Shown here: in pieces, positions 1 through 64,000 of the stretch | Position numbering within the stretch: the first letter of the stretch is position 1 | Layout: each line of letters begins with the position of its first letter | Origin: Pseudomonadota bacterium | GTDB lineage: Bacteria; Pseudomonadota; Gammaproteobacteria; Steroidobacterales; Steroidobacteraceae | DNA length: 64,000 bases | Direction: 5' to 3' | Assembly (NCBI GenBank): GCA_023423065.1 | Contig: JAFAGC010000130.1 | Location: forward strand, 60,118 to 124,117 | Translations under genes and position numbers: made by a program | The notes under the pieces: model-generated | The model's database searches: none | Told to the model about the DNA's origin: nothing | Seen by the model: the letters and a program-made list of their open reading frames with translations, nothing else

Positions 1-547
1 CATCCCGATCTTCGGAGACGAGACATTCGACGCCATCGGCAATATTGGCAATGGCCGTCGCATCGAACTGCAGTGCGATCTGACGGTGCCATTCAAGACG
101 GGGCTATTGCGGAATGCCACGCTCAAAGCAAACGTTCTCTGGCGTGACAGCCGCGCCATCGATCCAGTCTCCGGAGTTCCGCGATCGATTTCGGAGAACT
201 TGCCGTGGGAGGGCAGCCTCGAATTTCGCAAGAACATCGATTCCCGAAACCTTCACTGGAGTTTCGAGTACACGCTTCCCAGTGTTTCGCGGGAATATCG
301 CTTCGACGAAGTCAGAACCGAGCGCCTGGGCGAAATGGTCAACCTCTCGGCCGGCTGGAAACCCACGCCGCATTGGGACATGCGAGTGTACGCTAACAAC
401 CTTCTGAACCGGGCGGCCACCCGGGAACGTCTCGTTTATCCAGCATCGCGCGCAAGTTCGTCCCCTTCATATGTCGAAGTGCGCATGCTGAAGGTGGGCG
501 TCTACGCGGGCTTGTCCATCACCAGGATCTTCGGCGAGCGGGACTAG
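1..547 (+). CDS. TonB-dependent receptor, C-terminal fragment (5' end lies outside the window)
   Basis: Frame 2 is open from base 2 (IPIFGDETFDAIGNIGNGRRIELQCDL...) to the stop at 545-547. The sequence has the alternating beta-strand character of a TBDR barrel end. The listed ORF 86..547 only begins at the first in-frame start-like codon. Confidence 0.6.
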   Translation, partial: IPIFGDETFDAIGNIGNGRRIELQCDLTVPFKTGLLRNATLKANVLWRDSRAIDPVSGVPRSISENLPWEGSLEFRKNIDSRNLHWSFEYTLPSVSREYRFDEVRTERLGEMVNLSAGWKPTPHWDMRVYANNLLNRAATRERLVYPASRASSSPSYVEVRMLKVGVYAGLSITRIFGERD

Positions 548-847
548 CAATCCGGCTTAATCAGCGGGTACTAAAGTTTCAGCGCTGGTAGCCGATAGAG
601 CGGCGCACGCTGTAGATAGTTTCCGATTTGCTGGCGTACGGCGAAAGACCTCCAGCGTGAGGCTCCCCTCGCACCTTCACTATTCGACCGGGCCATCGCC
701 TGGAGTAATCTACTGCTCGTGCCACGCTCCGCCTTCGGTATGCAAGCCACGTATGTCTTGACCGTGGCGTTACTTCCTTCGATCGCCTTTTAGGTAGCTT
801 TCGCGGTCACGTGTGCGATCGAGTGTTCCGTACTTCCCTGGTTATCG

Positions 848-1045
848 ATGATTGGCGGACCAGGAATTGCGATCCTCGCCATCATCGTCATCGGGGTCGT
901 TATCTACAAGAAAGCCGCGAGACTCGATGAGACTGGCCAATGGCGTGTGCGTTTCATGGTCATCTCGTCGCTGGTATGCGGCTGGCCGCTCGCTTACTGC
1001 GTATTTGGCATGAGTCTCCCTCTCGCGCAGAGGCTCGGTAGCTGA
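848..1045 (+). CDS. small hypothetical membrane protein
   Basis: 65-aa ORF with two hydrophobic stretches (IAILAIIVIGVVIY and VISSLVCGWPLAYCVFG). It ends 10 nt before the next same-strand gene. It may be spurious. Confidence 0.3.
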   Translation: MIGGPGIAILAIIVIGVVIYKKAARLDETGQWRVRFMVISSLVCGWPLAYCVFGMSLPLAQRLGS

Positions 1046-1054
1046 GTTTGGCGC

Positions 1055-1777
1055 ATGTCTAGACTTGAATTCGCATTGTTGACGGCTGGATTCGGCGCAC
1101 TGCTGGCTGCGGGTTGCGCTCGACCTCAACCCAAGTTCGACATTCAGTTCCTCGCTTCGGATCTCCATTTGACGATCGGCGGTCACTACGTTGTCGTTCC
1201 CGCAATTGACGTCGACGCGCCCGATCGAGCATTCGATCTCAATGGTCGCCACTCCGGCCTCAGCCGTAAGGATCAGCTCAAGAAGGAAGCCCTCGATCCG
1301 GGTAAGCCAGCGCCGGCGGATAGTCTCGGCCTCAGGATCAAACCCTACAAAGCGGATTACCCTGAATTGCGCGATGTGTGCACTTTGTTGAAGCGGAAGT
1401 GGTCGCGAGCGGTGTGCCTCTCGGAGCAAGGGAGCTTGCTGCGCCGACTGCCGGAGAGATTCCTGCTCCTGGATAGGAAGAGGCTCGAGTTGCTGCAGAA
1501 CTACTGGACGGTAGGGAAGGAGCGTCAGTTCGATCAGGTCAAAGATCTGGCGCTCACGCCTGGCATCACGGAAATCGGCTGCGACCAGGAATCGATATTC
1601 TGCACCGCGGCGGTGGAAGTACTGCCGGGCCTGTTGGCAGTCTGGACTGTGTGGAGCGACGAGAAGACCGGAAGAACTGCTCGCGACATGGCTGAATCGC
1701 AAGGCGCTGCAGTCATTCAGCTCGTTGGCCGTGGGCTGGGAAAGGACGAAGATCCCACGCTGGCTGGTGCCAACTGA
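1055..1777 (+). CDS. hypothetical lipoprotein
   Basis: N-terminal signal peptide with a lipobox (FGALLAAGC). The composition looks protein-like, whereas the 317-aa antisense ORF is R/S/Q-rich junk. No domain recognised. Confidence 0.55.
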   Translation: MSRLEFALLTAGFGALLAAGCARPQPKFDIQFLASDLHLTIGGHYVVVPAIDVDAPDRAFDLNGRHSGLSRKDQLKKEALDPGKPAPADSLGLRIKPYKADYPELRDVCTLLKRKWSRAVCLSEQGSLLRRLPERFLLLDRKRLELLQNYWTVGKERQFDQVKDLALTPGITEIGCDQESIFCTAAVEVLPGLLAVWTVWSDEKTGRTARDMAESQGAAVIQLVGRGLGKDEDPTLAGAN

Positions 1778-1931
1778 TCTCGTGACAACTCTCACGTGCC
1801 GAACAATCGTCTTGGAACCAGAAGCCGGTAGTTAGAGTCTCAGCAAATGAATCCCGGTCGATTCGAATCCCTGCTCTGGAGCGAAATCAGTCGGCCGTCT
1901 CTCGCAATATATTGATTTTAAAGGTAAATTT

Positions 1932-1951
1932 TGGCGGAGAGAGAGGGATTC
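1932..1951 (-). other. tRNA 3'-end-like fragment (possible att scar), not a foldable tRNA
   Basis: TGGCGGAGAGAGAGGGATTC is the reverse complement of ...GAATCCCTCTCTCTCCGCCA, which is an acceptor 3' strand plus half a T-arm plus CCA. The adjoining bases cannot complete a T stem. Confidence 0.3.
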
Positions 1952-2563
1952 ATACCGGCTCCCGGAGAGCTTGTTTCTAAGGGACTTTTCGAATTATCCG
2001 AATATCCATACCTCAGGAAATACCTTGAAACAAAACGTCGATTTGGCCCGCATTCTGCCGTCTTTTTAGCACGACAGCTCACCATCGACCACTCGTACGA
2101 TTCGCGACGTCACCGTCGTATCGCGCTGTTTATCCGCAGACGGCCGGCGACATAGCCGCCGACATTCATGCTGCCTCGAATCGCTGCACCTCCCTTCGCT
2201 ATTCCAGCCGACTCTCAAGGTTCGGAGCAAAAGTAGAAATACACACTCACTGTGAGCTCAAGAGCCTGAGGATCCGTGGGTCGTCGGTACGTAACGTCCA
2301 GGATTTCGATGTCCCCAAGCTGCTCGATGGCGTCGGCAGCTTTTCGTAGGAGCGTAGCCGCATCACCGCCGTGTTCGGTGATCGCGAGGTCCTCGCACTT
2401 CCAATTCTTTGCCTCCTCGCGAAGACGTTCAGACCTTTTCGCGTCGACAAGGGGCCTCGAAGCCAGGCTTCGATAACGCCGTGTCGCGTGCCGCCGCCTT
2501 CAACACTTTCGCGTTCGGGAGGGAATACTTATACTGTCTTTCTTTAATTCCGCCTATAGCCCC

Positions 2564-4081
2564 ATGCCGAACGAAGCCATTTCGTCCATCGTTATCGTCG
2601 GCGGCGGCACGGCTGGCTGGAGCGCTGCTGCCTGCCTGGCCAAGTTCCTTGCCAAGCGGCACACGAGCATCACTCTGGTCGACTCCTCTTCTATCGGGAC
2701 CGTCGGGGTTGGAGAGGCCAGTGTTCCGAACATCCACAATTTCAATGCGTACCTTGGACTCGACGAGCTCGACTTCATCGAGAGCACTCAGGGCACGTTC
2801 AAACTGGGGATCCGTTTCGACCACTGGCGCGAAGCGGGCGCTTCGTTCTTCCATCCATTCGGCCGGTACGGCGTCGGCTTTGAGGGCATGGAATTTCATC
2901 AGTGCCTGGCGAAGGCTCGCGATTCCGGCAAGAAGTCAGTCCTCGAAGACTATTCGCTACCCATCGCGCTGGCGCGTGCGGAACGTTTTGCGCAGCCCGT
3001 CATGGATGCAAAGTCTCCGCTCACCGATTACGGGTACGCATTTCACTTCGACGCGAGTCTCTACGCACGGCGCCTGAAGAAGTACGCCACCGAACGCGGT
3101 GTTCATCACCTGGATCGTCGCATCGCCGACGTGCGGCTGGCTCAAAACGGCGATATCGCAAGTCTGCAGTTCGACGACGGCACAACTCTCGCCGCGGACT
3201 TCTTCATCGACTGTTCGGGCTTCCGCGCCATCCTCATCGAAGGCGCATTGAAGACCGGCTACGAGAGCTGGAAGCACTGGCTGCCCTGCGATGCAGCCGT
3301 CGCCCTGCCCTGCGCGAGACCCCCGGGTGCTTTGAGCCCGTATACGGTCGCCACGGCGCGTGAAGCCGGATGGACCTGGCGCATTCCCCTGCAACACCGC
3401 ATTGGCAATGGCTATGTCTACGCACGCGATTTTCTGGACGAGCAATCCGCGACGAGCACGCTCGTGAACCAGTTGTCGAGCGCGTCATCGGCGCAGCCTA
3501 ATCACCAGCGCTTTACGGCGGGCATGCGCAAGCGATTCTGGAATCGCAATTGCATCGCGCTCGGTCTCGCCGGCGGATTCATCGAGCCGCTCGAGTCCAC
3601 GAGCATCAATCTCGTCCATCGCGCGCTCTCGTTGTTCATGGACTATTACCCGGGCAAAGAGGTCGACTCCCGCCGTGCCGATGCCGCGAATCGGCACTTT
3701 GCACTCGAACAACGGCACATCCGCGACTTCATCATTCTGCACTACAAGCTTTCGAATCGACAGGATTCGGAGTTCTGGCGATATGTGAACGCGATGTCCG
3801 TTCCCGACTCACTGCAGCATCGTATCGATACTTTCCGCAGTTGCGGCGCGCTGCTGCAGTTCGATGCTGAATCGTTCAAGCCGGAAAGCTGGCTCACGAT
3901 GTTCAACGGCTTCGGCGTCAATCAAGAAGGTTACGACTCGCGGGTGGACGACATCGACGTGCAACGCATGCTCGGAGCGCTGGATGTCATCCGGAATTCC
4001 GTGCAGCGCGCCGCCGAGAGCGCCATGCCGCACGCGGATTTCGTTGCGAAATTCTGCCCAGCACCGGCAGACATTCAATGA
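2564..4081 (+). CDS. tryptophan-halogenase-family FAD-dependent protein (paralogue 1)
   Basis: IVIVGGGTAGW dinucleotide-binding motif, GWTWRIPL (WxWxIP signature) and FKLGIRF. About 500 aa, as is typical for the family. Confidence 0.85.
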   Translation: MPNEAISSIVIVGGGTAGWSAAACLAKFLAKRHTSITLVDSSSIGTVGVGEASVPNIHNFNAYLGLDELDFIESTQGTFKLGIRFDHWREAGASFFHPFGRYGVGFEGMEFHQCLAKARDSGKKSVLEDYSLPIALARAERFAQPVMDAKSPLTDYGYAFHFDASLYARRLKKYATERGVHHLDRRIADVRLAQNGDIASLQFDDGTTLAADFFIDCSGFRAILIEGALKTGYESWKHWLPCDAAVALPCARPPGALSPYTVATAREAGWTWRIPLQHRIGNGYVYARDFLDEQSATSTLVNQLSSASSAQPNHQRFTAGMRKRFWNRNCIALGLAGGFIEPLESTSINLVHRALSLFMDYYPGKEVDSRRADAANRHFALEQRHIRDFIILHYKLSNRQDSEFWRYVNAMSVPDSLQHRIDTFRSCGALLQFDAESFKPESWLTMFNGFGVNQEGYDSRVDDIDVQRMLGALDVIRNSVQRAAESAMPHADFVAKFCPAPADIQ

Positions 4082-4182
4082 AATTTGCTGCGGCATTCGC
4101 GTGCGTGGTGATGGCATGGATCGGGTCTGATCGCCGCGGCAGCGAGTGGTCGCAAGCACCCGGCTGCCACAGATAGCCAGTA

Positions 4183-5187
4183 ATGAAGTCTCCCGCGTCA
4201 ATCGCCGAAGTGGTCGCCTCGGACCGCGACGCCTTCGATAAAGCGCGCCTCGACTATCGGCCCTTCGTCATGCGGGGACTATTGCGTGATTGGCCGTTGT
4301 TCAATGCTGGCCGATCCACCGCCACACTCGCCGAGTACCTGCTGGGCTTTTACAACGGCACGCCCATTCACGTGATGACCGGACCGGCCGAGATCGAAGG
4401 GCGACTCTTCTATATGGAGGACTTCCGGCAGCTGAACTTCCAGACTCGGGAAGCCGGCTTCCGGGAGGCCCTCAATGCCATACTGGCGACTTCGGCCCAA
4501 GAAAAGTCGAAGACCATCTACATGGGCTCGGCGGCCGAGAGTAAGCATTGGCCTGGCCTTGCGCGCGCGAACCCCATGCCTCTCGTCGCGAACGACGTGA
4601 ACCCCAATCTCTGGATAGGCGGCCGTGTCGTCGTCGGCCCTCACAACGACTATCCGGAAAACATCGCCTGCGTCGTCGCCGGCCGGCGTCGCTTCCGGCT
4701 CTTCCCTCCCGAGCAGATGGCGAATCTCTATATCGGCCCGATGGAGCTGAATCCCGCCGGGCGACCCGTCAGCTTTGTATCCGTAACGAATCCCGAACTC
4801 GACCGCTATCCTCGCTACTCTCAGGCCATCGAAGCATCTCGGGAAGCCGAGCTCGCACCCGGCGATGCCATCTACATTCCTTCGATGTGGTGGCACAGCG
4901 TCGAATCGCTGGCGCCATTCAATCTGCTCGTCAACTACTGGTGGGAGTCGCCGAACGCAAACGCCCAGCGCGCGGAGGCTGCGCTGATCCACGCGTTGCT
5001 CGCGATGGGATCGCTGACCGTCGCGCAACGGCGCGCCTGGCGAGCGGTGTTCGATCATCTGGTGTTCCATGCCGATGGAAACCCCGTCGAACACATACCT
5101 CCGGCAATTCGCGGCTGGCTCGGCGAGCTGACGCCGGATCTGCGCGACCGAATGCGAAATTTCATCCGGAAGTCGCTTCTTGAGTGA
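4183..5187 (+). CDS. cupin-like / JmjC-like domain protein
   Basis: 334 aa with the GPHNDYPENIACVVAGRRRFRLFPP ... IYIPSMWWHSVESL pattern typical of Cupin_8/JmjC-like proteins found beside TBDR-halogenase genes. Confidence 0.7.
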   Translation: MKSPASIAEVVASDRDAFDKARLDYRPFVMRGLLRDWPLFNAGRSTATLAEYLLGFYNGTPIHVMTGPAEIEGRLFYMEDFRQLNFQTREAGFREALNAILATSAQEKSKTIYMGSAAESKHWPGLARANPMPLVANDVNPNLWIGGRVVVGPHNDYPENIACVVAGRRRFRLFPPEQMANLYIGPMELNPAGRPVSFVSVTNPELDRYPRYSQAIEASREAELAPGDAIYIPSMWWHSVESLAPFNLLVNYWWESPNANAQRAEAALIHALLAMGSLTVAQRRAWRAVFDHLVFHADGNPVEHIPPAIRGWLGELTPDLRDRMRNFIRKSLLE

Positions 5188-5196
5188 GACCATGAA

Positions 5197-7164
5197 ATGA
5201 ATACTTTCAGACCCTCGGACAGGTACACATGCAGCACCTGGGTCTCTTGCTCGATGCTGTCCTGCGCCTCTTTCTTCACGAGTGTTTTCGCGTCGCCGAT
5301 TCCTCCGGACGCCATCGTTCAGGGCGTGCGGGTCCAGGATGTGAGCATCTCGCCCGATGGTCGATACCTGGCGATCGTCGCGCAACAGAACGGCACTGCA
5401 TTTGTGATGGTCAAGGATCGGACTTCCACCGCTGTTCCCATGACTGTCTACGAACCGACCACGCAGTTGCCGTATTTGCCGCGCGTCTGTCATTGGGCTA
5501 AGTCCGCGCGGCTGGTCTGCACGCTATCATTGCTCCTGCCCTCGGGCCGAATGGCACGCCATCTCGATTTGAAAATGATCGCGATCAATCCCGATGGAAG
5601 CAAACCCGTAGTACTGCTCGAAAACGACGACATTGTTTGGCCCGTCAGGCCGCGCGTAATCGACTGGCAGCGCCAGAATCAAACTGAAGTACTGGTCGCA
5701 AACAACTGGTCCTATCCCGAGCCATTTTCCGGTCATGGAAAGCGGAGCAGCGCCTATCTGTCGAAGCTGAATATCGAGACTAACAAGGTATCGTCGGCCG
5801 GCGCCGGATTGCCCCGTGGCAATTACAGGAAGTTCGTCGGCGACGGGCGCGGCAGCGCGATTCTCGCTGCCGGCTTAGAAGATGGCATGGCGCCCAAAGC
5901 CTGGACTGCGGCGGCGCGACTATCGAACTCGGCGCCGTGGATCCGGCTCTCGCGCCTCGCGCCCCATGCCACCGGCCTGAGCTTCGAGCCCGTTGCGCTC
6001 GCTGCCGGCACCACCGATGCCTTCATGCTCTTGGATCACGAGGGCCGCACCGCACTCTGGCGCGTGGACCTCTCCGATCAACGCGACCCGATCCTCGAAC
6101 TGTGGCACAAGGAGTTCAACGTCCATGACGTGCTGAGAGACGGTGACGGCGCCTTAATGGGCGTCCGCCTTGCGACGTCCGCCGCCGGGCCTCTGTACCT
6201 TGACGGCCAGGCTCGCAAACTCGATGCACTGCTGCGCGCAAAATGGCCCGACCGGCGGAACGAATTCCTCGACGCAACCGCCAATCTCAAGGAAGTCGTG
6301 GTTCGCACTTGGGGCGACGGAAGCGTACCTACCTATCATGTGTTTAGTGGCGGCACTGAGAGTCCCAAACTAGACCTTGTCGGATCGTCGGCACCCGAAA
6401 TGGCGAAACTATCGTTGGTGCCTAGCCGGTCGATCATGGTGTCGACAGATACTGGCCGCCACATTTTTGCGCAGCTTACGCTCCCGGCAACGTCCGACGA
6501 ACACAAGCGGCCTCTGGTAGTACTGGTGAGCGACTGGGATGAGGATGGACTGGTATTCGATCCCCTTGCCCAGCTACTGGCGAGCCGGGGCTACGCTGTG
6601 GTGCGTACCCAAGCGGCGAGTAGCAGCGCCGATGAGAGTTGGGAACTCGCCCCTCTCGTTGACTGGGACGGCAAAGTCTATGCGGATATGCTGACTGTAA
6701 TACGCTCCCTGGTCGCCGACGCCAGGCTGGATGCGGGACGTGCTTGTCTGATCGGCGCCGGCTACGGCGGCTACGTCGCCATGCTCGGAAACATCCGCGG
6801 CGACGTGCAACCCGCCTGTGCGATCGGAATCAACACGGTCACGGACCTCGCAAGCGCGCTGGCGAACGCGCGCAACAGTGGGCTGCGCAGGGTCGTCGAA
6901 AGGCCGGGTCGACTCGACCTCCTCGCGAAGGGGGCCGATCCAATCCGCAAACACGCTGTATCCGCGCACGGCCCTACACTCTTGGTAAACGATACTCTCA
7001 TCAAGGAAGCCAAGGCGTTCGCGGCCGCACTTTCGAAGGAAAACAAGAACCAAAAGCTGATCTTCACAGACCTGATAGGCGACGGGTTCGTTGCACAGAC
7101 AAATAGGGAAATTGTGGCGTTCCTTGATGAGCACCTGCCGATCGCGGAGCGTTCAGAAGAGTGA
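5197..7164 (+). CDS. S9 (prolyl oligopeptidase/DPP)-like alpha/beta hydrolase; nucleophile motif reads GAGYGG
   Basis: Signal-like N-terminus, then a beta-propeller-like N-terminal half (ISPDGRYLAIV), then a C-terminal hydrolase fold with LIGAGYGGYVAM where S9 enzymes have GGSYGG. Confidence 0.65.
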   Translation: MNTFRPSDRYTCSTWVSCSMLSCASFFTSVFASPIPPDAIVQGVRVQDVSISPDGRYLAIVAQQNGTAFVMVKDRTSTAVPMTVYEPTTQLPYLPRVCHWAKSARLVCTLSLLLPSGRMARHLDLKMIAINPDGSKPVVLLENDDIVWPVRPRVIDWQRQNQTEVLVANNWSYPEPFSGHGKRSSAYLSKLNIETNKVSSAGAGLPRGNYRKFVGDGRGSAILAAGLEDGMAPKAWTAAARLSNSAPWIRLSRLAPHATGLSFEPVALAAGTTDAFMLLDHEGRTALWRVDLSDQRDPILELWHKEFNVHDVLRDGDGALMGVRLATSAAGPLYLDGQARKLDALLRAKWPDRRNEFLDATANLKEVVVRTWGDGSVPTYHVFSGGTESPKLDLVGSSAPEMAKLSLVPSRSIMVSTDTGRHIFAQLTLPATSDEHKRPLVVLVSDWDEDGLVFDPLAQLLASRGYAVVRTQAASSSADESWELAPLVDWDGKVYADMLTVIRSLVADARLDAGRACLIGAGYGGYVAMLGNIRGDVQPACAIGINTVTDLASALANARNSGLRRVVERPGRLDLLAKGADPIRKHAVSAHGPTLLVNDTLIKEAKAFAAALSKENKNQKLIFTDLIGDGFVAQTNREIVAFLDEHLPIAERSEE

Positions 7165-7207
7165 AGTCTTGATGCAGATGATTTGAAAGTCGCCTCGGGA
7201 AATTGGC

Positions 7208-8755
7208 CTACTCCGATTGTCCGCCACGCGGGGCAGCCATCTCTGTGGGACGCGTCGGCAACCTTATCTCGAAGGTCGTCCCCTCGCCGATTTCCGTGGT
7301 GAAGTCGATCGTTCCGCCGTGCACCTTGACCACCACATTGCGCGCTATCGTCAGACCTTGACCGCTGCCGCGGCCGACTTCTTTCGTTGTAAAGAAGGGG
7401 TCGAAGATACGGTGCCGGATTTCCTCGCGTATGCCGCCACCGGTGTCCGACACTGAGATAACCACGTTATCCCCTTCCGCGCGCGTGCGCACTGTAATCA
7501 GGCCACGCTCACTGCTTCCCTTTACATCGGTGATCGCATGAGCGGCATTTACCAGAAGATTTAGGATGACGATATTGATCTGCCCACCATGACACACGAC
7601 GGGGGGTAGCTCGCCAAGATCGGTCTGGATCTCGGCAACCGCCTGGTACTCGCTGCGCGCCACCACGAGGGTGCTCTTTATCGATTGATTGATATCCACA
7701 GCCGCCATTTCACTGATGTCGGCACGGGCGAAGTCTTTGATGGAGCGGACAACTTCGGCAATGCGCCCGAGCCCGTCGGCAACGCGTTTCAACGCAGAGG
7801 GCAATTCTTGGCGTAGATATCCGATCTCCTCTTCCACATCGCTTGGCCGTTCGGCGCCACCAGCCGGGTTTTCGAGATATTCGAGCAGCTCGTGAACTCC
7901 TTCGTCGATGAATCGAACACTGTCACTGAGATACTGGATGGGGGTATTGATCTCATGAGCTAAACCGGCAGCGAGGCGACCGATGGACTCGTGGCGATCC
8001 ATTGCCATCAGCTTCTGATCCACCGCCTTGCGCTCGGTGATGTCGTACCCCGTGCCAACGATTCCTGTGAGTCTGCCGTTGTCATCCTTCAGTGGAACTT
8101 TGGACGTGAGGATCACCCGATTTTCTCCGCGCACCTTGTCAAAAGCGACTTCCTCGAGATCAATCAAGGGTTGTCCAGAGGCAATGAGCGCCTGCTCTTC
8201 AGCGAAAAACTTCTCCGCCATCTCCCGAGGAAAGAAGTCGAAGTCTGTCTTGCCAATCATCTCTGACGGAATTGTTCCTAATCGCTTCGCGACCAGCGCA
8301 TTGCACGCCGTAAACCGGCTGTGCGCATCTTTCGCATAGATGAATGCCGGAATGAGATCGATCATCGTACGCAGGACAGTGCGCTCGTGGGCCAGGCTTT
8401 CCGCAAGCTTGCGCAGCGCCTCTGGCTCTTCCCCCTTAGAAGGATGCTGCCTAGGCAGCTCGTTCCCAGATTTAGTATCCATGCTTGGCTCTCCTGGCCG
8501 ACCGAAAACATTCATGGCTTGGAACACCCGCGCGTCCCGCATAGCATTCTGCATATCGTAGTGCCACATTGAGCGCAAGCGTCCTGCCAAGGCAATGTTG
8601 ACGGGGAGTAAGATTTCGTAGCGGATGTTGGCCGATGCGGTATTGACTTCGTCGACGAGGCGGCCGGAGGATTGGGCGGTGGCGGCATCGAGCCGCTTGA
8701 GGGGCGCGTCAAGGGCCTCGTCTTCCCGACGACGCAACATGGTGAGAGTTTTCAT
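7208..8755 (-). CDS. PAS-domain sensor histidine kinase (no adjacent response regulator)
   Basis: PAS-like region (IPAFIYAKDAHSRFTACN...GYDITERK), H-box AAGLAHEINTPIQY, and HATPase N/G boxes (LLVNAAHAI, DTGGGI, GSGQGL). Confidence 0.9.
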   Translation of the reverse strand: MKTLTMLRRREDEALDAPLKRLDAATAQSSGRLVDEVNTASANIRYEILLPVNIALAGRLRSMWHYDMQNAMRDARVFQAMNVFGRPGEPSMDTKSGNELPRQHPSKGEEPEALRKLAESLAHERTVLRTMIDLIPAFIYAKDAHSRFTACNALVAKRLGTIPSEMIGKTDFDFFPREMAEKFFAEEQALIASGQPLIDLEEVAFDKVRGENRVILTSKVPLKDDNGRLTGIVGTGYDITERKAVDQKLMAMDRHESIGRLAAGLAHEINTPIQYLSDSVRFIDEGVHELLEYLENPAGGAERPSDVEEEIGYLRQELPSALKRVADGLGRIAEVVRSIKDFARADISEMAAVDINQSIKSTLVVARSEYQAVAEIQTDLGELPPVVCHGGQINIVILNLLVNAAHAITDVKGSSERGLITVRTRAEGDNVVISVSDTGGGIREEIRHRIFDPFFTTKEVGRGSGQGLTIARNVVVKVHGGTIDFTTEIGEGTTFEIRLPTRPTEMAAPRGGQSE

Positions 8756-8893
8756 GCCGCCGTGCGCGACGGTGGTCTACGGGATGGGTTTGGCGGCACC
8801 CACTATGATTTGCCCGCTGCCCTTGAGCATTCCACTGATGTTGGGTAATGCGGAGGCATTCACGCAGCGGCCTCATTCGCTCCCCTTCGGGTT

Positions 8894-10066
8894 CTAGCGG
8901 GAGGTACGTCGAAGTGTGAACGCTCTGCCCTGCGCATTCATGACCAGTGAATCCTCCCGCGGGTCGAAGTCAAAATAGTAGAAGCCTTCGCCAGGCACAA
9001 GCATGTAAAACGACGCGTCGCCCGTGCGCACCGCCGGCAGCGAATCTCCCTGTGATGTGATAACGAGTTCCTTGCTCTCTGCGCTGACACTCACGCTGAC
9101 TGGGGGATCATCCATCACGTAATTGCCGACAAACGTTTCCAGCGGCGCCGTGAGCGAAGCAACAGCTTGCCCCGACGCCGCGCCTACTCGCTTGATCCAA
9201 TCTGCGACAACAGGAAAGGACGTTTCGACGGTGTCATGTCCCGCCGACGAGAACAGCACGTACTCGAACGCATGCTCGTCGCGCTGCAGTTCTTCGAGCC
9301 GCGCGATCGAAAGCGGAACGGGAATACTGCCGTCGCGCCCGCCGAACACCCAGAGCCCCGGCTTATCGAGCTGAGCCAGGCTGTCCACTGAATTCACATC
9401 CTCGCCAAGTTCCGGTGGCCACGCGTACGGCCTCACGCGCTGCGCAACGATCTCCTCGAAGCCCGGCAAGTCGGCGCCATCCCGATCGCTCGTGTAGAGG
9501 CTGAAGATGTCTTCTTCCGAGATCCGGCCCACCATCCCGCTCCAGACCACGGTGAAGGCTTCCTTATCACTTGCTACGGCGGCGAGCGGAATAACCCAGC
9601 CGGCCTGGCTGATGCCGGCAAATCCGAGCTTCGCATCACTGACCTCGCTCTGTGCAGACAGAAACTCGAGCGCCGCCGACGCATCCGCAGCAAGCGCGTT
9701 GAGCGTGACCTCATTGGTGCTGAGCGGACCGGAATACTCGCCTTGCGAATCGCCCACGCCGCGCTTGTCATACGTCAGCACGGCTATGCCGTTTTCGGCG
9801 AGGCGGCGCGCGATCCCCAGGTTGCGCCGAGTGGCCCCGGAGCCATCGACGTACACGATTGCGGCCTGTGCCTTGCCTTCCGCTGGCGTTACAAGTGCCC
9901 CCGCGAGTCGAATGTCGCCGCTGTCGAAACTCACTGTGCGCGTGTGCGTGCCTGGAGGCGTCCCACATGCCGCAAGCGTCACCCCCAGTACGAGGCTCGC
10001 GGTACCAGACAGAAACATCCTATTAGTCGCCCGTCCCCCGCCAGCGTTCGCTCCTTGCCCTTGCAT
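8894..10066 (-). CDS. secreted/lipoprotein alpha/beta hydrolase
   Basis: GISQAGW nucleophile elbow (GxSxG) and a LAACG lipobox. The start at 10066 was chosen because AAAGGGGGAATC precedes ATG CAA GGG. The maximal ORF extends to 10120. Confidence 0.7.
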   Translation of the reverse strand: MQGQGANAGGGRATNRMFLSGTASLVLGVTLAACGTPPGTHTRTVSFDSGDIRLAGALVTPAEGKAQAAIVYVDGSGATRRNLGIARRLAENGIAVLTYDKRGVGDSQGEYSGPLSTNEVTLNALAADASAALEFLSAQSEVSDAKLGFAGISQAGWVIPLAAVASDKEAFTVVWSGMVGRISEEDIFSLYTSDRDGADLPGFEEIVAQRVRPYAWPPELGEDVNSVDSLAQLDKPGLWVFGGRDGSIPVPLSIARLEELQRDEHAFEYVLFSSAGHDTVETSFPVVADWIKRVGAASGQAVASLTAPLETFVGNYVMDDPPVSVSVSAESKELVITSQGDSLPAVRTGDASFYMLVPGEGFYYFDFDPREDSLVMNAQGRAFTLRRTSR

Positions 10067-10097
10067 GATTCCCCCTTTTGTAAACAGAAAAGTCCGG

Positions 10098-10643
10098 CTA
10101 ACCTGGATTACTTGCAGCACCTGGGGCGTCTAAGCTGAGATGTGCTTGCGCGAGAGAATCCAGTGACCCTCGAATCCAGCGTGTGGCAGGTGAATGCTGA
10201 ATCTCCGCCATGAAGCGGCGCACGCAAGGCCGGAAAAATCGCCCGTTAGGCATGATCGCCAGCCAGCAGTGACGGTTGGCAACCAGACAAAGGTCGGATA
10301 CGAAAGCCAAATGTGGCGCGCGGACATCGATGGCGGCCGTGACATTGGCCAACCTGTCTTGTTCGAAGAAGACATCCACATAAGTATCAATGCCGCCCGC
10401 CCAACGCATTTGATGCGTGGTAATCATTTGGGGCTTGTGCAGCCGGCTGTTGAGATCTTCGATCAGCGTATCGGGAAAGCTGACGCTCTCCCACACGCCT
10501 AAAATCTCCGCGTCTGTAATCGCGGTTTCGGGATGAACAAACTTCCGCCCGCGCACTACCGTGGCCTCTGGCCCGAACCCAAACTCGAACAGCCATCTCT
10601 TCACTGCTACCTCTGACGGATGCGGGCCAGTTCGCGGCGACAA
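10098..10643 (-). CDS. hypothetical protein
   Basis: 181-aa ORF with a TTG start. An alternative GTG at 10604 has AGAGG upstream. No motif recognised. Confidence 0.4.
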   Translation of the reverse strand: MSPRTGPHPSEVAVKRWLFEFGFGPEATVVRGRKFVHPETAITDAEILGVWESVSFPDTLIEDLNSRLHKPQMITTHQMRWAGGIDTYVDVFFEQDRLANVTAAIDVRAPHLAFVSDLCLVANRHCWLAIMPNGRFFRPCVRRFMAEIQHSPATRWIRGSLDSLAQAHLSLDAPGAASNPG

Positions 10644-10723
10644 CCCTGCACGTTCGCACCCGGCGCGCCAAGAGCACTGGCCTCGCGCCGTTAGAACGGA
10701 CGCGAAGCCAGGTCTTCAGGACT

Positions 10724-12871
10724 CTATTCCGCTCGCACGTTATCGATGTTGACGGATGCTCCAGCGCCGACATTTACCCAGATGGCGTTTACGTCGCTGA
10801 AGTTCGCGACGTCGCAGGGAGCGCCATTGCCCGTTAGCGATGCGAGATCAAACGCCACGGTCGCCGTCGTACCCGGGTCCTGCCAACCCCAACTACCCTC
10901 GCACCAGAGCCAGTTGCGATCCTGGATTGCAATGTTGACTGAGGTACCGGAAGCCAAAGTGCGCAGGTCATACTTGAATTGTGTCTTGCCCGAGATGTCG
11001 AGAACTTCTTCCGCGACGTTGAGCCCGAACCATCCGCCGCCGGTGGCCGTCACCTGCAAGCTTGCGGCGCCCTGCGTCGCGAAGTCGGTCACGCGCGCCG
11101 TAGTACCCGCATCCGTCTGCCAGCTTGCGGCGGCCCAACCCTGCGCATCGTTCTCGAAGGAATACAACAGGATTGCCCCATTGGGATCCGGCAGGATCTT
11201 GGCGCGAAGTTGCGCCACGTTTGACTTGCGACCGCTCGTATCACGTACCGTGTAACTCGCTTGCGCGTCGCCCTGGAAGCCAGCGACGGGAGTGAAGGTG
11301 ACATCCCCGTTCGCGAGCAGGAAGGTTCCCGCCGCGCTCGTGAGCATGGTCTGTTGGCCGATCGAGGAAGGATCGAGATCGATCGTCGACGGCACAGGTC
11401 TGCGACCTAGATAGCCCACATCGTTCGACGTCGGTGTAAGCGTCACACTCGAGTCAAAGGCTCCTTCCGCAGCATCATCATCCGCGACAGGGGGAAATCC
11501 AAGAATTCGCCCGGTTGCCATGCGGGCCGAGAAGTTGCTCATCGTCGTGCACACCGGGCTCGGGCAATACACCGTCAGGCGATCGTAGTCGGGATAGGGC
11601 GCACCGTTGTCTTCCACATCCGAGAGAATCCAATACAACCCACCGTTGGCGCCGCTGTAAAACAGCGCGCGCGTCCACTCGAAGTACACCGGGTTGCGAA
11701 TATCCTTCGACTTCGTGCCGAACTCGCCCAGATAGACGGCCTTACGCAGCTTCTTTGCCTTGAGCGTGTGCTTGACTATCCAGTCGGTACCCCACTCCGG
11801 CGTCTTGCCCCAGGAATCCGCGTCTGGATAGAGGTGCAACGACATGGCGTCGATATGGGGCAGGGCCGCAAAAGCGTAACTGTCCACACCCTCGCTGCAG
11901 TTGTCGGTCCAGTCCGTGCCATTGGGCAGGCACAAGAACCCTTCGTCGCCCACGGACACGAGGTGGTTCTTGTCGATGCTCTTGATGTATTTCGACATCT
12001 CGCCAGCCCAGGAGACGAGCGTGTCGGTGGTGCAGTTGGGAGAACGCGGATAGCCGTTGGCGCCGCCGCTGCCAATACAGCGCGGCTCGTTCGCCAGCTC
12101 CCACATCATGATCGTCGGGTCGTCCTTGTACCTGAGGCCCGTGATCGAGTTCTTGCGATTGAGCAGGTGCGAGATCCACTCCTTGTACCAGCCCTTGATC
12201 GTCGCGTCCGTATAGAACTCGTCGTGATACTGGCCGCCGCGCCAGCGCACGTACTGGTTCATGCCGCCGAATTCGTTCCAGTTGTTCACCAGCGGCAGGA
12301 CCAGTTTGATTTTCCGTTTGGCGGCCTCGGCGACCACAAAGTCGAGGCGCTGCAGGCCATCCGGGCCGTCATTGAAGGCGGGGGCGGCGCCGTCCCAGTA
12401 ATGGAAGTAGACGCCTTCCTTGATTCCATCGACGGAATTGCTGCCATCCTGATTGCCGATGACAACGGTGGACCAAACGCGCATCACTGCGAAGTCGCTG
12501 ACCGCCGCTTTGTCCAGCAAAGCCGTGACCATCAAGGGCGACTTGTAGATAGGGTAGTAATTGTTGGATCCCGCGAACCGAAACCGCCTACCCTGAAGAT
12601 AGAGATCGGATCCCTCTCGGGTAACAAACGAGCTTCGCCCCTTGCGATCGGAATCGTGATCACGATCGTGGCCGAGATTCCGGTCGTCTTTGCGATCATG
12701 GTCGCGATTCCGATCGTCCTTGCGCTCATGGCCGTAATCGTGGTTCCGGTCTTCCTTGCGATCGTGGTTGCGGTCTTGGGTTGTGACCTTGCTGCCAGCC
12801 AGCGCAAACATTCCAGCGGCGCAGAGCAGCCAGATCCAGCGAGCGCGGTGAAAAACTTTTGTTCGTTCCAT
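10724..12871 (-). CDS. GH5 endo-beta-mannanase-like glycoside hydrolase with C-terminal Ig/CBM-like domains
   Basis: FVTREGSDLYLQGRRFRFAGSNNYY opening, acid/base WELANEPRC, nucleophile region VYLGEFG, and a signal peptide. The ATG at 12871 is preceded by GAGGGG. The maximal ORF (TTG) extends to 12895. Confidence 0.8.
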   Translation of the reverse strand: MERTKVFHRARWIWLLCAAGMFALAGSKVTTQDRNHDRKEDRNHDYGHERKDDRNRDHDRKDDRNLGHDRDHDSDRKGRSSFVTREGSDLYLQGRRFRFAGSNNYYPIYKSPLMVTALLDKAAVSDFAVMRVWSTVVIGNQDGSNSVDGIKEGVYFHYWDGAAPAFNDGPDGLQRLDFVVAEAAKRKIKLVLPLVNNWNEFGGMNQYVRWRGGQYHDEFYTDATIKGWYKEWISHLLNRKNSITGLRYKDDPTIMMWELANEPRCIGSGGANGYPRSPNCTTDTLVSWAGEMSKYIKSIDKNHLVSVGDEGFLCLPNGTDWTDNCSEGVDSYAFAALPHIDAMSLHLYPDADSWGKTPEWGTDWIVKHTLKAKKLRKAVYLGEFGTKSKDIRNPVYFEWTRALFYSGANGGLYWILSDVEDNGAPYPDYDRLTVYCPSPVCTTMSNFSARMATGRILGFPPVADDDAAEGAFDSSVTLTPTSNDVGYLGRRPVPSTIDLDPSSIGQQTMLTSAAGTFLLANGDVTFTPVAGFQGDAQASYTVRDTSGRKSNVAQLRAKILPDPNGAILLYSFENDAQGWAAASWQTDAGTTARVTDFATQGAASLQVTATGGGWFGLNVAEEVLDISGKTQFKYDLRTLASGTSVNIAIQDRNWLWCEGSWGWQDPGTTATVAFDLASLTGNGAPCDVANFSDVNAIWVNVGAGASVNIDNVRAE

Positions 12872-12891
12872 CGTGTTTCCCCTCATACGTG

Positions 12892-13596
12892 TCAATGACT
12901 GTTCGGACGCAGAAACCCAAATCCGTTGATAGTGAGGCGCCCTTGTCTTGGGTCTTCGCTCAATATCGTGCGCGCAGAAATGTCGCCGGAATGAAGCGCA
13001 TTCCCTTTGTAAATAATGAGTCGATTGAATGCGGCCTCGACTCCATGAAGTCTTTCGAAGAAATGCGTGTGATCAATTACATAGGCTTGTACCGGCGAAT
13101 CGGCCTTCAGCTCATCGACCACCTTGCTGCGATATCGCTCCACATTGTCCGGCGTGATCTCGGCCAGGCCGGTTGCCCGATGGCGATAGAACGAGGTGCC
13201 GCCCTGGTAAGGCGCGCATAGATAGTGAATGAAAGCAATTCGGCTGCGATCGGGCCCGTCGAAATGCGGGATGCGCTGGATGGGCCGCAGCTTTTCGGGC
13301 GCAGTGGTGACCATCGAGAACGCGCACAGGTCGAGATCTGCCTCAGGTGGCGCCCCGAACGCCTGTTCGATGGTTGCAGCCGTGGCGCTGAGCAACGCAT
13401 TCGTATAGGCCTGGGGCGCCGGCGCACGCACACCGGGGTATCGGGAACCCACGTCGATGAACACCGCTTCGCAGGCGATTGCCACCAGCAGCGCGGGATT
13501 GACGCTGAAGTCGTCGATACAGACCACCGGCAATCGTTCCGCGCCAACGTGCGACGTCGACATGGCACTCGACGGACTGACGCGGAAGTCTGGCAT
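12892..13596 (-). CDS. DUF6445-like protein (2OG-oxygenase-like fold suspected), common partner of TBDR/halogenase genes
   Basis: Start taken at MPDFRV (ATG 13596), just downstream of the halogenase stop at 13607. Motifs IQRIPHFDG and FNRLIIYKGNALHSG. The family name is recalled from memory. Confidence 0.55.
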   Translation of the reverse strand: MPDFRVSPSSAMSTSHVGAERLPVVCIDDFSVNPALLVAIACEAVFIDVGSRYPGVRAPAPQAYTNALLSATAATIEQAFGAPPEADLDLCAFSMVTTAPEKLRPIQRIPHFDGPDRSRIAFIHYLCAPYQGGTSFYRHRATGLAEITPDNVERYRSKVVDELKADSPVQAYVIDHTHFFERLHGVEAAFNRLIIYKGNALHSGDISARTILSEDPRQGRLTINGFGFLRPNSH

Positions 13597-13606
13597 GGCG
13601 ACCGGC

Positions 13607-15142
13607 TCAAGCATTGGCCGCCGATTGCATCGGCACAATGGTGGCGCAGTTGGCGCGAATGAATTCCTCGTGCGTGGGCGCGCCGGTAACCGCGTTTTTG
13701 ATGCCCGCCGCCATGCTCTCGAATTCCTTGACGAGTTGCGCATCCGGCACGTCGTCGACGTACGGACTGTAGTAGCGAGGAAGAAGGCCGAACCCCGCGT
13801 ACATCGAAAGCCAGGAGCTGGGACGGAAGAATTCCGTCGCATCCTTTGTGAATCGGCCCGTCGCGCGGAATAATTCGATGCTCTCCGCCAGGCTTTCCGG
13901 GATCGGCATATTCCGGCACTCGTCCCAGAATGGCTCGCCCTCGCGCTTGTTCATTTTGTAGTGCAGGACGATGAAGTCGCGGATGTGATCCCAGTGCGCA
14001 CGGTTCCGGCGGTTGACGTTCTCCTGCAAGGCGGGATTCGGCACAGCCTGGGGGAAGCTGCTCAACAAATACTGGAGGCCGCGTTGAACCAGATAGATGG
14101 ATGTCGACTCGAGCGGCTCCAGGAAGCCGCTCGCAAGCCCGAGGCAAAATACATTGCGATTCCAGATCTTTTTGCGAATACCCGTCTTGAATGGCAACAC
14201 TCGAGGCTCGGCCAGCGCCGGCCCTTCAACACTCGCACGCAACGTCGCGCTCGCTTCATCTTCACTGAGGTGCCGGCTGCAGAAGACATAGCCGTTGCCG
14301 ACGCGATGCTGCAGCGGAATCCGCCACTGCCAGCCGGCTTTGCTGGCAATCGAACGGGTATACGACGTTGGGGGCGATCGGCTTTCACAGGGCATGGCAA
14401 TGGCGCGATCGCAGGGCAGCCAATGTGTCCAGTCCTCGTATCCGGTCTCGAGCGCCTGCTCAATAAGCAGCCCCTGAAAGCCGGAGCAATCGATAAACAG
14501 ATCGCCTGCCAGTTCACGTCCGCCGTCGAGCTCGAGCGCTTCGATGTATCCGGACTCCGGATGCAGGCGTGAACGAAGCACACGTCCTTCAACGTGTTTG
14601 ACCCCTGCGGTCACAGACCAGCTTCTCAGGTATCGCGCGCCCAGCGTCGCATCGAAATGCAGTGCGTAATTGAAGAAGAGGAAGCTCTTGTCCGCGCCCT
14701 GCTTCGGAACCGCGAATTTTCCTGCACGCGCGAGTTCTGACGACAACACGTATCGGTCGATGTCGTCTGCCCACCCCATCGAGCGCAGCTTCACCCAATA
14801 GTGCTGGAATGAAGTGCCGAGCAGCGGGACTCCGTGCTCGGCAAATGGGTGAAAGAACTGCGACCCTTCGCCTGCCCAACCTTCAAACCCGATTGCCAGC
14901 TTGAAAGTGCCGCTCGTTCGCTTGACGAAGTCGACTTCGTTGATCTTGAGCTGCTTCAGGAACTCACGAATGTGCGGCACGGTCGCTTCGCCCACACCCA
15001 CCGTGCCAATGTCCGGCGATTCGACGAGTGTGACGCGCGTGTGGCGATTTGCGCCGAAGCGATCGATGAGAGCGGCGGCCGCCATCCATCCGGCGGTCCC
15101 ACCGCCGACAACTACGATGGATTTGAGTCGGTTGTCGGCCAT
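13607..15142 (-). CDS. tryptophan-halogenase-family FAD-dependent protein (paralogue 2)
   Basis: IVVVGGGTAGW, GWQWRIPL and FKLAIGF. Clearly paralogous to 2564..4081. Confidence 0.85.
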   Translation of the reverse strand: MADNRLKSIVVVGGGTAGWMAAAALIDRFGANRHTRVTLVESPDIGTVGVGEATVPHIREFLKQLKINEVDFVKRTSGTFKLAIGFEGWAGEGSQFFHPFAEHGVPLLGTSFQHYWVKLRSMGWADDIDRYVLSSELARAGKFAVPKQGADKSFLFFNYALHFDATLGARYLRSWSVTAGVKHVEGRVLRSRLHPESGYIEALELDGGRELAGDLFIDCSGFQGLLIEQALETGYEDWTHWLPCDRAIAMPCESRSPPTSYTRSIASKAGWQWRIPLQHRVGNGYVFCSRHLSEDEASATLRASVEGPALAEPRVLPFKTGIRKKIWNRNVFCLGLASGFLEPLESTSIYLVQRGLQYLLSSFPQAVPNPALQENVNRRNRAHWDHIRDFIVLHYKMNKREGEPFWDECRNMPIPESLAESIELFRATGRFTKDATEFFRPSSWLSMYAGFGLLPRYYSPYVDDVPDAQLVKEFESMAAGIKNAVTGAPTHEEFIRANCATIVPMQSAANA

Positions 15143-15169
15143 GCGCCTTCATCCCAAGCTTTGAAAAAT

Positions 15170-15195
15170 GGCAGGGCAGCTTTCACTGCCCTGCC
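15170..15195 (-). terminator. intrinsic terminator/attenuator-like hairpin downstream of the TBDR gene
   Basis: Perfect 10-bp stem GGCAGGGCAG/CTGCCCTGCC with a 6-nt loop. On the minus strand it is followed by ATTTTTCAA. Confidence 0.55.
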
Positions 15196-15229
15196 AGATG
15201 GAGGTGTACCGGGAGGGGGTACGCCTTGT

Positions 15230-18200
15230 TTAGAACTTCGCTCTCACGCCAGCCGTGATGACACGCTCGTACTGGTTCCAGTTCAGATGCGCCTGCTGCC
15301 ACTGCACGTAGTTGGTAGGCGCCTCTTCCGTCAAGTTGGACCCCTGCAGGAACACCTGGAAGTTGTCGTTGATGTCGAATGACGCACCTGCGTCGATGTA
15401 CAACGTCTCATCCTGCCACTGTGCCAGCCCCGAATTCGGCGCGGTGAACGACCAGTGACTGAAGGTTCCCTGGTATTGCTTCGACAAGTAGTTTGCCGCC
15501 ACGCGAGCCTGGAAGCGCGAGTCCTGGTAGAAGAGCACCAGGTTCACCTGATCCTCGGCCGTGTTGTTGAACGGCGCGTCCGACCCGTCGGCGAGAATGA
15601 TCTTCTCGCCGGTGGCTGCATTGCGACCTGCCTGGCTTGGCGTGAATGTGTAGTTGAAATTGATACCTGTGTTCTTCAGGAACCCAGGCAGAAAGTCGAA
15701 CGTCGCTTGGTATCCGAACTCAAACCCGTAGTAACTCGCGCCTTCGCCCTGTGCGATGTCCTGTGTCTGGGCGCCATTGCGCACGATGCCATCAGAATCC
15801 GGCGCGGTCACATCCGTGCCAATTTCGGTGTACGTGTAACTGTCGATATCCGTATAGAACACGCCGAGGGAGAGCAACGTGTGCTCGCGCGCATACCATT
15901 CGACGCTCGAGGACAGCGACCGTGAGAGCCAAGGTTCCAGGCGCGGATTGCCCAGACGCTGGATGCTGCTGACACGCTGCCAAGTCTCACCGATCTGCTC
16001 GCCGTTGTAGAACGTGATCGGACCACGGCCGAGATTCTCCAGGGGCTGCAGCGCCTGCGTTTCATAGTAGGCGGTCTTCAATCGCCACTCATCACCGAAA
16101 TCGAAGTTAATGTTGAAACTCGGCAAGGCCCGCGTGCGATCAGTGGTCGTATACACATCACCCAGATCGGTATAAGCGGTGTGGTTCGGATCGGCACCTG
16201 CAAGAATGCGAGGATCGAGCTGCGTGCCGTCAGTCAGGTTCTGGAAGACGCGGACATTCGTGTTCACGATTCGCACGCCGACGTTGCCCGACATGCGGAC
16301 GGTGCCCGTGAGCTCCGCGTCGTAGTTAGCCATGAAGTACAGGCTGGTTTGCGCCTCTTCCACTCCATAGGTGCGATCGGGCGCGGCAATGTACAGGCCC
16401 TCGCCGTAGAGCGCGTCGCGCAACGCCTCCGGTTGCGTCAGGGCGCGTGTGTCGATCATCGGGAAACCGGTGTGTAAGCCATTTACCCCGAATTCCGAAA
16501 CGGTCGTCACAAAACCCTGGAGCTCCGGCGATGCGAGCGTGAATCGCGGCAGCGGATCGTAGTCGAAACCGGCCGTGTTGGACGTCTGATTGATGCCGTA
16601 GCCGACTTCCTGGTACTTCGCGAGCAGGCCATTGAGACCCGACGGCGAGAAGAAATCAGCGCGCTCCTCGTTCATCTCGCGTTCGGAGTAACGCAATCCG
16701 AAATTGAATGAGAAACCGTCGCTAATGTCGAACTTTCCGTCGAAACGCAGTACATCCATGTCGAGTTCTTCGGAGTTGCGCTCAAGCCAGCTCGAGTGCA
16801 AGCGCCAAGCAGAAGGCTGCGCCGCAAGCGTGCGCAGCTGGTCGCCGATGACGAAATTCATCTGCTCGTCGCCGAGACTGTTCGAGATCTGGTAGGTGAG
16901 CGTGGTCGGAATTGCGGTCGGATTGATGTCCGTGCACGCGTCCGCGTCGGCTTGAGCCTGCGAAGTCGGGAAGCATTGCGTATCCGTCTGCTGCGCGACG
17001 GTCAATGCCTTGGACTGACGCTCTGCATCGGCATGCACCCAGCGCACGGCGCCCGAAAACTTCTCGCCCTTGCCGAAGCGGAACTCAACGTTGGTATTCA
17101 GTGCCTCGGTATCGCGGTAGGTGGACTGTACGCCGCCGCGCAGGCCGTTGGTGAAGCCGGTGAAGTCGGTAACGAAATTCGCGCGGCTCGCAAGGCCATC
17201 CGTATCGAAGGAGTTGAGCACCGAGGGGTTGCCGGTGGTCTGCGTGTACGGCGCAAAGACCTGCCGGCCACCGAAGTTGCCGTTCACAAAGAGCTGCTGA
17301 CCGTGCTGGTCCTCGTTCATCTCGTTGTAGAACGCATCGACGATGAATTCCATCGAGTCAGCGATTTCCATGTTGAAGTTGTACCCGACGCCGAGCCGCT
17401 CGCGGTCGTATTGGCGGGAATTCACAAACGTATTCCAGCCCATCGGAATCAAGAACTCGTCCGTCGCGTCACCGTCACCGTTGAGATCGCCGGCGGGCAC
17501 GTTGCCTGGATTGATCCAGCCTGAGAATTCATCGACCAGGTCGAGCTCGGCGGACTGGAAGCTGCTCGCCGAAGCGCTGTCGCTCCAGGAAGCCGTGAGC
17601 GCCATCGCGACGCGATCGCTGAATTTGTAACCGAGCAATCCGTCGAAGCGTTTATCCGTGCCATCTTCGATGCTGCCCCAGCTCGCCTGGCCAGCGAGGC
17701 TCGCGGTCAGCCCGTCCTCAGGAAGCTTCAACGCCCGGACCGATTGCAAATCCATCAAGCCGCCGAGTCCGCCATCGGTCTGCGAGGCGTTCTGCGACTT
17801 GTAGACATTCACGCCCGTAATGAGGCTCGACGGAATGTCTTCGAAGCTGACAGTGCTGTTGAGGATGTTCTCTGCCGTGACGAAGCGCTCGCCATTCATT
17901 GTCGCCATGACCTGCGGGGCGCCACGGATCGACACGAACGAACCTTCGCCGGCGGCGCGCGAGATCTGGATTCCTGGCACGCGTTGCAACGCGTCAGTGA
18001 TGGTGACGTCCGGCAGCTTGCCGATGTCCTCCATCACGATGGAATCGGAAATTTCGGCGGTAGCGCGCTTGATATCGATACCGGCTTCCTGAGCGCCGCG
18101 CACACCGCGAACAATAATCTCTTCGAGCGTGTCTGCCGTCGATGCCTCCTGCTCCTGCGAGTGCGTCGGCATGGCGATGGCGAGCAGATCAAGTGAAACA

Positions 18201-18259
18201 GCGGTGACGAGAGCGGTGCGCGTAATTCGACGCGAGCGCTTTTCCTTACGATGCGACAT
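15230..18259 (-). CDS. TonB-dependent receptor
   Basis: 1009 aa. Signal peptide, a plug region (EEIIVRGVRG...ISDSIVMEDIGKLPDVTITDALQRVPGIQI), a long barrel, and a C-terminal aromatic residue (...GVRAKF). Confidence 0.9.
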   Translation of the reverse strand: MSHRKEKRSRRITRTALVTAVSLDLLAIAMPTHSQEQEASTADTLEEIIVRGVRGAQEAGIDIKRATAEISDSIVMEDIGKLPDVTITDALQRVPGIQISRAAGEGSFVSIRGAPQVMATMNGERFVTAENILNSTVSFEDIPSSLITGVNVYKSQNASQTDGGLGGLMDLQSVRALKLPEDGLTASLAGQASWGSIEDGTDKRFDGLLGYKFSDRVAMALTASWSDSASASSFQSAELDLVDEFSGWINPGNVPAGDLNGDGDATDEFLIPMGWNTFVNSRQYDRERLGVGYNFNMEIADSMEFIVDAFYNEMNEDQHGQQLFVNGNFGGRQVFAPYTQTTGNPSVLNSFDTDGLASRANFVTDFTGFTNGLRGGVQSTYRDTEALNTNVEFRFGKGEKFSGAVRWVHADAERQSKALTVAQQTDTQCFPTSQAQADADACTDINPTAIPTTLTYQISNSLGDEQMNFVIGDQLRTLAAQPSAWRLHSSWLERNSEELDMDVLRFDGKFDISDGFSFNFGLRYSEREMNEERADFFSPSGLNGLLAKYQEVGYGINQTSNTAGFDYDPLPRFTLASPELQGFVTTVSEFGVNGLHTGFPMIDTRALTQPEALRDALYGEGLYIAAPDRTYGVEEAQTSLYFMANYDAELTGTVRMSGNVGVRIVNTNVRVFQNLTDGTQLDPRILAGADPNHTAYTDLGDVYTTTDRTRALPSFNINFDFGDEWRLKTAYYETQALQPLENLGRGPITFYNGEQIGETWQRVSSIQRLGNPRLEPWLSRSLSSSVEWYAREHTLLSLGVFYTDIDSYTYTEIGTDVTAPDSDGIVRNGAQTQDIAQGEGASYYGFEFGYQATFDFLPGFLKNTGINFNYTFTPSQAGRNAATGEKIILADGSDAPFNNTAEDQVNLVLFYQDSRFQARVAANYLSKQYQGTFSHWSFTAPNSGLAQWQDETLYIDAGASFDINDNFQVFLQGSNLTEEAPTNYVQWQQAHLNWNQYERVITAGVRAKF

Positions 18260-18388
18260 GAAATCCCCCCACTAACAAAGTTTGCGCGATTGAGACCCGC
18301 GCCTATTTCGATCTGGATGCGATCTTGCTTTGTGGGATTTCGCCTTGTCAATAAATAAATACATTTGGTTTTTTTATCGGGACGCAAC

Positions 18389-18400
18389 GGTAGCGCTACC
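18389..18400. promoter_or_regulatory. perfect 12-bp palindrome GGTAGCGCTACC upstream of the TBDR gene (candidate operator)
   Basis: Lies about 130 nt upstream of the TBDR start in the gap between the TBDR gene and the ROK regulator gene on the same strand, next to an AT-rich stretch (AATAAATAAATACATTTGG). Confidence 0.35.
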
Positions 18401-18556
18401 AGCTTTCACTTACCGGTCAGCAGCTGGGTGCCTACCGCGAGTTAGGCCTGATTCTGCAGAGGGATAAATGACAACGGTCGACAAGACCAATGAGCCGACC
18501 GGATGGGTCGTCGGCGAACTATTAGACGTTGCTCGCGTTTGCCTCGAGCGGAGCTC

Positions 18557-19759
18557 TCAGAGAGCCGCGACCTTCATGAGGGCTGTGCGTGTTGGGAGCA
18601 GCCTGTCGCTGAATGGCAGAATGGCCGCGCCAACAGCGGGAGCGTCGTCCGATAGTGCGGCTCGTGATACGGGCGCAATGGCTGGAACCTTGGCAGAGAA
18701 GGAATGCAATTTCTGATTCAGCCGCGTCGCCAGGTTGTCAACGATGTCCGCAGGAAGCCGCCCCCCGATCAGAATCGCCTGAGGATTGAACAGGCAGTTG
18801 ATTGAGATCACCGGCGAGAGGAGCGTGTCCACTGCGTCCTCTGTCCAGACATCGACGATGGCTCGACCACGCTCGTCGAGGCGCATCAGTTCCTGAGGGC
18901 TCGATACGACGATCCCCTGGGCCGACAAACGCCCGAACAACGCGGAAAGTGACACGATTTCTTGAATCTGCCGTTCTCGGCCCGAGGGGTCCCTGCCTTC
19001 GAGAAGACCGAGCTCGCCGCTGCGTCCGGACGCGCCTCGGTAGTGGTGACCCTCCATAACGATGCTCCCGCCCAAGGCGGCCGTGATGAGGATGTAGAAG
19101 AACGTCTGGTACTTTTTGCCGAGGCCGAATTGCATCTCGCCGATGGTGGCCGCGGCAGCATCGTTTTCCACGAACACCGGCACATGCAGGGTCTTTTGCA
19201 GCAGCGCCGGAATGTTAGTCGTCGCCCAGATGTTGTAGTTGGCCGGTTGGTGCGGCAACGTGGCCGCGTGAGGCATGTCATCCGGCGACGCGACACCGAT
19301 GCCGGCGAGTTTCTCGGACCCGGCATCGACTTGAGCGAGAAGCTTGCGCACGCGTTCCTTGAAGAATTTCTCGACATCAGATGGCATCGCGAAGGCGATT
19401 TCGCGAGAGGCGCGAGCGCGCACCTGGCCTGCGAAGTCGAGAACTACTAAGGTAATGTGATCTCGATCGACGTTGAGTCCAATCGAGAACAGGCTGTCCG
19501 GATTGATGACGAGTTTGGTCGCCGGTTGCCCGCGACCTCCCCGGCGGCGCCCAGCCTCCTGGATCAATCCGTCACTAAGCAGCCGCTTGGTGATGTTAGC
19601 GATCGTCGGTGCGGTAAGACCAGTAATCGCCGCCAGTTCTACACGAGTTATCGGCCCGTTGACGCGCACGGCATGCAGCGTCACGCGCTGATTGTGATCG
19701 CCTGCGCGTTGAAGGTTCGAACCTGAAAGATGCGATTGCCCGAAACGTCGCGGCGTCAT
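18557..19759 (-). CDS. ROK-family transcriptional regulator (NagC/Mlc-like)
   Basis: N-terminal winged-HTH (ITRVELAAITGLTAPTIANITKRLL) followed by a ROK sugar-kinase-like body. Confidence 0.85.
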   Translation of the reverse strand: MTPRRFGQSHLSGSNLQRAGDHNQRVTLHAVRVNGPITRVELAAITGLTAPTIANITKRLLSDGLIQEAGRRRGGRGQPATKLVINPDSLFSIGLNVDRDHITLVVLDFAGQVRARASREIAFAMPSDVEKFFKERVRKLLAQVDAGSEKLAGIGVASPDDMPHAATLPHQPANYNIWATTNIPALLQKTLHVPVFVENDAAAATIGEMQFGLGKKYQTFFYILITAALGGSIVMEGHHYRGASGRSGELGLLEGRDPSGRERQIQEIVSLSALFGRLSAQGIVVSSPQELMRLDERGRAIVDVWTEDAVDTLLSPVISINCLFNPQAILIGGRLPADIVDNLATRLNQKLHSFSAKVPAIAPVSRAALSDDAPAVGAAILPFSDRLLPTRTALMKVAAL

Positions 19760-20703
19760 TGCGACACGGTCAACGCCGGCCTGCAGGCCCGTCGTGCGGT
19801 CCCGGCATCAGCGTCTACCGCTAACGCCAGGGCGCCCAGAGGGCCAGACATCGTTCCGAGGCCAGGAGGCACGATGTACTGGGCGATTCCGGCTTCGAGC
19901 TCTTCAGCTTCAATGTAGTGATTGAGACTGACGCTCAGTGCTCTTTGAACTCGTTCGAACAAATGTGCCTGTGCGCTTAACACTCCGCCGCCGAGGAAGA
20001 TGCGCTGGGGCGCAGTCGTCAGCACCATGATGTGCAGCAGCTGAGCGAGATCGTGGGCAACGAAATCCCAAGCGGGATGATCCGTCGCAAGTTTCGATGC
20101 CGGCACGCCCGACCGAGCCTCGATTGCAGGTCCAGAAGCGAGGCCTTCGACACAGTCGCCGTGAAACGTGCAGATGCCTGGAAAACTGTCGCCGGGGCGC
20201 CGTACGGTGCGAATGTGTCCAAGCTCCGTGTGGTTCATACCAAAAATAGTTCTTCCGCCGACTACGGTACCGACTCCGATGCCCGTGCCGACGGTCACAT
20301 ATGCGAAATCGGTGAGCCCAACTCCGGCTCCCCAACGTCCCTCAGCAAGTGCCGCCCCGTTGACGTCGGTATCGAATCCGACGGGTAACCCAAACCTCTT
20401 CTCGAGACGTCGTGCAACGTCTGAATTCCGCCACCCCACCTTCGCGGTGCTGGTGACGAACCCGTAGGTGTTAGATTGCGTTCGCAAGTCCACAGGTCCG
20501 AATGAGGCGACTCCCAACGCCCGAATATTGCCGTATTGGCTTCGCCAGCGCTCAAGAATCCCCTCGATGTCGCGCAAGGTCTCGTCATATGCCCGAGTGG
20601 GCAAACGTTCCACGGCGCGGATGTCATCCGGGCCACTCCCCAGGATGCAGACACACTTTGTGCCGCCCATTTCGACGCCGGCAAACAACTCATTTGCAAT
20701 CAT
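19756..20703 (-). CDS. ROK-family sugar kinase (fructo/mannokinase Mak-like)
   Basis: FAGVEMGGTKCVC N-terminal ATP motif, VTVGTGIGVG, and a Zn motif CTFHGDCVEG. The start was taken at MIANELF (20703). The ORF is open to 20808. Confidence 0.75.
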   Translation of the reverse strand: MIANELFAGVEMGGTKCVCILGSGPDDIRAVERLPTRAYDETLRDIEGILERWRSQYGNIRALGVASFGPVDLRTQSNTYGFVTSTAKVGWRNSDVARRLEKRFGLPVGFDTDVNGAALAEGRWGAGVGLTDFAYVTVGTGIGVGTVVGGRTIFGMNHTELGHIRTVRRPGDSFPGICTFHGDCVEGLASGPAIEARSGVPASKLATDHPAWDFVAHDLAQLLHIMVLTTAPQRIFLGGGVLSAQAHLFERVQRALSVSLNHYIEAEELEAGIAQYIVPPGLGTMSGPLGALALAVDADAGTARRACRPALTVSQ

Positions 20704-20875
20704 TATCTCTACCGCACGGAATTTCCGACCGCCGTGCAATGCGGTCGTAGGGGCCATGAGAATGGCCCCTGACGCTCCAACGCCGCAGCCGCTGATGCTT
20801 GCCACCAATGATTGTCGGGAGGAGTACTCACCTCAGATCCCTGCTCGACGCCTTCCATCACCGTCCGAGGTATTC

Positions 20876-20886
20876 GTCACAGTGAC
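20876..20886. promoter_or_regulatory. palindrome GTCACAGTGAC in the divergent kinase/GH2 promoter region
   Basis: 5-bp arms around one central base, embedded in the AT-rich TATTCGTCACAGTGACAATATAAT. Confidence 0.25.
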
Positions 20887-20944
20887 AATATAATTCGGCA
20901 AGTTGATTTAGTTATAGTACGGCATCTCTAGGAGGGTGGGAACC

Positions 20945-23900
20945 ATGCCGTACTTGCACTCAGTGCCCGCGTTGGCGCTTTTCTCAATCCTGTTTGCGTT
21001 TGCCGTTCCGGCAAATGCAGCCAATCGAGACGATAACTCAGGTCCTTACAACGTCAGGATTCTTGAAGGTGGTGAGGGCCTGTCGCGAAAACTCTCGCCC
21101 GAGACCGCATCGTTGGAGGCAGGCGGTTCGTGGTCCATGACCGGTTGGATAAACCCGACGCGAGTTCAGGCGGAGTTCACGCCTATCTTGTCGGTCGGTG
21201 GGAAAAGTGCCACGGCTCGTGTGCTCGCGCTGGGTGGCGGAAAATTGTCGATGCGTATCGGCGACAACGTCCTTGCAAGCTCTGTAGAAGTACCTGCGGG
21301 CATCTGGACGGCAGTCGCGGCCACATATGACGGCAGTCGGATCCGACTATATGTAAACGGGAAGGAAGTGACCTCAGGGGAAATGAGCGGCCGCGCAGCG
21401 GACCCGCAGCTCGATGTGGCACCGGTCATTCGAGACGACAATGCCGTGCACTTTGGCGGACATCTGGCGGAGCTCAAACTACACAAGAATGCACTGTCGG
21501 CACAGGAAGTACGCGCGCTCGCGGGCTCGAGACCGAACTTCGACTTGACGGTATTTCATGAGGTCGGCGGACACTGGCCCTGGCAGGTGCGACAGTGGAG
21601 AGGACTGCAGGAACCACAAGATCCCTGGACCCTGCCGAAAGGCAAGGCCGCACCCGACAAGCCCGTCGCCAAACCCCTCTTCCTCAAGCCTGAGTTGATT
21701 GCTGCGGGCGGCAACGTATGGACGCTCGGAAGGTGGCGGCTGGCTGAGGCGCCAACGATTTCCGCGACACCAGAAGAAATCTCTCACCCTAACTATTCGG
21801 ATGCCGCGTGGTACCTCGCAACGGTGCCTGGAACCGTACTGACGACCCTCATCGACCGCGGTGTGTATCCAGACTACGACCATGGCCTCAACAATATGGC
21901 CATCCCAGAGCGGCTGGCGCGTCAGGATTACTGGTATCGCACACGTTTCGAGCTACCGGCGGCCCTTGCAGGCAAGCGCCTGACGCTCACGTTTAAGGGA
22001 ATCAATTACGCCGCGGAGGCCTGGATCAATGGCGCGCGGGCGGGGAACATTCGCGGCGCCTTCATCCGCGGCGTGTTCGATGTCACCGAGGTCGTAAACC
22101 CGGGTCAGGTCAACGTCGTTGCTGTGCGCGTGTCACCGCCGCCGCATCCAGGAATTCCGCATGAAGAGTCGATAGCGGCGGGCCCCGGTGAAAATGGCGG
22201 CTGGATAGCCATCGACGGACCCACGTTCGCGGCGGCGGAAGGCTGGGACTGGATCCCAGGCATTCGCGATCGCAATACGGGTCTTTGGCAGGACGTGGAG
22301 TTGCGCGCCAGCGGCGAGGTTCGCCTTCTGGACCCGCAGGTGCTCACGCTGCTGCCGTTGCCGAAAACGGATCGCGCCGAGGTCACGATCGTCGCGCCGC
22401 TCGAGAATACGCATGCTCGCCCGGTCGAAGTCACGGTAACTGCCGCGTTCGAAGGCGCAAACGTCACCAAGACCATTCAGGCCGCGCCGGGACGCAGTGA
22501 AGTCCGCTTTTCACCCTCGGAATTTTCCGCGCTCAACATCCAGAATCCTCGCCTGTGGTGGCCGAACGGATATGGCGAGCCCGCGCTCTACAATCTTAAG
22601 CTCTCGGCCAGCGCCGCAGGCAGCGCATCTGACTCGAAGGAACTTCGTTTTGGCATCCGCCATGTAACCTACGAGTTTTCCTTGTTTGATTCGAATGGGC
22701 GGCTTCGCAGAGTCGAAGTGGACGTAGCGCGGGGTCACGCGCTCGGTGAACGCCTCATCGACAACACACACGAGAAGATCAAGAAGAGCCCAATGGGATG
22801 GGCGGCATCACTCACGCCGGCTGGCGAAAAATCCTCGGCCGTTCGTGAACTCTCCGATCCTCTCGAATATCCGCATCTCACGTTGCGCGTGAACGGCGTG
22901 CGAATTCTCGCGCGCGGCGGCAACTGGGGCATGGACGACTCACGCAAGCGAATCCAACGCGAGCGCCTCGAGCCCTATTTCAAGCTTCAAAAGGCCGCGA
23001 ATCTGAACGTGATCCGCAACTGGATGGGCACCAACACTCAGGATTCGTTCTACGAGCTCTGCGACGAGTATGGAATGATGGTGCTCAACGACTTCTGGGC
23101 GTCCACGCAGGACTTCCAGGTCGAGCCGCAGGATCCGCAGCTGTTCCTCGAGAACGCGATCGATACGGTGCAGCGTTATCGCAATCACCCGTCGATCGTG
23201 CTCTGGTTCGGCCGCAACGAAGGCGTGCCGCAACCGATCCTCAACGAGGGGCTCGGCGACGTCGTGGCGGAATATGATGGCACACGGCACTTCATGGGCA
23301 GCTCGAACGTCGTCAACCTTTCGGGCTCGGGGCCTTACAACTACCGGCCGCCCGTGGGCTACTTCACGGACCTGGCACCGGGCTTCTCCGTGGAGACGGG
23401 TACGCCTTCACTGGCTACCTTGGAGGCCATCGAGGCCATGGTGCCGAAAGAGGATCGCTGGCCCATCTCCGACGCCCTCGCCTATCACGACTGGCATTTC
23501 GGCGGAAACGGGGACATCAAGACTTTCATGGAGACGCTCGCGACGCGTTACGGTGAAGGAAAGAGCCTGGAGGATTTCGAGCGCAAGGCGCAGATGATGA
23601 ACTACGAGACCTACCGCGCGATGTTCGAGGGTCTACAGGCTCATCTTTGGACTAAAAATTCCGGACGGCTCCTGTGGATGTCGCATCCTGCCTGGCCATC
23701 GAATCACTGGCAGATCTACAGCCACGACTACGACACGCACGCGGCGTACTACGGCGTGAAGAAGGCAACCGAGCCGATGCACGTGCAGATGAATCTCCCC
23801 GACTTCACGCTGAGCGTAGTCAACACGACTCTGGAAGCTCACCGAGGGCTCAAGCTCGTTTCGGAAATAAAAACACTCGACAACCAGAGCCTTTCGCGAC

Positions 23901-24388
23901 GGGAAGACTCAATCGAGGCGGTGGCGAACTCCGTGACACACACTCCCGCACTGCCGTTGGACAGCTTGCTGCAGAAGCATCCGGTCGTACTCGTGCGGCT
24001 CGCGCTACGCGACGCCGCGGGCAAGACCCTCTCTGAAAACACGTACGTTCAGAGCAAGGACAATGCCAGCCTGCAGGCGCTCAACGAACTTGCTCAGCAG
24101 AAGCTTGCCGTCGAGTCGAGCGTGGAGCGGAACGCTGACGAGCAATTGGTCCGGATTCGAATCTCCAATCAGGGCAACTCGCCGACACTGTCCGTGAAAC
24201 TGACGCTGGTCGATGGAAAAGGCGCGCGCATTCTTCCCGCGCTCTACAGTGACAATTATCTGGATTTGTTTCCGGGTGAAACGCGTCAGGTCGAAATCCG
24301 CTATCCCGCAACTGCGGACGCCCGCCCGTCACTCAAGATCCGTGGCTGGAATACGCAATCGCGCACGGTTCGCGTAGCGGCTCGCTAA
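20945..24388 (+). CDS. GH2 glycoside hydrolase (beta-mannosidase / exo-glucosaminidase-like) with an N-terminal LamG/ConA-like domain
   Basis: GGAGG lies 9 nt before ATG 20945. Signal peptide, LamG-like SRIRLYVNGKEV, GH2 sugar-binding and TIM regions, and the WFGRNEG acid/base motif. Confidence 0.8.
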   Translation: MPYLHSVPALALFSILFAFAVPANAANRDDNSGPYNVRILEGGEGLSRKLSPETASLEAGGSWSMTGWINPTRVQAEFTPILSVGGKSATARVLALGGGKLSMRIGDNVLASSVEVPAGIWTAVAATYDGSRIRLYVNGKEVTSGEMSGRAADPQLDVAPVIRDDNAVHFGGHLAELKLHKNALSAQEVRALAGSRPNFDLTVFHEVGGHWPWQVRQWRGLQEPQDPWTLPKGKAAPDKPVAKPLFLKPELIAAGGNVWTLGRWRLAEAPTISATPEEISHPNYSDAAWYLATVPGTVLTTLIDRGVYPDYDHGLNNMAIPERLARQDYWYRTRFELPAALAGKRLTLTFKGINYAAEAWINGARAGNIRGAFIRGVFDVTEVVNPGQVNVVAVRVSPPPHPGIPHEESIAAGPGENGGWIAIDGPTFAAAEGWDWIPGIRDRNTGLWQDVELRASGEVRLLDPQVLTLLPLPKTDRAEVTIVAPLENTHARPVEVTVTAAFEGANVTKTIQAAPGRSEVRFSPSEFSALNIQNPRLWWPNGYGEPALYNLKLSASAAGSASDSKELRFGIRHVTYEFSLFDSNGRLRRVEVDVARGHALGERLIDNTHEKIKKSPMGWAASLTPAGEKSSAVRELSDPLEYPHLTLRVNGVRILARGGNWGMDDSRKRIQRERLEPYFKLQKAANLNVIRNWMGTNTQDSFYELCDEYGMMVLNDFWASTQDFQVEPQDPQLFLENAIDTVQRYRNHPSIVLWFGRNEGVPQPILNEGLGDVVAEYDGTRHFMGSSNVVNLSGSGPYNYRPPVGYFTDLAPGFSVETGTPSLATLEAIEAMVPKEDRWPISDALAYHDWHFGGNGDIKTFMETLATRYGEGKSLEDFERKAQMMNYETYRAMFEGLQAHLWTKNSGRLLWMSHPAWPSNHWQIYSHDYDTHAAYYGVKKATEPMHVQMNLPDFTLSVVNTTLEAHRGLKLVSEIKTLDNQSLSRREDSIEAVANSVTHTPALPLDSLLQKHPVVLVRLALRDAAGKTLSENTYVQSKDNASLQALNELAQQKLAVESSVERNADEQLVRIRISNQGNSPTLSVKLTLVDGKGARILPALYSDNYLDLFPGETRQVEIRYPATADARPSLKIRGWNTQSRTVRVAAR

Positions 24389-24432
24389 CGAAGGGGTTCC
24401 TCATGCGCTCGATGAAGATGGCGAAGGGCTTC

Positions 24433-24734
24433 TCAGGATAAGGCGATTGCGAATGCGCGCTTGCCCAGTGCTCGTTTATGCGCCGATGGATCGATTCCAT
24501 TCGCGAGCATGGAGCGCGCCGCCTGGTGACGAGCCCTCGCCTCCTCTAGCGAAACATCCGGCCTGGTGCCGAGAGCGAGGGTGTTGTACCTGCCACAAAA
24601 TCGGTAGTTATATCGCCAATACCGACCCCCATTTGGCATCACTAACAAGTACAAGCCACCGCCATGGAATACTTTTCGCGAGTAGCGCAGAGGCGCCGTG
24701 TCATCAGGCGCTTTGCTGCGTTTCTTTAAGTATG
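24433..24734 (-). pseudogene. P4-type tyrosine integrase remnant (N-terminal DUF4102/arm-binding region only)
   Basis: GGGLYLLVMPNGGRYWRYNYRFCGRYNTLALGTRPDVSLEEARARHQAARSMLANGIDPS is the hallmark N-terminus of P4-like integrases. There is no catalytic domain, the stop is at 24433-24435, and the 5' end abuts the IS. Confidence 0.75.
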
Positions 24735-25515
24735 AGATCTGGTGCATTGGCGGTCGGGCCGGAGGAAGCCGCCTTCGCGGGGAGCTCCACGACAAAGGGT
24801 TCGCCAAAGCGTGATCCCAGAGAGACTTCAGCGACAAGCGCCCATTAGACCGACCGCCAAAGGAGAACTGTCGTTTGTGTATACGGTGCGCGAGTTCGAC
24901 GCCAGCAAGTGCAGTAGCGGCCGTCTCCAATGACTTGAAGCCCAACATTGAAGCGCAGCGACGTTTAATCGCACGGTGATCTTGCTCCACAATGTTGTTG
25001 AGATAGCGGCAACTTCTTACCAGTACCGATTTCCATCTCGTGTCCTCGTCAGTTAGCAGGCGAACTGCCCGATGACTTGCGGCGTGACCGTCGAGAGTGA
25101 TTTTCCGCGGCCACACTGATTGCTGGGTTGCGACCGCCTTGCGGAAAAATGCCTGCGCGGCTTCGATTCCTCGATCCTCTCGCAACAGTGAATCGACGGA
25201 CTTGCCGTGTTTATCGACAGCACGATAGAGATATGCCGATTTGCCGCAAACGCGGATGGCAGTCTCATCCATGCGCCAAGAGGAATTCACCCGAGTCGCG
25301 TACCTGGCCCACCTTCTTTCGTATTCCGGTACGTAGCGCAACACCCAGCGCATGATCGTCGTATGCGTCACGACGATGCCGCGCTCGGCCATCATGGCAG
25401 CCAAGTCTCGGTAGCTCAGTCGGTAGGTTATGTACCAGCGGACGCAGAGCTCAATGGTTTCGGTCTGGAACCTGCGACCTCGATAGATCGGGTCGCGCTC
25501 GATTGGCTGAGTCAT
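24433..25515 (-). CDS. IS6-family DDE transposase; the ORF lacks its own stop and reads through the IS end into the integrase remnant
   Basis: WRMDETAIRV (D), ITLDGHAAS (D) and YLNNIVEQDHRAIKRR (E) match IS6/IS26-type motifs. The transposase-like sequence ends near ...SLWDHALA, and the remaining ~100 aa are the integrase fragment. Confidence 0.8.
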   Translation of the reverse strand: MTQPIERDPIYRGRRFQTETIELCVRWYITYRLSYRDLAAMMAERGIVVTHTTIMRWVLRYVPEYERRWARYATRVNSSWRMDETAIRVCGKSAYLYRAVDKHGKSVDSLLREDRGIEAAQAFFRKAVATQQSVWPRKITLDGHAASHRAVRLLTDEDTRWKSVLVRSCRYLNNIVEQDHRAIKRRCASMLGFKSLETAATALAGVELAHRIHKRQFSFGGRSNGRLSLKSLWDHALANPLSWSSPRRRLPPARPPMHQISYLKKRSKAPDDTAPLRYSRKVFHGGGLYLLVMPNGGRYWRYNYRFCGRYNTLALGTRPDVSLEEARARHQAARSMLANGIDPSAHKRALGKRAFAIALS

Positions 25516-25572
25516 TCATGCTCTCCTTAAAAGGCACGAATTCCTCCGCTTTTCCGCCAACGCACCAGAACC
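24735..25572 (-). mobile_element. IS6-family insertion sequence (about 838 bp)
   Basis: Imperfect terminal inverted repeats. On the minus strand 25572->25533 reads GGTTCTGGTGCGTTGGCGGAAAAGCGGAGGAATTCGTGCC. On the plus strand 24735->24773 reads AGATCTGGTGCATTGGCGGTCGGGCCGGAGGAAGCCGCC. The element contains a single DDE transposase gene. Confidence 0.75.
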
Positions 25573-25863
25573 TCGAAATACCCTACGCTCGCACACTGGT
25601 TGTCGGCGACATGATGCCAAAACGTTGCTTCATTTCGGACTCTTTTCGCTCATTGTGCGCAGTATTGCAATCGCCCTTTCGCCATTCTCCTTTGATCAAG
25701 CCGACGCGCCCTGGGCGGCACGATTTGATGGTTCAATTTTCTCTGAACAGACTATGGGTCGGCACGTGCGTGTCAGAGCAACTGGCCTGGGACCGACGAT
25801 TCCGGCGGTCGCAATGAACCGATCTCAACTATGCCGTGTGCCGATTGTCAGAAGCTCCCCTGC

Positions 25864-27171
25864 CTAGCGCTGGCCATGCCGTGCCTTCTCTTCCGGTGAT
25901 TGCCACTGGTCGAATTGCTCGAGTACATCCGCAGTGCTCATGAGCATTCGTCCGTGTTTTAACTGGTCAAGGATCCGTTCCCGGCGCAAGCCCGACAATT
26001 CTGCAGCCCGCAATTCCACATCTTTGAAGAATGCCTCTCTGTCGCGAGCTTCCACCCAAGCAGACATGATGCGGCGCAACTCGGCGTGACTTTGCTTCTG
26101 CGCTTCGGCGATTCGGCGTTGCTCCTCTTCATGCCGCCACTTTTCGCGTTGCTCTTCCCAGTCTTGCCGCTGCAGTTCGAGCTTTCGAAGCGTCTCGTTT
26201 ATTTGCCTTGTCACTTCCCCAACGGACCTCTCGAGTGTCGTCACGATCGACTCGGCACTTGCATCCAGCGGCTGATCCTTCTCATCCCAAAGTCGCTTCC
26301 ATTGCGTACCTCTGAATGCGGAATAGATCTGCAGCCGGAGGCGCCCAGTCGGAAACTGCCGTTTGGTTGTCCAGGTCGTGTCAAGTCCGTACCGTCGCTT
26401 AGAAGGTTTGTATTCCGAGTCCCGGATGTACTTGCCATCGACATATCTCGCGATGACTTCTTCAGCCATCTCGATTGTTGTGAGGCCGAACTCGACTTCA
26501 CCGACATAGACCACCGTTGGGCACGACGGCGACCAAAGATTGGTGTAGCTATCTAGCGGTCCCGGCGGTTTCTCAAGCATGTCGGGCGCGCGCCGCTGAT
26601 TTTCTTCGTAATCTCGCTCAAACAAGACTCGATGCCCGCGGGCCTCGAAAGCTTGAAACAACGTATTGGCGAATGTCAGCGCGCGATCCAGCATCGGCCG
26701 AGTCACGATGACGTCAACAAGAGCCTTCTTGTCTGGCTTTAAGTATCCCAGCTCGTGGGAGAAGCGCCCTTTCTCGAAGTGCGCCTTTGCACCCGAGATC
26801 ATGTGATGCAGGCTCGCTTTTTCAGGCTGCGCCGATCGAAGTTGCGAGCTGAGTTTCGCTCCTGTTGATGACGGCGTGCCTGGCGCTGGAAGGCTGACTG
26901 ATATCCCCTTCATCCAGCTCAGCTGGTCACCGGGCTTAGCCGGCGGCAGTGCCGGTGCTGCTGGAGCGCGACCAACCGCTGCTTTCCCCCAATAGCCCGC
27001 CGCTGGCCGAGGAACATTCAGCGCCGTACAGACACGTGCCATGTAGCTCGATGACACGCCGAAAGCCGAAGCAACTCTAAGCATCGGCTTAGACCAGACG
27101 AGTTCGTAGAGCGCTTCGCGGCTGATGGGCTGATGGGTACTAAGCGGTTGTTTCTTGTCGTCCGGCTTCAC
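25864..27171 (-). CDS. hypothetical protein with an HTH-like N-terminus and a charged coiled-coil C-terminus
   Basis: Start assigned to GTG 27171 (VKPDDKK...). The conserved-looking ISREALYELVWSKPMLRVASAFGVSSSYMARVCTALNVPRPAAGYWGK module recurs in uncharacterised proteins. The C-terminus reads QRQDWEEQREKWRHEEEQRRIAEAQKQ. Confidence 0.55.
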   Translation of the reverse strand: MKPDDKKQPLSTHQPISREALYELVWSKPMLRVASAFGVSSSYMARVCTALNVPRPAAGYWGKAAVGRAPAAPALPPAKPGDQLSWMKGISVSLPAPGTPSSTGAKLSSQLRSAQPEKASLHHMISGAKAHFEKGRFSHELGYLKPDKKALVDVIVTRPMLDRALTFANTLFQAFEARGHRVLFERDYEENQRRAPDMLEKPPGPLDSYTNLWSPSCPTVVYVGEVEFGLTTIEMAEEVIARYVDGKYIRDSEYKPSKRRYGLDTTWTTKRQFPTGRLRLQIYSAFRGTQWKRLWDEKDQPLDASAESIVTTLERSVGEVTRQINETLRKLELQRQDWEEQREKWRHEEEQRRIAEAQKQSHAELRRIMSAWVEARDREAFFKDVELRAAELSGLRRERILDQLKHGRMLMSTADVLEQFDQWQSPEEKARHGQR

Positions 27172-27260
27172 GAGATGTTCCAGATAGGTGCAATGGATGG
27201 GATGGGTAACTAGGCTCGAGTGCGTTGTTCCACGTTGTTCTTGACTCCCGCTACGAGCGG

Positions 27261-27280
27261 CGGTACAACGCGGTACAACG
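27261..27280. promoter_or_regulatory. tandem direct repeat CGGTACAACG x2 in a divergent intergenic region
   Basis: Two exact adjacent 10-mers lie 15 nt upstream of the ATG at 27295, between the divergent genes. Confidence 0.35.
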
Positions 27281-27294
27281 CATTCGAGGCCCCT

Positions 27295-29559
27295 ATGGAC
27301 GATACATACACCGCAACGAAGACACGCTCTAACAGACCCGGCTGGAGCGTAATTTTCCGGCACCCCCTTCGGCGAGATACGCGCGGCAAGGCTGGACTTA
27401 AGGTCCGACGCGGGCTCGATACCACTGACGACGCCCGCGCAGATGAGCTCGTCGGACAGCTCAATGCGCTACTTGGCGACCGACGCTGGTGGAGTGCCGA
27501 TCGCCGGGCCGATGCCGAACGTGAATTCGCCGCACTAGTCGTCTCGGCCTTCTATGACGGAATTGAAGTGGGCCGCGTCGATACTGCGGCTCTTCGAGAA
27601 TCGAAGATCCCACTCCCCAGCCGCGACCAGGGGTATTCGCGCATCCTCCTGGTCGGCACGACAGGCGCCGGCAAGACCACGCTATCTCGTCATCTCATCG
27701 GCTCGAATCACAGTTCAGATCGCTTTCCGTCCACGTCAACCGCGCGAACCACAATTGCAGATACCGAAATAGTGACGTCCGAAGGTTCGTTTGAGGGTGT
27801 CGTCACCTTCATGTCGGAATTCGAAGTGCGCGCACACATCGACGAGTGCATCGAAGCAGCGTGCCTCGCGACCATTGAAGGGCAACCAGCGGAAAAGATC
27901 GCGAGTGCATTGATGACACACCGCGAGCAACGCTTTCGACTCACTTACATCCTCGGCGAGTTATCGCTCGCAGAGCCTTCAGCCGAGGAGGAAAGCGAGT
28001 TTGAATTTGATGACACGCCGGCAGACGCCGGCGATGAGAATGCTGTTTCAACTGAGGATCGCGCTACGAATGCGTCGCGGCTGCGCACCTACTTAGAGCG
28101 CATAGAGGCCCTCGCGGCGACAACCGCTGAAGAAATGGCCGCGGATTTCGGGACGTTGTCTGCGCAAGGAACGCCCGATGACGCGGCTGCCTGGCTCGAG
28201 CTGTACAGCGACAAGCTGTTTGAGAGCGAAGAGTTTGCAAAACTTTCGCTAGATATCAAGGACGACATCGAGAGTCGCTTCGACCGCCTAGACGCGAATA
28301 TTCTGGACCGATCCGCCACGGGATGGCCGCAGTTCGCCACCTTCCAAAGTGAAGATCGCGAGACGTTTCTTGATCAGGTGCGCTGGTTCAGCAGCAATCA
28401 GTCGACGCAGTTCGGGCGGCTGTTGACGCCACTCGTCGATGGCATTCGCGTGAGAGGTCCATTCAAACCATTGAATCCGGATCTGCACATTGCAGATCGC
28501 ATCGTGCTAATCGATGGCGAAGGTCTCGGCCACACGGCCGAGTCAGCATCGAGCGTGTCAACGAAAATAACGCGGCGTTTTGCAGACGTTGATCTAATCC
28601 TGGTAGTCGACAGCGCTCAGCAGCCGATGCAGGCTGCGCCAATCGCGCTGCTGCAAGCTGCAGGAAGCGCGGGATACGGCGACAAGATCGCGGTCGCCTT
28701 CTCTCATTTCGATCAAGTCAGGGGGGACAATCTGAAAACGGTCGCACAAAAGCGCAGCCACGTACTCGCGAGCGTCGGCAATGCCATGACAAGCCTCCGG
28801 CAGCGACTCGGCGCGCCCGTCGCGACAGCACTCGAGCGTCGACTTAATGAAAGAGCGTTTCTATTCGGTGCGCTTGATCGCGAACTAGATTCCATTCCCA
28901 GCGGTGTGATTAGTGAGATGGGTCGCTTGATGAACCTGTTTCGCGAGGCGTCACTGCCCGAGAAGCGTGCCGAAGCGACGCCGATCTATGCCACTGGTGG
29001 CCTCGAGCTCGCGCTGCGGGATGCAGTGGAAAGCTTCTTGCGTCCGTGGGAAGCGCGCCTTGGACTCGCTTCGCGCGATGGAATCCGCACGGAACATTGG
29101 ACACGAGTCAAAGCTCTGACGCGTCGATTCGCGAACAGCTGGGGTGATGAGTACGACACGCTACGGCCCGCGAGTGACTTGATCGGCCGTATTCAAGAAG
29201 AAATCTCACGCTGGCTCGACAGCCCTTCTGGCTGGACCCGAGATCCGGGCGACGAAGATGAAAGAGTCTCCGCGCTGAATGCCGTCCGCAACGGCGTGTT
29301 CAACGCCCTGCACACTCTGGTAACAGATCGTTTGGGCGAACAGCACCGTGCGGAATGGATGTTAGCCTACACTTTTTCTGGGCGAGGCTCAGGGTCGCGC
29401 CGCGCCAGCGAGATCAGGCGAATCTACGAAGCAAGCGCACCACCGATCAGCGCTTCAATGCAACCCACCGCGCGCGCGTTCATGTCAGATGTAGTCAGCA
29501 TTGTACGAGACGCTGTTGAGAAATCTGGTGGACGCTTTGAGGTAGCGCAGGCGGCGTAA
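27295..29559 (+). CDS. large P-loop NTPase (GTPase-like) with an integrase-arm-like N-terminal domain
   Basis: GAGG lies 5 nt before ATG 27295. The N-terminus RPGWSVIFRHPLRRDTRGKAGLKVRRGLDTTDDARADELVGQLNALL resembles the N-terminal arm domains of tyrosine recombinases. Walker A is LLVGTTGAGKTT. A DxxG/Walker-B-like IVLIDGEGLGH lies about 290 aa later, followed by an NKxD-like FSHFDQV. Confidence 0.65.
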   Translation: MDDTYTATKTRSNRPGWSVIFRHPLRRDTRGKAGLKVRRGLDTTDDARADELVGQLNALLGDRRWWSADRRADAEREFAALVVSAFYDGIEVGRVDTAALRESKIPLPSRDQGYSRILLVGTTGAGKTTLSRHLIGSNHSSDRFPSTSTARTTIADTEIVTSEGSFEGVVTFMSEFEVRAHIDECIEAACLATIEGQPAEKIASALMTHREQRFRLTYILGELSLAEPSAEEESEFEFDDTPADAGDENAVSTEDRATNASRLRTYLERIEALAATTAEEMAADFGTLSAQGTPDDAAAWLELYSDKLFESEEFAKLSLDIKDDIESRFDRLDANILDRSATGWPQFATFQSEDRETFLDQVRWFSSNQSTQFGRLLTPLVDGIRVRGPFKPLNPDLHIADRIVLIDGEGLGHTAESASSVSTKITRRFADVDLILVVDSAQQPMQAAPIALLQAAGSAGYGDKIAVAFSHFDQVRGDNLKTVAQKRSHVLASVGNAMTSLRQRLGAPVATALERRLNERAFLFGALDRELDSIPSGVISEMGRLMNLFREASLPEKRAEATPIYATGGLELALRDAVESFLRPWEARLGLASRDGIRTEHWTRVKALTRRFANSWGDEYDTLRPASDLIGRIQEEISRWLDSPSGWTRDPGDEDERVSALNAVRNGVFNALHTLVTDRLGEQHRAEWMLAYTFSGRGSGSRRASEIRRIYEASAPPISASMQPTARAFMSDVVSIVRDAVEKSGGRFEVAQAA

Positions 29560-29649
29560 CAAGGATCGCAGGGACTTCCGAACTCCCTTTGTTGGTGAGA
29601 CAAAGTGCATTCAGTCCGGGTGTACTTCGAGAGCCGAGCGAATACTGCC

Positions 29650-30021
29650 TTAGATCAAACGCGGGGTAGTCGAGATCACTCTGTCCATCGTCCTTGCCCA
29701 ACCTTCCACTTCACTGGAAAGCTCGTAGCCCTGATCTTCTTTGCGGCTCCATGAAGAACATTGCGGAAAGCTGAGGTCAAAGGCGGCGATATTGCGACAG
29801 AGAAGTTCCAAATCTGTCGCAGACGATTGATTTGCTAGGAGCGAATACACTGTCGGTTGTAGCAGTGTGGTCACTCGCGCGTAGATCTCTGGTGCGGGAA
29901 CTGGAACAGCGGGATTACTTACGTCCCAAAGCGCTGCACTGAACGCCTCGCCCTGACACCGCAAACTTGCGGCAAGCAACACCGAAATGATGTCGTGAAA
30001 GCCTGTTCGCTCCCCGGGCAA
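29650..30021 (-). CDS. hypothetical protein or gene remnant
   Basis: 123-aa ORF from a TTG. The frame stays open upstream to 30171 with no ATG or GTG. Confidence 0.25.
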   Translation of the reverse strand: MPGERTGFHDIISVLLAASLRCQGEAFSAALWDVSNPAVPVPAPEIYARVTTLLQPTVYSLLANQSSATDLELLCRNIAAFDLSFPQCSSWSRKEDQGYELSSEVEGWARTMDRVISTTPRLI

Positions 30022-30217
30022 GTCCCAAGAAGTCGTTCGGCAGAAGAGTACTATGAGAAACGCATCTTCAGAAAATTGCCTGCCGCGAATTCTTGTCAGT
30101 AGTCCGCTCGCGTTAATGGTGAACCCATTGTCGCTACTCTGAAAATCCAGCCCTTGCGCTTTGGCGATTTTTCAAATCTCGTCCGACATTTTGCCCGCGC
30201 CTATCGAGCAGTGCCCG

Positions 30218-31468
30218 TCAAATCAGCTTGTCAGGAAGCTTCACCTTTTCCGCTGAACTCGCACCTAGCGCGAGTTTGTACTTATCAAGCAGGCCGTCAT
30301 CGGCGGGAAGCCCAGCCATATGACGCAGCAGCTCACGCGCCAAACTTTTGCCTCTGCCAATAACCGTCTGACGTACCGGGTCCCAAACAACTGATCTGTA
30401 TGGGGGCTTCGCAATATCCATTGGAAGCACTTTCAGCTGGTGAACTGCCTCGACCAAATTGATTTCGTGCGTATTTGCGAACGCGATCGCGGTTCGTGTG
30501 AAGGTATCCAGTCCAATTGGTCTGAAAAGAAAGTGACCTCCATGAGGGCCGCGCTGCTTCGCGGCAATCCCGTCAGGGTTGGCACTGGTGAGCACCTCTC
30601 CCACTGGCTTGAAGGCTTTACCCATTGACTCGAAGTATGAGACCGCCAAGTCGTAGAACTGACCTAAGCGGGCATCAGCTGGTCTGTTGAACCGAAGACT
30701 GCGATCACTGCGCTGTTTGACATCGTTAAGAAAAAGCAGTTTTAGCGTATCGTAGAGACTGGTAATTGTCGTCAAGCAAGTTCGGTTCGTTGCCGGAATG
30801 TTTTGACTCGAGATCACAGCGATCTTCGGATCTCGAAAATGTGGATTTGTCTCGACGAGACGTCGCGCGATGATCGCCATGACATCGTCTTCGTCCAAGG
30901 CAATGATGTCGCGTTTTCTGACGGGCACGGCAGTCTTGTTTAGAGTCGTAAAAAGTCTGCGCGTGCGCTGCATGCCAGCAGCATCTCGTTTATGTCCTAC
31001 TAGTAGTACGGCTACCTGCTCCTTTTCTAGATTGACTCCCTCCGCGATCGCTCGTTTGATTCCCGCCACCCGATGCTGGCCGTCCACCGCAAATATTTTT
31101 TCCGAGCCAGACAAGCTTAAGAAACCCAGGCTATCCATCGCTGCTGCCGGAATCAGCTTCACAATTTCAGGCCGACTAGTTGACTGAAAGCCACCGACCT
31201 CAAGCCATTCGGGGCTACCTTTATAGGTAGCGAGGACCAACGCATTGAAGAAGCGCTCTTTAGTGTTCGCGAGGTATTCCGCGATGTGCTTGGAACGCGG
31301 CCCTTCCAGGCTTCGCTGAATTAGCTGGGACAACGCCTTGTCAGGATGGATTTCTTCCGCGAACTGAACGCGAGTCCCCACCTCCTTGATCGGCATCAGA
31401 CAGGCGTAATAGATCCAGTCTCCGATCGAGCCGCGAATCGCCGGGAGTACAAGAGGATTTTGGTTCAT
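30218..31468 (-). CDS. DGQHR-domain protein (DndB-like paralogue)
   Basis: LPAIRGSIGDWIYYACLMPIKEV opening (compare DndB FPAIKGVQACREYYVSMCPL), FAVDGQHRVAGIKRAI and FTTLNKTAVPV motifs. Its ATG overlaps the stop of the upstream gene by 1 nt (TAATG). Confidence 0.8.
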   Translation of the reverse strand: MNQNPLVLPAIRGSIGDWIYYACLMPIKEVGTRVQFAEEIHPDKALSQLIQRSLEGPRSKHIAEYLANTKERFFNALVLATYKGSPEWLEVGGFQSTSRPEIVKLIPAAAMDSLGFLSLSGSEKIFAVDGQHRVAGIKRAIAEGVNLEKEQVAVLLVGHKRDAAGMQRTRRLFTTLNKTAVPVRKRDIIALDEDDVMAIIARRLVETNPHFRDPKIAVISSQNIPATNRTCLTTITSLYDTLKLLFLNDVKQRSDRSLRFNRPADARLGQFYDLAVSYFESMGKAFKPVGEVLTSANPDGIAAKQRGPHGGHFLFRPIGLDTFTRTAIAFANTHEINLVEAVHQLKVLPMDIAKPPYRSVVWDPVRQTVIGRGKSLARELLRHMAGLPADDGLLDKYKLALGASSAEKVKLPDKLI

Positions 31469-31974
31469 TAGAACGCCGCCGCCTTAGGCGCACGAATTCT
31501 AGCTTCAAGGTCCCGTTTGTTGACGGGAGGCATCACGGAGTTGATGAATGCCTTCTCGATGCGCGCCAGATCCACATTCTTCTTGGGCAAGGGCACAAAA
31601 TTGAAGAAGAGGTCGCCCCACCAATTCTTGAGCATGTAGTGGACCGCCGGGCGGCCGTCCTCGTTCTTGTAGTCAAGTAGATATTGAGCGTATCGCTTGT
31701 GTAGATCTTGCGCGGACGTATCCCCTGTAATGCCGACGTACATGATGTATCCATGCACAGGCAACTTGGCCGGCGAGACTTCGATGGTGAAGACATATAT
31801 CCCTCTCTCCTTGGGAACCAAACCGTGCGTATCTTCGCCGAAGCGAATCTTTTGCCATTCCAGTTTGTACTTGCTCTTGAACTTCTTCCAGGTACGCAAG
31901 TTCAAAAAGAATGCGTGTAGGTCTCCTTTGTACTTCTTCGTGAGATCGACCAGATCGTGATGCTTCCCCGCCAA
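31468..31974 (-). CDS. GIY-YIG-superfamily nuclease-like protein
   Basis: ERGIYVF...GYIMYVGIT, a conserved Arg (LHKRYAQYL), and a C-terminal EKAFINSVMPPVNKR (E...P.N). The TTG start is preceded by AAGGTGGGAG. Confidence 0.6.
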   Translation of the reverse strand: MAGKHHDLVDLTKKYKGDLHAFFLNLRTWKKFKSKYKLEWQKIRFGEDTHGLVPKERGIYVFTIEVSPAKLPVHGYIMYVGITGDTSAQDLHKRYAQYLLDYKNEDGRPAVHYMLKNWWGDLFFNFVPLPKKNVDLARIEKAFINSVMPPVNKRDLEARIRAPKAAAF

Positions 31975-32136
31975 ACGTCACTCCCACCTTCTTTGAGCCA
32001 CTCGAGATGTATCAGCTGCTGAACCTTCGACTATAGTGCCCAGGCTAGCAACGTATCGCTACGTTGTGAGCGTTAGCGCCCTTTGGACATTTTGAAGCAT
32101 AATCTGACGGACTATCGAGATATTAGGCCATTCTCC

Positions 32137-32310
32137 ATGATCCCGAAGCTCGTACAAACAGACCCGACGGAAAGGACATGCACTGCCTGTCGAACCCGCA
32201 AGCCACTCACGGAGTTTCATCACTTCGGCAGGCGGCGTGAGCGTATCGGGAAGTGGTGTGAGCCCTGCTTTCAACACATAAATGGCAGACGAAAGCGGTG
32301 CGCCCACTGA
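32137..32310 (+). CDS. possible small zinc-ribbon protein
   Basis: CTAC...(17 aa)...CEPC two-CxxC arrangement (TCTACRTRKPLTEFHHF...GKWCEPC). It lies in the 361-nt gap between minus-strand genes. It may be spurious. Confidence 0.25.
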   Translation: MIPKLVQTDPTERTCTACRTRKPLTEFHHFGRRRERIGKWCEPCFQHINGRRKRCAH

Positions 32311-32335
32311 TACTCCAAGATCGCAGCCGACCGCT

Positions 32336-32890
32336 CTAGGTCAGCTTCGCAGAGGGAGCGCCCACGACGATCTTGCGCTGCAGTATTTGCGCGAACTCAT
32401 CGACATGTGTGTCGTTGATATCCAGAGAACGAAGTTCCTCTTGCACCTTGAGCACATAGTCCGCGCATGAGCCGCTAGCACCACTCGCCGCCAACGCCAT
32501 TTGCACTCGCTGATCAATAGCCAGGTTGCCAATATATGTGCGGGACTGACGATCGTTCACGGGAACAATCCCTTGCACAGCCCTGCCATCTGGCAGCAAT
32601 ATTTCGTGAGTTTCGAGTGTAAACGAACGCCCTTCGCGGCGAGCGAGGGTAGCTAGTATGGCCTGACGCCTATCTTTACCGAACTCAAACGCGATACCCA
32701 CCACCTCGGCGTCTTGATCTGGTTCCAAGCCCAAAGTTGGTCCGCGTTTCTCACTTGTGCCCCAGTTCTTGCTTGAGGCTTTGTTGAAAGCGCGACGAAA
32801 TCCACGAAGCAGTGCGCCAGGCAACCTGTCGCCACTGAACGGCTTCTCCCAACCGTCCCACATCAATGACCCGTACCCGAAGACCCACAT
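32336..32890 (-). CDS. ChaC/gamma-glutamylcyclotransferase-like protein
   Basis: MWVFGYGSLMWDGW opening, typical of ChaC/GGCT (YGSL motif), and GLEPD...GIAFEF. GAGGAG lies about 10 nt before the ATG. The gene starts 30 nt after the dndE stop on the same strand. Confidence 0.75.
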   Translation of the reverse strand: MWVFGYGSLMWDGWEKPFSGDRLPGALLRGFRRAFNKASSKNWGTSEKRGPTLGLEPDQDAEVVGIAFEFGKDRRQAILATLARREGRSFTLETHEILLPDGRAVQGIVPVNDRQSRTYIGNLAIDQRVQMALAASGASGSCADYVLKVQEELRSLDINDTHVDEFAQILQRKIVVGAPSAKLT

Positions 32891-32920
32891 TCTTTACTGT
32901 CTCCTCGCGGGCGGCCTTGC

Positions 32921-33298
32921 TCAATCCACAAGTCCAATTAGGTCATCAATTTTTCGCAATTTCTTATTAGCGGCCAGGTAGGAAATTCCCCTGTGCAAAT
33001 GAAGACGGAACTGCTGGCTTAAGGACTCGGCATCACTCTCAAGCTTGTCGCGCACACAACGCTCTTTGAGTAAGGCCAAATAAATCTCGGAATACCTTCC
33101 AGCAAAGACCTTCCAGCTCATCTCGACATTGCTGTCGGCAGGCACCTTTGCCCGGGGCGGCACGCTCTTCTCTGCGAGAGAGACACAGAACGCCCACCGG
33201 CAGAGCGTGTTCCAGTGCTCAATGCCAGTGACTCGCTTGAGCTTGATCAGTTGATCCTTCGCCTGTTGCGAAAGCCGGATGTGGTCAATGGCGCTCAT
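32921..33298 (-). CDS. dndE: DNA sulfur modification protein DndE
   Basis: IRLSQQAKDQLIKLKRVTGIEHWNTLCRWAFCVSLAE is DndE-like. ATG 33298 overlaps the dndD stop (ATGA). Confidence 0.85.
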   Translation of the reverse strand: MSAIDHIRLSQQAKDQLIKLKRVTGIEHWNTLCRWAFCVSLAEKSVPPRAKVPADSNVEMSWKVFAGRYSEIYLALLKERCVRDKLESDAESLSQQFRLHLHRGISYLAANKKLRKIDDLIGLVD

Positions 33299-35286
33299 GC
33301 GGCTGCTCGCGTCTCGAAGTAGCCAGGTACAACTCGTGTGCAACCCTGCTTGTCGTCATACTCAAGCCGATATGTGCGGCCAATCCATGGATCAAGGCGG
33401 CGCAAGTATTCGCCCGAGATCTCTTCGTCTGTTGAGAGGAGGATCACTTGATGGCTCGCAAACGGAAAGTAGCGTTCGACTAGGTGGATGCGGTGATCCG
33501 TGTCGAGACGACCGAGCGGAGTATCTATTGCAGTTGGCAAGGGACGTCCGGATGCCTTAGCCAAGCCCCAAAGCAATGCAATCGCCAATAGCTGCCGCTC
33601 ACCAGCAGAGAGGCGCTCTGCAGTGAGGACCTTGTCGTCGCGACCAAACAGGGTGAGCGAGTACGTTTCTGCATCAATCGTAAGTCGGGTGACAAGAGAA
33701 GACTTCCTCAACAGCTGGCGATAGCTCTCAAGGACCAGCTGCTCAATTCGGCGTACATGCCGTGCCGTCACGGCACGACGAAAGGCACCCAAGGTTTCGC
33801 GGATCTTGCTCGAATGATGCAGGATGCGCGAGCGATCCTGTCGGTCGCCTTCCGCGCGAGCACCTTCTTCTAATAGCCGTGTGAGTGCCTGCCCTTTCCG
33901 TTCGATCTCGCGGAACACCCGTTCGATCTCGCTGCCAATAATGGCGTACTGCGACTCAAGCGCCGCGATCTCCAAGCGCAGCGCATCGCACTTCGAAGCT
34001 ATTTCTGCAACAGTGTCTGCACCTGGAATGCTGTCGAACTTGAGACGTAAACGTTCCGCGCGCACCGTCGCATCGCGCTGCTGCTTCACTTTGACAGCCG
34101 CCTCTTTTGATGTAGAGGCAAGTTCCTCGCGCAGCAAGGCATGCAGATCGGTTCGAGTTTCAGGCAGCAGATCCAGCACCGGCTGGTCTCCGCTCAAGGC
34201 TTCGCGCTTCTGCCTATCCTTCTCGAGAAACTTCTTCACGTCCTCGAGGGCGCCTTTGGTCAAACCTTGTTTGCGCAAGTGCTTGATCATCCCCTCGTCT
34301 CGCTCACGCAGCGTCTGAGCTACCTCACGCGCTTGACGAGCCTCTTCTTCAGACCGATCTCGAGCCGCGACGGCCTTCAATAGATCGCGAACGAGCAGCA
34401 ACGGAGCGGCACCAGCGGCTAGCTCACGAAGGGCCTCGGCACGCTGGGAAACTTCGTCGTCCGCTGCTTTGCGGTCGCGCTCAATCTCGGCTCGTTGCTC
34501 GTAAAGCTCACCGCCGAGCTTTCGGAATTGCTCTTCAAGCTTTGACAGCGTTTTCCGCTTCTGATCTATCTGATGTGTTCGCAACGAGGCGCGTTCCTCA
34601 GCGAGTTTTTCGGAACGGGTTCGCAGGTCCGTCAGTTCGTTCTCGGCGGCAGCGATTTCCGTCCGGGCGACATCATCGCGTTCTTGCGTGCGTTTGCGTC
34701 TCTCATAGACCTGCAGGTCTTTGTCGAGCTGATCAACAATGTCGAGCCCCAGTAGATTCTGGATCGCTGCGCCGATGAGAGAGGAAGAATTGGCGAAAGA
34801 GGCGTAGCTTTCGATCTGTTCACCGTCGAACAAGAACAGGTGTGCAATATTTGGCGGCATCAGGTCTTCGACCTGTGTGATCCAATTGTCCGCCAGTGCA
34901 GGTTCAAGTTGCCCATTGCGCCAAACTTCAAACTGCTCCTTGCAGCCGCTCTCGGTCACGCGCCAAGCGCGCCTCAACCGATAGTGATCCTCGTGCCCTT
35001 CCACGGTGTGCCTGAACGCAAGCTCGATCGAAGCGGCGCGATCTGTAGCGCTGCGATGAATACTTCTGCTCAGATACTCCGGATATCCGATCGATCCGCG
35101 GTTGGAGATCCGAGCGTGCGGACCATACAAGCAAAGCTGGAGCGCATCGAGAAGCGTTGTCTTACCACCGCCGTTCAGTCCACCGATCAGCACAACCGGC
35201 TTCGACGCCGACGGCGGGGTGAAGCAAAGCGTTTGTCGATCGGCATAGAGGCCAAAATTCTGTAACGTGATCTCGTCAAGAATCAT
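33295..35286 (-). CDS. dndD: DNA sulfur modification protein DndD (SMC-like ATPase)
   Basis: MILDEITLQNFGLY...GGLNGGGKTT Walker A, a long coiled-coil middle, LSAGERQLLAIALLW signature, and AIDTPLGRLD. Confidence 0.9.
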   Translation of the reverse strand: MILDEITLQNFGLYADRQTLCFTPPSASKPVVLIGGLNGGGKTTLLDALQLCLYGPHARISNRGSIGYPEYLSRSIHRSATDRAASIELAFRHTVEGHEDHYRLRRAWRVTESGCKEQFEVWRNGQLEPALADNWITQVEDLMPPNIAHLFLFDGEQIESYASFANSSSLIGAAIQNLLGLDIVDQLDKDLQVYERRKRTQERDDVARTEIAAAENELTDLRTRSEKLAEERASLRTHQIDQKRKTLSKLEEQFRKLGGELYEQRAEIERDRKAADDEVSQRAEALRELAAGAAPLLLVRDLLKAVAARDRSEEEARQAREVAQTLRERDEGMIKHLRKQGLTKGALEDVKKFLEKDRQKREALSGDQPVLDLLPETRTDLHALLREELASTSKEAAVKVKQQRDATVRAERLRLKFDSIPGADTVAEIASKCDALRLEIAALESQYAIIGSEIERVFREIERKGQALTRLLEEGARAEGDRQDRSRILHHSSKIRETLGAFRRAVTARHVRRIEQLVLESYRQLLRKSSLVTRLTIDAETYSLTLFGRDDKVLTAERLSAGERQLLAIALLWGLAKASGRPLPTAIDTPLGRLDTDHRIHLVERYFPFASHQVILLSTDEEISGEYLRRLDPWIGRTYRLEYDDKQGCTRVVPGYFETRAAA

Positions 35287-36833
35287 GCGGGTACTTCCAC
35301 TCTTCCTGGCAATTCATGGCTCTCCTGGGCGTTGGGGGGCGTCGGATCGAGAGCGCGCACGCGAGCATCACCTAACGCATCACGTCGCTCACGAGCACGT
35401 TCGACGGCATCATCCTCACTCGAATAGAAGCCTCGATGGAACGCTTGCTCCATCGCATCGAAGAGGCCTGCCCGGCGCAACATCGATTTGTACTGCTTTT
35501 CGATTGAAAGGAGCTCACGGGCGAGCTGAAAGTGAATCTCGTCAGTCCCGCAGATTTCACGTAACAGAGCTACCTCTGCTGCGCCCATGACGAGATTGTC
35601 GTCGATGCGACCGCCCGGATACTTTTCGCCGACCGCATCTTCGTAGATGCCTGGCAGCGTGTCCTCGATTTCATGTTTGTCGACGACCCAGATGCGGCGA
35701 ATCTCTTCGAGCTCAGCGATGGTGATGAGTTGCAGATCGCGAACCTCCGGCGGACCGTTCTCGCGAATATGCCGCTGCGCGCGCAGCACCTTCCGCAGCC
35801 AGGTGGCGCGTACCTCCTGCTTGTAGGGGCCGGGGATCGGCCGATCATTGAAGAGCTGTACGGCGCCGTTCATTCGCCTGAAATCGCGCAGCGGGCGATC
35901 GGCGTCCGGAGTCTTCGGCGGATCTAACTCATTACGGAGTTCTAGGAGCGGCAGCATCCACTCCTTCTCCTCGTCGTTCTGAATCATGGCTTGCATCGAC
36001 TTGTCCTTCTCGACAAGTGTGCACACCCAGCAGCCAAAGCGACTATCACCGCAACTCGGCGTACTAGTGTCGACGACCAGGGGACACTCGCCATCAGCGG
36101 AAGCCCCTTGATACATAGTCAACAAATCCTTGTTGTTAAAACCCCAGGGATTACGTACTTGCATCAAGAAGAGCCAAACATCATCGTTGCTCCAGTCCTC
36201 AAGCGGCGAATACACGAATGAGTTCGGGAGGCTGCCGTTGGGGCTCAACCGATCCCTGACTCGCTTGCGCTCAAACTGCTCCATTACCCGTGCGCGCGCC
36301 GCACTTTCGGCCTTGCGTGTCCCGAGTACGAGAATGGCCTCACCGTGCTTCTGCACGACCGAACTAATGAACTGAGTGGACGGCATGATCTTTAGGCGCT
36401 CAGTGCACCAGCGGAATTTGGGCCGCGGCGCGGGATATCCGCGTCCGATCAAGTTAACCCAGAACGTGTTTGTTGCTTCGGGTGTCAGCCGATGCGGGGT
36501 GATCGGCATATTCTGTTTGGCCGCCTCTGTACCGATTTTCTCCAGCGACTTTGATACCCAAAGCGCGACGATTGGGTTCTCGACCAAGGTGTCGGTACTA
36601 ATGACATAGACCGGCTTACGACGTTGCTCTGCAGGCACCTGCGAGAGGGCAAGCCAAATCAGTTGAAGCGCTGCTGTCGAGTCCTTACCTCCGCTGTATC
36701 CCACAACCCACGGGATATCATCGCTGGTGTAGAGCGCCGTCACCTCATTCATCAGGTGCGCGAGCGTCGACTTCATTCCATGCTCGGTGAATGCCGAGCC
36801 AGCGTTACCGTTCTTTTGATTCTTCTGAGCCAT
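35283..36833 (-). CDS. dndC: DNA phosphorothioation sulfurtransferase DndC (PP-loop ATPase)
   Basis: VVGYSGGKDS PP-loop and a Cys cluster (CGDSRFGCWVC). ATG 36833 is preceded by GAGGGGAAA. The maximal TTG ORF extends to 36893. Confidence 0.9.
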   Translation of the reverse strand: MAQKNQKNGNAGSAFTEHGMKSTLAHLMNEVTALYTSDDIPWVVGYSGGKDSTAALQLIWLALSQVPAEQRRKPVYVISTDTLVENPIVALWVSKSLEKIGTEAAKQNMPITPHRLTPEATNTFWVNLIGRGYPAPRPKFRWCTERLKIMPSTQFISSVVQKHGEAILVLGTRKAESAARARVMEQFERKRVRDRLSPNGSLPNSFVYSPLEDWSNDDVWLFLMQVRNPWGFNNKDLLTMYQGASADGECPLVVDTSTPSCGDSRFGCWVCTLVEKDKSMQAMIQNDEEKEWMLPLLELRNELDPPKTPDADRPLRDFRRMNGAVQLFNDRPIPGPYKQEVRATWLRKVLRAQRHIRENGPPEVRDLQLITIAELEEIRRIWVVDKHEIEDTLPGIYEDAVGEKYPGGRIDDNLVMGAAEVALLREICGTDEIHFQLARELLSIEKQYKSMLRRAGLFDAMEQAFHRGFYSSEDDAVERARERRDALGDARVRALDPTPPNAQESHELPGRVEVPA

Positions 36834-37917
36834 TTTCCCCTCGTCGGAATGCATCCTCGGTCCGCTGCTCCTCTGCCGAGAGCGCGAGCCCAAGATGATT
36901 CTTGATTGCGTTCGTTGTCAGGACCACATTCTGTTGCGACTTTGAAACGCGACCGCCCAGCAAGGCTCGGCCTTCCCACAAGCTGCTATTGCTTCGGCTC
37001 CAGTCCATTGACTGCAGGGCAGTAAGCTTCTTCGACCACTGCTTCGGATATTTTTGGATGAGAGCATTGCCCGCGCGCGCGAGAGCCTGAAGCACCACGC
37101 CATGCGTGTGAATGAAGTCCGTTCGAACCTCACCCGCCGTCATCTCGCCACGCCGAACGCGATCCCATTCGTTCATGTATTTCGCAACGGCTTCCCAAAA
37201 ATTCAAGGCAAGCTCGGCGCTCTCCTGCGGGTCCTCGAGCCCGAGTCCATCGAGCAGATCGCTGGTCGCATGATAGATGGCACTCAGTGTGAAAAGCCGG
37301 CGCGAGCGTGGCGAGAGCGCAGTCTTTTCCATTTCCACGACGTCGCGAAATACGGGCGATTTTGCGATCAATGACTTCGCCATTTCGGCGACGGTGTCGC
37401 GGTGGTCATAGAGGATGCCGAGGGAGGGCGAGGGCCGGATGGCATACCGATTGAGGTCGGCAAACATCTGCTGGCAGCGCTTGAGGCCGACGTCGAGGAA
37501 GAAGACTACTGCGATGCTTTCGTCGCCGAGTTCGGGCCGCTCGCGCAACGCCATCTCGATGGCTGCGCGGCGATGTTGACCATCATTGATGATAAATCGG
37601 GCCTGCATCGGAATACGAAGGAGCCCAATGCGACTCGCCTCACCTTCTTGGGCAAGCTGCTCAAACTGCACCGCGGCGTCGATCGAGGCAGTGATCGCGG
37701 AAAAGACATAGTTCTCGTTGTTGTCGATTACGTAACGTGACATCTCCGGGAGCCGCGCCCGATTGAGGTGGCGCTGCGCCCGCAACTCAGGCACCAGTTC
37801 CTCTTCGTTAAACAGGAACAGTTTCGGAAGCAGCCGCAACGGGCACATCGAGACGTAATATTCGCGACACGCCTGGACGCCCTTGATGGCTGGGAATACG
37901 TACTCGAAGCCGCTCAT
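36805..37917 (-). CDS. dndB: DNA sulfur modification protein DndB
   Basis: MSGFEYVFPAIKGVQACREYYVSMCPL opening, INDGQHRRAAIEMAL, and QQMFADLNRYAIRPS. Confidence 0.9.
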   Translation of the reverse strand: MSGFEYVFPAIKGVQACREYYVSMCPLRLLPKLFLFNEEELVPELRAQRHLNRARLPEMSRYVIDNNENYVFSAITASIDAAVQFEQLAQEGEASRIGLLRIPMQARFIINDGQHRRAAIEMALRERPELGDESIAVVFFLDVGLKRCQQMFADLNRYAIRPSPSLGILYDHRDTVAEMAKSLIAKSPVFRDVVEMEKTALSPRSRRLFTLSAIYHATSDLLDGLGLEDPQESAELALNFWEAVAKYMNEWDRVRRGEMTAGEVRTDFIHTHGVVLQALARAGNALIQKYPKQWSKKLTALQSMDWSRSNSSLWEGRALLGGRVSKSQQNVVLTTNAIKNHLGLALSAEEQRTEDAFRRGENGSEESKER

Positions 37918-37946
37918 GCGTCTTGAACTAAAGAGGGTTGTGCGAT

Positions 37947-37979
37947 ACAAACATAATGAGTGATGTGCGCAATGTTTGT
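37947..37979. promoter_or_regulatory. inverted repeat ACAAACAT-N17-ATGTTTGT in the dndA/dndB divergent region
   Basis: Perfect 8-bp arms at 37947-37954 and 37972-37979. The repeat lies just upstream of the preferred dndA start. Confidence 0.3.
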
Positions 37980-37985
37980 CAAACC

Positions 37986-39155
37986 ATGAACCAAACGTTT
38001 GTATCTCAACACACACAAGATGCAGCGGCTTACTTGGACTGCAACGCGACGACCCCTGTCGAGCCGGCAGTGCAGGCCCTTGTGGCACGGCACTTTGGCG
38101 AAGAGTTCGGCAACGCCGGCAGTCGAACACACGAATACGGCCTAAGGGCGAGCAAGACTGTGCAGCTGGCGCGCGAGCGCGTGGCGACAGTCGTTTCGGC
38201 GAAGGCTGAAGAGGTTATTTTCACCGCCGGCGCGACCGAAGCCAACAACCTGGCGATTCTCGGGCTCGCCGAGCATGGCGAAAAAACGGGCTGCCGGCAT
38301 ATCGTTTCTACGGCAATCGAACACAAGGCGGTCTTGGAGCCGCTTCAGGCCCTCAGCGCGCGCGGTTTCGATGTGACCTTGCTCCGGCCTAAAGAGAATG
38401 GGGCGGTAGATCCCACCGCCATAGCCGCGGCCCTAAAGCCCGAGACCCTATTGGTCTCGGTCATGCAGGCGAATAACGAAACCGGTATTCGCCAACCGAT
38501 CACGGAAATCGCCGCTGCGTTAGCTGGGCACGACGCCTACTTTCATGTCGACGCGGCGCAAGGTTTTGGCAAAGACCTTGAATCGTTGCGCTCGACGCGT
38601 ATCGATCTACTCAGCGTGAGCTCGCACAAGATTTTCGGACCCGTGGGGGTGGGGGCGCTCATTGCCCGACGACGTGGCTTTCGCAAGCCGCCGCTACAAC
38701 CGCTGATGTTTGGCGGCGGTCAGGAACGCGGTCTACGGCCAGGTACGCTTCCTGTGCCACTAATCGCAGGTTTTGGATTGGCTGCCGAGATGGCTGTTAC
38801 TCAAAACGCCCAACGGCGGTCGCGATGCGAGGCCATGCGTTTCGACGCGCTGGCCGCGCTACGCCCGCTCAACCTTTTCATGCATGGCAATCCCGACAAC
38901 GCCCTGCCGCACGTCCTCAACTTCTCCATCGATGGCCTCGACTCCGAGGCAATCATGGTCGCCCTGAAGGGCATCGCTGCCATCTCTAACGGCTCGGCCT
39001 GCACCTCGCAGAGCTACAAACCTAGCCATGTCCTGCAGGCGATGGGGCTGACTGACGCGCAAATCGCGGGCGCGGTACGGATCTCCTGGTGTCATCTAAC
39101 ACCTGACCCTGACTGGCATACCATCGCGGCGAGGCTCGCGCAGATTCAGCGTTGA
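37986..39155 (+). CDS. dndA: cysteine desulfurase DndA (IscS/NifS-like)
   Basis: YLDCNATTPVEP, SSHKIFGPVG (PLP lysine) and SNGSACTS (active-site Cys). Divergent from dndB, as in classical dnd loci. The start is uncertain, with alternatives at 37938 and 37956. Confidence 0.85.
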   Translation: MNQTFVSQHTQDAAAYLDCNATTPVEPAVQALVARHFGEEFGNAGSRTHEYGLRASKTVQLARERVATVVSAKAEEVIFTAGATEANNLAILGLAEHGEKTGCRHIVSTAIEHKAVLEPLQALSARGFDVTLLRPKENGAVDPTAIAAALKPETLLVSVMQANNETGIRQPITEIAAALAGHDAYFHVDAAQGFGKDLESLRSTRIDLLSVSSHKIFGPVGVGALIARRRGFRKPPLQPLMFGGGQERGLRPGTLPVPLIAGFGLAAEMAVTQNAQRRSRCEAMRFDALAALRPLNLFMHGNPDNALPHVLNFSIDGLDSEAIMVALKGIAAISNGSACTSQSYKPSHVLQAMGLTDAQIAGAVRISWCHLTPDPDWHTIAARLAQIQR

Positions 39156-39163
39156 GGGCAGCC

Positions 39164-40429
39164 TTAGGCTGCCGCATCCGCCTCCATCATCCGCAGGTAA
39201 TGCTCCGTCAGAGAGCCAATCTCCACGAGCGTTGGCTTCAGGAAGTTGGACTGGGTGATCATCGTCTCACCCTTGAGTTCCTTTAGCGCCTCAAGCAATG
39301 ACTGCAGCGTATTGAGTGGTGTCTGTCGAGCCTTCTGATGCAGATACTCCGCCTCGACGAGGCGCATCGGCTTCGTGGCCTTCTCAGGGTTGGATACGTC
39401 GAATTGCGAGGCGAACCCGGTACCGTTCTCCGAGTCGTACTTTGACATGTCATTCCACAAACGGATGTTCTCGGCCTTGTAAAAGACGTTTGGATTCTTG
39501 TCCTCATCTTTGCGAGGTTGCGAAAAGGCCCACTGAAAAAGCGCCTTCTCGGCCTCATCCGAGAGGTAGAGCCGGTCTTTAGTGAACGCGAACTGTTCCT
39601 GTGCGTACTTGTGCTGGAGGATGTTCTCGAAGAAGTACTGATCGCTATCTGAGAACTCCTCTCCCTCAGGCAATTGATCGTCGTAGTGTCGCTTGAAGTG
39701 GCTGAAGGCAGAGGCTGCCTGGATGTTGCGACGAGTCTTGGTCTCGCCGAGCGACACCATTGATGCCACGCGTGCGATCAAGTGTTGCTCGAGCCGAAGC
39801 GGCTCTTCATCGCCGTACTGGTCGCGAAACAGTCGCTCGTAGAGCGAGGTAATGTAGAGATTCGTCGCGTAGGGACCCCACTGACGCGCATGCGTGATGT
39901 GCCGAACACCCAGCAGCCGCGGCAGCTTCTCTTCCAATTCCGCAGCCGTGGCCGCGTTCACCGGATAAACCTGAAGCCTGTCGGTGTCATTGAAGATCGC
40001 TTCCAGGCGTTCGACATGAAGCTGTTGCTGCTTGATTTCCTCGGCGGGCATCTTGCTGCCCTTCGTGAACTTCGAGAGCTTCGCTTTCTCTCGCTCAAGA
40101 CGTGGTCCGCGAATGCTGCGCAGAACCGATACGCGCGTATTGCCCTCGACCACAATGTAGTGGCCTTTGCGATCGGGATGCTCCCACACAATGATCGGAT
40201 CGATCGGCACCCAGCCCTGGGCGATGATCGCATCTTCAAGATCGCCGGCCTGGTAGACCGTATAGACCTTCGTGGTCAGGTCTTTTTGCAGGTTCTCCTC
40301 GAAGATTTCTTCGGGATCTTCGTAACGCGTCGCGCGATCCGGCGCAATGCGTGGATTGTTAGGGTCGAGAAAGATCTTCGAAAAGGGGACGGTGATGGCC
40401 TTTCCCAGATCGCCAAATGATTTAATCAT
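39164..40429 (-). CDS. ParB/Srx-fold (ParB N-terminal-like) domain protein
   Basis: KIFLDPNNPRI ... IVWEHPDRKGHYIVVEGNTRVSVLR resembles the ParB-like nuclease/NTPase domain. Its ATG overlaps the helicase stop (GATGATTAA), which suggests translational coupling. Confidence 0.6.
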   Translation of the reverse strand: MIKSFGDLGKAITVPFSKIFLDPNNPRIAPDRATRYEDPEEIFEENLQKDLTTKVYTVYQAGDLEDAIIAQGWVPIDPIIVWEHPDRKGHYIVVEGNTRVSVLRSIRGPRLEREKAKLSKFTKGSKMPAEEIKQQQLHVERLEAIFNDTDRLQVYPVNAATAAELEEKLPRLLGVRHITHARQWGPYATNLYITSLYERLFRDQYGDEEPLRLEQHLIARVASMVSLGETKTRRNIQAASAFSHFKRHYDDQLPEGEEFSDSDQYFFENILQHKYAQEQFAFTKDRLYLSDEAEKALFQWAFSQPRKDEDKNPNVFYKAENIRLWNDMSKYDSENGTGFASQFDVSNPEKATKPMRLVEAEYLHQKARQTPLNTLQSLLEALKELKGETMITQSNFLKPTLVEIGSLTEHYLRMMEADAAA

Positions 40430-42872
40430 CGTTGTTCTCCTCAGCGTGTGCCGAAAGTTTCGAAAGATGAAGCACACGCACGGCGTAGTTGTGTTCACCC
40501 AAGAAGGCTGCGAGATTCAGGAATAGTCGAGTAGGAAGCTCACGCGCGTCACGGCTCGCGAGAAAGCGCGCCAACACTCCGAACTGCTCGGCCGGCGCGA
40601 CCATTTGCAGGTCGGTGGTCGCAGCCGTTGTACATCTATCCAACGCGAAAGCTTCCTCGCTCGATAGCAGCCAGCCTTCGTGGCCCCCGAGCGGCAAGGG
40701 AATCTTGACCGCGAGTACAAAGGGCGTTGCGTCGCTAAGGTAGCTAGCGACGAGTTCCTGTCGGTTATAGCAATCCGCCAGGAAGTTTTGCAGCGCCTCC
40801 GGCAGCAGCGGGCGGAAATGAAAGGTTACGTACCGAAGCCAGGTTGTGGGACCGTGACGCTTCGAGGGCCTCGACTCCTTGGCCATCTTGTTCGAACCGT
40901 AGATCTCCTCGCGGGCGAAGTACGACGCGGTGAGCACCTGCATGAGTTCCGCCCACGCACTACCGGGTGTCAGGTCCTTTGAGACGCCGAATCGCGCGCC
41001 TTCACGCGTCAGAAAGTCTGACGGATCTGAGAGGGTCGCGCCACGCTCGGAGAAAGAATTGAAGACACCGCGAAAGGCCACGCTGTTCTGCGGATACTCC
41101 AGGAAGGCACCCCATGTTGCCTGCTCATCAAATCGCTCTGGGGCACCGTAGTACGGCAGACCATAGAGAAGCAGCCGGCACTTGTCGTCTGAGCCAAGAG
41201 CGGCAACTCGGCCGGTGATGCGCTGGCGAGCCGCCCCACCGACGTTGTAGCGATCAAGCATGTTGGTGACCTTCTGCTTGAGGTCATCCAGGCTTGAGTA
41301 GTCGATATCAATCAGCTCGGGGCGCAGATAGTCGCTGATCTCCTGATACAGCCAGCGCTGCTCGAAGTAGTACGCAAGTTCATCACGACGCGCCTGAACG
41401 ACGTACGCCGCAGTCTTGGACGGTGAGTATCGAACGCAGCGTCCCGCCGCCTGCATCAATCGCACCAGACTCGAGGTCGGATATGTCAGCACCACGGTAT
41501 TGATGCTTGGATCGTCAAATCCTTCGAGCAACAGCTGCGCAGAAACCAGAATCGCGCGTGGCTTCTCCGCGAAGATGTCCAGGAAATCGTCGTTGTCGAT
41601 ATGAAGCGAGTTACCGCTGCCATGGATGAACCCGATATCGGACACATCTAGGGGATGCCCATCGGCTTGGGCGGTTGCGAGGGCTTCGAGCAGAGCATCG
41701 TGGAACTCCACGACGCGCTCGATGCGCGGCGCGAGAACCAGAACTTTCGTGAACTCTCCGCCGCAGCGATCGATGACGTAGTCCGCGAGATCTTGAACCT
41801 GAGATTCCGACCACTCGAAATCCTGAACAGGGAATGGCTCGAACTTGGGCATGACGATGCAGCCGCGTTCCTCGAGCTCTCGATACGTGATAGTGAATGC
41901 GACCTCGTCGATGCCGATCGGCAGCAGGTCTGCACGATTCGGCGTTGCGGTGAGAAAAAGCGCTGGAACGGGATAGGTCGCCTCAAAAATCGGTTGGTAG
42001 GTGGGCGCAGCGGCGTGGTGAGCTTCATCGACGACCACAAGTACAGGCGGCACAGCATCTTCGGCAAGAATAGTTGTCAGCTCACTTACCATGACAAAGC
42101 GAATCCGCTTGGCGAGCAGTGACGCCGCATCATCTGGCACCGCGCTGCGACTGGTGGATAACAACTTCTGAAGTTCTCGGTGCGCCTGAGTACGCAGGTT
42201 CTTGCGATGCGTGACCCAGTAAACGAGCCCTGCGGCGTTCGCTGACTTGGCCAGCATTTCCAGGACGATGCGAAGCGCCGTGCGCGTCTTTCCAGCACCG
42301 GTGGGAAGGATCAGTCCAACCTTCGAGTGTGGTCGTTGGCGAAACGCATCGAGGCAATGCGAGACAGCGACGTCTTGGTAGCTCCAGTCTGGCGTCGTGC
42401 CGCGAGAGCGACCCGCAGTCTCCGGCTTAAGCGCCACCGCAACGGCACCGCCGATCGTCGTCGCGGCGGGCTCCGTTGAGAGAACGTGACGAAGGACGGC
42501 CGGAGGTAATCCCAACCGCCTGATGAGGTCCTCGCGTGGAAGCCGACGGTCGTCTTGCAAGTGGCGAACCTCTGCTCGAAGTTCTACCAAGCGCTTTTCC
42601 GAGCGCTGCCGCCAACCCGAGTCGGAGACTGTATAGGTGGCAACCGCCGCCTCAACGAGCCCGATGGTTGCGTCATTCACACCGCGGGAAACGTCGTCCG
42701 ACAACAAGGCATGAAGACGATTCGGATGAATGACCTCCCCATCACGCTTATCGAGCGCCAAGTTCAATGTCTTGCAGAGGGCCGCGGTGTTGCGCTCGGC
42801 GAGAAAGAGCGGAACAAGCTGCCCGTCGACGAGCTCACGGATGCGGGGGTCATGAATGCTGATACGGGCCAT
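40422..42872 (-). CDS. SF2 (DEAH / type III restriction Res-like) helicase, dnd-adjacent
   Basis: Motif I ILPTGAGKT, motif II VVVDEAHH, motif III LTATPNR, motif VI QAAGRCVRY. About 160 aa at the N-terminus and about 330 aa at the C-terminus are unassigned. Confidence 0.8.
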   Translation of the reverse strand: MARISIHDPRIRELVDGQLVPLFLAERNTAALCKTLNLALDKRDGEVIHPNRLHALLSDDVSRGVNDATIGLVEAAVATYTVSDSGWRQRSEKRLVELRAEVRHLQDDRRLPREDLIRRLGLPPAVLRHVLSTEPAATTIGGAVAVALKPETAGRSRGTTPDWSYQDVAVSHCLDAFRQRPHSKVGLILPTGAGKTRTALRIVLEMLAKSANAAGLVYWVTHRKNLRTQAHRELQKLLSTSRSAVPDDAASLLAKRIRFVMVSELTTILAEDAVPPVLVVVDEAHHAAAPTYQPIFEATYPVPALFLTATPNRADLLPIGIDEVAFTITYRELEERGCIVMPKFEPFPVQDFEWSESQVQDLADYVIDRCGGEFTKVLVLAPRIERVVEFHDALLEALATAQADGHPLDVSDIGFIHGSGNSLHIDNDDFLDIFAEKPRAILVSAQLLLEGFDDPSINTVVLTYPTSSLVRLMQAAGRCVRYSPSKTAAYVVQARRDELAYYFEQRWLYQEISDYLRPELIDIDYSSLDDLKQKVTNMLDRYNVGGAARQRITGRVAALGSDDKCRLLLYGLPYYGAPERFDEQATWGAFLEYPQNSVAFRGVFNSFSERGATLSDPSDFLTREGARFGVSKDLTPGSAWAELMQVLTASYFAREEIYGSNKMAKESRPSKRHGPTTWLRYVTFHFRPLLPEALQNFLADCYNRQELVASYLSDATPFVLAVKIPLPLGGHEGWLLSSEEAFALDRCTTAATTDLQMVAPAEQFGVLARFLASRDARELPTRLFLNLAAFLGEHNYAVRVLHLSKLSAHAEENNDD

Positions 42873-42932
42873 TTTTCTTGGTAACCAACGTCTATACGCG
42901 AAGGGGCCGAAGTGGCTGAAAATGATATTCCG

Positions 42933-42967
42933 TAATTATGGAATTGCAAGCTCGTGAATCCATAATT
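42933..42967. promoter_or_regulatory. inverted repeat AATTATGGA...TCCATAATT in an AT-rich divergent promoter region
   Basis: TAATTATGGAATT (42933-42945) faces GAATCCATAATTTT (42957-42970). It lies between the helicase operon and the methyltransferase gene. Confidence 0.35.
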
Positions 42968-43140
42968 TTGGAATACATAGGAAAAACAGAGCGATAGAAG
43001 CGTGCAGGCCGTTTACCTGCAGGGCTAAACCTCTTTCGCACGTGCTTGGATGGCTCATCCGTCTTGTGCCCAAAAGGTGCTTGGTGCATAGGTCGGCGTT
43101 CAAATGCCGGACGGAAAGGGACCGTGAAGGAAGCAGTGCC

Positions 43141-45804
43141 TTGAATGGCGAAGCACAACGCGCCCCCGCGCCAGACACATCGGCAAGACTCGGTAAGCAG
43201 GTTGCCGACAGGTGCTACGTCCACGTCAGCGGCATTGACGAGCTCGATGAGATATCGCGCGACCTGGCGAGTGAAGGCATCCGAATTTCGGGGCTCACGC
43301 CTGGGCACGATTTCAACGTCGTTCGAGTGCGGCCTTCTTGCGGTGAAGTCGCCCTCCTCGACTATGCTCAGTTCTTCGTCGAGGCGTTCCCAGCATTGGC
43401 CCGCAGCTGGCGAGTACATATTCCAACGGAGACCGTTCGTCTCCGCGACTACTCCGCGTCTCTCAATCCGCCGATCCTGCATCGTAAAGAGCTGTTGCTG
43501 ACCGCGACGCATCCTGACCGCGCGCAATTCGCCGCACTCACCGCCTCTGCCGAATCGTTGGGGTTATTCGATGACCCGCATCGCATTGGTTTCAAGGCGC
43601 AGTGGCACGAGATCCTGCAACGCCGTGGATACATGGTGTTGGACCACGCATTGCTTCCTATCGGAAATGCCGAGCCTTCGGCAGATGACACCGAGATCGT
43701 TGAGCTCCGCCAGATCCAGCGCCACCTTACGGCGCTATCGCGCACCTCTCTTTCGGCGCCGATTCAGAGCTTGTTGCGCGACGATCTCCTGAAACCGGGC
43801 ACCACATTCTTTGACTACGGATGCGGAAAAGGCGATGACCTTCGAGGACTCGAGGCGCTGAGCATTTCAGGCAGCGGTTGGGACCCGTATCACCATCCGA
43901 CTGGTATTCGCGTGGAGGCGGATGTCATCAACCTCGGATTCGTAATTAACGTGATCGAAGACTTCGATGAACGCGTCGAAGCGCTCCTCGGTGCCTTCAA
44001 GTTGTGTCGTCAAGTCCTGGCGGTTTCTGCGATGTTGGAGGGGGCCGGGAAACCCGGTCGGCCGTTTCGCGATGGGCTACTTACGGGACGCAACACGTTC
44101 CAGAAGTATTTCACTCAAAGCCAACTCCAGCAGTTCATCGAGGCGGTGTTGGACGAGGAAGCGATTCCAGCGGCCCCGGGTGTCTTCTATGTGTTTCGAG
44201 ACCGACTCTTTGAGCAACGCTTCCTCGTTCATCGTCAGAGCAGCCGACTCCGCCGCCACCGCGCTCTGCCTAACCGCTCAACAATCGTTGCGCCGAACCA
44301 ATGGACAGAGCCGACGCCGCATCGCGTGCAACGCCGGGAAGCGCACACAGCAACGCCTCAGGATGAGGTCAGACCTCCACGTCTAAGACATGCCCGTTCG
44401 CCACCCGCGATCGATCAAGCCAAGCAAGAATGTGCATTGCAGTTGTGGAATCGCTGTATCGAGCTTGGGCGGAGCCCAGAGCCTGATGAAGTGGAAGGGC
44501 TTCCGGAAGTCGAGGCCCAATTCAGCTCTTTAGGCAAGGCAGTGAGGTATTGCCTCAAGAACTTCGATCGAGACGCGCTCGATAGATCAGGTCATGCACG
44601 ACGTGACGAGATACTGGTGATCTTGGCAATCGCGCGTTTCTCCAAGCGTCGTCGCTTCCACGACTTCGAAACGCGCCTTCAACGCGACATCAAAGCTTTC
44701 TTTGGATCATTGGCGAACGCCGAACGCGACGCACAGGCGCTGCTGTTTTCCGTAGGTGATCCTCTTGTACTTAGCGCGGCATGTTCGGATGCCGCGACAC
44801 ACGGGTTAGGCTACCTGGAGGAAGGCCAATCTCTTCAACTTCACACCTCCTTGGTGGAGCGGCTCTCGCCTGTGCTTCGGGTGTATATCGCTTGTGCAAC
44901 AGCACTCTTTGGCGACGTAAGAAATGTGGACTTGGTGAAGCTGCACATCAGTTCTGGAAAAGTAACGTTGATGCGCTTCGATGACTTCGTGAACAAGCCG
45001 CTCCCCGCAATGACCGAGCGAATCAAGGTAAAGCTCAAAGAGCAGGACATGGACATCTTCCGATACGGAGGTGATTTTCCGGAGCCCCTGCTCTACGAAA
45101 AGTCGCGCTTCATAAATGAGGAGTTCCCAAACTACGCCGAGCAAATCGCATTCGAAGAGAATCTTGCCCAACTCGCGCTAGTCGACGTCTCCGGGTACGG
45201 CCCCTCTGCAAGAGTTATCAACACCGCGCTTAGAACTGCTCGTTGGGAGATTGATGGTTTTGAGCTGCGACGAAGCCGCACATTGCCTGGTCTCGAAGAA
45301 AGATGCAGCCGATACTTCACGTATCGCGAACTCATCGAAGTAGGCGATACGTGGTCAAACACGAGGACCCCGAATGTCCCAGCGTCACCGGATACCTTCA
45401 ACGCGATCGGGGATCTTGCCCGACTGGTGCTTGATCCCGTCGTGGAGTATTTCGGCAAGATCGAAATCACATACGGCTTCTGCTCGGCAACGCTGGCGCG
45501 GCAGATCAAGCGCGGCATAGATCCGAAACTCGATCAGCACGCATCATATGAGCTCAATACGCGGGGCAAGCGCATCTGCGATCGCGGGGGGGCCGCCGTT
45601 GATTTCATTGTTCAAGACGAAAACATGCTGGAGGTCGCTCAATGGATCGCCACGAATACACCCTTCGATCGCCTTTACTACTACGGACAGTCTCGACCGC
45701 TTCATGTGAGTTTCGGCCCTGATGCACGCCGCGAGTTGATTGAAATCGAGGAGATTAATGGACGAAGAATGCCGCGAAGGTGGCGCCACTCATCGGCGAA
45801 CTAA
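43141..45804 (+). CDS. dnd-associated putative SAM methyltransferase fused to a C-terminal M15 (Zn DD-peptidase/Hedgehog-fold)-like domain
   Basis: NPPILHRKELLL and FFDYGCGKGDDLRGL (motif I). The C-terminal KIEITYGFCS...LDQHASYE...GGAAVDFIV...PLHVSF matches the order of the H/D/H metal ligands in M15A. The TTG at 43141 has AAGGAAG upstream. The maximal ORF (GTG) starts at 43042. Confidence 0.65.
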   Translation: MNGEAQRAPAPDTSARLGKQVADRCYVHVSGIDELDEISRDLASEGIRISGLTPGHDFNVVRVRPSCGEVALLDYAQFFVEAFPALARSWRVHIPTETVRLRDYSASLNPPILHRKELLLTATHPDRAQFAALTASAESLGLFDDPHRIGFKAQWHEILQRRGYMVLDHALLPIGNAEPSADDTEIVELRQIQRHLTALSRTSLSAPIQSLLRDDLLKPGTTFFDYGCGKGDDLRGLEALSISGSGWDPYHHPTGIRVEADVINLGFVINVIEDFDERVEALLGAFKLCRQVLAVSAMLEGAGKPGRPFRDGLLTGRNTFQKYFTQSQLQQFIEAVLDEEAIPAAPGVFYVFRDRLFEQRFLVHRQSSRLRRHRALPNRSTIVAPNQWTEPTPHRVQRREAHTATPQDEVRPPRLRHARSPPAIDQAKQECALQLWNRCIELGRSPEPDEVEGLPEVEAQFSSLGKAVRYCLKNFDRDALDRSGHARRDEILVILAIARFSKRRRFHDFETRLQRDIKAFFGSLANAERDAQALLFSVGDPLVLSAACSDAATHGLGYLEEGQSLQLHTSLVERLSPVLRVYIACATALFGDVRNVDLVKLHISSGKVTLMRFDDFVNKPLPAMTERIKVKLKEQDMDIFRYGGDFPEPLLYEKSRFINEEFPNYAEQIAFEENLAQLALVDVSGYGPSARVINTALRTARWEIDGFELRRSRTLPGLEERCSRYFTYRELIEVGDTWSNTRTPNVPASPDTFNAIGDLARLVLDPVVEYFGKIEITYGFCSATLARQIKRGIDPKLDQHASYELNTRGKRICDRGGAAVDFIVQDENMLEVAQWIATNTPFDRLYYYGQSRPLHVSFGPDARRELIEIEEINGRRMPRRWRHSSAN

Positions 45805-45854
45805 CAGCTCAGAATCCGAATTGGGCGATCGATTGCTGGTCGCTTGCCAGAAGG

Positions 45855-46868
45855 CTATCGCACGCGAGGAGGTTTCTCCCGAGAGCTGTCGGAAAGCCCG
45901 GTAGCGATCCACTCCCGATCCGTTTGTGGTTCTGACATGCGCTCGATGAACTTCAAGACTTCGTCAGCTAGCTGGCGATGCCCGCCTTCTACCAACCGAT
46001 CTGTCGTTGCGCGCCATCCGTGTTTGACGTTCTCGCGAGTCGTGAGCAAAGCACTTTTACCCTGCTCAATGCGAATATTGCCGCGCGACAGTTCGGCGGC
46101 GACTGACTCGACCCGCTCTCGCACGTGGCTTGAGGCCCCTCGCAGGCTGGCTCGAAAGATTCCGTCCTTCGCCGATTTTCTGTCTTGTCCACGAACTGCA
46201 CGCTCGGTAGCGTTCGCCGGCACACCGAGTTGCCGCAAATTCTTCGCGAACTCGGACCGCCAATGCCGCAGTTTTGCTTTTCTAATATTCAGACGCACAC
46301 CTTGCTCGTTCATCGCTTTCAGCACTAGGTGAACGTGCGGATGGTCTTCGTCTGTATGCAGGACGAACGCGTATCGGTGCTGCCCCCAGAACTCTTCCCG
46401 CGCCAGGTTACGAACGGCAGTGAGCACTTTGTCCGGCGGCGTTCCGGCAGGCATCGAAAACATCAGCTTATGAACCAACTTCGCTGGAGTTCTTCCTTGC
46501 GTCCCAGCGAGCGCGGTTTGGCGCCGAGCATCGTCGATATCCAGATCCCATTCCTCTAAGAGTGCCATTCCCCTTTCATCTTGGAGTCCAAGTCCGGAAT
46601 CAGTTTCTAACTCGAGCCCTCCGTATCGACTGATGTAGTCGAGATGGTTTGCTGCGGCCTTCAGGTCGTTGCTCGCTCGCGGAAGTACCTTCACCATCAC
46701 TTCGGGCGTGCGCTTTACTGTCCGGCGAATCTGCTCTACCTGTTCATGTGTTAGACGACCACCGTTTTCACGCGGCCCACCACGACCGTAGGACACGATG
46801 TCGAACAGTGCTTCGCCTCCGCTTGGAACCCTAAACTTGGGCATGGCCAACGCTCCAGCTTGTGACAT
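45855..46868 (-). CDS. relaxase/mobilisation nuclease (VirD2/MOBP-like)
   Basis: The histidine triad region FVLHTDEDHPHVHLVLKA and the N-terminal region preceding it are relaxase-like. An alternative start lies at 46844. Confidence 0.8.
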   Translation of the reverse strand: MSQAGALAMPKFRVPSGGEALFDIVSYGRGGPRENGGRLTHEQVEQIRRTVKRTPEVMVKVLPRASNDLKAAANHLDYISRYGGLELETDSGLGLQDERGMALLEEWDLDIDDARRQTALAGTQGRTPAKLVHKLMFSMPAGTPPDKVLTAVRNLAREEFWGQHRYAFVLHTDEDHPHVHLVLKAMNEQGVRLNIRKAKLRHWRSEFAKNLRQLGVPANATERAVRGQDRKSAKDGIFRASLRGASSHVRERVESVAAELSRGNIRIEQGKSALLTTRENVKHGWRATTDRLVEGGHRQLADEVLKFIERMSEPQTDREWIATGLSDSSREKPPRVR

Positions 46869-47376
46869 TGGCCTTCAGAAGCTCCCTAGTGCTCTCACGT
46901 AGCGCTTCGCAGATCTTGAGCATCGCCCGCAACTCTTCACGCACCGAGCTAGGCAATCTGCCACCCTCGTTTGCGACCTTGGCGATCTGATTGATGTTCC
47001 GCCCGATGGAAGCGAGCTCTGCGATGCTTCGCTTTAGCGCCAGCAGCTCGCCCTTCGGCAATGGCGATTGCGAGCGTAGGTGGGCGCGCACAAGGACGGA
47101 GACATAGGTCGCCGCTGGCAATGCCCGGGCAGCCGCGCGCTCACGCAATAGCCTTTCATCCTCCGCTTGCAGGCGAACGGTTAAGCGTACTGGTCGCTTG
47201 GCGTTTTCTCCCGGCAAGTCCACAGCGCGCTCCGGACCATCGGCACCTCGGAGCATGACTCCGAGCAGCTGTTTGAGGAGCGCTGATTCAGTCTTGTTCT
47301 CGCGATGCGCGAGTGTCCGAAAGGCCTCCTTCATCTCCGGTGAGACTTGAACTGCGATAAGTGCGCGCGATGACAT
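46831..47376 (-). CDS. mobC: MobC-family relaxosome accessory protein (RHH)
   Basis: LASIGRNINQIAKVAN (compare MobC RIGNNLNQIAR), plus two RHH-like segments. Confidence 0.75.
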   Translation of the reverse strand: MSSRALIAVQVSPEMKEAFRTLAHRENKTESALLKQLLGVMLRGADGPERAVDLPGENAKRPVRLTVRLQAEDERLLRERAAARALPAATYVSVLVRAHLRSQSPLPKGELLALKRSIAELASIGRNINQIAKVANEGGRLPSSVREELRAMLKICEALRESTRELLKANVTSWSVGHAQV

Positions 47377-47464
47377 TGAGCGGAAGTGTTAAACACCAGC
47401 GGCCGCGAGGCTATCCTGCATTTCGCTCAAAATTGCGCCGAAACTTCACGCTCGCTCCACGTCG
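47377..47464 (+). other. candidate oriT with the nick motif TATCCTG/C
   Basis: The intergenic DNA immediately upstream of mobC contains TATCCTGC (47412-47419), which matches the MOBP/IncP nic consensus YATCCTG/Y. It is preceded by the palindromes GTGTTAAACAC (47386-47396) and GCGGCCGC (47399-47406). Confidence 0.5.
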
Positions 47465-47773
47465 TTACTTCTCCTCGTGAGGCTGCCTGGAAGCTTGCCG
47501 TGATTTGCCCGTTGCCTTCCCCGACCTCGGTACCTTGCTCGGACGTGGCGGCTGACGGAACAAAAATGCGTCCACAATCTCGGGCCATGCCGCTCGAAAC
47601 GCGGCCTCGCCCTCCTGCGTATCGAGCGACCGCAGCAAGTCCGCCGGCATGTGCTCGGCTGAGGATTGGGCAATTAGTCGGGCGAGGCGGTTAAGGATCT
47701 CCTGCCCCTCCGGACTCTTTAGGCGCTCATCAAGTGCTTTCCGGGACGCATCATCCAGCTTCAGTTCAGCCAT
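47465..47773 (-). CDS. hypothetical protein (first gene of the leading region)
   Basis: 102-aa ORF with plausible composition. No motif recognised. Confidence 0.45.
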   Translation of the reverse strand: MAELKLDDASRKALDERLKSPEGQEILNRLARLIAQSSAEHMPADLLRSLDTQEGEAAFRAAWPEIVDAFLFRQPPRPSKVPRSGKATGKSRQASRQPHEEK

Positions 47774-47841
47774 GAAATCTCCCCTGCTCCGTCAATTCCG
47801 GGAAGAGGGTACCTGCGAGCACCCCCTCCCCGGCAACCGGA

Positions 47842-48666
47842 CTACCCTACCAGCGCCTCCCGGGCCATATCCCAGAGCGCTCCATTGAGCTTCACGTCCT
47901 GGCGGATCGAAGTGATTCGACGTGTGCGCGTCAGCCTTCCGGTTGCAGACCGCCGGCTCAATCCACCGGTAAGCAGGTTTTCCTGGACCCGATTGAGCAC
48001 GCTCCAGAGGTCATCGCCAGCATCGTCTGGTCGCCGGCAAGTCAGCAGCTGCGACGGCTGCATGCCGCTCTCCACTGGCACCGGGAATCGCAACGCGAGG
48101 GCGCGCTCCGCGAAAGCGATCTGTTCATCCAAGAACATGGCCCGCTCCTCCATGCGTTCGACCTGGCGCGCGAGGCCTTCGAACTGCTCGCAGATCTTGA
48201 GCGCGCCAGTGACGACCTCGTCAACCACATCGCCGCGGTGTGAGACGCAGTACGCCGGAAACGCACCGTGAGAGACGATGAGTCCATTGGTGCAGACGAC
48301 TCGATACAGGCCCATCCTCAGTTGATAGGCGCTGGTGCCATCGTGACTGTTCAGAAAGACGATCTCCGGAATCGAGTCCTTGAGCTGAACCGTCTCGAAC
48401 CGCCGGCGCAGCCGAAGCGCATGGCGTGCATGCTGCGGACTGGTCGTGCGCGTTTGCGCCTGGCGGACGTCCATCGGCACAAAGCCAGCGCTCATGAGAC
48501 CTGACAGCACGCGCTCGGTAGGAATGAAGGTGTACTTGGAACTTGTGCGCTCATGCGCGCCGCTGGCGAACACAGCCGGTGCGCGTTCGCGTAAGGCATC
48601 GAGCGTCAGCGGCTGAGTGAACGCACTGGCGCGCGACGAGAATGACGTATCTGACATCGTATTCAT
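47842..48666 (-). CDS. DUF932-family protein (typical of ICEs and plasmids)
   Basis: LTLDALRERAPAVFASGAHERTSSKYTFIPTERVLSGLMSAGFVP is the typical DUF932 opening. The start was taken at MNTMSD (48666). The upstream part of the listed ORF is the translated repeat. Confidence 0.75.
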   Translation of the reverse strand: MNTMSDTSFSSRASAFTQPLTLDALRERAPAVFASGAHERTSSKYTFIPTERVLSGLMSAGFVPMDVRQAQTRTTSPQHARHALRLRRRFETVQLKDSIPEIVFLNSHDGTSAYQLRMGLYRVVCTNGLIVSHGAFPAYCVSHRGDVVDEVVTGALKICEQFEGLARQVERMEERAMFLDEQIAFAERALALRFPVPVESGMQPSQLLTCRRPDDAGDDLWSVLNRVQENLLTGGLSRRSATGRLTRTRRITSIRQDVKLNGALWDMAREALVG

Positions 48667-48685
48667 GGATTGATCCTCGAGAAGC

Positions 48686-48840
48686 TTCTTGGGCGGGATT
48701 GCCCAGAGCCCCCGGATCACGGCGCGCGCAGCGGTCAAGGATCGAAGACCGCCGCAGGCGGCGAGTGCGTCCGCACTCGTCCTTGACGGCGAGCACGTCG
48801 TGATAGGCTGCAATCGAATCAGACAATCCCGCCCTCTTCC
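48686..48840 (-). repeat. structured 5'-leader repeat, copy 1 (ssDNA-promoter-like / radC-motif-like)
   Basis: Nested complementary segments: 48691-48700/48825-48834, 48716-48721/48799-48804 and 48734-48741/48780-48787, plus two inner hairpins. Two more copies lie at 49364 and 50724. Confidence 0.75.
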
Positions 48841-48933
48841 TTTCAGTTCTGCACTCTGGCTTCACTGACGATGTGCGTGGACCTATGAAGGGAAAGTGCG
48901 CCGAACCCAAGGCGGGCCCGGCGCACAGGGAAC

Positions 48934-49347
48934 TCAGTCAATAGCCGAAAAGATCAGTGCCGCCTCCTCATGGTTCAACCCGAACTCCCGCAGCCGGTGG
49001 AAGTGCTCGCTGAAGGTGTCGTTTGAGTATTCGAATGACAGTTGGCTGAAGGCAAACAAACACACTGCGATTCCCGCAGCATCGGCGCTCATCCGTTCCG
49101 AGAATCCGTTGCTGTCGATCCGTAGCTCGTACGCGGCTTCCGGCGGCGCCATGTAGAAACCGCCATTGCTGAGCTCGTAGAACTTCCAAAGACCACCGTC
49201 ATATGCACTCGCGAACCGCGACATGAAGTCGTAGATGCGCTCTTCAACGGTGAGCATGTGCATTCCGAAGTGCCGCGGCAAGGTTCCGATTCGCGCATGC
49301 TCCAATACCAGGTACGCCTCAATCTTCGTGGGTGAGCTCGTCGTCAT
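48934..49347 (-). CDS. anti-restriction protein (ArdB/KlcA family)
   Basis: YDGGLWKFYELSNGGFYMAP ... AAGIAVCLFAFSQLSF is typical of the Antirestrict (KlcA/ArdB) family. Confidence 0.8.
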   Translation of the reverse strand: MTTSSPTKIEAYLVLEHARIGTLPRHFGMHMLTVEERIYDFMSRFASAYDGGLWKFYELSNGGFYMAPPEAAYELRIDSNGFSERMSADAAGIAVCLFAFSQLSFEYSNDTFSEHFHRLREFGLNHEEAALIFSAID

Positions 49348-49363
49348 GGATTTCTCCGATGGG

Positions 49364-49516
49364 TCTTGGGCGGGATTGCCCGCGACTCCCGGATCACGGC
49401 GCGCGCAGCGGTCAAGGATCGACGACCGCCGTTAGGCGGCGAGTGCGTCCGCACTCGTCCTTGACGGCGAGCACGGCGTGATAGGCTGAAGCAATAAGTA
49501 ATCCCGCCCTCTTCTT
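49364..49516 (-). repeat. structured 5'-leader repeat, copy 2
   Basis: Nearly identical to copy 1 (GGGCGGGATTGCCC...CGGTCAAGGATCG...TCCTTGACGGCGAGCACGGCGTGATAGGCTG...AATCCCGCCC). It sits immediately 5' of the anti-restriction gene. Confidence 0.75.
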
Positions 49517-49579
49517 CTTCGCCTCCCTGGTTCAAACTACCGCGAGCGTTAGATTTCGCGGTCTAAGAGGAGAAGCCTG

Positions 49580-50128
49580 ATGCGCTGCGCAATGACCGGT
49601 CTTCCGATGCGTGACACGTCGGAAGGCATCTACGACGACGGTGAGTGGATCAGCTGGGACTGGATCAATGGTCAGATCGCCGATCAGGAGCTGCAGCGTG
49701 AGTTTCCGAAGGCGAACGTCGAGGTTGTGAAGATCTTTCACGATCTCGTAACCCTGGCTGAGGCCTACAAGCATGAGACAGGTCGCTACCTTCAGATCTG
49801 GGGAGAGCTCGGGGAGCTCTATGCGGAGATCAAGTTTGGCGTCGAGCGTCATCGACCCGGAACGAAAGGTTCCGACGGTCGCCTTGGCAATGATTGGATA
49901 GAGGTCAAGACAATCTCCCCCGAGAAGGGAGGCGAAACCGTTCATGTAAAGAGGGCGGGCAACTTCAACAAGCTCTTGGTCGTCAGGGTCAGCGAGGATT
50001 TCGAGTTCGAAGCGAAGCTCATTGATAGAAAGCTTCTCGGCAAGTCCAAGGGCAAACTGGCCAAGGTCAAGTGGTCGCGCCACCCGGGTCTTGAGGAGAA
50101 GGATCCGGAGGCAACCCTTCTCCCCTGA
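49580..50128 (+). CDS. hypothetical protein with a PD-(D/E)xK-like motif
   Basis: GELGELYAEIKFG ... GSDGRLGNDWIEVKT shows the E / D / ExK arrangement. It is the only plus-strand gene within the minus-strand leading region. Confidence 0.5.
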   Translation: MRCAMTGLPMRDTSEGIYDDGEWISWDWINGQIADQELQREFPKANVEVVKIFHDLVTLAEAYKHETGRYLQIWGELGELYAEIKFGVERHRPGTKGSDGRLGNDWIEVKTISPEKGGETVHVKRAGNFNKLLVVRVSEDFEFEAKLIDRKLLGKSKGKLAKVKWSRHPGLEEKDPEATLLP

Positions 50129-50136
50129 ACCGGACG

Positions 50137-50703
50137 CTAGAGCAGGCCTCGTTCCGCGAAAGACAGCGTCTGTCCCGCTCCGACCACCAGGTGGTCGAGC
50201 GTCCGAATGTCGACGAGTGCCAGCGCATCTCGCAACCGCCGCGTGATGAGTTCGTCGGCCTGACTGGCCTCCGCCACTCCGCTTGGGTGATTGTGCGCAA
50301 AGATCACCGCGGCGGCGTTGTGGCGCAGCGCGCACTTCACGACTTCGCGAGGGTGGACGCTCGCGCCATCGATGGTGCCAGCAAACAGAATGTCGCTGGC
50401 AATTAACCGATGTCGATTGTCGAGAGCGAGAACGATGAACAGCTCCCGTTCCTGCGGAGCCAGCATTGTCTTCAGGTACTCGCGGGTCGCGCTCGGCGCA
50501 TTTAGAGAAACGCCACTCGCACCGGCGAGGCGAAGGAGAATGCCGCGCGCCTGCTCGAGTACCTGTGTCTCGTCGGCGGTCAGCCGTGAGTTCGCTTGCA
50601 GCAGATCAATACCGGACTCGACAAGATAGGTTCGACGCACTCGAGGCCTGCGAACCGAAGACTGTTGTGAGGAGCTTTCGCTCGCCCGTGTTTCATTGTT
50701 CAT
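50137..50703 (-). CDS. radC: RadC-family JAB/MPN domain protein
   Basis: [23 protein letters not shown] (JAMM motif HxHPSG...D). The start was taken at MNNETR (50703). Confidence 0.85.
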
Positions 50704-50723
50704 GACGACAGATCCTTGGATTC

Positions 50724-50875
50724 TCTTGGGCGGAATTGCCCGGATCGTCGGCATCACGGCGCGCGCAGCCGTCAAGGATCGAAGACCGCCGGAGGCGGCG
50801 AGCGCCTCCGCGCTCGTCCTTGACGGCGAGCACGGCGTGATAGGCTCAAGATTTACTGCAATCCGCCCGCCTATT
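50724..50875 (-). repeat. structured 5'-leader repeat, copy 3 (more diverged, with compensatory changes)
   Basis: Same architecture as copies 1 and 2. The inner hairpin reads CGAGCGC-CTCC-GCGCTCG, against CGAGTGC-GTCC-GCACTCG in copies 1 and 2. Confidence 0.7.
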
Positions 50876-51138
50876 TCTATTTGTTAGGGATTGCGTCTTT
50901 GGATTGACTCGTATGAGCATCGTCATATTTGGTCCGCTGCTCGAAATGCTGATAGTCAGTTCAGGCCGCCTCGTCCTAAGCCGCCGAGCGAAAACTGTGC
51001 GTCAGTTTGCATTCTTATCGATCGAATCGCCGACTAGCTGGCTCAACCTGCGGACCAGCAGGGCAAAATTCCGTGGTTTCGTTACCGTGTGGCACGTACA
51101 CAAATACTTTTGGCGGCATTCCAACAGGGACTAAGCAC

Positions 51139-52572
51139 GTGAAGTTGAACGATCTGATCCTTTTCGCTGCACTCCTTTTGCCGCTCACGGCGCTCGGGGG
51201 CCAGCAGAACGAAGAACAAGTAAGCGCAACGGAGTCATCACTTGATGAAATCGTTCAGCTCGCCGGGAAAGGCAATGCCGAAGCCCAATCGAAACTCGGC
51301 GCCGCCTACGCTCTCGGGAAGGGATTACCGCAAGACTCTTCGCTGGCGATTAGTTGGTTCCGGAAATCGGCCGAGCAAGGCCATGCCCAAGGCCAATATA
51401 ACCTTGGGGTGGCTTACTACCTCGGTGAGGGCGTGCAGCAGGACTACGCTCAGGCCGTCAGCTGGTTTCGCAAGGCAGCCGCACAAGGTCTTTCTGAAGC
51501 ACAAGCCTACCTTGGCATTTCTTACCGGCACGGGCACGGCGTGCCTCGAGACAATGGGCAGGCCGCGAGTTGGTACCGCAAAGCCGCCGAACAGGGGAAT
51601 GCATTTGCGCAAAATGAGTTCGGCGTTGCGCACCGTGACGGAGTCGGCGTGCCGAAGAACTACGCACAGGCCGTTAATTGGTTCCGTAAAGCCGCCGAGC
51701 AAGGGAATGCCGATGCGCAAACTTCTCTCGGCCGTGCTTACCAGAATGGAGAAGGTGTACCGCAGGACCAAGGGCTAGCTGTTAGTTGGTTCCGCAAGGC
51801 CGCCGAACAGGGGAATGCCGATGCGCAAGACAACCTCGGGCTTGCTTACGCCAACGCAAAGGGTGTACCTCAGGATTTCGCGCAGGCTACCGATTGGTTC
51901 CGCAAGGCTGCAGAACAGGGACACGCAGCCGCTCAAGTCAGGCTAGGCTTCGCCTATCGCTCCCAGGATCCTGCGCAGGCAGTAAGTTGGTTCCGAAAGG
52001 CAGCAGACCAAGGAGACGCCAGCGGGCAATTCATGCTCGGCATGGCTTACTCCCAAGGAAGCGGCGTACTGCAGGACTTTGTGCAGGCTGCCAGCTGGTT
52101 TCGCAAGGCAGCCGACCAAGGAAACGCCAGCGCGCAATTCATGCTCGGAAGCGCTTACGCCGGGGGACAGGGCGTGCCCCAGGATTACGCTCAGTCTACC
52201 AACTGGTACCGCAAGGCCGCCGAACAAGGAGACGCCGATGCGCAAGCCAAGATGGGACGCGCATATGCAGGAGGACACGGCGTACCGCAGGATTACAAGC
52301 TAGCTGCCCATTGGCTCCGTAAGGCGGCCGAACAAGGGAATGCCGAAGCGCAAGTTGGCCTCGGCCTTCACTACGGCGCGGGGTTCGGTGTACCGCAAGA
52401 TTCTGTGCTCGCATATGCTTGGCTGAATCTTGCGGCATCCCAAGGCAAAGACGGCGCCTCAGCGTCGCGCGACAGGGAAGCAGAGCGGCTCTCGCGATCG
52501 CAACTTGCCGAAGCTCAACGCCTCAGCAGCAATTGGCGTAAAGGCAAATCTCTCCAGCGGGAAGCCAAGTAG
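51139..52572 (+). CDS. secreted Sel1-like repeat (SLR) protein
   Basis: At least 12 tandem ~36-aa units of the form AQxxLGxAYxxGxGVPQDYAQAxxWFRKAAEQGxAxAQ. GTG 51139 follows AGGGA. There is a signal-like LILFAALLLPLTALGG. Confidence 0.8.
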   Translation: MKLNDLILFAALLLPLTALGGQQNEEQVSATESSLDEIVQLAGKGNAEAQSKLGAAYALGKGLPQDSSLAISWFRKSAEQGHAQGQYNLGVAYYLGEGVQQDYAQAVSWFRKAAAQGLSEAQAYLGISYRHGHGVPRDNGQAASWYRKAAEQGNAFAQNEFGVAHRDGVGVPKNYAQAVNWFRKAAEQGNADAQTSLGRAYQNGEGVPQDQGLAVSWFRKAAEQGNADAQDNLGLAYANAKGVPQDFAQATDWFRKAAEQGHAAAQVRLGFAYRSQDPAQAVSWFRKAADQGDASGQFMLGMAYSQGSGVLQDFVQAASWFRKAADQGNASAQFMLGSAYAGGQGVPQDYAQSTNWYRKAAEQGDADAQAKMGRAYAGGHGVPQDYKLAAHWLRKAAEQGNAEAQVGLGLHYGAGFGVPQDSVLAYAWLNLAASQGKDGASASRDREAERLSRSQLAEAQRLSSNWRKGKSLQREAK

Positions 52573-52625
52573 TGATAAGCGCCAGCGGAAGAACGGAACG
52601 CCAATAAAGAACGGGAGCCGCTGCG

Positions 52626-53204
52626 ATGGCGATGATGAAGATCCTACGTTCCCTTCTGTCTGGCCTAGCCGCGTTCCGTCGAGCCTTTGAGAAAACTACT
52701 ACGCGCATTGGGCATGAGAATCATGTTGCCCTGCTGAAAGCGCAGCTATTGGGGCCAATTCGGACGCACATGGAAATTGCATCAGTTCGTTGTGAAATAG
52801 ATGTTGAACTGCAAGATCCTAAGCTTCGCGAAGCCTATACCTCAATTGAACTCCACAACTCCTCAGAGGGCATGCCACCCTTTCCATGTGTAGACGTTGC
52901 CGAAATGCTTGGTGGAATTGAGCGGGCGTGCCGAAGGGACTCTCGGTTTCCAGAACTGCTGGCTCAGGCGCGGCAGGAGTTCTCAAATGAACTGCGAAAA
53001 ACTCGAAGAAGATTGCAAGACGACCGCAGATTTCGAGAAATGTTCTGCCGGATATTCAATGCGCGCAACTCTCTTAACGGCCTCAAAGCCCTTGGCTTGC
53101 TGGAGAAACCAGGATTACCCCCGTCTCATGACTTGATCTTGGAGACTGATCAACTAGCAACGCTACTTGAGATCCAGCACCTCTCGCAGACGCGCATCGA
53201 GTAG
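52626..53204 (+). CDS. hypothetical protein
   Basis: 192-aa ORF lying 54 nt after the SLR gene. No motif recognised. Confidence 0.45.
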   Translation: MAMMKILRSLLSGLAAFRRAFEKTTTRIGHENHVALLKAQLLGPIRTHMEIASVRCEIDVELQDPKLREAYTSIELHNSSEGMPPFPCVDVAEMLGGIERACRRDSRFPELLAQARQEFSNELRKTRRRLQDDRRFREMFCRIFNARNSLNGLKALGLLEKPGLPPSHDLILETDQLATLLEIQHLSQTRIE

Positions 53205-53363
53205 CGCCGCGAGTACGAGCGCATCATTCAAGGCGTCAACTGGGTCACGGCGCAGCGAAGCGATCAGTGCCGACTTGAGCCAGTCCGACGCAGCCGGGTC
53301 CGCCAAAACCTCAGGAATCTCGGCACCCGACGTATCCGCGACTTCAACGGGTCGGCTCATCAC
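53163..53363 (-). CDS. small hypothetical protein
   Basis: 66-aa acidic ORF that overlaps the end of the upstream minus-strand gene by 20 nt. Confidence 0.35.
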   Translation of the reverse strand: MMSRPVEVADTSGAEIPEVLADPAASDWLKSALIASLRRDPVDALNDALVLAALLDARLREVLDLK

Positions 53364-53997
53364 GCTTCGCCGATCTTACGGTTGATCGTTTCGGCTCACT
53401 TCGCAGCCGCACCGAAGGAAGTGGCTCGCCCTGCTTGATCGAGCCGGCGATCGCACCTCTGATCAATTCCAGAAACTTGGCCCGATCCGCCTCGTTCGCG
53501 ATCCGCTTGCTCGCGAATTCTTCGGCCGCTCTCACGCTCAAGAATGCGGAACGCAGCTCGGGATGCGCGCGTACGGACTCTCGAACATCAGCTTGCTCAT
53601 CGCGGAGCCGCCGCGCCATGCGCGCCCGCTCGGCGAAGAACTGCACCTTCTCTACCACCCAATGCGTGCGATGCGCCTGGCGCTCCGCCTGGCTCACAAC
53701 CTGGCCCGCGGCGTCGCGCAGCCTCTTTGTGATTGTCACGGCCTCGCGCGAAGCGCGGCGGGCACCGACCAAGTCGCCGACCGCCGGGCGGGTCTCGGCA
53801 TCGACCAAGGCACGTTCCAGATCCTTGCCCCACAGCGTGCGTTCGCCGCGGCTTGTAAGGAGCTTTAGATAGTAGGAGGGCTCCTCGGTCGCACGGAACT
53901 GATAGTTCGCACGTCCATGCGCCGCAAGACGACCTATCAGCAACTCACCATCACGGCGCCCAGCCGGCTCACGTGCTCGATTGGAGGCGTCTGACAA
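53344..53997 (-). CDS. hypothetical protein, paralogous to the C-terminal half of 54009..55238
   Basis: GRLAAHGRANYQF...YYLKLLTSRGERTLWGKDLERAL...GDLVG...THWVVEK aligns with GTLVEHGRAPYHH...YYAKVETSTGERTVWGVDLERAF...GDLVG...NRWIVEK. Confidence 0.6.
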   Translation of the reverse strand: MSDASNRAREPAGRRDGELLIGRLAAHGRANYQFRATEEPSYYLKLLTSRGERTLWGKDLERALVDAETRPAVGDLVGARRASREAVTITKRLRDAAGQVVSQAERQAHRTHWVVEKVQFFAERARMARRLRDEQADVRESVRAHPELRSAFLSVRAAEEFASKRIANEADRAKFLELIRGAIAGSIKQGEPLPSVRLRSEPKRSTVRSAKRDEPTR

Positions 53998-54008
53998 GTG
54001 CGTGCCCG

Positions 54009-55238
54009 TTAACCACGCACCAACTCAGCATCTCTGTCTCGAGCGGGCCGCATGCTCGGTGGCTTAGATGCGGGCTTCTCGCTCGCCCCTTGGGTGCGCC
54101 CGCGTTCCTTCAGCCGAGCCGGCGGCAACGCGTCCCCGCGAGCAACGGAGGTTGCGAGTGCTTCGCGCACTTTCTGAACAAAACGCTTCTGATCTTCGGG
54201 GTCGCGAAGTTGTTTGGCGGCGATCTCGGCAGCGTGCATTTGCAGATAGGTTCCCACCAACTCTGGATGCTTGCGTGCACCCTGCTTGGGATCGATCGAC
54301 GAATCTCGCAGGGTCTCTGCCGCGGCTGCTCGCTCTTGGAGGAACTCGCGCTTCTCGACGATCCAACGGTTCCGCACAGTTTGGAGGTCACGTTCGCGGA
54401 CAACCTTACCTTCGGCATCACGCTCGCGCGTCTTGACCGTAACAGGCTCTTGGCGCACCGCTCGCAATCCCACCAAATCGCCCGTCACCGGCTTGCTAAG
54501 AGACTCTTTGAAAGCCCGCTCCAGGTCTACGCCCCATACGGTCCGCTCGCCGGTCGAAGTCTCGACCTTCGCGTAATACGACATCGCCTCTTTCCTGTCG
54601 TGGTGATAGGGAGCGCGGCCGTGTTCGACAAGCGTTCCTACTAGCAATCCGCGAGGCCTGTTATCTCGCGCCGATCGATCTTGTGGCTGACCTACTTTCG
54701 CACGAACCCGCTGCTCCGCATGTGGTTCGGCAACTCGCAGCACGCCGGCCGCAGATTCCTTGGCCATAGAGCGCACCAGACGACTCTGCTCGAACTCGCT
54801 GGGTTTGTACCCTCTGGTCTCGAGTCCGGCAGCTTGTGCAGCCGCCCATGCCTCACGACGGAATCTCTCCGAGCCCTGCACTCGAACCTCGCCCCACCCT
54901 CGCGACTGCGCGATTGTGATCAGGCTTCGAATGACCTCCGTGTTCTCGCTCTGGGTCGTAAGCTTGTCGCCGCGGTCCGTGAATGCCTTGGCGCCATCCG
55001 GAAAAAAGTATTCATCCTTAACCTGCACGAAGCGACGGCGCACGTCTTCCGGCACAGCTGGCCTGGCTTCCGGCAGCCTTTCACGCGCCGCCGGCTTCGA
55101 CTGCTTGGGCTGCGCGGCAGCTTTGGGTGCGGCAGTCGGCTTCACGCGGCGCCGCGCAGGCCCGATGGAGTTTTCCTCAAGTTCCGGTGTTTCGGCAGCG
55201 CGTTTCACCGAAGGGGCGCTGTCGCGAGCGTTGCTCAT
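54009..55238 (-). CDS. LPD7-domain protein (conjugative-element associated)
   Basis: YFFPDGAKAFTDRGDKLTTQSENTEVIRSLITIAQSRGWGEVRVQGSERFRREAW...GLETRGYKPSEFE fits the large polyvalent protein-associated domain 7. Confidence 0.65.
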   Translation of the reverse strand: MSNARDSAPSVKRAAETPELEENSIGPARRRVKPTAAPKAAAQPKQSKPAARERLPEARPAVPEDVRRRFVQVKDEYFFPDGAKAFTDRGDKLTTQSENTEVIRSLITIAQSRGWGEVRVQGSERFRREAWAAAQAAGLETRGYKPSEFEQSRLVRSMAKESAAGVLRVAEPHAEQRVRAKVGQPQDRSARDNRPRGLLVGTLVEHGRAPYHHDRKEAMSYYAKVETSTGERTVWGVDLERAFKESLSKPVTGDLVGLRAVRQEPVTVKTRERDAEGKVVRERDLQTVRNRWIVEKREFLQERAAAAETLRDSSIDPKQGARKHPELVGTYLQMHAAEIAAKQLRDPEDQKRFVQKVREALATSVARGDALPPARLKERGRTQGASEKPASKPPSMRPARDRDAELVRG

Positions 55239-57250
55239 CGCGTTCTCTCCTCACCTTTCAGGCTCGACAAGAAGCTTTCCACCGCCGCATCGAGTGCCTG
55301 ATCGCTCAGGCGTTCACCGGCCTCGGTCGGAGACACATCGACACGAGAGAAGTCGGCGTCGAAGTCATCCAATGTCAAAGACTCCAGACGATCCAAGTCC
55401 TCAATCGTTGCTACGCGGGTCTGCGGACCTGAATCGAGAGCTTCACTAAGGCTCTTGTCTACGCCCGGTGGACCGCCATCGGGAGGGGGAGTTTCGCGGG
55501 AAATTGGTGCGATACCCGGTGCAAGGGCCGGTGGCTCAAGTAGCCTGGCTCGGAAGCGTCGGTCCTCGAAATACCGAATCTTTCGGCAACGGATGGGCCT
55601 GAGTCCCTCCAGAAAAATGACCGCCTCATGAGGACCCAGCTCTTTCACCTCCTGCGGAAGCAGAAGCGCCCGACGCTGCTCGCTCACGTTTACGCTGCGC
55701 CCCCGAGCGCCTTTCCCCGACGAAAAGTTGTGCAATGGCTTCGACAGCGTTCGGACCTTGACAGTCGTGTTACCGAGCTCGTCGGATATCTCCCGCGCAT
55801 CCGCGAAGTCTTTGGGCGCAAAAACAATCCGAGCTGCCAGGCTCTTGAGCATCGTTTCAGCGCCATTGACTCCATACACTTCTCGCAGCTGCGCTGGCGT
55901 CTGAATCACGAGCAGCACGCGAACGTTGTACCCGGGCAGATAGCTGATGGACTCCGCGATGATGGGAATACGCCCCAGCGCAGTGAACTCATCGAGTAGC
56001 ATCAATACCTGGCGCTTCAGAGTTGGATCATGCTCGGGTAGCGCTCGAGTCTGGAGTCCAATCGCCTGTTGAAAGAAGAGACTGAGCACGGGTCGCAGGC
56101 GATGGAGATCGTCCGGATTGACGCCAACATATAGCGATAGCGCTCGTCGCCGCAGGTCACGCAGGTCGAAATCATTTCCCGATGTGGCGGCATCGAGAAT
56201 TGGGTTCAGCCACAGATCGAGACGGCTAGTGAACGTCTTGCGGATGCTCGACGCCGTGACTGGCGCGAGGTCGATGACGTCATAGAGTGCGCGCACGCAT
56301 TCGGAGGACAGCGGGAATCGCCCGCTGTTTCGTCCCTCGATAACACGCTTCCAATGCGCACCGAATCCTTCGTCGTCGGAGGCCATGCCCTGGCGCAGTA
56401 CCTCGCCGATAGTCTTGAGCATCGAAGGCGTCTCGAAGAGATATAGCGCGATTCCCAGAAACAACGACCGTGCACTAGCCGTCCAGAAAGGATCGACGTT
56501 GGGCGGATCTGGATAGAGCATCTCAGCAATCCGCTGCAGATCGTTCACGCGTCGCCGTGGATCCGCTGACACGTAGAAAAATGGATTCCAGCGCGCCGTA
56601 CACCCATCCTCGGCGAAAGGGTCGAAGAGAAAGCACTCTTGCCCGGACTGGCTTCGGAAGCCGGCCGTGGCGACCCAGTTCTCTCGTTTGATGTCGACGC
56701 AAATAACCGAGTCGGGCCAATTCAGAAGGTTCGGGATAACGACGCCAGTGCCCTTTCCAGCTCTGGGCGGAGCGGCGAGTGCTACCCCCTGCTGGCCTGG
56801 CAACATCAGGCAACGGCGCCCGAGCCGGCCGAGGATGATTCCATGATCGCCCAGCAAGCCTGCTCTCCCAATTTCACCTCGGCGGGCGAACCGTGCGTCG
56901 CCGTGTAACGAGCGTCGTCGCGGCAACAGAACAGCAAGACCGCCCAGAGCCACGACGACCATTCCGGCGACGGATGCCAGCAGGAGCTTCTTGCGAATAT
57001 CGGCGCGATCGCGGAAGTAGTAGGCGTATCGCACTACCGTGATAGGGCTCGCGGCCTTCGCATCTAGCCGAACGGACCATAGGAATAGAAATCCAGCCAA
57101 ATACTGAGAAACAAGAAGTCCGGCGACTACCGCCGCGGCCCAGCGCCAAGGGAATCGCCGCGTCGGCTTACCGGGCGGACGCCAGGCTGCGGCGCTTGCG
57201 CTCTGGGTCATACCAGATTTCCTTGACGAAGCGCTGGTGGCGCTCGACAC
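55235..57250 (-). CDS. virD4: type IV coupling protein VirD4/TraG
   Basis: N-terminal TM helices, Walker A APPRAGKGTGVVIPN, and Walker B VLMLLDEF. Confidence 0.9.
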   Translation of the reverse strand: MSSATSASSRKSGMTQSASAAAWRPPGKPTRRFPWRWAAAVVAGLLVSQYLAGFLFLWSVRLDAKAASPITVVRYAYYFRDRADIRKKLLLASVAGMVVVALGGLAVLLPRRRSLHGDARFARRGEIGRAGLLGDHGIILGRLGRRCLMLPGQQGVALAAPPRAGKGTGVVIPNLLNWPDSVICVDIKRENWVATAGFRSQSGQECFLFDPFAEDGCTARWNPFFYVSADPRRRVNDLQRIAEMLYPDPPNVDPFWTASARSLFLGIALYLFETPSMLKTIGEVLRQGMASDDEGFGAHWKRVIEGRNSGRFPLSSECVRALYDVIDLAPVTASSIRKTFTSRLDLWLNPILDAATSGNDFDLRDLRRRALSLYVGVNPDDLHRLRPVLSLFFQQAIGLQTRALPEHDPTLKRQVLMLLDEFTALGRIPIIAESISYLPGYNVRVLLVIQTPAQLREVYGVNGAETMLKSLAARIVFAPKDFADAREISDELGNTTVKVRTLSKPLHNFSSGKGARGRSVNVSEQRRALLLPQEVKELGPHEAVIFLEGLRPIRCRKIRYFEDRRFRARLLEPPALAPGIAPISRETPPPDGGPPGVDKSLSEALDSGPQTRVATIEDLDRLESLTLDDFDADFSRVDVSPTEAGERLSDQALDAAVESFLSSLKGEERTR

Positions 57251-58241
57251 CGAACTGAATCACGACGTCAACCAGTAGGTAGAGAAGATTCTTGATGTCC
57301 GCCCGTGCCATTTCTTGCCCGCCGCGGCTCTGCTTGACTAGGAGGACGAGCTGCTCGAAGGCGAGCTCCGCGCTCGCAGCGTGGACGCTCGTAATGGAAC
57401 CGGGGTGCCCACTGTTGACGTTGCGCAGATAGTCGAATGCTTCCTCCGCTCGCAACTCGGCGAGCAAGATGCGATCCGGCTTCATGCGAAGACACGACTC
57501 GAGAAGCTGTTTCGGCGTGACTCGCGCGAGTCCCTGATCATCCTTGGAATAGAACAGGCGAACATGATTCGGATGCCGGTCGAGCACCAGTTCCTTGGCG
57601 TCTTCGATCGTGATCAACCGCTCCTCGGCCGGGATTTCTCTGATCAGCGCTTTTGTGTACGTTGTCTTTCCCGAACCGGTCGGACCCGACACCAGAATGT
57701 TCTTGCGGGCGTTCACAGCCAGGCGCATGAAATCCACGTAAGCCTGCTTCTCGAGTAGCGTCAACAACTCTCGCTCTGTTTCATCGAGCGAGTCTGCCGC
57801 GCGCCGGGTAGCGCGAAAGATTCCGCTCTTCGTGAGTTCGTCTATCGACCAGACCTGATCCGATGGGCGCCGAATTGTGATGGCCACGCAGTCCTGGCTC
57901 GTTGCCGGTGGCAAGACGATCTGAATTCTCTCCCCACTCGGCAATGAGGCCGACAGCAAAGGCGATTCCGCGTCAACTCGTTGGCGAGTTGAATTTGCGA
58001 CCAGCTTCGCGAGTCGCAAACACCAATCAAAGTCCGCAAACGGCAGCGCTTGGCGCCGCCAGCCCGAGCGAAGCTCGACGAACGCTTCACCCGGCCGATT
58101 GATGCAAAGCTCCGTGACCTCGGGATTCGCCAACAACGGCCGCAGGGCGCGCAACGTGAGATCGAGTGCGGAGCTCTCACGGGACTGATCGCATCGATCC
58201 GAGGCCGACTCAGCGAACTCGGGCTGTTGGCTTGAGTTCAT
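57168..58241 (-). CDS. virB11: type IV secretion ATPase VirB11
   Basis: VSGPTGSGKTT Walker A, LRMKPDRILLAELR, and NSGHPGSITSVHA. Confidence 0.9.
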   Translation of the reverse strand: MNSSQQPEFAESASDRCDQSRESSALDLTLRALRPLLANPEVTELCINRPGEAFVELRSGWRRQALPFADFDWCLRLAKLVANSTRQRVDAESPLLSASLPSGERIQIVLPPATSQDCVAITIRRPSDQVWSIDELTKSGIFRATRRAADSLDETERELLTLLEKQAYVDFMRLAVNARKNILVSGPTGSGKTTYTKALIREIPAEERLITIEDAKELVLDRHPNHVRLFYSKDDQGLARVTPKQLLESCLRMKPDRILLAELRAEEAFDYLRNVNSGHPGSITSVHAASAELAFEQLVLLVKQSRGGQEMARADIKNLLYLLVDVVIQFGVERHQRFVKEIWYDPERKRRSLASAR

Positions 58242-59475
58242 ACACACTTCTGAAGTCGAGATCGCGCGCCACCAGAATCTGTATTCGGTCACCGTTGCGT
58301 TTGGTTACGGTCGGACGGATGTTGACGGTGCTCTTGAGGACTTCGGTCATGACGTCGGAGGATGTCGAAGGGTTGTAGATCACGGAGTTTCCGTCGCCCG
58401 AGGACTGGGCGGCACCCTGAACCACTCCGTCGATTACAGAAATCAGGATCGCGGCTCCGAATCGTTCAAAGAAATGCCGATTCACTTCTCCTTCGAGACC
58501 CGAACGCCCTAGCTCATCGGTACCGGGCGAGGCTAACGGAATCACCACGCCCGTCGGTGTTCTCGCTTCCGTCCACAATACAAACACGCGCGCCTTGCCC
58601 TGTTGGACCTCGCCTTTGGTCTCCCCGACTAGTTTTGATCCACGCTCCAGTAGTACAGCTGTGCCATCGACACCGAAGGTATCTGTAGCAGTGACGCAGG
58701 TTGTCATGCCAGGCAGTGAAGAATCGATCGCTGTCTCGAGCGTGCAATCGATGAACGACCCCTTCGCGAGAAGCAGCCGCTGCGTTGGAAGGACTCGCGC
58801 CAGCGCAGCAGGCGTCGCGGTCGGCTTGAGAAGGCTATCGAGTGCGGCGCCCGACGCACTACCCGGCGATGTGGGTGCCCCACTCTCGGGAGTCCAGGGT
58901 TGAGAAGCGCCCAGGCTCGGTGAGCTTGTCGAGGCCGTCCCTGATCTGGCCGAACTGTCGGTGAGCCGCGAGTAAGCAGCCCCGGACAGCTTACGCTCGA
59001 GCTCGATCTGTTCTGGAGACTTGCCTGGTGGCTGCGACGAGTATCGGGCCGGCGGATCCCCCGCCGGTCGGAGCCACGCTTCAGGTATGTCTTCTGGCGG
59101 CGGTTCCTCGGGCTCCGGACCCAACACTGTCGCAGTGAGTCCGGGGTTTTCGGCTCTCACCACGGAAGGCGGATCTATCCTTCCCAACGGAGGCAACGGC
59201 ATTTCGCCGCGCGCCTTACCGCGAGAGGCCGATTGGGCATTCTCTCGCGCTTGCGCGTGGTTTGAGTATGTCCTCACGTAGTACCAGCCCAGCAGCCCGA
59301 TTCCGAGCGTCGCCATGAGTCCGATTGCAAGCAAATTGCTGACGCGCGACTGCAGTGAGCGCACGCGGTTGATCGATCCGATGCCACGTTCACCAGCGAC
59401 TGTTTCAGGAGGCGGCTGATCATCCGCCGGCGATGGCGCGGGCGCCTGGTCCTCCCTGACCGCGGCATCACTCAC
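58210..59475 (-). CDS. virB10: VirB10/TrbI
   Basis: Pro-rich N-terminus, one TM helix, and a C-terminal TrbI-like domain (GSFIDCTLETAIDSSLPG). Confidence 0.85.
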   Translation of the reverse strand: MSDAAVREDQAPAPSPADDQPPPETVAGERGIGSINRVRSLQSRVSNLLAIGLMATLGIGLLGWYYVRTYSNHAQARENAQSASRGKARGEMPLPPLGRIDPPSVVRAENPGLTATVLGPEPEEPPPEDIPEAWLRPAGDPPARYSSQPPGKSPEQIELERKLSGAAYSRLTDSSARSGTASTSSPSLGASQPWTPESGAPTSPGSASGAALDSLLKPTATPAALARVLPTQRLLLAKGSFIDCTLETAIDSSLPGMTTCVTATDTFGVDGTAVLLERGSKLVGETKGEVQQGKARVFVLWTEARTPTGVVIPLASPGTDELGRSGLEGEVNRHFFERFGAAILISVIDGVVQGAAQSSGDGNSVIYNPSTSSDVMTEVLKSTVNIRPTVTKRNGDRIQILVARDLDFRSVYELKPTARVR

Positions 59476-60280
59476 GGCTCGCTCCCTTGCGCTCGCGCGT
59501 CACCGTCGGCGTGATAGTTCCTGACTCGAGCCGCTCGCCACCGCCAGCAAAACTCTTGTTCACGACGCACCCGACGAGCTTCCCGCGTCTCAATATCAGC
59601 CTCGCAGCGACGCGATGAACGACGACGTCCCCATCGTCGATACTGAAGTTCAGCAGAGATTCGCTTCCATCATCATTGCGTACGAAGATTGCCGGCAGCT
59701 CTCCTTTGGCGCCGAATCGGAGTCGCGTATGCACCCCATCATCGGAGGCCGCCACTGGCTTGATGGATCGGCTCCCGCAGAACCAGTAATCGACATTTGT
59801 GCCACGAGCCTCTCGGGCCGCGGCGAGATCGCGCGCTACCTGTTCGGCCGGAGTCAGCGCATTTTCCGCCGCTGGCGGATACACAAACCGCACTGCATAC
59901 ATCACTTCATCGCCGAAGCGATTTGGAGTTCGTGAATAGATCGTGTAGTCGAAGTAGTAGCGTCTCTTCGTGGTTGTCACGGTCAAGTTCATTTGCGCGG
60001 TGGGCGCTCTCGGCCGAAGCGTGAGCACATTCTCGTGAGCGCTATACGTGATGGCTTCGGGATCGCCCGCACTGATGCCTACGAAAGATTCATCCGCTTC
60101 AAACTCCAGATCAACGAGATAGCCGACGAATCCGGACAGACGATAGACCTCATCAGCGTTGTACATCGCCGTGCGAATGCGCGAGTCCGTGTCGCCTCGA
60201 CGTGGCAGGGAATCAGCGCCCGATGGCCCTGCAAGGCTCATGAACCCGAATACCGCCACTGCCGAGATGATCCTCATCAA
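59468..60280 (-). CDS. virB9: VirB9/TrbG
   Basis: Signal peptide, a size of 270 aa, position between virB8 and virB10, and YNADEVYRL/RRYYFDY beta-rich motifs. Confidence 0.8.
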   Translation of the reverse strand: MMRIISAVAVFGFMSLAGPSGADSLPRRGDTDSRIRTAMYNADEVYRLSGFVGYLVDLEFEADESFVGISAGDPEAITYSAHENVLTLRPRAPTAQMNLTVTTTKRRYYFDYTIYSRTPNRFGDEVMYAVRFVYPPAAENALTPAEQVARDLAAAREARGTNVDYWFCGSRSIKPVAASDDGVHTRLRFGAKGELPAIFVRNDDGSESLLNFSIDDGDVVVHRVAARLILRRGKLVGCVVNKSFAGGGERLESGTITPTVTRERKGASRE

Positions 60281-61014
60281 TTGCCATCCTGTGTGGCACG
60301 CCCGACTGCAGCGACTGATTCGGATGCGGAAACTGCTTCTGGCTCTGGCCGAAACTCCACAACTTTGAAGCCCAGCGGATTCCAGCGGCGGGTCTTCGGA
60401 TCTTTAGACGGCTCCGCGAATGCATACTGAATGTTTGCAATCCAGTAGCTGCGCTGCTCCTCAGTGCCACCTGACGGGCGCTTCGCTTTCATGTATCGCA
60501 CTTGTGCGAGGTCGGAGACTCCGTTTGCTCGCGCGAAGAAGCTCACGGACGTGACCTGCGCACGTACAGTTGTGCCGTCCTTGTAGAGATTCAGCGGAGA
60601 AAGCGGATTCGACTTGCTCCACGTTGAATACCAGGCCTGGTTACGTTGCGGCGTATTGAAGGCACCGCATTCCTCGTAGTCGCTCTCGGCCGTTGAAAAG
60701 TTGAATCGCTCGCACACAGTCACATAGTGGTCCAAGAAGTACCGCGACACGGCCTCTGGCATCTCCGCCTTGCCTGCGTAGACCGGGACCACATCCACCA
60801 GGCCAGTTGTGTTGTCCACGCGGATCACGAAAGGATCAACGCGTTTCAACGGCATGAGCAGCATCAGCGCGAACGCGACAGCAATAGCGCATGTCCAGCC
60901 TGCCCCGGCCACCCACCAAGCGATTCGCGTTGTACGCCGTGTCTGCGCGATTCGATCTGCGTCCCACGAAGCCGCCTCGGAAAAGTACGCTTCCAGCGCG
61001 GCGTCACGACTCAT
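60277..61014 (-). CDS. virB8: VirB8
   Basis: One TM helix and VSRYFLDHYVTVCERFNFSTAESDY, which is VirB8-like. The start was taken at MSRDAALEAYF. Confidence 0.8.
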   Translation of the reverse strand: MSRDAALEAYFSEAASWDADRIAQTRRTTRIAWWVAGAGWTCAIAVAFALMLLMPLKRVDPFVIRVDNTTGLVDVVPVYAGKAEMPEAVSRYFLDHYVTVCERFNFSTAESDYEECGAFNTPQRNQAWYSTWSKSNPLSPLNLYKDGTTVRAQVTSVSFFARANGVSDLAQVRYMKAKRPSGGTEEQRSYWIANIQYAFAEPSKDPKTRRWNPLGFKVVEFRPEPEAVSASESVAAVGRATQDGN

Positions 61015-61199
61015 GGGGACACCTTGGCGGTGGACTCCGCCCTCGAGCTCGACGACGCCGATTTCTTGGCTGGCGAGTTGATTGGCTCGAGCCTTCCATC
61101 GCAAGGGACACGCGCTGCTGGAGCGACGCAGGCCTCAAGCGATCCGGTCAAGACGATTGCCGCCAACGTGCCCACCAAACCCCGAACTTTGAAGTTCAC
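61011..61199 (-). CDS. VirB7-like small lipoprotein
   Basis: 62 aa, signal peptide with a Cys (LTGSLEAC), located between virB6 and virB8. Confidence 0.55.
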   Translation of the reverse strand: MNFKVRGLVGTLAAIVLTGSLEACVAPAARVPCDGRLEPINSPAKKSASSSSRAESTAKVSP

Positions 61200-62203
61200 G
61201 TACGAACCCTCCGCACGCTGTTCTCGCGCCAGCGACGTGCGATCCGACCGATGCCAGCACCCACCCCGCGCCGTAGACTGTTCACGGGCCGCTGACCGTC
61301 GCCGTTTGGCCTCCCTGTTCCAATACCTTTGAGAAGTCGACCGGTACCGCGGGTCGCGCTACCGAAACCCCACAGTAGAGCGGCACTGACCACGCCAAAG
61401 CTGCTCAGTGCGAGACCACTCGCAAGGCCTGCCGCCATTGGCATGACTTGCCGCATAACGAGAAAAGTCAGTCCAGCGGCCATGCACACGCGCACTGCGT
61501 GAGCAATTTCAATATCGCCCTCGGCTGCGGCTGCCTGCTGAGCAGCCGCTGATACCAGCGTCAGCATGAGCGCTGCCATCAAGACAGTGAGGATCGTTAT
61601 GAATGCATAGTTGGCTAGCTGCGCGATCCAGGACTCGAAGAATCGCTTCGTCGTCTCGAAAAATAGCAGAGCGATAAAGAGAGGGCCGAGCGCCAGCAGG
61701 ACAGAAAGCGCGATTCGCGAAAGCGCCAAAAGGAAGATCGTGTAGATCGCAGTGAGACCGACGATGAGATAGACGCCAAACCCCGCGATGTAATACGAGA
61801 AGTCTCCGTTGAGGATGCCGCCTTTTTCGATGAGGCGTGAAGCCGCGTCATCGCCGGAGAAAATGATCTGATCGACTATCGTGACCGAGTCGGGCGAACC
61901 AATGACCGCCGCGGCAAGCGCGCCAGGTGCCTCGAAGAACGTGTCCACTATGACCGAGTTGTACAGCCACAGATGAAGCGCCGCTCCCAAAATGACGGCA
62001 AGCATGATGATCCGCTTGAGACCCGCGACGAACGGCTCCTGAATCTGCCCCATGAGCTGCAGGTATCCCCACACCATGAGGTAAAGCACTCCGAGAGTGA
62101 TGACGGCTGGCTCGAGTGCTCCGGCGATTCGCGCAGTGGTGTCGCCAATGTATGTGGCGAGGATGCCGTTGAGCCACGCGCTGAATTCTGCGAAGAATCC
62201 CAT
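61196..62203 (-). CDS. virB6: VirB6/TrbL-family polytopic membrane protein
   Basis: Multiple TM helices. The start was taken at MGFFAEFSAWLNGIL. Confidence 0.8.
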   Translation of the reverse strand: MGFFAEFSAWLNGILATYIGDTTARIAGALEPAVITLGVLYLMVWGYLQLMGQIQEPFVAGLKRIIMLAVILGAALHLWLYNSVIVDTFFEAPGALAAAVIGSPDSVTIVDQIIFSGDDAASRLIEKGGILNGDFSYYIAGFGVYLIVGLTAIYTIFLLALSRIALSVLLALGPLFIALLFFETTKRFFESWIAQLANYAFITILTVLMAALMLTLVSAAAQQAAAAEGDIEIAHAVRVCMAAGLTFLVMRQVMPMAAGLASGLALSSFGVVSAALLWGFGSATRGTGRLLKGIGTGRPNGDGQRPVNSLRRGVGAGIGRIARRWRENSVRRVRT

Positions 62204-62213
62204 CGATTGCCTC

Positions 62214-62513
62214 TCACGATCCGTTTGAAGGCTTTCCGTCACCGGACAGATCCAGCGGAGGCAGCTCTCTTTGCGACCCAATTCCTTCCAGTCGAGCTGC
62301 CTGTTTCGCGTTGACGCAATCAACGCGATCTCCGATAGCACCTGCGTTGTCGACGCACTTCCTGAGCTGCGCTTCCCTCTCCGCCGCGTGTTTACGGTAG
62401 TACGTCACCGTCTTCTCCTGATCCGGCACCGGTGCACAGGAAACGGCGGCGCTGACCGTGACAACGATCCCTAAGCGATTCCGCACGCGCTGTGCACCGG
62501 GCCGAAACTTCAC
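62214..62513 (-). CDS. EexN-like entry-exclusion lipoprotein
   Basis: Lipobox-like VSAAVSCAP, then TVTYYRKHAAEREAQLRKCVDN...CVNAKQA, which is typical of EexN family lipoproteins. Confidence 0.6.
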   Translation of the reverse strand: MKFRPGAQRVRNRLGIVVTVSAAVSCAPVPDQEKTVTYYRKHAAEREAQLRKCVDNAGAIGDRVDCVNAKQAARLEGIGSQRELPPLDLSGDGKPSNGS

Positions 62514-63229
62514 GGCTGCAGCCCCATCGGCGGCAGCCGTCGCAGCGACCCTATGTCTGCCAATGCCTGCTCGCGCAGGCGTTGCTTGCGCGCCATCTCT
62601 TCGGCCTGCGCGATCTGCTGCAGAACATTGAGCTTGGTCTGTTCATTGGCGAGCATGGCTTGCTCGGCTGAGATCCTTGCCTGCAAGTCGAGAATCGCCT
62701 TCTGATCTTGCGCCGCAGGAATCGCGTCCACGAGTTGCTGAAGCGCCTGGAATCTACCGCTGGTGGCTTCGAGAGCTTGCCGCGAGGTGGCCTGGAACAT
62801 CGCAGCTGTTCGACGGGCTGCCTGAAGCTGCTCGCGCTCCAGCGGAGTTAGCGCGGCGATACGCTCCTCGCTCAAGAGGGCATTGTCGTTGAGGATTGAC
62901 TGAAGGCGCGCACCGAGCACGCGATAAGCACCGTCAGCGCGCTGCACGGCCGCTTCGAGCTGGGCCCAATACGCTGGCAGATAGTTTCGATCGGCTCCCG
63001 AAAGCAGACGCTCCATGCCTCTGCCGCCTGTCGTTGCACGATACTGCTGCTCTGCCTGGCGCAACGTACTTCTCGCAGTCTCGAGCTGCTGGTACATGGT
63101 TGCGATCTGTTCGACCAGCTGCGCGATCGCCCCTACGTCGATGACTGCCCACTGAGCACGGACTGCAGGAGCTCCGAATGACAGCAGTAGAACTGCGGCC
63201 AACAATCCAAACTTCTTTCGCGTATTCAT
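62510..63229 (-). CDS. virB5: VirB5/TrbJ-like minor pilin/adhesin
   Basis: Signal peptide, then a helical/coiled-coil sequence (WAVIDVGAIAQLVEQIATMYQQLE). Confidence 0.7.
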   Translation of the reverse strand: MNTRKKFGLLAAVLLLSFGAPAVRAQWAVIDVGAIAQLVEQIATMYQQLETARSTLRQAEQQYRATTGGRGMERLLSGADRNYLPAYWAQLEAAVQRADGAYRVLGARLQSILNDNALLSEERIAALTPLEREQLQAARRTAAMFQATSRQALEATSGRFQALQQLVDAIPAAQDQKAILDLQARISAEQAMLANEQTKLNVLQQIAQAEEMARKQRLREQALADIGSLRRLPPMGLQP

Positions 63230-63278
63230 ACTCCTTACTCCTTCAATCTTGGGACGAGTTCTTCTTTCTGGCGGGCGC

Positions 63279-64000
63279 TCACCCCGAGCCTTCAAGAAAG
63301 CGCGGGAGCCAATCGGCTGGATCGGCGCCATGAACTTCGATGAGCTGATTAACGCGGGCCACGGAACTTGCTCGCCCAGAGATCACTGCGAGTTCGGCGT
63401 TGAATCCCTTGAGGTCGAGCTCGCAGACGACACTTGAATGCCCCTGCTTGACGAGAAACATGCGAGTTCCTGGCTCGAGCTGCTCTTTGATCAACTTGAA
63501 CTCGCGCTCCGTAAGACCGAAACCATCGATGTAGTCGGCCGCGGCAGCGTCGGGATTCGGAAAGAAGATCTTTGTCGGCGTCTGCTCGATGATGGTTCTG
63601 CTGATAGGACTCGAAAGTGCATCGCTCGGACTTTGTGTGGCTGCGCAGAAAACGCCGTTGAGCTTTCGCCAAACCTTTAGTCCGTCTTTGGCGAATTGTT
63701 CGAAGGCTGAATCGGCGAGCAATCGCGAGAACTCGTCTGCCCAGCAAACGAAGGGTTGACCTGTGAGCAGGCTTCGTACGCAGAAGAAGAGGTAGAGCGT
63801 GATTGGTGAGCGCACAGTTTCGTGGTCCAGAAACTCAGTGACATCGAAACCGATCACTCGCCGTCCACCAATTTTCTGCGCCAGTGAGTCTTCTGGGTTG
63901 TCGAAGACCCACGCGTAGTCTCCCCCAGTGCTCGCGCACCAGCGCGAAAGGCGCGCGTGAATTCCCTCCGGGCGAGTCGAGTCCGTGAATTCGATGAGTC
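63279..64000 (-). CDS. virB4: VirB4 ATPase, C-terminal part (5' end lies outside the window)
   Basis: The frame is open from 63279 to the window edge (…GGDYAWVFDNPEDSL…VIGFDVTEFLD…FVCWADEF…CAATQSPSD…). The listed M is a GTG inside the gene. Confidence 0.85.
   Translation of the reverse strand, partial: LIEFTDSTRPEGIHARLSRWCASTGGDYAWVFDNPEDSLAQKIGGRRVIGFDVTEFLDHETVRSPITLYLFFCVRSLLTGQPFVCWADEFSRLLADSAFEQFAKDGLKVWRKLNGVFCAATQSPSDALSSPISRTIIEQTPTKIFFPNPDAAAADYIDGFGLTEREFKLIKEQLEPGTRMFLVKQGHSSVVCELDLKGFNAELAVISGRASSVARVNQLIEVHGADPADWLPRFLEGSG

Follow-up and report, generated by a model that had tools for sequence, protein, structure and literature searches.

DNA phosphorothioation (PT) is, to our knowledge, the only natural modification of the DNA backbone, and two of its features are long-standing puzzles: many dnd and ssp modification modules are devoid of a recognised restriction partner, and the modification of PT sites is only partial. 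The locus analysed here, in a window that comprises the whole 64,000-nucleotide stretch of DNA under study, raises the question of what function is served by a predicted GIY-YIG nuclease and a second DndB-like protein whose overlapping genes lie downstream of a dndBCDE operon. We propose that the two genes form a conserved two-subunit accessory module of PT systems, and we give about an even chance to the prediction that this module functions as a split PT-sensing nuclease effector. The features of the locus are the following:

30218..31468, minus strand: ORF-B, a 416-aa DGQHR-domain protein, paralogue in the DndB family (ParB/Srx superfamily)
31468..31472, minus strand: TAATG stop/start overlap of ORF-A and ORF-B (translational coupling)
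31468..31974, minus strand: ORF-A, a predicted 168-aa standalone nuclease of the GIY-YIG superfamily, with a TTG start
31981..31990, minus strand: Shine-Dalgarno-like AAGGTGGGAG, 6 nt upstream of the ORF-A TTG start, read from the sequence
31975..32335, minus strand: spacer of 361 bp from chaC to ORF-A
32336..32890, minus strand: gene for a ChaC-like gamma-glutamylcyclotransferase (PF04752, E-value 8e-26), directly downstream of dndE
32921..37917, minus strand: dndB-dndC-dndD-dndE phosphorothioate modification operon, the presumed functional partner of ORF-A/ORF-B
37938..39155, plus strand: dndA-type cysteine desulfurase, divergent from dndB; its homologues score as SspA/DndA in PADLOC
39164..42872, minus strand: ResIII/DEAD helicase (40422-42872) and ParB-like protein (39164-40498), another candidate PT-associated module
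43042..45804, plus strand: DNA phosphorothioation-associated putative methyltransferase (TIGR04096, 540.9 bits, cut-off 150)

The two ORFs, their TAATG overlap and their orientation on the same strand as dndBCDE-chaC, as given in an earlier note on this DNA, are borne out by the ORF list and by the sequence itself, in which the ORF-A stop and the ORF-B start share gcggcgttcTAATGaacc at 31472-31468. ORF-A starts with the TTG at 31974, and a Shine-Dalgarno-like site, AGGTGGGAG, ends 6 nt before it; this start is supported by the conservation of the N-terminus (MAGKHHDLV..TKKYKG) in homologues, most of which are likewise 168 aa long. The spacer between chaC and ORF-A contains an 82-aa ORF (32059-32307) without a homologue in the related loci (designated by L numbers below), and a scan of its minus strand for promoters and terminators gave no predicted site, with counts at the level of shuffled sequences. 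The dndB gene of the window (36805-37917) is the bona fide one that it had been taken for, with 527.7 bits against a TIGR03233 cut-off of 328; dndE matches TIGR03184, dndD is detected by PADLOC with an E-value of 2.9e-215, and dndC was called by homology to the DndC genes of the related loci and by the PADLOC DndC matches of those loci. DndFGH was not found among the large ORFs of the window, in agreement with the initial description; other candidate partners are nevertheless at hand, namely the TIGR04096 methyltransferase and the helicase/ParB-like module. A homologue of the former adjoins the pair in L012, and the latter directly follows the pair in Bordetella genomosp. 7 (L001; 51% and 57% identity).

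The GIY-DGQHR pair is a conserved, so far unnamed two-gene module. Of 43 species, which belong to many phyla, 40 have the DGQHR gene directly after the GIY-YIG gene, and for 39 loci the overlap was measured, with 1-4 nt between stop and start in about 34 of them; given this recurrence of gene order and overlap across species, the adjacency of ORF-A and ORF-B is not due to chance, and the translational coupling originally read from the TAATG motif is supported. Furthermore, the best 120 homologues of ORF-A and the best 120 of ORF-B have dozens of identical "longest contig" values. The pair amounts to approximately 650 clusters at 50% identity, from Proteobacteria, Chloroflexota, Acidobacteriota, Latescibacterota, Nitrospinota and other taxa, and is carried on ICEs and plasmids; when the Salmonella copy was searched for among complete genomes of E. 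coli, no match was obtained. Literature searches that combined DGQHR/DndB-like proteins with GIY-YIG, or SspABCD with GIY-YIG, or that used candidate gene names, retrieved no description of the pair, a search for the names SspI/J/K and DndJ/K returned unrelated acronyms only, and the pair is described in none of the defence libraries or papers searched.

In direct family scans, ORF-A of the window falls below every Pfam, NCBIfam and PADLOC threshold (for PF20815, 12.7 bits against a cut-off of 22.4). Among 62 diverse relatives of ORF-A, 13 match PF01541 (best E-value 9.8e-7) and 12 match PF20815. The motifs of the superfamily are represented by R57-G58-I-Y60 (GIY) and Y79-V-G81 (YVG), followed by the catalytic arginine R94 with the tyrosine Y98, the metal-binding glutamate E140 and the conserved asparagine N152. 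Y60, Y79, G81, R94 and Y98 are invariant in the 62 relatives, as is E140 in the alignment of these sequences (in 2 of 29 closer homologues it is replaced by Q), and N152 shows no variation among those 29. The earlier note had made its proposal contingent on the presence of the catalytic residues, and on proper alignment the full GIY-YIG set is indeed conserved. The spacing R94-x3-Y98 and E140-x11-N152 matches the arrangement in R.Eco29kI, namely R-x3-(H/Y) and E-x11-N. The AF2 model of ORF-A (pLDDT 73, with most of residues 31-150 at 73-95) has a b-b-a-a-b-a core, with the GIY and YIG motifs on the adjacent strands E58-66 and E74-83. Foldseek searches with this model retrieved from BFVD a GIY-YIG protein as the top match (E-value 1.8e-4, prob 1.0, TM 0.49/0.61), followed by many intron-associated GIY-YIG endonucleases, and from the PDB, as the top match, R.Eco29kI (E-value 0.24, prob 0.77). 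In profile searches of the PDB, UvrC GIY-YIG domains were the sole matches of the 62-sequence profile (E-values 0.09-0.39), which was needed to reach UvrC; a match to RGS16, obtained with a profile of the 29 close homologues, is spurious. Taken together, the invariant catalytic residues, the matches of the relatives and the predicted fold identify ORF-A, at the level of sequence and model, as a GIY-YIG nuclease. The original call thus stands on these three grounds, although the window protein itself remains below the Pfam threshold.

R.Eco29kI, the UvrC N-terminal domain and the phage GIY-YIG endonucleases have the fold and the catalytic residues in common with ORF-A. In contrast to these proteins, ORF-A possesses a distinct, conserved N-terminal extension of about 55 aa and a longer GIY-YIG hairpin, contains no DNA-binding module of its own, and is always paired with a DGQHR protein. 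Family scans of ORF-A detected no C-terminal DNA-binding module of the NUMOD/IENR type, the pair has no intron or intein context, and it is absent from true phages, the sole match among 50,697 records of a phage collection being a mis-filed bacterial (Salmonella) contig. An identity of ORF-A as a GIY-YIG homing endonuclease was therefore rejected, as neither the DNA-binding module nor an intron, intein or phage context is present.

ORF-B passes the thresholds of the TIGR03187 DGQHR model (108.9 bits, cut-off 58.85) and of Pfam DndB (PF14072; 95.8 bits, cut-off 29.1), where the match spans roughly the initial 230 of 338 positions, but fails that of the DndB equivalog TIGR03233, with 64.3 bits against a cut-off of 328 and only over profile positions 6-222 of 355. 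With so low a score on the equivalog model, ORF-B is a diverged paralogue rather than DndB proper, just as had been claimed. It is 25% identical to the DndB of the window over 260 aa (E-value 1e-15) and has in common with it a DGQHR domain with the motifs V-PAI-G, QR, DGQHR and F..LN, of which QR (Q51-R52), DGQHR (D129-G-Q-H-R133) and F..LN (F173..L176-N177) are invariant in 34 homologues. Unlike DndB, ORF-B has a different C-terminal half, which is helical and confidently modelled (AF2 pLDDT 83 for the protein), and is always coupled to a GIY-YIG gene; moreover, some loci encode both ORF-B and a true DndB (the window, L005, L007, L009, L010, L011 and L045), and ORF-B is also found in ssp operons that have no DndB. 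A Foldseek comparison of the full-length ORF-B model with the PDB gave nothing meaningful, and matches to RhoA in PDB profile searches are due to chance. The DndB model is the sole PADLOC match of ORF-B, so that annotation pipelines will mislabel this protein. DndB is an ATP-modulated negative regulator of dndBCDE, and transcriptional regulation is the sole experimentally established role of its family (PMC4507180). A second DGQHR-type protein tied, like ORF-B, to PT systems had been described before: TIGR04172, "DNA phosphorothioation-associated DGQHR protein 1" of the Haft lab, for which phylogenetic profiling showed a strict association with PT (PMC3226654). ORF-B belongs to a different family, scoring 18 bits against the 450-bit cut-off of this model, and no GIY-YIG partner is described for TIGR04172.

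With respect to genomic context, dnd, ssp or DndC-like genes are located within 10 kb of the pair in roughly 33-36 of the 40 species loci; the earlier proposal, which depended on the pair not occurring mostly away from dnd or ssp genes, is in agreement with this census. In 21 species the genes form an sspB-sspC-sspD-GIY-DGQHR operon on one strand, with the pair 18-110 nt after sspD and with a divergent sspA. In eight loci dndBCD(E) lies within 10 kb, in three the pair is near a cluster of DndA, DndC, DUF262/DUF1524 and SNF2 genes, and in one it is near a PDC-M33 cluster that includes an SspD-like fusion. The pair is also carried by Salmonella Infantis SARB27, with dndBCDE on an ICE, and by the Rhizobium plasmid pTiK1_93, with sspFGH and sspDC, the pair being directly upstream of the sspFGH-like genes and co-directional with them. 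The tree of the DGQHR proteins separates a clade linked mainly to Dnd from one linked to Ssp; a strict rule by which the clade of the pair equals the PT type was rejected, given that L002 and pTiK1_93 belong to the clade of the window yet lie beside sspFGH or sspDC.

These linkages bear directly on the reading of the pair as a selfish or otherwise unrelated passenger, that is, a homing-type GIY-YIG cassette or an independent defence pair that happens to reside in shared islands or ICEs, which we consider very unlikely. The AT-richness remarked on at the outset is real: the pair has a GC content of 52.4%, whereas the window averages 58.5% (sd 1.95), ranks within the lowest 0.5% when compared with sliding windows of equal size and lies in the most AT-rich stretch of the window, which under this reading would reflect separate acquisition. 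The locus is also part of an ICE-like island that encodes VirD4, a MobP1 relaxase and an IS6 transposase, and in two to four loci there is no PT gene within 10 kb (L006 and L027; L014 is short). Against it speak the PT-type genes within 10 kb in the large majority of species from many phyla, often within the same operon, and the lack of an intron or intein context, of a homing-type DNA-binding module in ORF-A and of true phages that carry the pair.

From one ssp locus to the next, the adjoining restriction-like modules vary (SspFGH, PbeA/C-like, helicases, HATPase with PLD) and the pair stays constant, a pattern that a core or regulatory role fits about as well as an effector role does. The pair could hence be a regulatory or core-modification part of a distinct Ssp/Dnd subtype, belonging to the modification side and not to the restriction side; we view this as possible, if on the unlikely side. 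The DGQHR paralogue would act in the manner of DndB, binding DNA and limiting or positioning PT incorporation or repressing the operon, and the GIY-YIG protein would supply or resolve nicks in the course of sulfur insertion, or edit or turn over PT sites. Apart from the fixed position right after sspD in the 21 species, it is consistent with this reading that the UvrC-type GIY-YIG domains, the only PDB profile matches of ORF-A, are repair nickases, that Ssp systems otherwise have no DndB equivalent (PMC8092258, PMC10853773) and that the demonstrated role of DndB is the negative regulation of PT (PMC4507180). In Ssp systems, however, SspB is the nickase and already holds that role, a repressor would need no fully conserved nuclease active site, and a bona fide DndB is already present in the window and in the six other loci listed above. 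Moreover, canonical sspBCD and dndBCDE operons function without the pair (PMC8092258, PMC11662687). In a bolder variant, which strikes us as improbable, the pair would be the constant reader-nickase core of a distinct and widely transferred PT subtype, in which the DndB-like reader guides a UvrC-like nick by the GIY-YIG protein, such that marks are set, edited or turned over. The five-gene sspB-sspC-sspD-GIY-DGQHR operon and the Dnd-linked sister clade may together constitute this subtype, and the interchangeable SspFGH, Pbe-like and helicase modules may do the restricting.

The effector reading draws on the parallels with SspE (of SspABCD-SspE) and DndI (of IscS-DndBCDE-DndI), each of which is a ParB-superfamily NTPase fused to an HNH nuclease (PMC11662687), and which sense PT and coexist with SspFGH or DndFGH (PMC11662687, PMC8092258). 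Like these proteins, the pair joins a DGQ(Q/H)R module of the ParB/Srx superfamily to a predicted DNA nuclease beside PT modification genes and coexists with larger restriction modules (SspFGH or Pbe-like); in pTiK1_93 it is co-directional with sspFGH in the same way as dndI is with dndFGH. Unlike them, it consists of two polypeptides, the nuclease is of the GIY-YIG rather than the DUF1524/HNH type, and the ParB-like module is DndB/PF14072 (DGQHR) rather than DUF262/GmrSD_N (DGQQR). ORF-A and ORF-B match neither GmrSD_N/GmrSD_C in Pfam nor SspE/Orf5 in PADLOC, nor any PADLOC model for DndF/G/H, SspF/G/H, SspE or Pbe; in the related loci, the same models do detect SspH, PbeA and PbeC among the genes nearby. 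An hhalign comparison of ORF-B with a DndI-like protein aligned 13 columns only, around DGQ(H/Q)R, with no further profile-level similarity, and the link of ORF-B to SspE and DndI accordingly rests on the published superfamily assignments. This lack of profile similarity and the presence of other candidate restriction partners in the window count against the effector reading, as do the constancy of the pair beside varying modules in ssp loci, the regulatory role established for the DndB family, the coexistence of the pair with DndI/GmrSD-like proteins and the few loci that have no PT gene within 10 kb. Within 10 kb of the pair, no DGQQR ORF of the SspE/DndI type occurs in any of the 21 ssp-type loci, which fits an occupation of the SspE/DndI niche by the pair in these loci. 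As a strict replacement of SspE/DndI it was rejected: the rule holds in the 21 ssp-type loci, whereas several Dnd-type loci (L045, L008, L025, L029 and L032) carry both the pair and a DndI/GmrSD-like protein.

The claim that no characterised system has this composition has to be qualified in two respects. Because the compositions of SspE and DndI are analogous (PMC11662687), the pair is a variant of a known logic and not unprecedented. In addition, the main text of a study from the Aravind lab (NAR 2024, PMC10853773) mentions generically URI/GIY-YIG nucleases that border Dnd systems and which, like ORF-A, are standalone proteins beside Dnd modification genes, and proposes a suicide or backup effector role for them; ORF-A is probably among the nucleases counted there. 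A term search of that main text and one supplement found no obligatory DGQHR partner, no translational coupling and no sspBCD-GIY-DGQHR operon. The proposal of PMC10853773 lends itself to a reading of the pair as a backup suicide or abortive-infection system, in which an indiscriminate GIY-YIG DNase is restrained by the DGQHR protein and freed when the primary PT restriction fails or is inhibited. The location of the pair at the cluster edge in Dnd-type loci, including the window, beside other restriction modules, is compatible with such a role. We nevertheless regard it as unlikely, considering that in 21 species the sspBCD operon itself contains the pair, away from any boundary and on the operon's own strand, and that the DGQHR partner, which is obligatory, and the division of its lineages by PT type suggest a specific interaction with PT DNA or the PT machinery rather than a generic toxin.

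Under the split-effector reading that we prefer, ORF-B, with its ParB/Srx-fold DGQHR domain, would be a DNA-binding, probably NTP-dependent reader of PT status with a predicted NTPase activity. ORF-A, the GIY-YIG nuclease with intact catalytic residues, would be made in fixed proportion to ORF-B through translational coupling and would dock on it. The resulting complex would nick or cleave DNA that does not bear the PT pattern of the host and would be held off PT-marked self DNA, with a defence phenotype as the expected outcome; the restriction or abortive-infection role put forward in the earlier note is likewise a prediction. In functional terms, the pair would hence correspond to SspE and DndI, with a GIY-YIG nuclease and with two chains in place of one, and we rank it as a strong candidate for a novel self/non-self defence module.

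The pair is physically tied to both the Dnd and the Ssp machineries, and, whether it is an effector or a part of the modification apparatus, current defence-finder libraries miss it. If the pair is a PT-sensing nuclease, it represents a further class of effectors beside SspE/DndI, DndFGH/SspFGH and Pbe, and would explain some of the "orphan" PT modules; furthermore, the logic of a ParB-like reader coupled to a nuclease would have been built from different parts on at least two occasions. If, alternatively, the pair regulates or edits PT, it bears on the question of why modification is partial, and with a reader-guided nickase at the core of a PT subtype, a DNA backbone modification would for the first time have a dedicated "editing or erasing" activity.

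The phosphorothioation (PT) locus of the window comprises the following features (coordinates, strand, identity), in the order of the minus strand after the divergent dndA:

37938-39155, +, dndA, divergent from the minus-strand dnd genes
36805-37917, -, dndB, first in minus-strand order
35283-36893, -, dndC
33295-35286, -, dndD
32921-33343, -, dndE
32336-32890, -, ChaC-like gene (gamma-glutamylcyclotransferase; Pfam ChaC, E 8e-26), directly 3' of dndE
spacer of 361 bp between the ChaC-like gene and ORF-A
32059-32307, -, ORF of 82 aa within this spacer, called as a gene on an identical Logan contig
31468-31974, -, ORF-A, 168 aa
30218-31468, -, ORF-B, 416 aa, last in minus-strand order

The stop codon of ORF-A overlaps the start codon of ORF-B in the sequence TAATG. 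ORF-A itself begins with TTG, preceded by AAGGTGGGAG, and its N-terminus can be aligned from residue 2 to homologues, the majority of which are also 168 aa long. The G+C content of the pair is 52.4% vs 58.5% for the window (sd 1.95), which places it in the bottom 0.5% of sliding windows of that size. The descriptive elements of the earlier note are thus all confirmed, namely an overlapping gene pair on the strand of dndBCDE-chaC in AT-richer DNA. The 82-aa ORF lacks homologues in all related loci and matches no family. The ChaC-like gene is apparently part of the dnd operon, and no homologue was detected in the other related loci, the sole exception (L044) being this same locus; speculatively, the enzyme could supply DndA with cysteine via glutathione breakdown.

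With respect to ORF-A, no significant match was detected in Pfam, NCBIfam or PADLOC. Its family encompasses about 650 clusters at 50% identity in an exhaustive profile search, and nearly all of the 150 members listed are standalone and about 100-190 aa long. Alignment of 62 diverse members (25-50% identity), a check proposed in the earlier note, finds the catalytic residues present: Y60, Y79, G81, R94, Y98 and E140 are invariant, as is R108, and N152 is invariant among 29 closer homologues; R108 aside, these positions are exactly the GIY-YIG catalytic set. PF01541 is matched by 13 of the 62 relatives (best E 9.8e-7) and PF20815 by 12, and the only PDB profile matches of the family are UvrC GIY-YIG domains, aligned via GvY...YiGk...R..Y. 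Moreover, the AF2 model displays a b-b-a-a-b-a core, with a phage GIY-YIG protein as the top Foldseek match (E 1.8e-4, prob 1.0), along with many intron-associated GIY-YIG endonucleases and, in the PDB, R.Eco29kI. We accordingly accept ORF-A as a GIY-YIG nuclease, although the window protein itself falls under every curated HMM threshold.

ORF-B passes the curated cut-offs of the DGQHR model TIGR03187 (108.9 bits, cut-off 58.85) and of Pfam DndB PF14072 (95.8 bits, cut-off 29.1), and bears out the proposal of a second, diverged DndB-family paralogue beside the true dndB. Its identification as DndB proper is ruled out by a score of only 64 bits against the equivalog TIGR03233 (cut-off 328), and as a TIGR04172 protein by a score of 18 bits. 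The true DndB of the window aligns with ORF-B at 25% identity over 260 residues (E 1e-15), and the V-PAI-G, QR, DGQHR and F..LN motifs that the two share are invariant across 34 ORF-B homologues. For the C-terminal half the model is confident (pLDDT above 90), but a Foldseek comparison found no recognisable relative.

A scan with one genome per species yielded 43 loci, in Bordetella, Neorhizobium, Variovorax, Pseudomonas, Sphingomonas, Erwinia and Lysobacter, as well as in Dehalococcoidia, other Chloroflexota, Acidobacteriota, Latescibacterota, Nitrospinales, Thermodesulfobacteriota, Rhodothermales and others. A DGQHR homologue lies directly 3' of the GIY-YIG gene in 40 of these; of the other three, one ends at a contig edge and two contain only a more distant GIY-like gene. 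The genes overlap by 1 or 4 nt at the stop/start in about 34 of 39 loci. Using the Dnd proteins of the window and PADLOC-identified Ssp proteins to annotate neighbouring genes, we obtained the following.

PT-related genes near the pair
21 loci: sspB-sspC-sspD-GIY-DGQHR on a single strand, the pair 18-110 nt after sspD, sspA usually divergent upstream (L015, L018-L024, L026, L028, L030, L031, L033-L041)
8 loci: dndBCD(E) within 10 kb
3 loci: cluster of DndA, short DndC, DUF262/DUF1524 protein and SNF2 helicase
1 locus: PDC-M33 cluster with an SspD-like fusion
1 locus (L002): sspA and sspG/H
2 loci: only an SspA-like gene
1 locus (L008): conjugative element with PbeA/PbeC-like genes and GmrSD
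L006, L027: no PT gene in the flanks seen; L014: flanks short

Thus, far from occurring mostly away from dnd or ssp genes, the pair is clearly PT-linked. In a neighbor-joining tree of the DGQHR proteins, the window falls into a mainly Dnd-linked clade that is distinct from an Ssp-linked one; L002 and plasmid pTiK1_93 are exceptions. The five-gene operons come from 21 species of very different phyla, and an SspD identity of 62-86% implies that the cassette as a whole has recently spread by horizontal transfer.

Two annotated records extend this picture. An ICE of Salmonella enterica Infantis SARB27 (L045; AFYI01000007.1, 348353-372724), a bacterial contig filed among phages, carries GIY-like, DGQHR and GmrSD/DndI-like genes with dndBCDE; its DGQHR ORF seemingly has a shortened N-terminus, and there is no overlap with the GIY gene. 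In the Rhizobium sp. K1/93 Ti plasmid pTiK1_93 (L046; 168719-193969), the pair is directly upstream of, and co-directional with, sspFGH-like genes (annotated 'hypothetical', 'hypothetical' and 'DNA translocase FtsK', respectively), sspDC is convergent to it (the PAPS reductase being SspD), and the DGQHR protein is mislabelled DndB in RefSeq. L032 (11753-20085), L025 and L029 contain a different PT-like cluster on the strand opposite to the pair, combining DndA/SspA, a short DndC, a DUF262/DUF1524 protein (PADLOC Orf5/HEC-06/SspE-like), an SNF2 helicase (DpdE/ZorD-like) and a small ParB-like protein, an arrangement for which we identified no named counterpart.

Both proteins of the pair are conserved with intact-looking catalytic residues, their adjacency is obligatory and translationally coupled, and tight linkage ties them to two architecturally distinct sets of PT modification genes; that they are a passenger or selfish cassette seems highly improbable. 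We favor, at roughly even probability, a split PT-sensing effector: ORF-A and ORF-B would act as a complex, its DGQHR subunit, of ParB/Srx fold, sensing DNA or PT status, probably with NTP, and governing the GIY-YIG nuclease. The main competing explanation, a regulatory or core-modification role, draws on the constancy of the pair in the ssp operon while the adjoining restriction-like modules downstream vary (SspFGH, PbeA/C-like, ResIII helicase, an unassigned ~810-820-aa protein, or HATPase_c_3 with PLD), on regulation being the only proven function of the DndB family (PMC4507180), and on Ssp systems otherwise having no DndB. However, several loci, including the window, already encode a true DndB, and we regard this role as rather unlikely. 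Less probable still is a backup suicide nuclease, a role that PMC10853773 suggests in general terms for URI nucleases in the vicinity of Dnd.

A precedent for the split effector exists in SspE and DndI, each a single chain uniting a DUF262 (DGQQR) NTPase stimulated by PT with a DUF1524 HNH nickase, and both coexisting with SspFGH or DndFGH (PMC11662687, PMC8092258); the pair is alike in logic but composed of different parts. The pair likewise coexists with SspFGH, PbeA/C-like or helicase modules, and no DGQQR-type ORF was found within 10 kb in any of the 21 ssp-type loci, in keeping with this precedent. Family-model scans (NCBIfam, Pfam, PADLOC) rule out that the pair is itself SspE, DndI, DndFGH, SspFGH or Pbe. 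The claim that no characterised system has such a composition holds insofar as no curated NCBIfam or PADLOC model, nor the literature searched, describes the pair, whereas its logic has this antecedent; NCBI names some members 'GIY-YIG nuclease family protein', 'DGQHR domain-containing protein' or, wrongly, 'DndB'.

The window locus was also said to lack dndFGH. Indeed, DndFGH was not found there, but other candidate partners are present:

43042-45804, +, TIGR04096 'DNA phosphorothioation-associated putative methyltransferase', 920 aa, 541 bits; no Pfam or PADLOC match
39164-42872, -, tightly coupled ResIII/DEAD helicase (816 aa; weak PbeA and type IV REase matches) and ParB-like protein (444 aa; N-terminus like PD-Lambda-5_A)

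Further genes of the region
27220-29559, +, P-loop protein, 779 aa; weak mad8 match, likewise SspH C-terminus
24433-25515, 45855-46868 and 55235-57250, mobile-element genes flanking the PT region

A 44%-identical homologue of the TIGR04096 protein adjoins the pair in L012, and a 48%-identical homologue of the P-loop protein lies beside the ssp locus L020. The helicase and ParB-like genes, which may be another PT-associated module, recur directly 3' of the pair in Bordetella genomosp. 7 (51% and 57% identity). The P-loop gene has its start overlapped by the longest ORF call of a neighbouring 499-aa gene (25864-27363) encoded on the other strand, and neither protein is assigned to a family. With an IS6-family transposase fused or adjacent to an integrase fragment at one edge, and a MobP1 relaxase with a VirD4/TraG coupling protein at the other, the PT/defense region (about 25.8-45.8 kb) looks like cargo of an ICE or plasmid.

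The earlier reading of a PT-linked sensor and nuclease is partly supported: the PT linkage and the identities of nuclease and reader are solid, and the effector role is plausible only. The pair is a widespread, unnamed PT-associated module, for which the Salmonella element could be a tractable model.

Follow-up and report, generated by a model that had tools for sequence, protein, structure and literature searches.

The question raised by this locus is what an SF2 helicase and a ParB-fold protein, encoded side by side, do next to a set of DNA-modification genes. The window, the whole stretch of 64,000 nucleotides that was analysed, contains a phosphorothioate-modification operon, dndB-dndE, at 32921-37920 on the minus strand. 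Each of its genes scored above the cut-off of the corresponding NCBIfam model: dndB (36805-37920; TIGR03233, 529 bits), dndC (35283-36893; TIGR03183, 682 bits), dndD (33295-35286; TIGR03185, 605 bits) and dndE (32921-33343; TIGR03184, 131 bits). The cysteine desulfurase gene dndA lies on the plus strand at 37956-39155 (TIGR03235, 497.5 bits against a cut-off of 480; 399 aa from the start chosen by the gene caller). It is followed on the minus strand by the gene for the ParB-fold protein (39164-40429, 421 aa, read from the ATG at 40429) and that for the SF2 helicase or translocase (40422-42872, 816 aa). The lengths, coordinates and 8-nt overlap of these two ORFs in the original prediction were borne out by the sequence.

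The junction between the two genes reads GAGGAGAACAACGATGATTAA. The TAA stop of the helicase gene and the ATG of the ParB-like gene have 8 nt in common (40422-40429, minus strand; ATGATTAA), and a GAGGAG ribosome-binding site is located 7 nt 5' of this ATG. The overlap and the upstream GAGGAG together suggest translational coupling, and the sequence thus indicates a coupled operon beside an intact dndABCDE cluster. A longer ParB-like ORF of 444 aa, starting at an upstream GTG, was rejected since the alignments with homologues begin at M1 of the 421-aa protein, leaving the GTG start unsupported. Of 19 related loci, 13 had overlapping stop/start junctions (by 1, 4, 8 or 26 nt), and in the other six the two genes were 10-31 nt apart. 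The pair is one conserved operon.

On the downstream side, the ParB-like gene and dndA are convergent as had been predicted, with a gap of 8 nt rather than 9 nt (dndA stop at 39155; ParB-like stop codon at 39164-39166). A perfect 7-bp hairpin, GGCAGCC-TTA-GGCTGCC (39157-39173), bridges this gap and could be a terminator common to both genes; it has no T-run, and was read directly from the sequence, the terminator scan not having reported it. Upstream, a promoter-like site on the minus strand (TTGCAA, 16-nt spacer, TATCAT; 42922-42949) lies approximately 50 nt before the helicase ATG, in the 268-nt intergenic region that separates the helicase from a divergent TIGR04096 gene. It is a weak candidate promoter, with one such site found in 4.4 kb and 1.4 expected from shuffled sequence. 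The TIGR04096 gene itself (43141-45804, plus strand, 887-920 aa; 541 bits, cut-off 150) accompanies the pair only in some loci, as an optional third gene. Among the first 28 related loci, seven had a detected homologue, as did six metagenome loci, and in L021 and L026 the gene immediately preceded the helicase gene in the same orientation.

Sequence searches at E <= 0.001 recovered 539 homologues of the helicase and 402 of the ParB-like protein, nearly all of them near full length among the matches listed. With hundreds of homologues, both ORFs are real genes rather than chance ORFs. The helicase comprises an N-terminal helical domain (residues 1 to ~135), a disordered linker, a RecA1/RecA2 core (~161-505) and a C-terminal domain (~505-816), with an AlphaFold2 model of pLDDT 79.6. 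The original claim that all core motifs are present was confirmed by their conservation: motif I PTGAGKT (190-196), motif II DEAHH (282-286), motif III TATPNR (308-313) and motif VI QAAGRCVR (474-481) were invariant in 33 homologues. ResIII was matched at 66 bits in Pfam, and DEAD and Helicase_C matched as well.

The two outer domains are more particular to the family. The N-terminal helical domain (42393-42872, minus strand), modelled as helices at residues 9-131, carries a conserved HPNRLHALLSDD motif and may include a helix-turn-helix (weak HTH_24 match at residues 103-127, E = 0.05). It is missing from some members, with 655-aa variants starting at the equivalent of residue 161. The C-terminal domain (40425-41360, minus strand) is an alpha/beta domain of ~310 aa that is family-specific and was kept in every variant seen, including the 655-aa and the Dpd-linked forms. 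It had no Pfam or PDB sequence match, its sequence search returned only fragments or members of the same helicase family, and profile comparison with Mrr_cat nucleases gave a probability of 0.6%. The Pfam, PDB and profile comparisons revealed a nuclease domain in neither protein, which leaves restriction in the sense of cleavage unproven for the pair.

By structure, the best Foldseek matches of the helicase were RadD, EcoR124I HsdR, SauUSI and LlaBIII, with the core alone aligned; by profile search against the PDB, they were SauUSI (7clg, E = 5e-19) and RadD (E = 4e-17). The core is closest to the motors of HsdR, type ISP LlaBIII/LlaGI and type IV SauUSI by both profile and structure, but the helicase differs from these enzymes in lacking a PD-(D/E)xK or PLD nuclease domain, methylase and specificity subunits, and an SRA-like domain for recognition. 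Its score with the HsdR model was 24 bits, far below the cut-off of 284.55, and genes for HsdM, HsdS or Mod were absent from the vicinity of the pair, in agreement with the earlier view that this is not an ordinary type I or III subunit. The placement of the helicase in a dnd-linked TIGRFAM family did not hold. Such a family exists (TIGR04095, dnd_restrict_1), delineated through partial phylogenetic profiling as a ResIII subfamily that depends on dnd (PMC3226654), and likewise consists of ResIII-type helicases adjoining dnd genes, but the window helicase belongs to a separate family, scoring 29.3 bits against a cut-off of 600 with alignment only around motif I. Identity with PbeA was also rejected, the PADLOC PbeA models matching the core only (E = 1e-11), as was identity with a DndFGH protein. 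The DpdE model gave a faint match of 14.5 bits against a cut-off of 500.

The similarity to RadD, which was the top structural match (E = 5e-13) and also the best NCBIfam match, could point to a repair or maintenance module, in which a RadD-like helicase and a DNA-binding partner deal with damage or replication trouble arising from modified DNA. The RadD model, however, scored 50 bits against a cut-off of 720, only the helicase core was aligned and the RadD-specific C-terminal parts were unmatched. The occurrence of the pair on mobile elements beside defence-type nucleases is also unlike that of a repair factor, and we regard this explanation as very unlikely.

In its AlphaFold2 model (pLDDT 85), the ParB-like protein has an N-terminal ParB/Srx-type NTP-binding domain (residues ~8-160), into which a helical hairpin (97-148) is inserted. 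The region after it (186-420) is entirely helical and aligns with the portion of ParB, KorB and Noc that binds DNA. The sequences DPNNPR (22-27) and VVEGNTR (93-99) were invariant in 30 homologues. The top Foldseek matches were ParB, Noc and KorB (probability 0.94-1.0) together with sulfiredoxin; those in the PDB were ParB 7bm8, Noc 7ol9 and KorB 8qa9, the last with a TM-score normalised to the target of 0.58 and a probability of 1.0, and in BFVD the Spo0J/ParB-type matches extended down to E = 8e-8. PADLOC PD-Lambda-5_A models matched residues 11-130 (E down to 1.7e-11), and a phage relative is labelled 'ParB N-terminal domain-containing protein' in RefSeq. Since these three sources agree independently, the predicted ParB/Srx fold is upheld. 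None of 30 members had a Pfam match, and PGAP labels one homologue 'hypothetical protein'.

The layout of an NTP-binding N-terminal domain and a helical DNA-binding region is that of the CTP-dependent DNA clamps ParB, KorB and Noc, and the DPNNPR and GxxR motifs coincide in position with ParB boxes I and II. The ParB-like protein nevertheless differs from these clamps: it matched neither ParB_N nor HTH_ParB in Pfam, it carries GNTR in place of GERR and an extra helical hairpin of 50 residues within its N-terminal domain, its genomic context includes neither parA nor parS, and its partner is a helicase. A partition or replication function for a mobile element, in which the ParB-like protein would bind a centromere and the helicase would serve replication or conjugation, would suit the ParB fold, the position of the window region as cargo of an integrative conjugative element, and the presence of one homologous locus on a Ti plasmid. 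Against it, no parA gene adjoins the pair, the RepB partition model of NCBIfam reached just 16 bits against a cut-off of 201.5, and it is dnd or dpd clusters, not genes for replication or transfer, that the pair accompanies. One related locus, L027, carries a bona fide ParB_N+HTH_ParB protein, which stands apart from the pair. A partition role is thus extremely improbable.

The same subtype of ParB N-terminal domain is found in PD-lambda-5, a validated E. coli prophage defence. Methyltransferase ranks first among its HHsearch domain labels, and in the original study it was interpreted as a compacted RM+Abi system (PMC9519451); judging by model lengths, PD-lambda-5_A would join a ParB N-domain to a methyltransferase. 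The rest of the ParB-like protein was unmatched, PD-lambda-5 is not paired with a helicase, and the present pair has no PD-lambda-5_B-like partner. A sister family of the ParB-like protein, ~380 aa in length and with this N-domain subtype as well, matched the PADLOC candidate PDC-M38A (up to E = 5e-28), and an annotated example of it adjoins the portal gene of a P2-like phage.

The genomic context was assessed in a set of 71 related loci that represents five or more phyla, with hosts in the Alpha- and Betaproteobacteria, Acidobacteriota, Myxococcota and probably Bacteroidota. The helicase gene adjoined the ParB-like gene in 53 of the 54 assessable loci. For the 38 loci that were well flanked (at least 7 kb on both sides), modification genes were counted within 10 kb. 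The co-occurrence analysis with dnd genes that had been suggested was strongly positive, with dndB/C/D/E present in 35/38; one further locus had dpdA/dpdB/folE2/queE/queC instead, making 36/38 with linked modification genes, mostly 0-4 kb away. This linkage to dnd persisted although gene order and orientation relative to dnd varied. The two loci with neither cluster were an orphan ParB-like gene (L003) and a locus with an IS66-type transposase downstream (L051). Small nucleases (Mrr_cat, HNH, GIY-YIG) that vary between loci were often observed near the pair.

Pairwise identities of the helicase and ParB-like proteins were correlated with rho 0.89 (Mantel p = 0.0005), and each co-varied with the Dnd proteins at rho 0.62-0.81, values that may in part reflect common host phylogeny or an island inherited as one block. 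For comparison, Xiong et al. reported rho 0.58 for DndCD-DndFGH and 0.107 for DndCD-PbeAC (PMC6459918).

These data bear on whether the pair is simply an independent two-gene defence system, active regardless of modification and brought beside dnd or dpd genes only by defence islands and mobile elements. Such a system would fit the conjugative-element cargo of the window with its other defence-like genes, the unrelated small nucleases and DGQHR paralogues carried by many related loci, the two well-flanked loci with no modification cluster and the relatives of the ParB N-domain in other defence contexts without dnd genes. Chance islands would not, however, select their partner so consistently as 36/38 loci in five or more phyla and in several different gene orders, and minimal loci such as L029 and L030 contain nothing beyond the pair and dndEDCB. 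The co-variation with Dnd proteins and the division of the modification partners between a dnd clade and a dpd clade also speak against independence, which we consider unlikely.

The Dpd-linked copies, from one complete and two partial loci, form a sister clade apart from the dnd-linked copies, and the modification partner follows this phylogeny. The pair found with Dpd, with identities of 43% for the helicase and 45% for the ParB-like protein, both over full length, adjoins dpdA/dpdB and preQ0-synthesis genes for 7-deazaguanine DNA modification. In L063 and L066, the pair occupies the place of a restriction module beside these genes, as DpdD-DpdK would; Dpd restriction likewise uses several helicases (PMC10164549), but no DpdD-K model matched the L063 proteins. 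Because the same pair is found beside either dnd or dpd, the cassette appears tied to DNA modification generally and not necessarily to phosphorothioate. Thus, for the earlier proposal of a phosphorothioate-sensing module, the link to DNA modification stood and the specificity for phosphorothioate did not. The association with a chemically unrelated Dpd system also fits a reader or effector role over one in sulfur chemistry.

An accessory or regulator of the modification machinery was also considered, for example a KorB-like NTP-dependent clamp that represses or targets the dnd operon while the helicase assists DndCDE or DpdAB in scanning or opening DNA. The structural matches of the ParB-like protein include KorB, which is a repressor as well as a CTP-dependent clamp, neither protein of the pair yielded a nuclease match, and the ParB-superfamily proteins DndB and DpdB work inside modification pathways (PMC12704722; PMC10164549). 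On the other hand, most dnd clusters in the literature are without the pair, dndB is found in nearly every related locus so that a regulator is already there, Dnd and Dpd have no common chemistry that needs one helicase helper, and the helicase core resembles restriction-enzyme translocases. In E. coli, dndBCDE with chromosomal iscS and without the pair is treated as a working modification module (PMC11662687). An accessory role is accordingly judged quite unlikely.

With moderate confidence, we favour the pair as a portable effector cassette for modification-based self/non-self discrimination, acting here as the restriction-like counterpart to phosphorothioation by DndABCDE. The pair probably represents a new effector arm in defence based on DNA modification. 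Besides the genomic linkage and co-variation, this reading is favoured by the likeness of the helicase core to restriction-enzyme translocases and by the occurrence of the ParB N-domain subtype in the validated defence protein PD-lambda-5_A and in the phage-borne sister family. As originally predicted, the pair is uncharacterised: it has no PADLOC system or NCBIfam name, the ParB-like protein has no Pfam model, and the pair is undescribed in the text of the papers searched, including a 2024 reappraisal of Dnd neighbourhoods.

For such an effector, SspE and DndI provide a precedent of ParB-superfamily NTPase domains as phosphorothioate sensors. Phosphorothioate-modified DNA regulates the DndI NTPase, its D83GQQR87 motif is essential, the R87A change abolishes both ATPase activity and defence, and in the E. 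coli dndBCDE study phage defence was obtained only after DndI was added as effector (PMC11662687). SspE and DndI are, like the pair, encoded beside phosphorothioate-modification genes, and an acidic-G-amide-x-R motif in a ParB-superfamily NTP-binding domain is common to both (DGQQR in DndI, EGNTR in the ParB-like protein). However, they fuse a DUF262 NTPase to a DUF1524/HNH nuclease, whereas the ParB-like protein matched neither DUF262 nor DUF1524/HNH and has a separate SF2 helicase as effector partner. In structure it is nearest to ParB, KorB and Noc (N-terminal domain plus HTH), not to SspE, DndI or GmrSD; SspE and DndI were absent among the 50 listed Foldseek matches, and hhalign with DndB gave a probability of 0.1%, indicating no sequence relationship. 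As neither DndB, DUF262 nor a listed Foldseek match connects them, the analogy is one of fold and motif pattern only.

We infer the following steps for the effector cassette. The ParB-like subunit would bind DNA through its helical ParB/KorB-like region, and its NTP-binding pocket, with the invariant DPNNPR and E95-G-N-T-R99, would be a switch set by the presence of the host mark on the DNA, as is the case for the ParB-superfamily DUF262 domains of SspE and DndI. It would then recruit or license the SF2 motor, whose core is closest to the dsDNA translocases of ATP-dependent restriction enzymes (HsdR, type ISP, SauUSI) and RadD, and which would translocate on unmarked DNA. The motor might block replication or deliver a nuclease encoded nearby (Mrr_cat, HNH or GIY-YIG, depending on the locus), or cleavage might be performed by the helicase C-terminal domain.

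Another of the closest known systems is PbeABCD, composed of PbeA (an HKD/PLD nuclease and SF2 helicase), a small protein, a CxC ABC ATPase and a DndE-like protein. It is likewise dnd-linked, uses a ResIII/SF2 motor and is found with other modification systems too (PMC6459918; PMC10853773). The window helicase differs from it in having no PLD/HKD domain and a ParB-like partner instead of PbeB, PbeC and PbeD, and linkage to dnd is much tighter for the pair (35/38 loci) than the 42% reported for PbeAC.

The two open reading frames named in the original prediction were both present in the ORF table and confirmed by translation: an SF2 helicase of 816 aa (40422-42872, minus strand) and, on the same strand, a ParB-like protein of 421 aa counted from an ATG at 40429, with its stop codon ending at 39164. 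The helicase stop and the ParB-like start share 8 nt, as had been noted (junction GAGGAGAACAACGATGATTAA), and a GAGGAG ribosome-binding site lies upstream of this ATG. The alignment of ParB-like homologues begins at the ATG of the 421-aa form and not at a GTG further upstream. The convergence with dndA was also confirmed; since dndA ends at 39155, the convergent stop codons are 8 nt apart, and not 9 nt as first estimated. A perfect 7-bp inverted repeat (GGCAGCC TTA GGCTGCC, 39157-39173) spans this gap and overlaps the ParB-like stop codon. The hairpin could be a bidirectional terminator, though without a T-run; the terminator scan returned nothing between the two genes.

Based on Pfam, the ResIII, DEAD and Helicase_C domains span residues 164-482 of the helicase, and motifs I, II, III and VI were invariant in 33 homologues. 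The candidate identity named at the outset was a TIGRFAM family of dnd-linked helicases, TIGR04095 (dnd_restrict_1). The window helicase does adjoin dnd genes, as that family is expected to, but membership was rejected: the score was 29.3 bits against a curated cut-off of 600 bits for this equivalog-domain model, and only residues 187-236 were aligned. The helicase homologue at L063 (L-numbers denote related loci that carry a ParB-like family member) scored 30.2 bits. PbeA, HsdR, DpdE, Cas3 and RadD were rejected as well, with scores far under their cut-offs and the helicase core alone covered. A full-length structural search, dominated by the core, with the AlphaFold2 model (pLDDT 79.6) showed that the core resembles RadD, EcoR124I HsdR, SauUSI and the type ISP enzyme LlaBIII. 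A function of the pair in DNA repair is very unlikely; RadD is among the structural matches, and by sequence it was one of the rejected identities.

Outside the core, the helicase has at its N-terminus a helical domain of about 135 residues, which natural variants of 655 aa lack, and at its C-terminus an alpha/beta domain of about 310 residues, which is kept without exception. The C-terminal domain had no match in Pfam at E ≤ 10 or in a PDB profile search. An Mrr_cat-type nuclease was rejected by hhalign against the neighbouring Mrr_cat nucleases (probability 0.6%), and the invariant residues, read by eye, formed no PD-(D/E)xK, HNH, GIY-YIG or HKD pattern. As a sequence query, this domain alone retrieved 15 proteins, each a fragment or a member of the same helicase family. 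No relative outside that family and no nuclease signature were detected for the domain, and the nuclease fold sought in the unassigned helicase regions did not emerge from Pfam, the PDB profile search or hhalign.

The ParB-like protein of the window had no Pfam ParB_N, DUF262 or DndB match even at E ≤ 5; 30 family members had no Pfam match at E ≤ 1, and a homologue is annotated by PGAP as a hypothetical protein. A PDB sequence search with the ParB-like profile gave only C-type lectin matches at chance level. The AlphaFold2 model (pLDDT 85) was aligned by Foldseek with CTP-bound ParB, Noc and KorB across the NTP-binding N-domain and the helical DNA-binding region that follows it (7bm8, 7ol9, 8qa9 and 7nfu; probability 1.0, 245-327 aligned columns, target-normalised TM-score ≤ 0.58). 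A BFVD search of the model returned Spo0J/ParB matches, and a sulfiredoxin match was confined to the N-domain. Residues 11-130 matched the PADLOC defence-system models PD-Lambda-5_A and PDC-M38A (E ~1e-11), and the invariant DPNNPR and VVEGNTR occupy the positions of ParB boxes I and II. The EGNTR shares the pattern of DGQQR in DndI, a phosphorothioate sensor for whose NTPase DGQQR is essential (PMC11662687). The C-terminal 235 residues are all-helical in the model, with no Pfam or PDB sequence match and no HNH/DUF1524. Paralogy with DndB/DGQHR proteins was rejected, with no TIGR03187, TIGR03233 or Pfam DndB match and an hhalign probability of 0.1% against the DndB alignment.

The pair was compared with known systems. 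In PbeABCD, PbeA joins an HKD/PLD nuclease at its N-terminus to an SF2 helicase, whereas the window helicase has no PLD Pfam match and is aligned by the PADLOC PbeA models at core residues 183-314 only. PbeB (a small protein), PbeC (a CxC ABC ATPase) and PbeD (DndE-like) are missing beside the pair in the window and in the related loci, where the sole ABC ATPase is DndD and the sole DndE-type gene is dndE. For DndFGH, PADLOC and NCBIfam gave the pair no match, and no DndF/G/H-type match occurred among the scanned window ORFs of at least 330 aa (23 of 32, the other nine lying beyond the element described below or overlapping scanned genes). PbeA, SspE and DndI homologues were likewise not found in the scanned ORFs. 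SspE and DndI combine DUF262 with a DUF1524 HNH; the ParB-like protein lacks a DUF262 Pfam match (30 members) but has a ParB-superfamily fold and EGNTR, and it differs from both in having no C-terminal HNH/DUF1524 nuclease. Type I HsdR was rejected (TIGR00348, 24 bits against 284.55; EcoAI R, 34.5 bits against 550), and no type I methylase or specificity genes were found near the pair. Type III Res was rejected on a generic ResIII domain only (66 bits), no Mod gene and no nuclease match in the C-terminal domain. With HsdR scores under the cut-off and no HsdM, HsdS or Mod partner, the view that the pair is not an ordinary type I or III restriction-modification subunit was upheld. The A subunit of PD-lambda-5, which judging from model lengths appears to join a ParB N-domain to a methyltransferase and acts with a B subunit, is matched only at ParB-like residues 11-130; the ParB-like protein has no methyltransferase domain, and a B-subunit match is likewise absent. 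Like the ParB-like protein, the ParB/KorB/Noc CTPase clamps have an N-terminal ParB/Srx fold with a helical DNA-binding domain after it. By sequence they differ, as the ParB-like protein lacks Pfam ParB_N (PF02195) and HTH_ParB and its box II reads GNTR, not GERR. NCBIfam RepB scored 16 bits against a cut-off of 201.5. That the pair partitions a mobile element, as such a fold might suggest, is extremely improbable.

Related loci were collected by scans of one-genome-per-species contigs and metagenome contigs, plus identity look-ups. In total, 71 non-redundant loci encode a ParB-like family member. The helicase gene directly adjoins the ParB-like gene in 53 of the 54 assessable loci, 52 of them with the helicase upstream and one with it downstream. 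In the remaining locus, L003, the ParB-like gene is an orphan within an island of integrases and RadC, with no informative domains among its neighbours besides RadC and the integrases. Among 19 junctions, 13 overlap by 1, 4, 8 or 26 nt and six have gaps of 10-31 nt. Flanks of 7 kb or more were available to both sides at 38 loci; dndB/C/D/E lay within 10 kb in 35 of these, dpd genes in one and neither in two. The co-occurrence sought by the original prediction was therefore seen, extended to dpd, in 36 of 38 well-flanked loci. The pair converges with dndA in the window, Palleronia and Acidobacterium capsulatum ATCC 51196, and abuts dndE in Bordetella, Burkholderia stagnalis and the A. larrymoorei Ti plasmid. 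Elsewhere it follows dndE on the same strand, or small nuclease genes or IS copies taking up 3-8 kb intervene between it and dnd. The hosts were Alpha- and Betaproteobacteria, Acidobacteriota, Myxococcota and probably Bacteroidota. Three tandem IS66-like transposase units of about 2.4 kb lie between the pair and dndE on the Rhizobacter sp. UKL202a chromosome (L010:11900-19700). Of the two loci lacking dnd within 10 kb, one (L051) has an IS66-type transposase downstream of its pair.

The pairwise identities among helicases and those among ParB-like proteins were correlated with a rho of 0.89, and those of each with DndB-E with a rho of 0.62-0.81 (Mantel p ≤ 0.0035), values that shared ancestry of the whole island could inflate. 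This co-variation of pair and Dnd at least equals that of DndCD with DndFGH and far exceeds that of DndCD with PbeAC, 0.58 and 0.107, respectively, by the measure of Xiong et al. (PMC6459918). Coupling of the pair to DNA-modification genes is consistent in both respects, position and co-variation. An independent defence system that is only co-localised with dnd is considered unlikely; common ancestry of the islands could contribute to the correlation, and the linkage outlasts rearrangement of the loci.

The deepest clade of the family adjoins dpd rather than dnd genes. Its dpd linkage is documented by one complete locus and two partial ones. At L063 (267-13687), the order is UvrD-like helicase, ParB-like gene and helicase, so that the pair stands in reversed order. 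The neighbours are dpdA (544 bits, cut-off 200), dpdB (422 bits, cut-off 300), folE2, queE and queC, the gene set that inserts 7-deazaguanine (preQ0) in DNA (PMC10164549). The L063 helicase and ParB-like protein are 43% and 45% identical to the window proteins, respectively, and are full-length with all motifs retained. A dpdB fragment and a dpdA fusion lie directly upstream of the ParB-like gene in L066 (1-3755), and queC adjoins it in L075. A homologue from Pontibacter rugosus JCM 31319 (L018) clusters with this clade, on a contig too short for context. Because dpd genes stand beside the deepest clade, the cassette has as its partners two DNA-modification systems of unrelated chemistry, and this switch of partner disfavours a role in sulfur chemistry. 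Dnd and Dpd each include a DGQHR ParB-superfamily protein (DndB and DpdB, respectively), and dndBCDE with the host iscS is treated as a working modification module without the pair (PMC11662687). That the pair is instead an accessory or regulator of modification is rather unlikely.

Taken together, the pair is probably a portable effector cassette coupled to DNA modification, here a restriction-like partner of DndABCDE. This effector reading is favoured because the linkage survives rearrangement and the pair co-varies with the Dnd proteins, because the partner changes from clade to clade, because dndBCDE with the host iscS is taken to work as a modification module without it, because SspE and DndI set a precedent for ParB-superfamily NTPases as phosphorothioate sensors, and because the helicase core is that of a restriction-type translocase. 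An NTP-gated ParB-like DNA binder would read the host mark and would then license the SF2 translocase, the outcome being either a replication block or delivery of the DNA to a nuclease. It is conceivable, and offered tentatively, that this represents a new epigenetic reader-effector class, in which a ParB/KorB-type NTP-gated clamp would sense the host mark and license its SF2 translocase partner, and the cassette, having no nuclease built in, would block replication or pass DNA to interchangeable nearby nucleases, on a chassis re-tuned for phosphorothioate (Dnd) and 7-deazaguanine (Dpd).

Neither protein of the pair shows a nuclease domain, and in many loci a small nuclease gene lies directly 3' of the ParB-like gene. 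In seven betaproteobacterial loci this gene encodes a HARE-HTH+Mrr_cat protein of about 270 aa on the same strand (among them L005:11289-12116, L008:8714-9541, L011:11427-12269, L016:11296-12111, L019:8716-9528 and L028:13733-14560), followed in L005 and L028 by a GHKL-type ATPase (HATPase_c_3, 574 aa). The nuclease after the ParB-like gene is an HNH in L006 and L021 and a GIY-YIG in L009. The Mrr_cat gene may supply the nuclease to the pair, or may form a separate type IV-like module. L029 (B. stagnalis LOZS01000068) and L030 (A. larrymoorei pTiAF3.44) are minimal loci without any nuclease. The variable nucleases match those listed for Dnd neighbourhoods in a 2024 reappraisal, which does not mention the helicase/ParB pair (PMC10853773).

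Both components fall in known superfamilies, and the functional class is already known, DndFGH, PbeABCD, DndI, SspE and SspFGH being effectors paired with phosphorothioate or other modifications. PADLOC, NCBIfam and Pfam give no description of the cassette itself, and in the literature text searched, neither the pairing nor PDC-M38 or TIGR04095/TIGR04096 led to one. The ParB/KorB-like plus helicase pairing seems to be new as an observation, and so does the association with both Dnd and Dpd. According to the same reappraisal, DndFGH occurs in just 806 of 3416 taxa with a nuclease in the Dnd modification neighbourhood (PMC10853773). DndFGH is missing from most dnd clusters, and the pair is a concrete candidate reader of the phosphorothioate mark there. 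Minimal loci of the pair and dndBCDE are present in cultured Burkholderia stagnalis, Agrobacterium larrymoorei pTiAF3.44 and Acidobacterium capsulatum ATCC 51196. The Dpd sister clade suggests that a single reader chassis was adapted to two DNA modifications, which, if true, would permit a direct comparison of how mark specificity is encoded. The ParB NTP-switch fold would, in addition, gain a role alongside a helicase, one for which no description was found in the literature text searched.

In the window, dndA, dndB, dndC, dndD and dndE each exceeded the NCBIfam cut-off. Divergent from the helicase is a gene (43141-45804, plus strand) for TIGR04096, 'phosphorothioation-associated putative methyltransferase' (541 bits, cut-off 150). 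Its product has a DYGCGKGDD motif of SAM-binding type, and about 220 N-terminal and 175 C-terminal residues beyond the core-only homologues of other loci (440-480 aa). Among the first 28 related loci, seven have TIGR04096 adjoining dndE or the pair, and it recurs in this way in six metagenome loci. Past dndE are three further genes. Directly after it, a ChaC-like gamma-glutamylcyclotransferase gene (32336-32890, minus strand; Pfam ChaC, 92 bits) could bear on cysteine/glutathione supply for sulfur insertion; no homologue of at least half its length was found in the first 28 related loci checked. The other two (30218-31974, minus strand, 1-nt stop/start overlap) encode a 168-aa GIY...YVG (GIY-YIG-like) protein with no significant Pfam match, and then a 416-aa DGQHR/DndB-like paralogue. 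This unit looks like a second dnd-satellite module. It recurs beside the helicase/ParB pair in L004 and L016, and analogous HNH + DndB-like pairs lie near the helicase/ParB pair in L006, L008, L011 and L027.

An integrative conjugative element extending from ~24.4 kb to the window end (24433-64000) carries the dnd region as cargo. This element encodes an Arm-DNA-binding integrase that an IS240-type DDE domain is either fused to or interrupts (24433-25515), a MobP-type relaxase (45855-46868), MobC/NikA (46831-47376), DUF932 (47842-48813), an antirestriction protein (PF03230, 48934-49347), LPD7 (54009-55238), a TraG/VirD4 coupling protein (55235-57250), TrbI (58210-59475) and TrbL (61196-62341). 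No tRNA gene was found within the window. Two large ORFs at the element edge (25864-29559) encode a 499-aa product with no Pfam match and a 779-aa P-loop protein (GTTGAGKT), a homologue of which is encoded upstream of the pair in L006.

A sister family of ~370-400 aa (homologous proteins P0345-P0398) has the same N-terminal ParB-like domain as the window protein, and its ten tested members matched PDC-M38A, the lowest E-value being 5e-28. A phage protein of 372 aa with this N-domain, whose length also points to the sister family, is partnered not by a helicase but by a 330-aa protein without assigned function, and adjoins portal gene Q in a P2-like phage (L031, NC_049457.1 5009-7106).

Follow-up and report, generated by a model that had tools for sequence, protein, structure and literature searches.

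A long-form TIGR04096 protein found beside dnd genes joins a putative methyltransferase core to a divergent phage-type Peptidase_M15A domain

Phosphorothioation (PT) is, to our knowledge, the only known natural modification of the DNA backbone. PT systems are present in a small minority of bacteria, and little is understood of their accessory proteins other than DndA-E, SspA-D and the known effectors. Those effectors and readers, namely DndFGH, SspE, SspFGH, DndI, PbeABCD and the SBD domains of ScoMcrA-type enzymes, share one niche beside dnd or ssp genes with the gene described here. We know of none that uses an M15/LAS zinc domain or a methyltransferase of the small-molecule type. Among proteins with the M15 or LAS fold, VanX is a cytoplasmic enzyme that acts on cell-wall precursors, and the N-domain of Hedgehog uses the fold mainly for binding. 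The window that we analysed, a stretch of 64,000 nucleotides from a Pseudomonadota bacterium, holds a PT writer cluster (32921..39155) with dndE, dndD, dndC and dndB on the minus strand and dndA on the plus strand (37938-39155). It lies 4 kb upstream of a methyltransferase gene, whose product shows no sequence kinship with the known PT effectors and readers (PADLOC returned 0 matches for the protein) and has a different domain set.

The preliminary description had read this gene, on the plus strand at 43042-45804, as a dnd-associated methyltransferase fused to an M15 zinc-peptidase-like tail. The open reading frame and every motif quoted for it are present in the sequence. The longest frame begins with GTG 43042 and has 920 codons; the likely true start is TTG 43141, 7 nt past GAAGGAAG, giving a protein of 887 residues (43141..45804). 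We prefer this start because it agrees with P0002, a database protein of 99% identity, and with the N-terminus conserved among homologues. In the 920-residue numbering the motifs lie at 142-153 (NPPILHRKELLL), 256-266 (FFDYGCGKGDD), 809-815 (ITYGFCS), 831-833 (DQH), 851-855 (AAVDF) and 888-891 (HVSF); unless stated otherwise, residue numbers below refer to the 887-residue form.

The protein matches the NCBIfam model TIGR04096 (dnd_rel_methyl), whose product name is 'DNA phosphorothioation-associated putative methyltransferase', with 540.9 bits (E 2.7e-162, model positions 1-476 of 478) against a curated cut-off of 150 bits. This match, together with more than 1,399 homologous clusters, shows that the reading frame is not a product of chance, and it bears out the assignment of the N-terminal body to the dnd-associated methyltransferase family. 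The model spans only residues 224-743 of the 920-residue form, that is, the methyltransferase core, a helical domain and a repeat B, and leaves a repeat A and the M15A-like domain unannotated. The motif NPPILHRKELLL falls outside it and yet is invariant family-wide (N109, P110, P111, H114, R115, E117 and L118 in 49 full-length sequences); the preliminary description had assigned both this motif and FFDYGCGKGDD to the family. Its length class of about 840-890 residues and its invariant motifs are common to the window protein and hundreds of members. We saw no difference from TIGR04096 at the family level, and the gene can be regarded from its sequence as an ordinary long-form member. The family, which was named for its phosphorothioation association, is widespread, occurring in at least 570 species-level genomes and in both Dnd and Ssp operons. 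The literature that we searched held no functional study of, or experimental data on, any of its members.

The predicted order of domains is repeat A, SAM methyltransferase core, disordered linker, helical domain, repeat B and M15A-like zinc domain, all on the plus strand. Repeat A (residues 19-173, 43195..43659), delimited with the full-length AF2 model and hhalign, is an unclassified alpha/beta domain that contains NPPILHRKELLL (43465-43500), seen as a run of invariant columns. The class I SAM methyltransferase core (residues ~200-366, 43738..44238) was recognized by a weak Pfam match to Methyltransf_23 and by Foldseek searches of the PDB, and its motif I FFDYGCGKGDD lies at 43807-43839. Residues 379-422 (44275..44406) form a low-confidence linker (pLDDT <50), which is gapped or variable in BLAST alignments with split homologues and is probably disordered. 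The AF2 model then predicts an all-helical middle domain (residues 426-553, 44416..44799). Repeat B (residues 558-711, 44812..45273), which includes PEPLLYEKSRFI (45079-45114), is a second copy of the repeat A fold: it was detected as a second BLAST HSP against split homologues, in the AF2 model and by hhalign, in which the two repeats align at 98.5% (E 3.3e-15). The M15A-like domain (residues 720-880, 45298..45780), placed by AF2, hhalign and Foldseek searches of BFVD, ends the protein.

The Foldseek PDB top 50 of the full-length AF2 model comprised methyltransferases of small molecules, thiols and RNA; DNA base methyltransferases were absent. The catalytic motif IV of N6A, N4C and 5mC methyltransferases, (D/N/S)PP(Y/F/W) or PCQ, is absent from the core, and the NPPI sequence falls in repeat A, not in the core. 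In its model the core thus resembles the small-molecule type and not the DNA base methyltransferases. The presence of motif I FDYGCGKGDD and of a predicted class I Rossmann-type fold points to a putative SAM-dependent activity.

The M15A-like domain is carried by at least 1,399 protein clusters of ~840-890 residues. Family members therefore generally carry it, which the preliminary description had left to be checked, and across these clusters the fusion of methyltransferase and M15A-like domain is the normal architecture of the family and not peculiar to the window gene. The same clusters, and a 99%-identical protein on 3 other contigs, show that the fusion is neither confined to this gene nor produced by the assembly. 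In dnd and ssp operons the M15A-like part can also be encoded by a gene of its own, which then lies next to a ~650-residue TIGR04096 body, on its upstream or its downstream side. One locus (L107) has the order dndA, 670-residue body and 191-residue M15-like gene. In others (L101-104, L110, L111 and L112) an M15-like gene of 162-199 residues precedes a body of 642-674 residues, and these split units stand after sspBCD/sspA or beside dndBCD. The two parts, being either fused or encoded by immediately adjacent genes in either order, are thus obligate partners that work together.

The last ~165 residues are assigned, on profile comparison and on the AF2 model, to a divergent phage-type Peptidase_M15A domain (PF08291, LAS/Hedgehog fold). 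Alignment by hhalign of the window-type C-terminal domain family with 24 Pfam-verified PF08291 proteins gave a probability of 99.0 (E 4e-18, 152 columns). An earlier hhalign comparison had given 93% for the domain family and 96.9% against the phage-type member alone, and the controls, 20 column shuffles and a reversed profile, all remained at or below 0.7%. The kinship lies specifically with the phage-type subfamily, since PF08291 members of the YcbK/MepK type alone reached a probability of only 6.5%. The AF2 model of the C-terminal domain has a pLDDT of 93.3. Its best Foldseek match in BFVD was a 'Peptidase M15A, C-terminal' model (E 2.5e-9, TMq 0.69, 176 columns), one of 20 matches at E<=1e-3 that are nearly all named Peptidase M15A. 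Profile alignment and predicted structure thus both agree with the M15A/Hedgehog fold first read from the tail.

The expectation that profile searches would find an M15 match held for hhalign and failed for plain Pfam HMM scans. No M15 match emerged for the complete protein, nor for its N- and C-terminal pieces taken separately. PF08291 found nothing in the window domain even at E<=10 (its gathering threshold is 23.2 bits), it matched only 4 of 41 domain relatives (best E 0.049), and this gene was not among the PF08291 matches in the window's own genome. A Foldseek search of the PDB with the domain model returned nothing at E<=1e-3, the best M15 entry being LysB4 (6akv, E 2.2, TM 0.31-0.36). 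With PDB sequences as the target, phmmer of the domain gave only noise (ribosomal L43 at E 1.2), and the sole match of the domain-family profile was Desert hedgehog, at an E of 1.1 that is not significant alone. In that alignment EGRALD..FDWVY..HVSV of the Hedgehog N-terminal signalling domain (2wg3) pairs with GAAVD..FDRLY..HVS of the window domain across zinc ligands 2 and 3; the two show no kinship past the shared LAS core. A reading as a DNA-recognition domain, from weak 52-column matches to M.TaqI, CamA and PglX (prob ~0.1) in this PDB Foldseek search, was dropped after the BFVD and hhalign results.

Phage-type PF08291 proteins (Peptidase_M15_3, MEROPS M15A; 'zinc D-Ala-D-Ala carboxypeptidase family metallohydrolase') are homologous to the window domain over its whole ~150 residues, with the same order of secondary structures, the same His/Asp/His ligand positions and the shared motifs F..E...T...N.P, LDP, PFD and HVS. 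The former are phage lysins or virion proteins, whereas the window domain sits in a multidomain protein that is probably cytoplasmic; it seems to have acquired a new role within the cell. The predicted zinc ligands are H800 (45538..45540), in DQH at the canonical S-x-H position, D821 (45601..45603), in GAAVD at the canonical G-x-A-x-D position, and H855 (45703..45705), in HVS. All three align with the canonical PF08291 ligands in hhalign and none varies among the 90 homologues aligned, 49 of them full-length and 41 domain or stand-alone sequences, in keeping with the H/D/H candidates noted at the outset. The ligand spacing of canonical M15A is H-x6-D (test range H-x(3-6)-D), whereas that of the window domain is H-x20-D because of a 14-residue insert between the first and second ligands (45544..45585), visible as a gap in hhalign and as a small hairpin in the AF2 model. 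This insert, with an invariant Glu (E804, 45550-45552) and an invariant Cys (C813, 45577-45579), is specific to the PT-linked family and absent from canonical M15A. The retained metal triad is equally compatible with a real peptidase activity and with a purely structural zinc site.

We favour, with a probability of roughly 0.6, the reading that long-form TIGR04096 proteins are PT accessory proteins whose cytoplasmic zinc hydrolase or reader acts on PT DNA or on a methylated intermediate. The M15A-like domain would no longer act on peptidoglycan. Its zinc site in the cytoplasm, either hydrolytic or in contact with sulfur, would operate in cis with the methyltransferase, the target being PT-modified DNA or a methylated PT or sulfur-relay intermediate. 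In the most concrete version, drawn from chemistry and context, the methyltransferase would use SAM to methylate a nucleophile, which may be the PT sulfur, and in a coupled step zinc would assist hydrolysis or recognition at that site, so that PT marks would be tuned or edited and no cell wall would be cut. Across the family, a methyltransferase of the small-molecule type always goes together with a phage M15A zinc domain that is remodelled but keeps its ligands, and this pairing offers a testable handle on the tuning, reading or removal of PT marks. If the cytoplasmic role holds, it would be a clear case of a cell-wall peptidase fold taken over by a DNA-modification system.

A bolder form of this reading, to which we give only a slight chance, casts TIGR04096 as a two-step PT editor. 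A methyltransferase of the small-molecule type would S-methylate the nucleophilic PT sulfur, and the M15A-derived zinc site, remodelled with its Glu/Cys insert, would bind or hydrolyse the S-methyl phosphorothioate triester. The mark would then be erased, with release of methanethiol and restoration of the phosphodiester, or the DNA would be nicked. If true, this would be the first enzymatic eraser or processor of PT, and nucleic acid would for the first time be the target of a LAS-fold domain.

The C-terminal domain might instead be a non-catalytic module, its zinc site being structural with C813 as a possible fourth ligand closing it, and serve in oligomerisation, in docking to DndA, SspA or other PT proteins, or in DNA binding. 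Indeed, the domain lacks the residues presumed to serve catalysis and substrate binding in canonical M15A. The Ser and Arg of SGYR, the Asn of LN and the Glu of YE, invariant in the nearest canonical subfamily (S58, R61, N66 and E112 of its alignment), are replaced in the PT-linked family by Y, C or a variable residue, a variable residue and Y, so that SGYR reads YGFC in the window domain. The invariant Cys of the insert next to the ligands, the tight physical partnership shown by fusion and fission with the body, and the precedent of the Hedgehog N-domain also point this way. However, the further invariant polar residues around the predicted site (D798, Q799, E804, D843 and S857) suit an active site better than a scaffold, and we consider a non-catalytic role rather unlikely.

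We give less credence to a domain that is still a peptidase of the peptidoglycan or D-Ala-D-Ala type, triggered by a PT-sensing part of the protein and acting either as a suicide or abortive-infection effector or, like VanX, on cytoplasmic precursors. Its homology to phage M15A lysin-type domains, its intact His-Asp-His triad and the existence of cytoplasmic M15 enzymes fit such an activity, as does the frequent presence of PT-dependent restriction modules next to the gene (ResIII-PLD at 11 loci, FGH-like trios at 10). On the other hand, the Ser, Arg, Asn and Glu that never vary in the closest canonical subfamily are all replaced here, and no obvious hydrophobic signal-like stretch was seen in the N-terminal sequence. 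Moreover, TIGR04096 units form closely spaced, co-directional operons with modification genes (dndA/sspA and sspBCD) and not with effector genes.

TIGR04096 proteins are accessories of Dnd-type and Ssp-type PT systems alike. At 41 of 80 species-level related loci, dnd or ssp genes lie within 7 kb, and at least 63 of the 80 genomes carry dndC or sspD. At 32 of the 80 loci we found no PT gene within 7 kb; of 30 such genomes checked, 22 carry DndC or SspD elsewhere and 8 carry neither. One of these 8 is a complete Methylotuvimicrobium chromosome, where a dndA-like gene next to the methyltransferase is all that was seen of a PT system. It may thus be that PT is not the obligate substrate. These loci, and the small-molecule type of the methyltransferase core, would suit an independent enzyme, for example a small-molecule methyltransferase-hydrolase, that merely shares defence islands with PT genes; we regard this as very improbable, since dndC or sspD would not be so frequent in these genomes when PT is rare among bacteria, and since many unrelated lineages have the gene, split or fused, directly downstream of dndA/sspA in the same orientation or embedded behind sspD. 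DndA/SspA are the commonest direct neighbours. The name of the family also reflects the PT link, and its sister model TIGR04095 came from phylogenetic profiling against the PT system (PMC3226654).

We also considered, and rejected, a module of the methyltransferase with a pair of neighbours in the window, a ResIII helicase and a ParB-like gene: the ParB-like gene adjoins the methyltransferase in 0 of the 80 loci. The ResIII helicase of the window has only weak matches, in 6 of these loci. Within the mobilisable element that carries the dnd cargo, the window gene itself lies at the margin of this cargo.

The ORF of 920 codons at 43042-45804 (+ strand) had been described as a dnd-associated methyltransferase fused to an M15 zinc-peptidase-like C-terminal domain with candidate H/D/H ligands. 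All the motifs quoted in this preliminary description were found in the translation, namely (920-aa numbering) NPPILHRKELLL at 142-153, FFDYGCGKGDD at 256-266, ITYGFCS at 809-815, DQH at 831-833, AAVDF at 851-855 and HVSF at 888-891. The true start is probably the TTG at 43141, 7 nt 3' of GAAGGAAG, which gives 887 residues, the numbering used hereafter. The database protein P0002 (887 aa, 99% identical to the window protein) starts at the matching position, and conservation among homologues sets in about 17 residues after it. The body of the protein belongs, as initially described, to the DNA phosphorothioation (PT)-associated methyltransferases of NCBIfam TIGR04096 (540.9 bits for a cut-off of 150, E 2.7e-162), and the model match covers residues 191-710. 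On this body Pfam detected Methyltransf_23 alone, below threshold and over motif I, and PADLOC gave no match on the window protein. The family is already catalogued, and the gene is an ordinary member of it. PT-dependent TIGRFAMs, e.g. TIGR04095, were defined via phylogenetic profiling in the ProPhylo paper (PMC3226654); our full-text searches returned no functional study of the TIGR04096 family, nor any on M15 domains within PT systems.

The AlphaFold2 (AF2) model of the full-length protein (pLDDT 83.7, pTM 0.74) comprises, in this order, repeat A (residues 19-173), a Rossmann methyltransferase core (about 200-366), a helical domain (426-553), repeat B (558-711) and the M15A-like domain (720-880). 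Disordered linkers separate the methyltransferase core from repeat A and, at 379-422, from the helical domain. Repeats A (43195-43659, with NPPILHRKELLL) and B (44812-45273, with PEPLLYEKSRFI) constitute an internal duplication of alpha/beta domains of about 150 residues on either side of the methyltransferase and helical region. They are homologous (hhalign probability 98.5%, E 3.3e-15, 148 columns), which is also visible as a second BLAST HSP, and neither matched a Pfam family. The location of the NPPILHRKE motif in repeat A rules it out as a DNA-methyltransferase motif IV. When the whole model was compared with the PDB by Foldseek, all matches were class I methyltransferases of the small-molecule, thiol and RNA kinds (E 1e-4 to 1e-2), including cg3271, CcbJ, Trm9, CypM, the bacillithiol methyltransferase NmbA, TehB and HEN1, and no DNA base methyltransferase.

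The fold of the tail, i.e. the C-terminal ~165 residues, was investigated by sequence, profile and structure searches. The isolated tail had no Pfam match even at E<=10, phmmer against the PDB found nothing relevant, and when the genome of the window was scanned with PF08291, the TIGR04096 gene was not recovered. Exhaustive phmmer over 1.84 billion representatives returned only 434 relatives. As every one of them is either the C-terminus of a ~850-aa protein or a stand-alone protein of 160-200 aa, the tail is a distinct, bounded family. We aligned it with 40 stand-alone relatives (alignment A2). This profile retrieved from the PDB only the Desert hedgehog N-domain, at a non-significant E of 1.1, in an alignment that places GAAVD, FDRLY and HVS opposite the zinc-ligand motifs of hedgehog. 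AF2 on A2 gave a confident model (pLDDT 93.3, pTM 0.87). Foldseek of this model found no PDB entry at E<=1e-3, with the endolysin LysB4 ranking first among M15 entries (E 2.2, TM 0.31-0.36), and 20 matches at E<=1e-3 in BFVD, a set of predicted viral structures. The top match reached E 2.5e-9, probability 1.00 and TMq 0.69 over 176/184 columns, and nearly all named matches are "Peptidase M15A, C-terminal" or "Peptidase M15". With bona fide PF08291 genes taken from the relatives' genomes, hhalign scored A2 at 93% probability (E 3.3e-7) against nine PF08291 domains, at 96.9% (E 1.8e-10) against the lone phage-type member and at 6.5% against the YcbK/MepK-type members alone; controls (the reversed alignment and 20 column shuffles) gave <=0.7%. 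Against A3, an alignment of 24 Pfam-verified homologues of the phage-type member, the probability rose to 99.0% (E 4e-18, 152 aligned columns). The initial fold call was therefore correct: the tail is homologous to M15A, and its closest kin are phage-type M15A domains.

In A2, residues D798, Q799, H800, E804, C813, G817, D821, D843, H855, S857 and P878 are invariant, and they are likewise invariant across 49 full-length proteins. In the alignment with A3, the canonical S-x-H, G-x-A-x-D and H-V-S positions are occupied by H800, D821 and H855, and the H/D/H triad suspected earlier is retained. The tail also shares with phage-type M15A the N-terminal F..E...T...N.P and the LDP and PFD motifs. In contrast, the pocket is remodelled: none of the A3-invariant S58 and R61 (SGYR), N66 and E112 is retained, their equivalents being Y, C/variable, variable and Y. 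Between the first two ligands lie 20 residues, versus 6 in canonical M15A, owing to a family-specific 14-residue insert (about 802-815), a small, confidently modelled hairpin that bears the invariant E804 and C813. These two residues would converge with H800, D821 and H855 on one metal site. What is new here is the definition of the tail as a divergent, ligand-retaining and insert-bearing M15A clade, outside Pfam coverage and undiscussed in the literature searched.

Family members generally carry the tail. A tail-restricted search among full-length candidates yielded at least 1,399 clusters of ~840-890 aa, the named ones being mostly PT-associated methyltransferases with a few labelled "peptidase M15", and at least 570 species-level genomes contain a relative. 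Stand-alone M15-like genes adjoin ~650-aa TIGR04096 bodies in both gene orders. At L107 (6011-8576), dndA is followed by a 670-aa body and, with a 23-nt overlap, a 191-aa M15-like gene; at L101-L104, L110 and L112 (L101 8001-10568; L110 6001-8578; L112 6001-8539), a 183-199-aa M15-like gene precedes a 642-663-aa body after sspBCD or sspA; at L111 (Endozoicomonas; 6001-8503), a 162-aa M15-like gene precedes a 674-aa body beside tusA and dndBCD. The split pairs lie within ssp and dnd operons, 9-38 nt apart or overlapping, and their bodies either reach 551-555 bits with the TIGR04096 model or can be aligned with the window protein over its residues 15-704. The M15A-like domain and the methyltransferase body are obligate partners. 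L109 (5449-6603) is a deletion remnant in which repeat A pieces (residues 18-186) stand directly upstream of a 200-aa M15-like ORF; the methyltransferase core is missing, and a small Methyltransf_23 gene lies alongside, as does a gene for a ResIII helicase.

Genomic context was surveyed at 80 species-level loci, counting PT genes within 7 kb. We found dnd genes in 19/80 loci, ssp genes in 21/80, both in 1/80, a dndA/sspA-type cysteine desulfurase only in 9/80, and none of these in 30/80. The desulfurase gene adjoins the methyltransferase gene in 24 loci, and in about 14 of these it runs in the same direction, with its end no more than ~20 nt from the methyltransferase start. TIGR04096 genes are operonically linked to PT modification genes of both types, Dnd and Ssp. 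Thirty genomes, from 29 of the 30 loci with no such gene plus L051 (desulfurase only), were scanned for DndC and SspD: DndC was detected elsewhere in 9/30, SspD in 13/21 of the remainder, and neither in 8/30. One of these eight is the complete chromosome of Methylotuvimicrobium sp. KM1 (L003, 8834-12517), on which a dndA-like cysteine desulfurase gene directly precedes the TIGR04096 gene and neither DndC (E<=1e-20) nor SspD (E<=1e-30) was detected at any position; this may be an orphan pair working without a PT writer. ResIII-PLD helicase-nucleases occur in 11/80 loci. A conserved trio of 635/517/1812-aa proteins lies beside TIGR04096 in 10/80 (including L015, L028, L032, L059, L073 and L075); their sizes suggest a DndFGH/SspFGH-type restriction module, and Pfam gave no matches on the two that were scanned.

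In the window, a full dndA/dndBCDE set lies nearby (32921-39155). The TIGR04096 gene is divergent from a helicase gene ending at 42872 and convergent with a MobP1-type relaxase gene (45855-46868); it therefore appears to be solitary, bordering the dnd cargo that a mobilisable element carries. Between dndA and the methyltransferase gene (39164-42872, - strand), a ResIII/DEAD helicase (816 aa) and an overlapping ParB-like 444-aa protein, PD-Lambda-5_A-like at its N-terminus (PADLOC), look like a separate inserted module. The 444-aa gene adjoins the methyltransferase gene in 0/80 related loci, and the pair is no general neighbour.

We infer that the tail has left its peptidoglycan function, and a zinc-based site acting with the methyltransferase is more likely than a peptidoglycan role. 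This site would be hydrolytic or sulfur-contacting, and the joint target would be PT-DNA or a methylated or sulfur-relay intermediate. Dnd systems address double-strand motifs and Ssp systems single-strand CCA; since TIGR04096 accompanies both, the protein more likely addresses PT chemistry itself than a sequence motif. A chemically plausible scheme, in which the PT sulfur would be S-methylated and then processed with the help of zinc, is hypothetical and stands at long odds. The remodelled, insert-bearing pocket and the obligate pairing might also be read as a structural or docking zinc module; we consider this unlikely. An active peptidase effector, with the M15A triad kept and the pocket residues replaced, seems quite improbable. 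Mere co-location on islands, favoured by the 30/80 loci with no PT gene nearby and opposed by the operonic linkage elsewhere, is very improbable.

At L105 (6677-8570), the stand-alone M15-like protein P0370 (189 aa, sharing 43% identity with the window domain) lacks PT genes in its vicinity and is preceded by a 404-aa protein without any family match, which may be a different partner for the M15-like domain. A stand-alone class I methyltransferase of ~195-213 aa recurs beside TIGR04096 genes, at L024 (11937-12578) and five other loci (L008, L014, L017, L022, L109-like), with Methyltransf_23/25/11 matches and weak TehB/TPMT matches.
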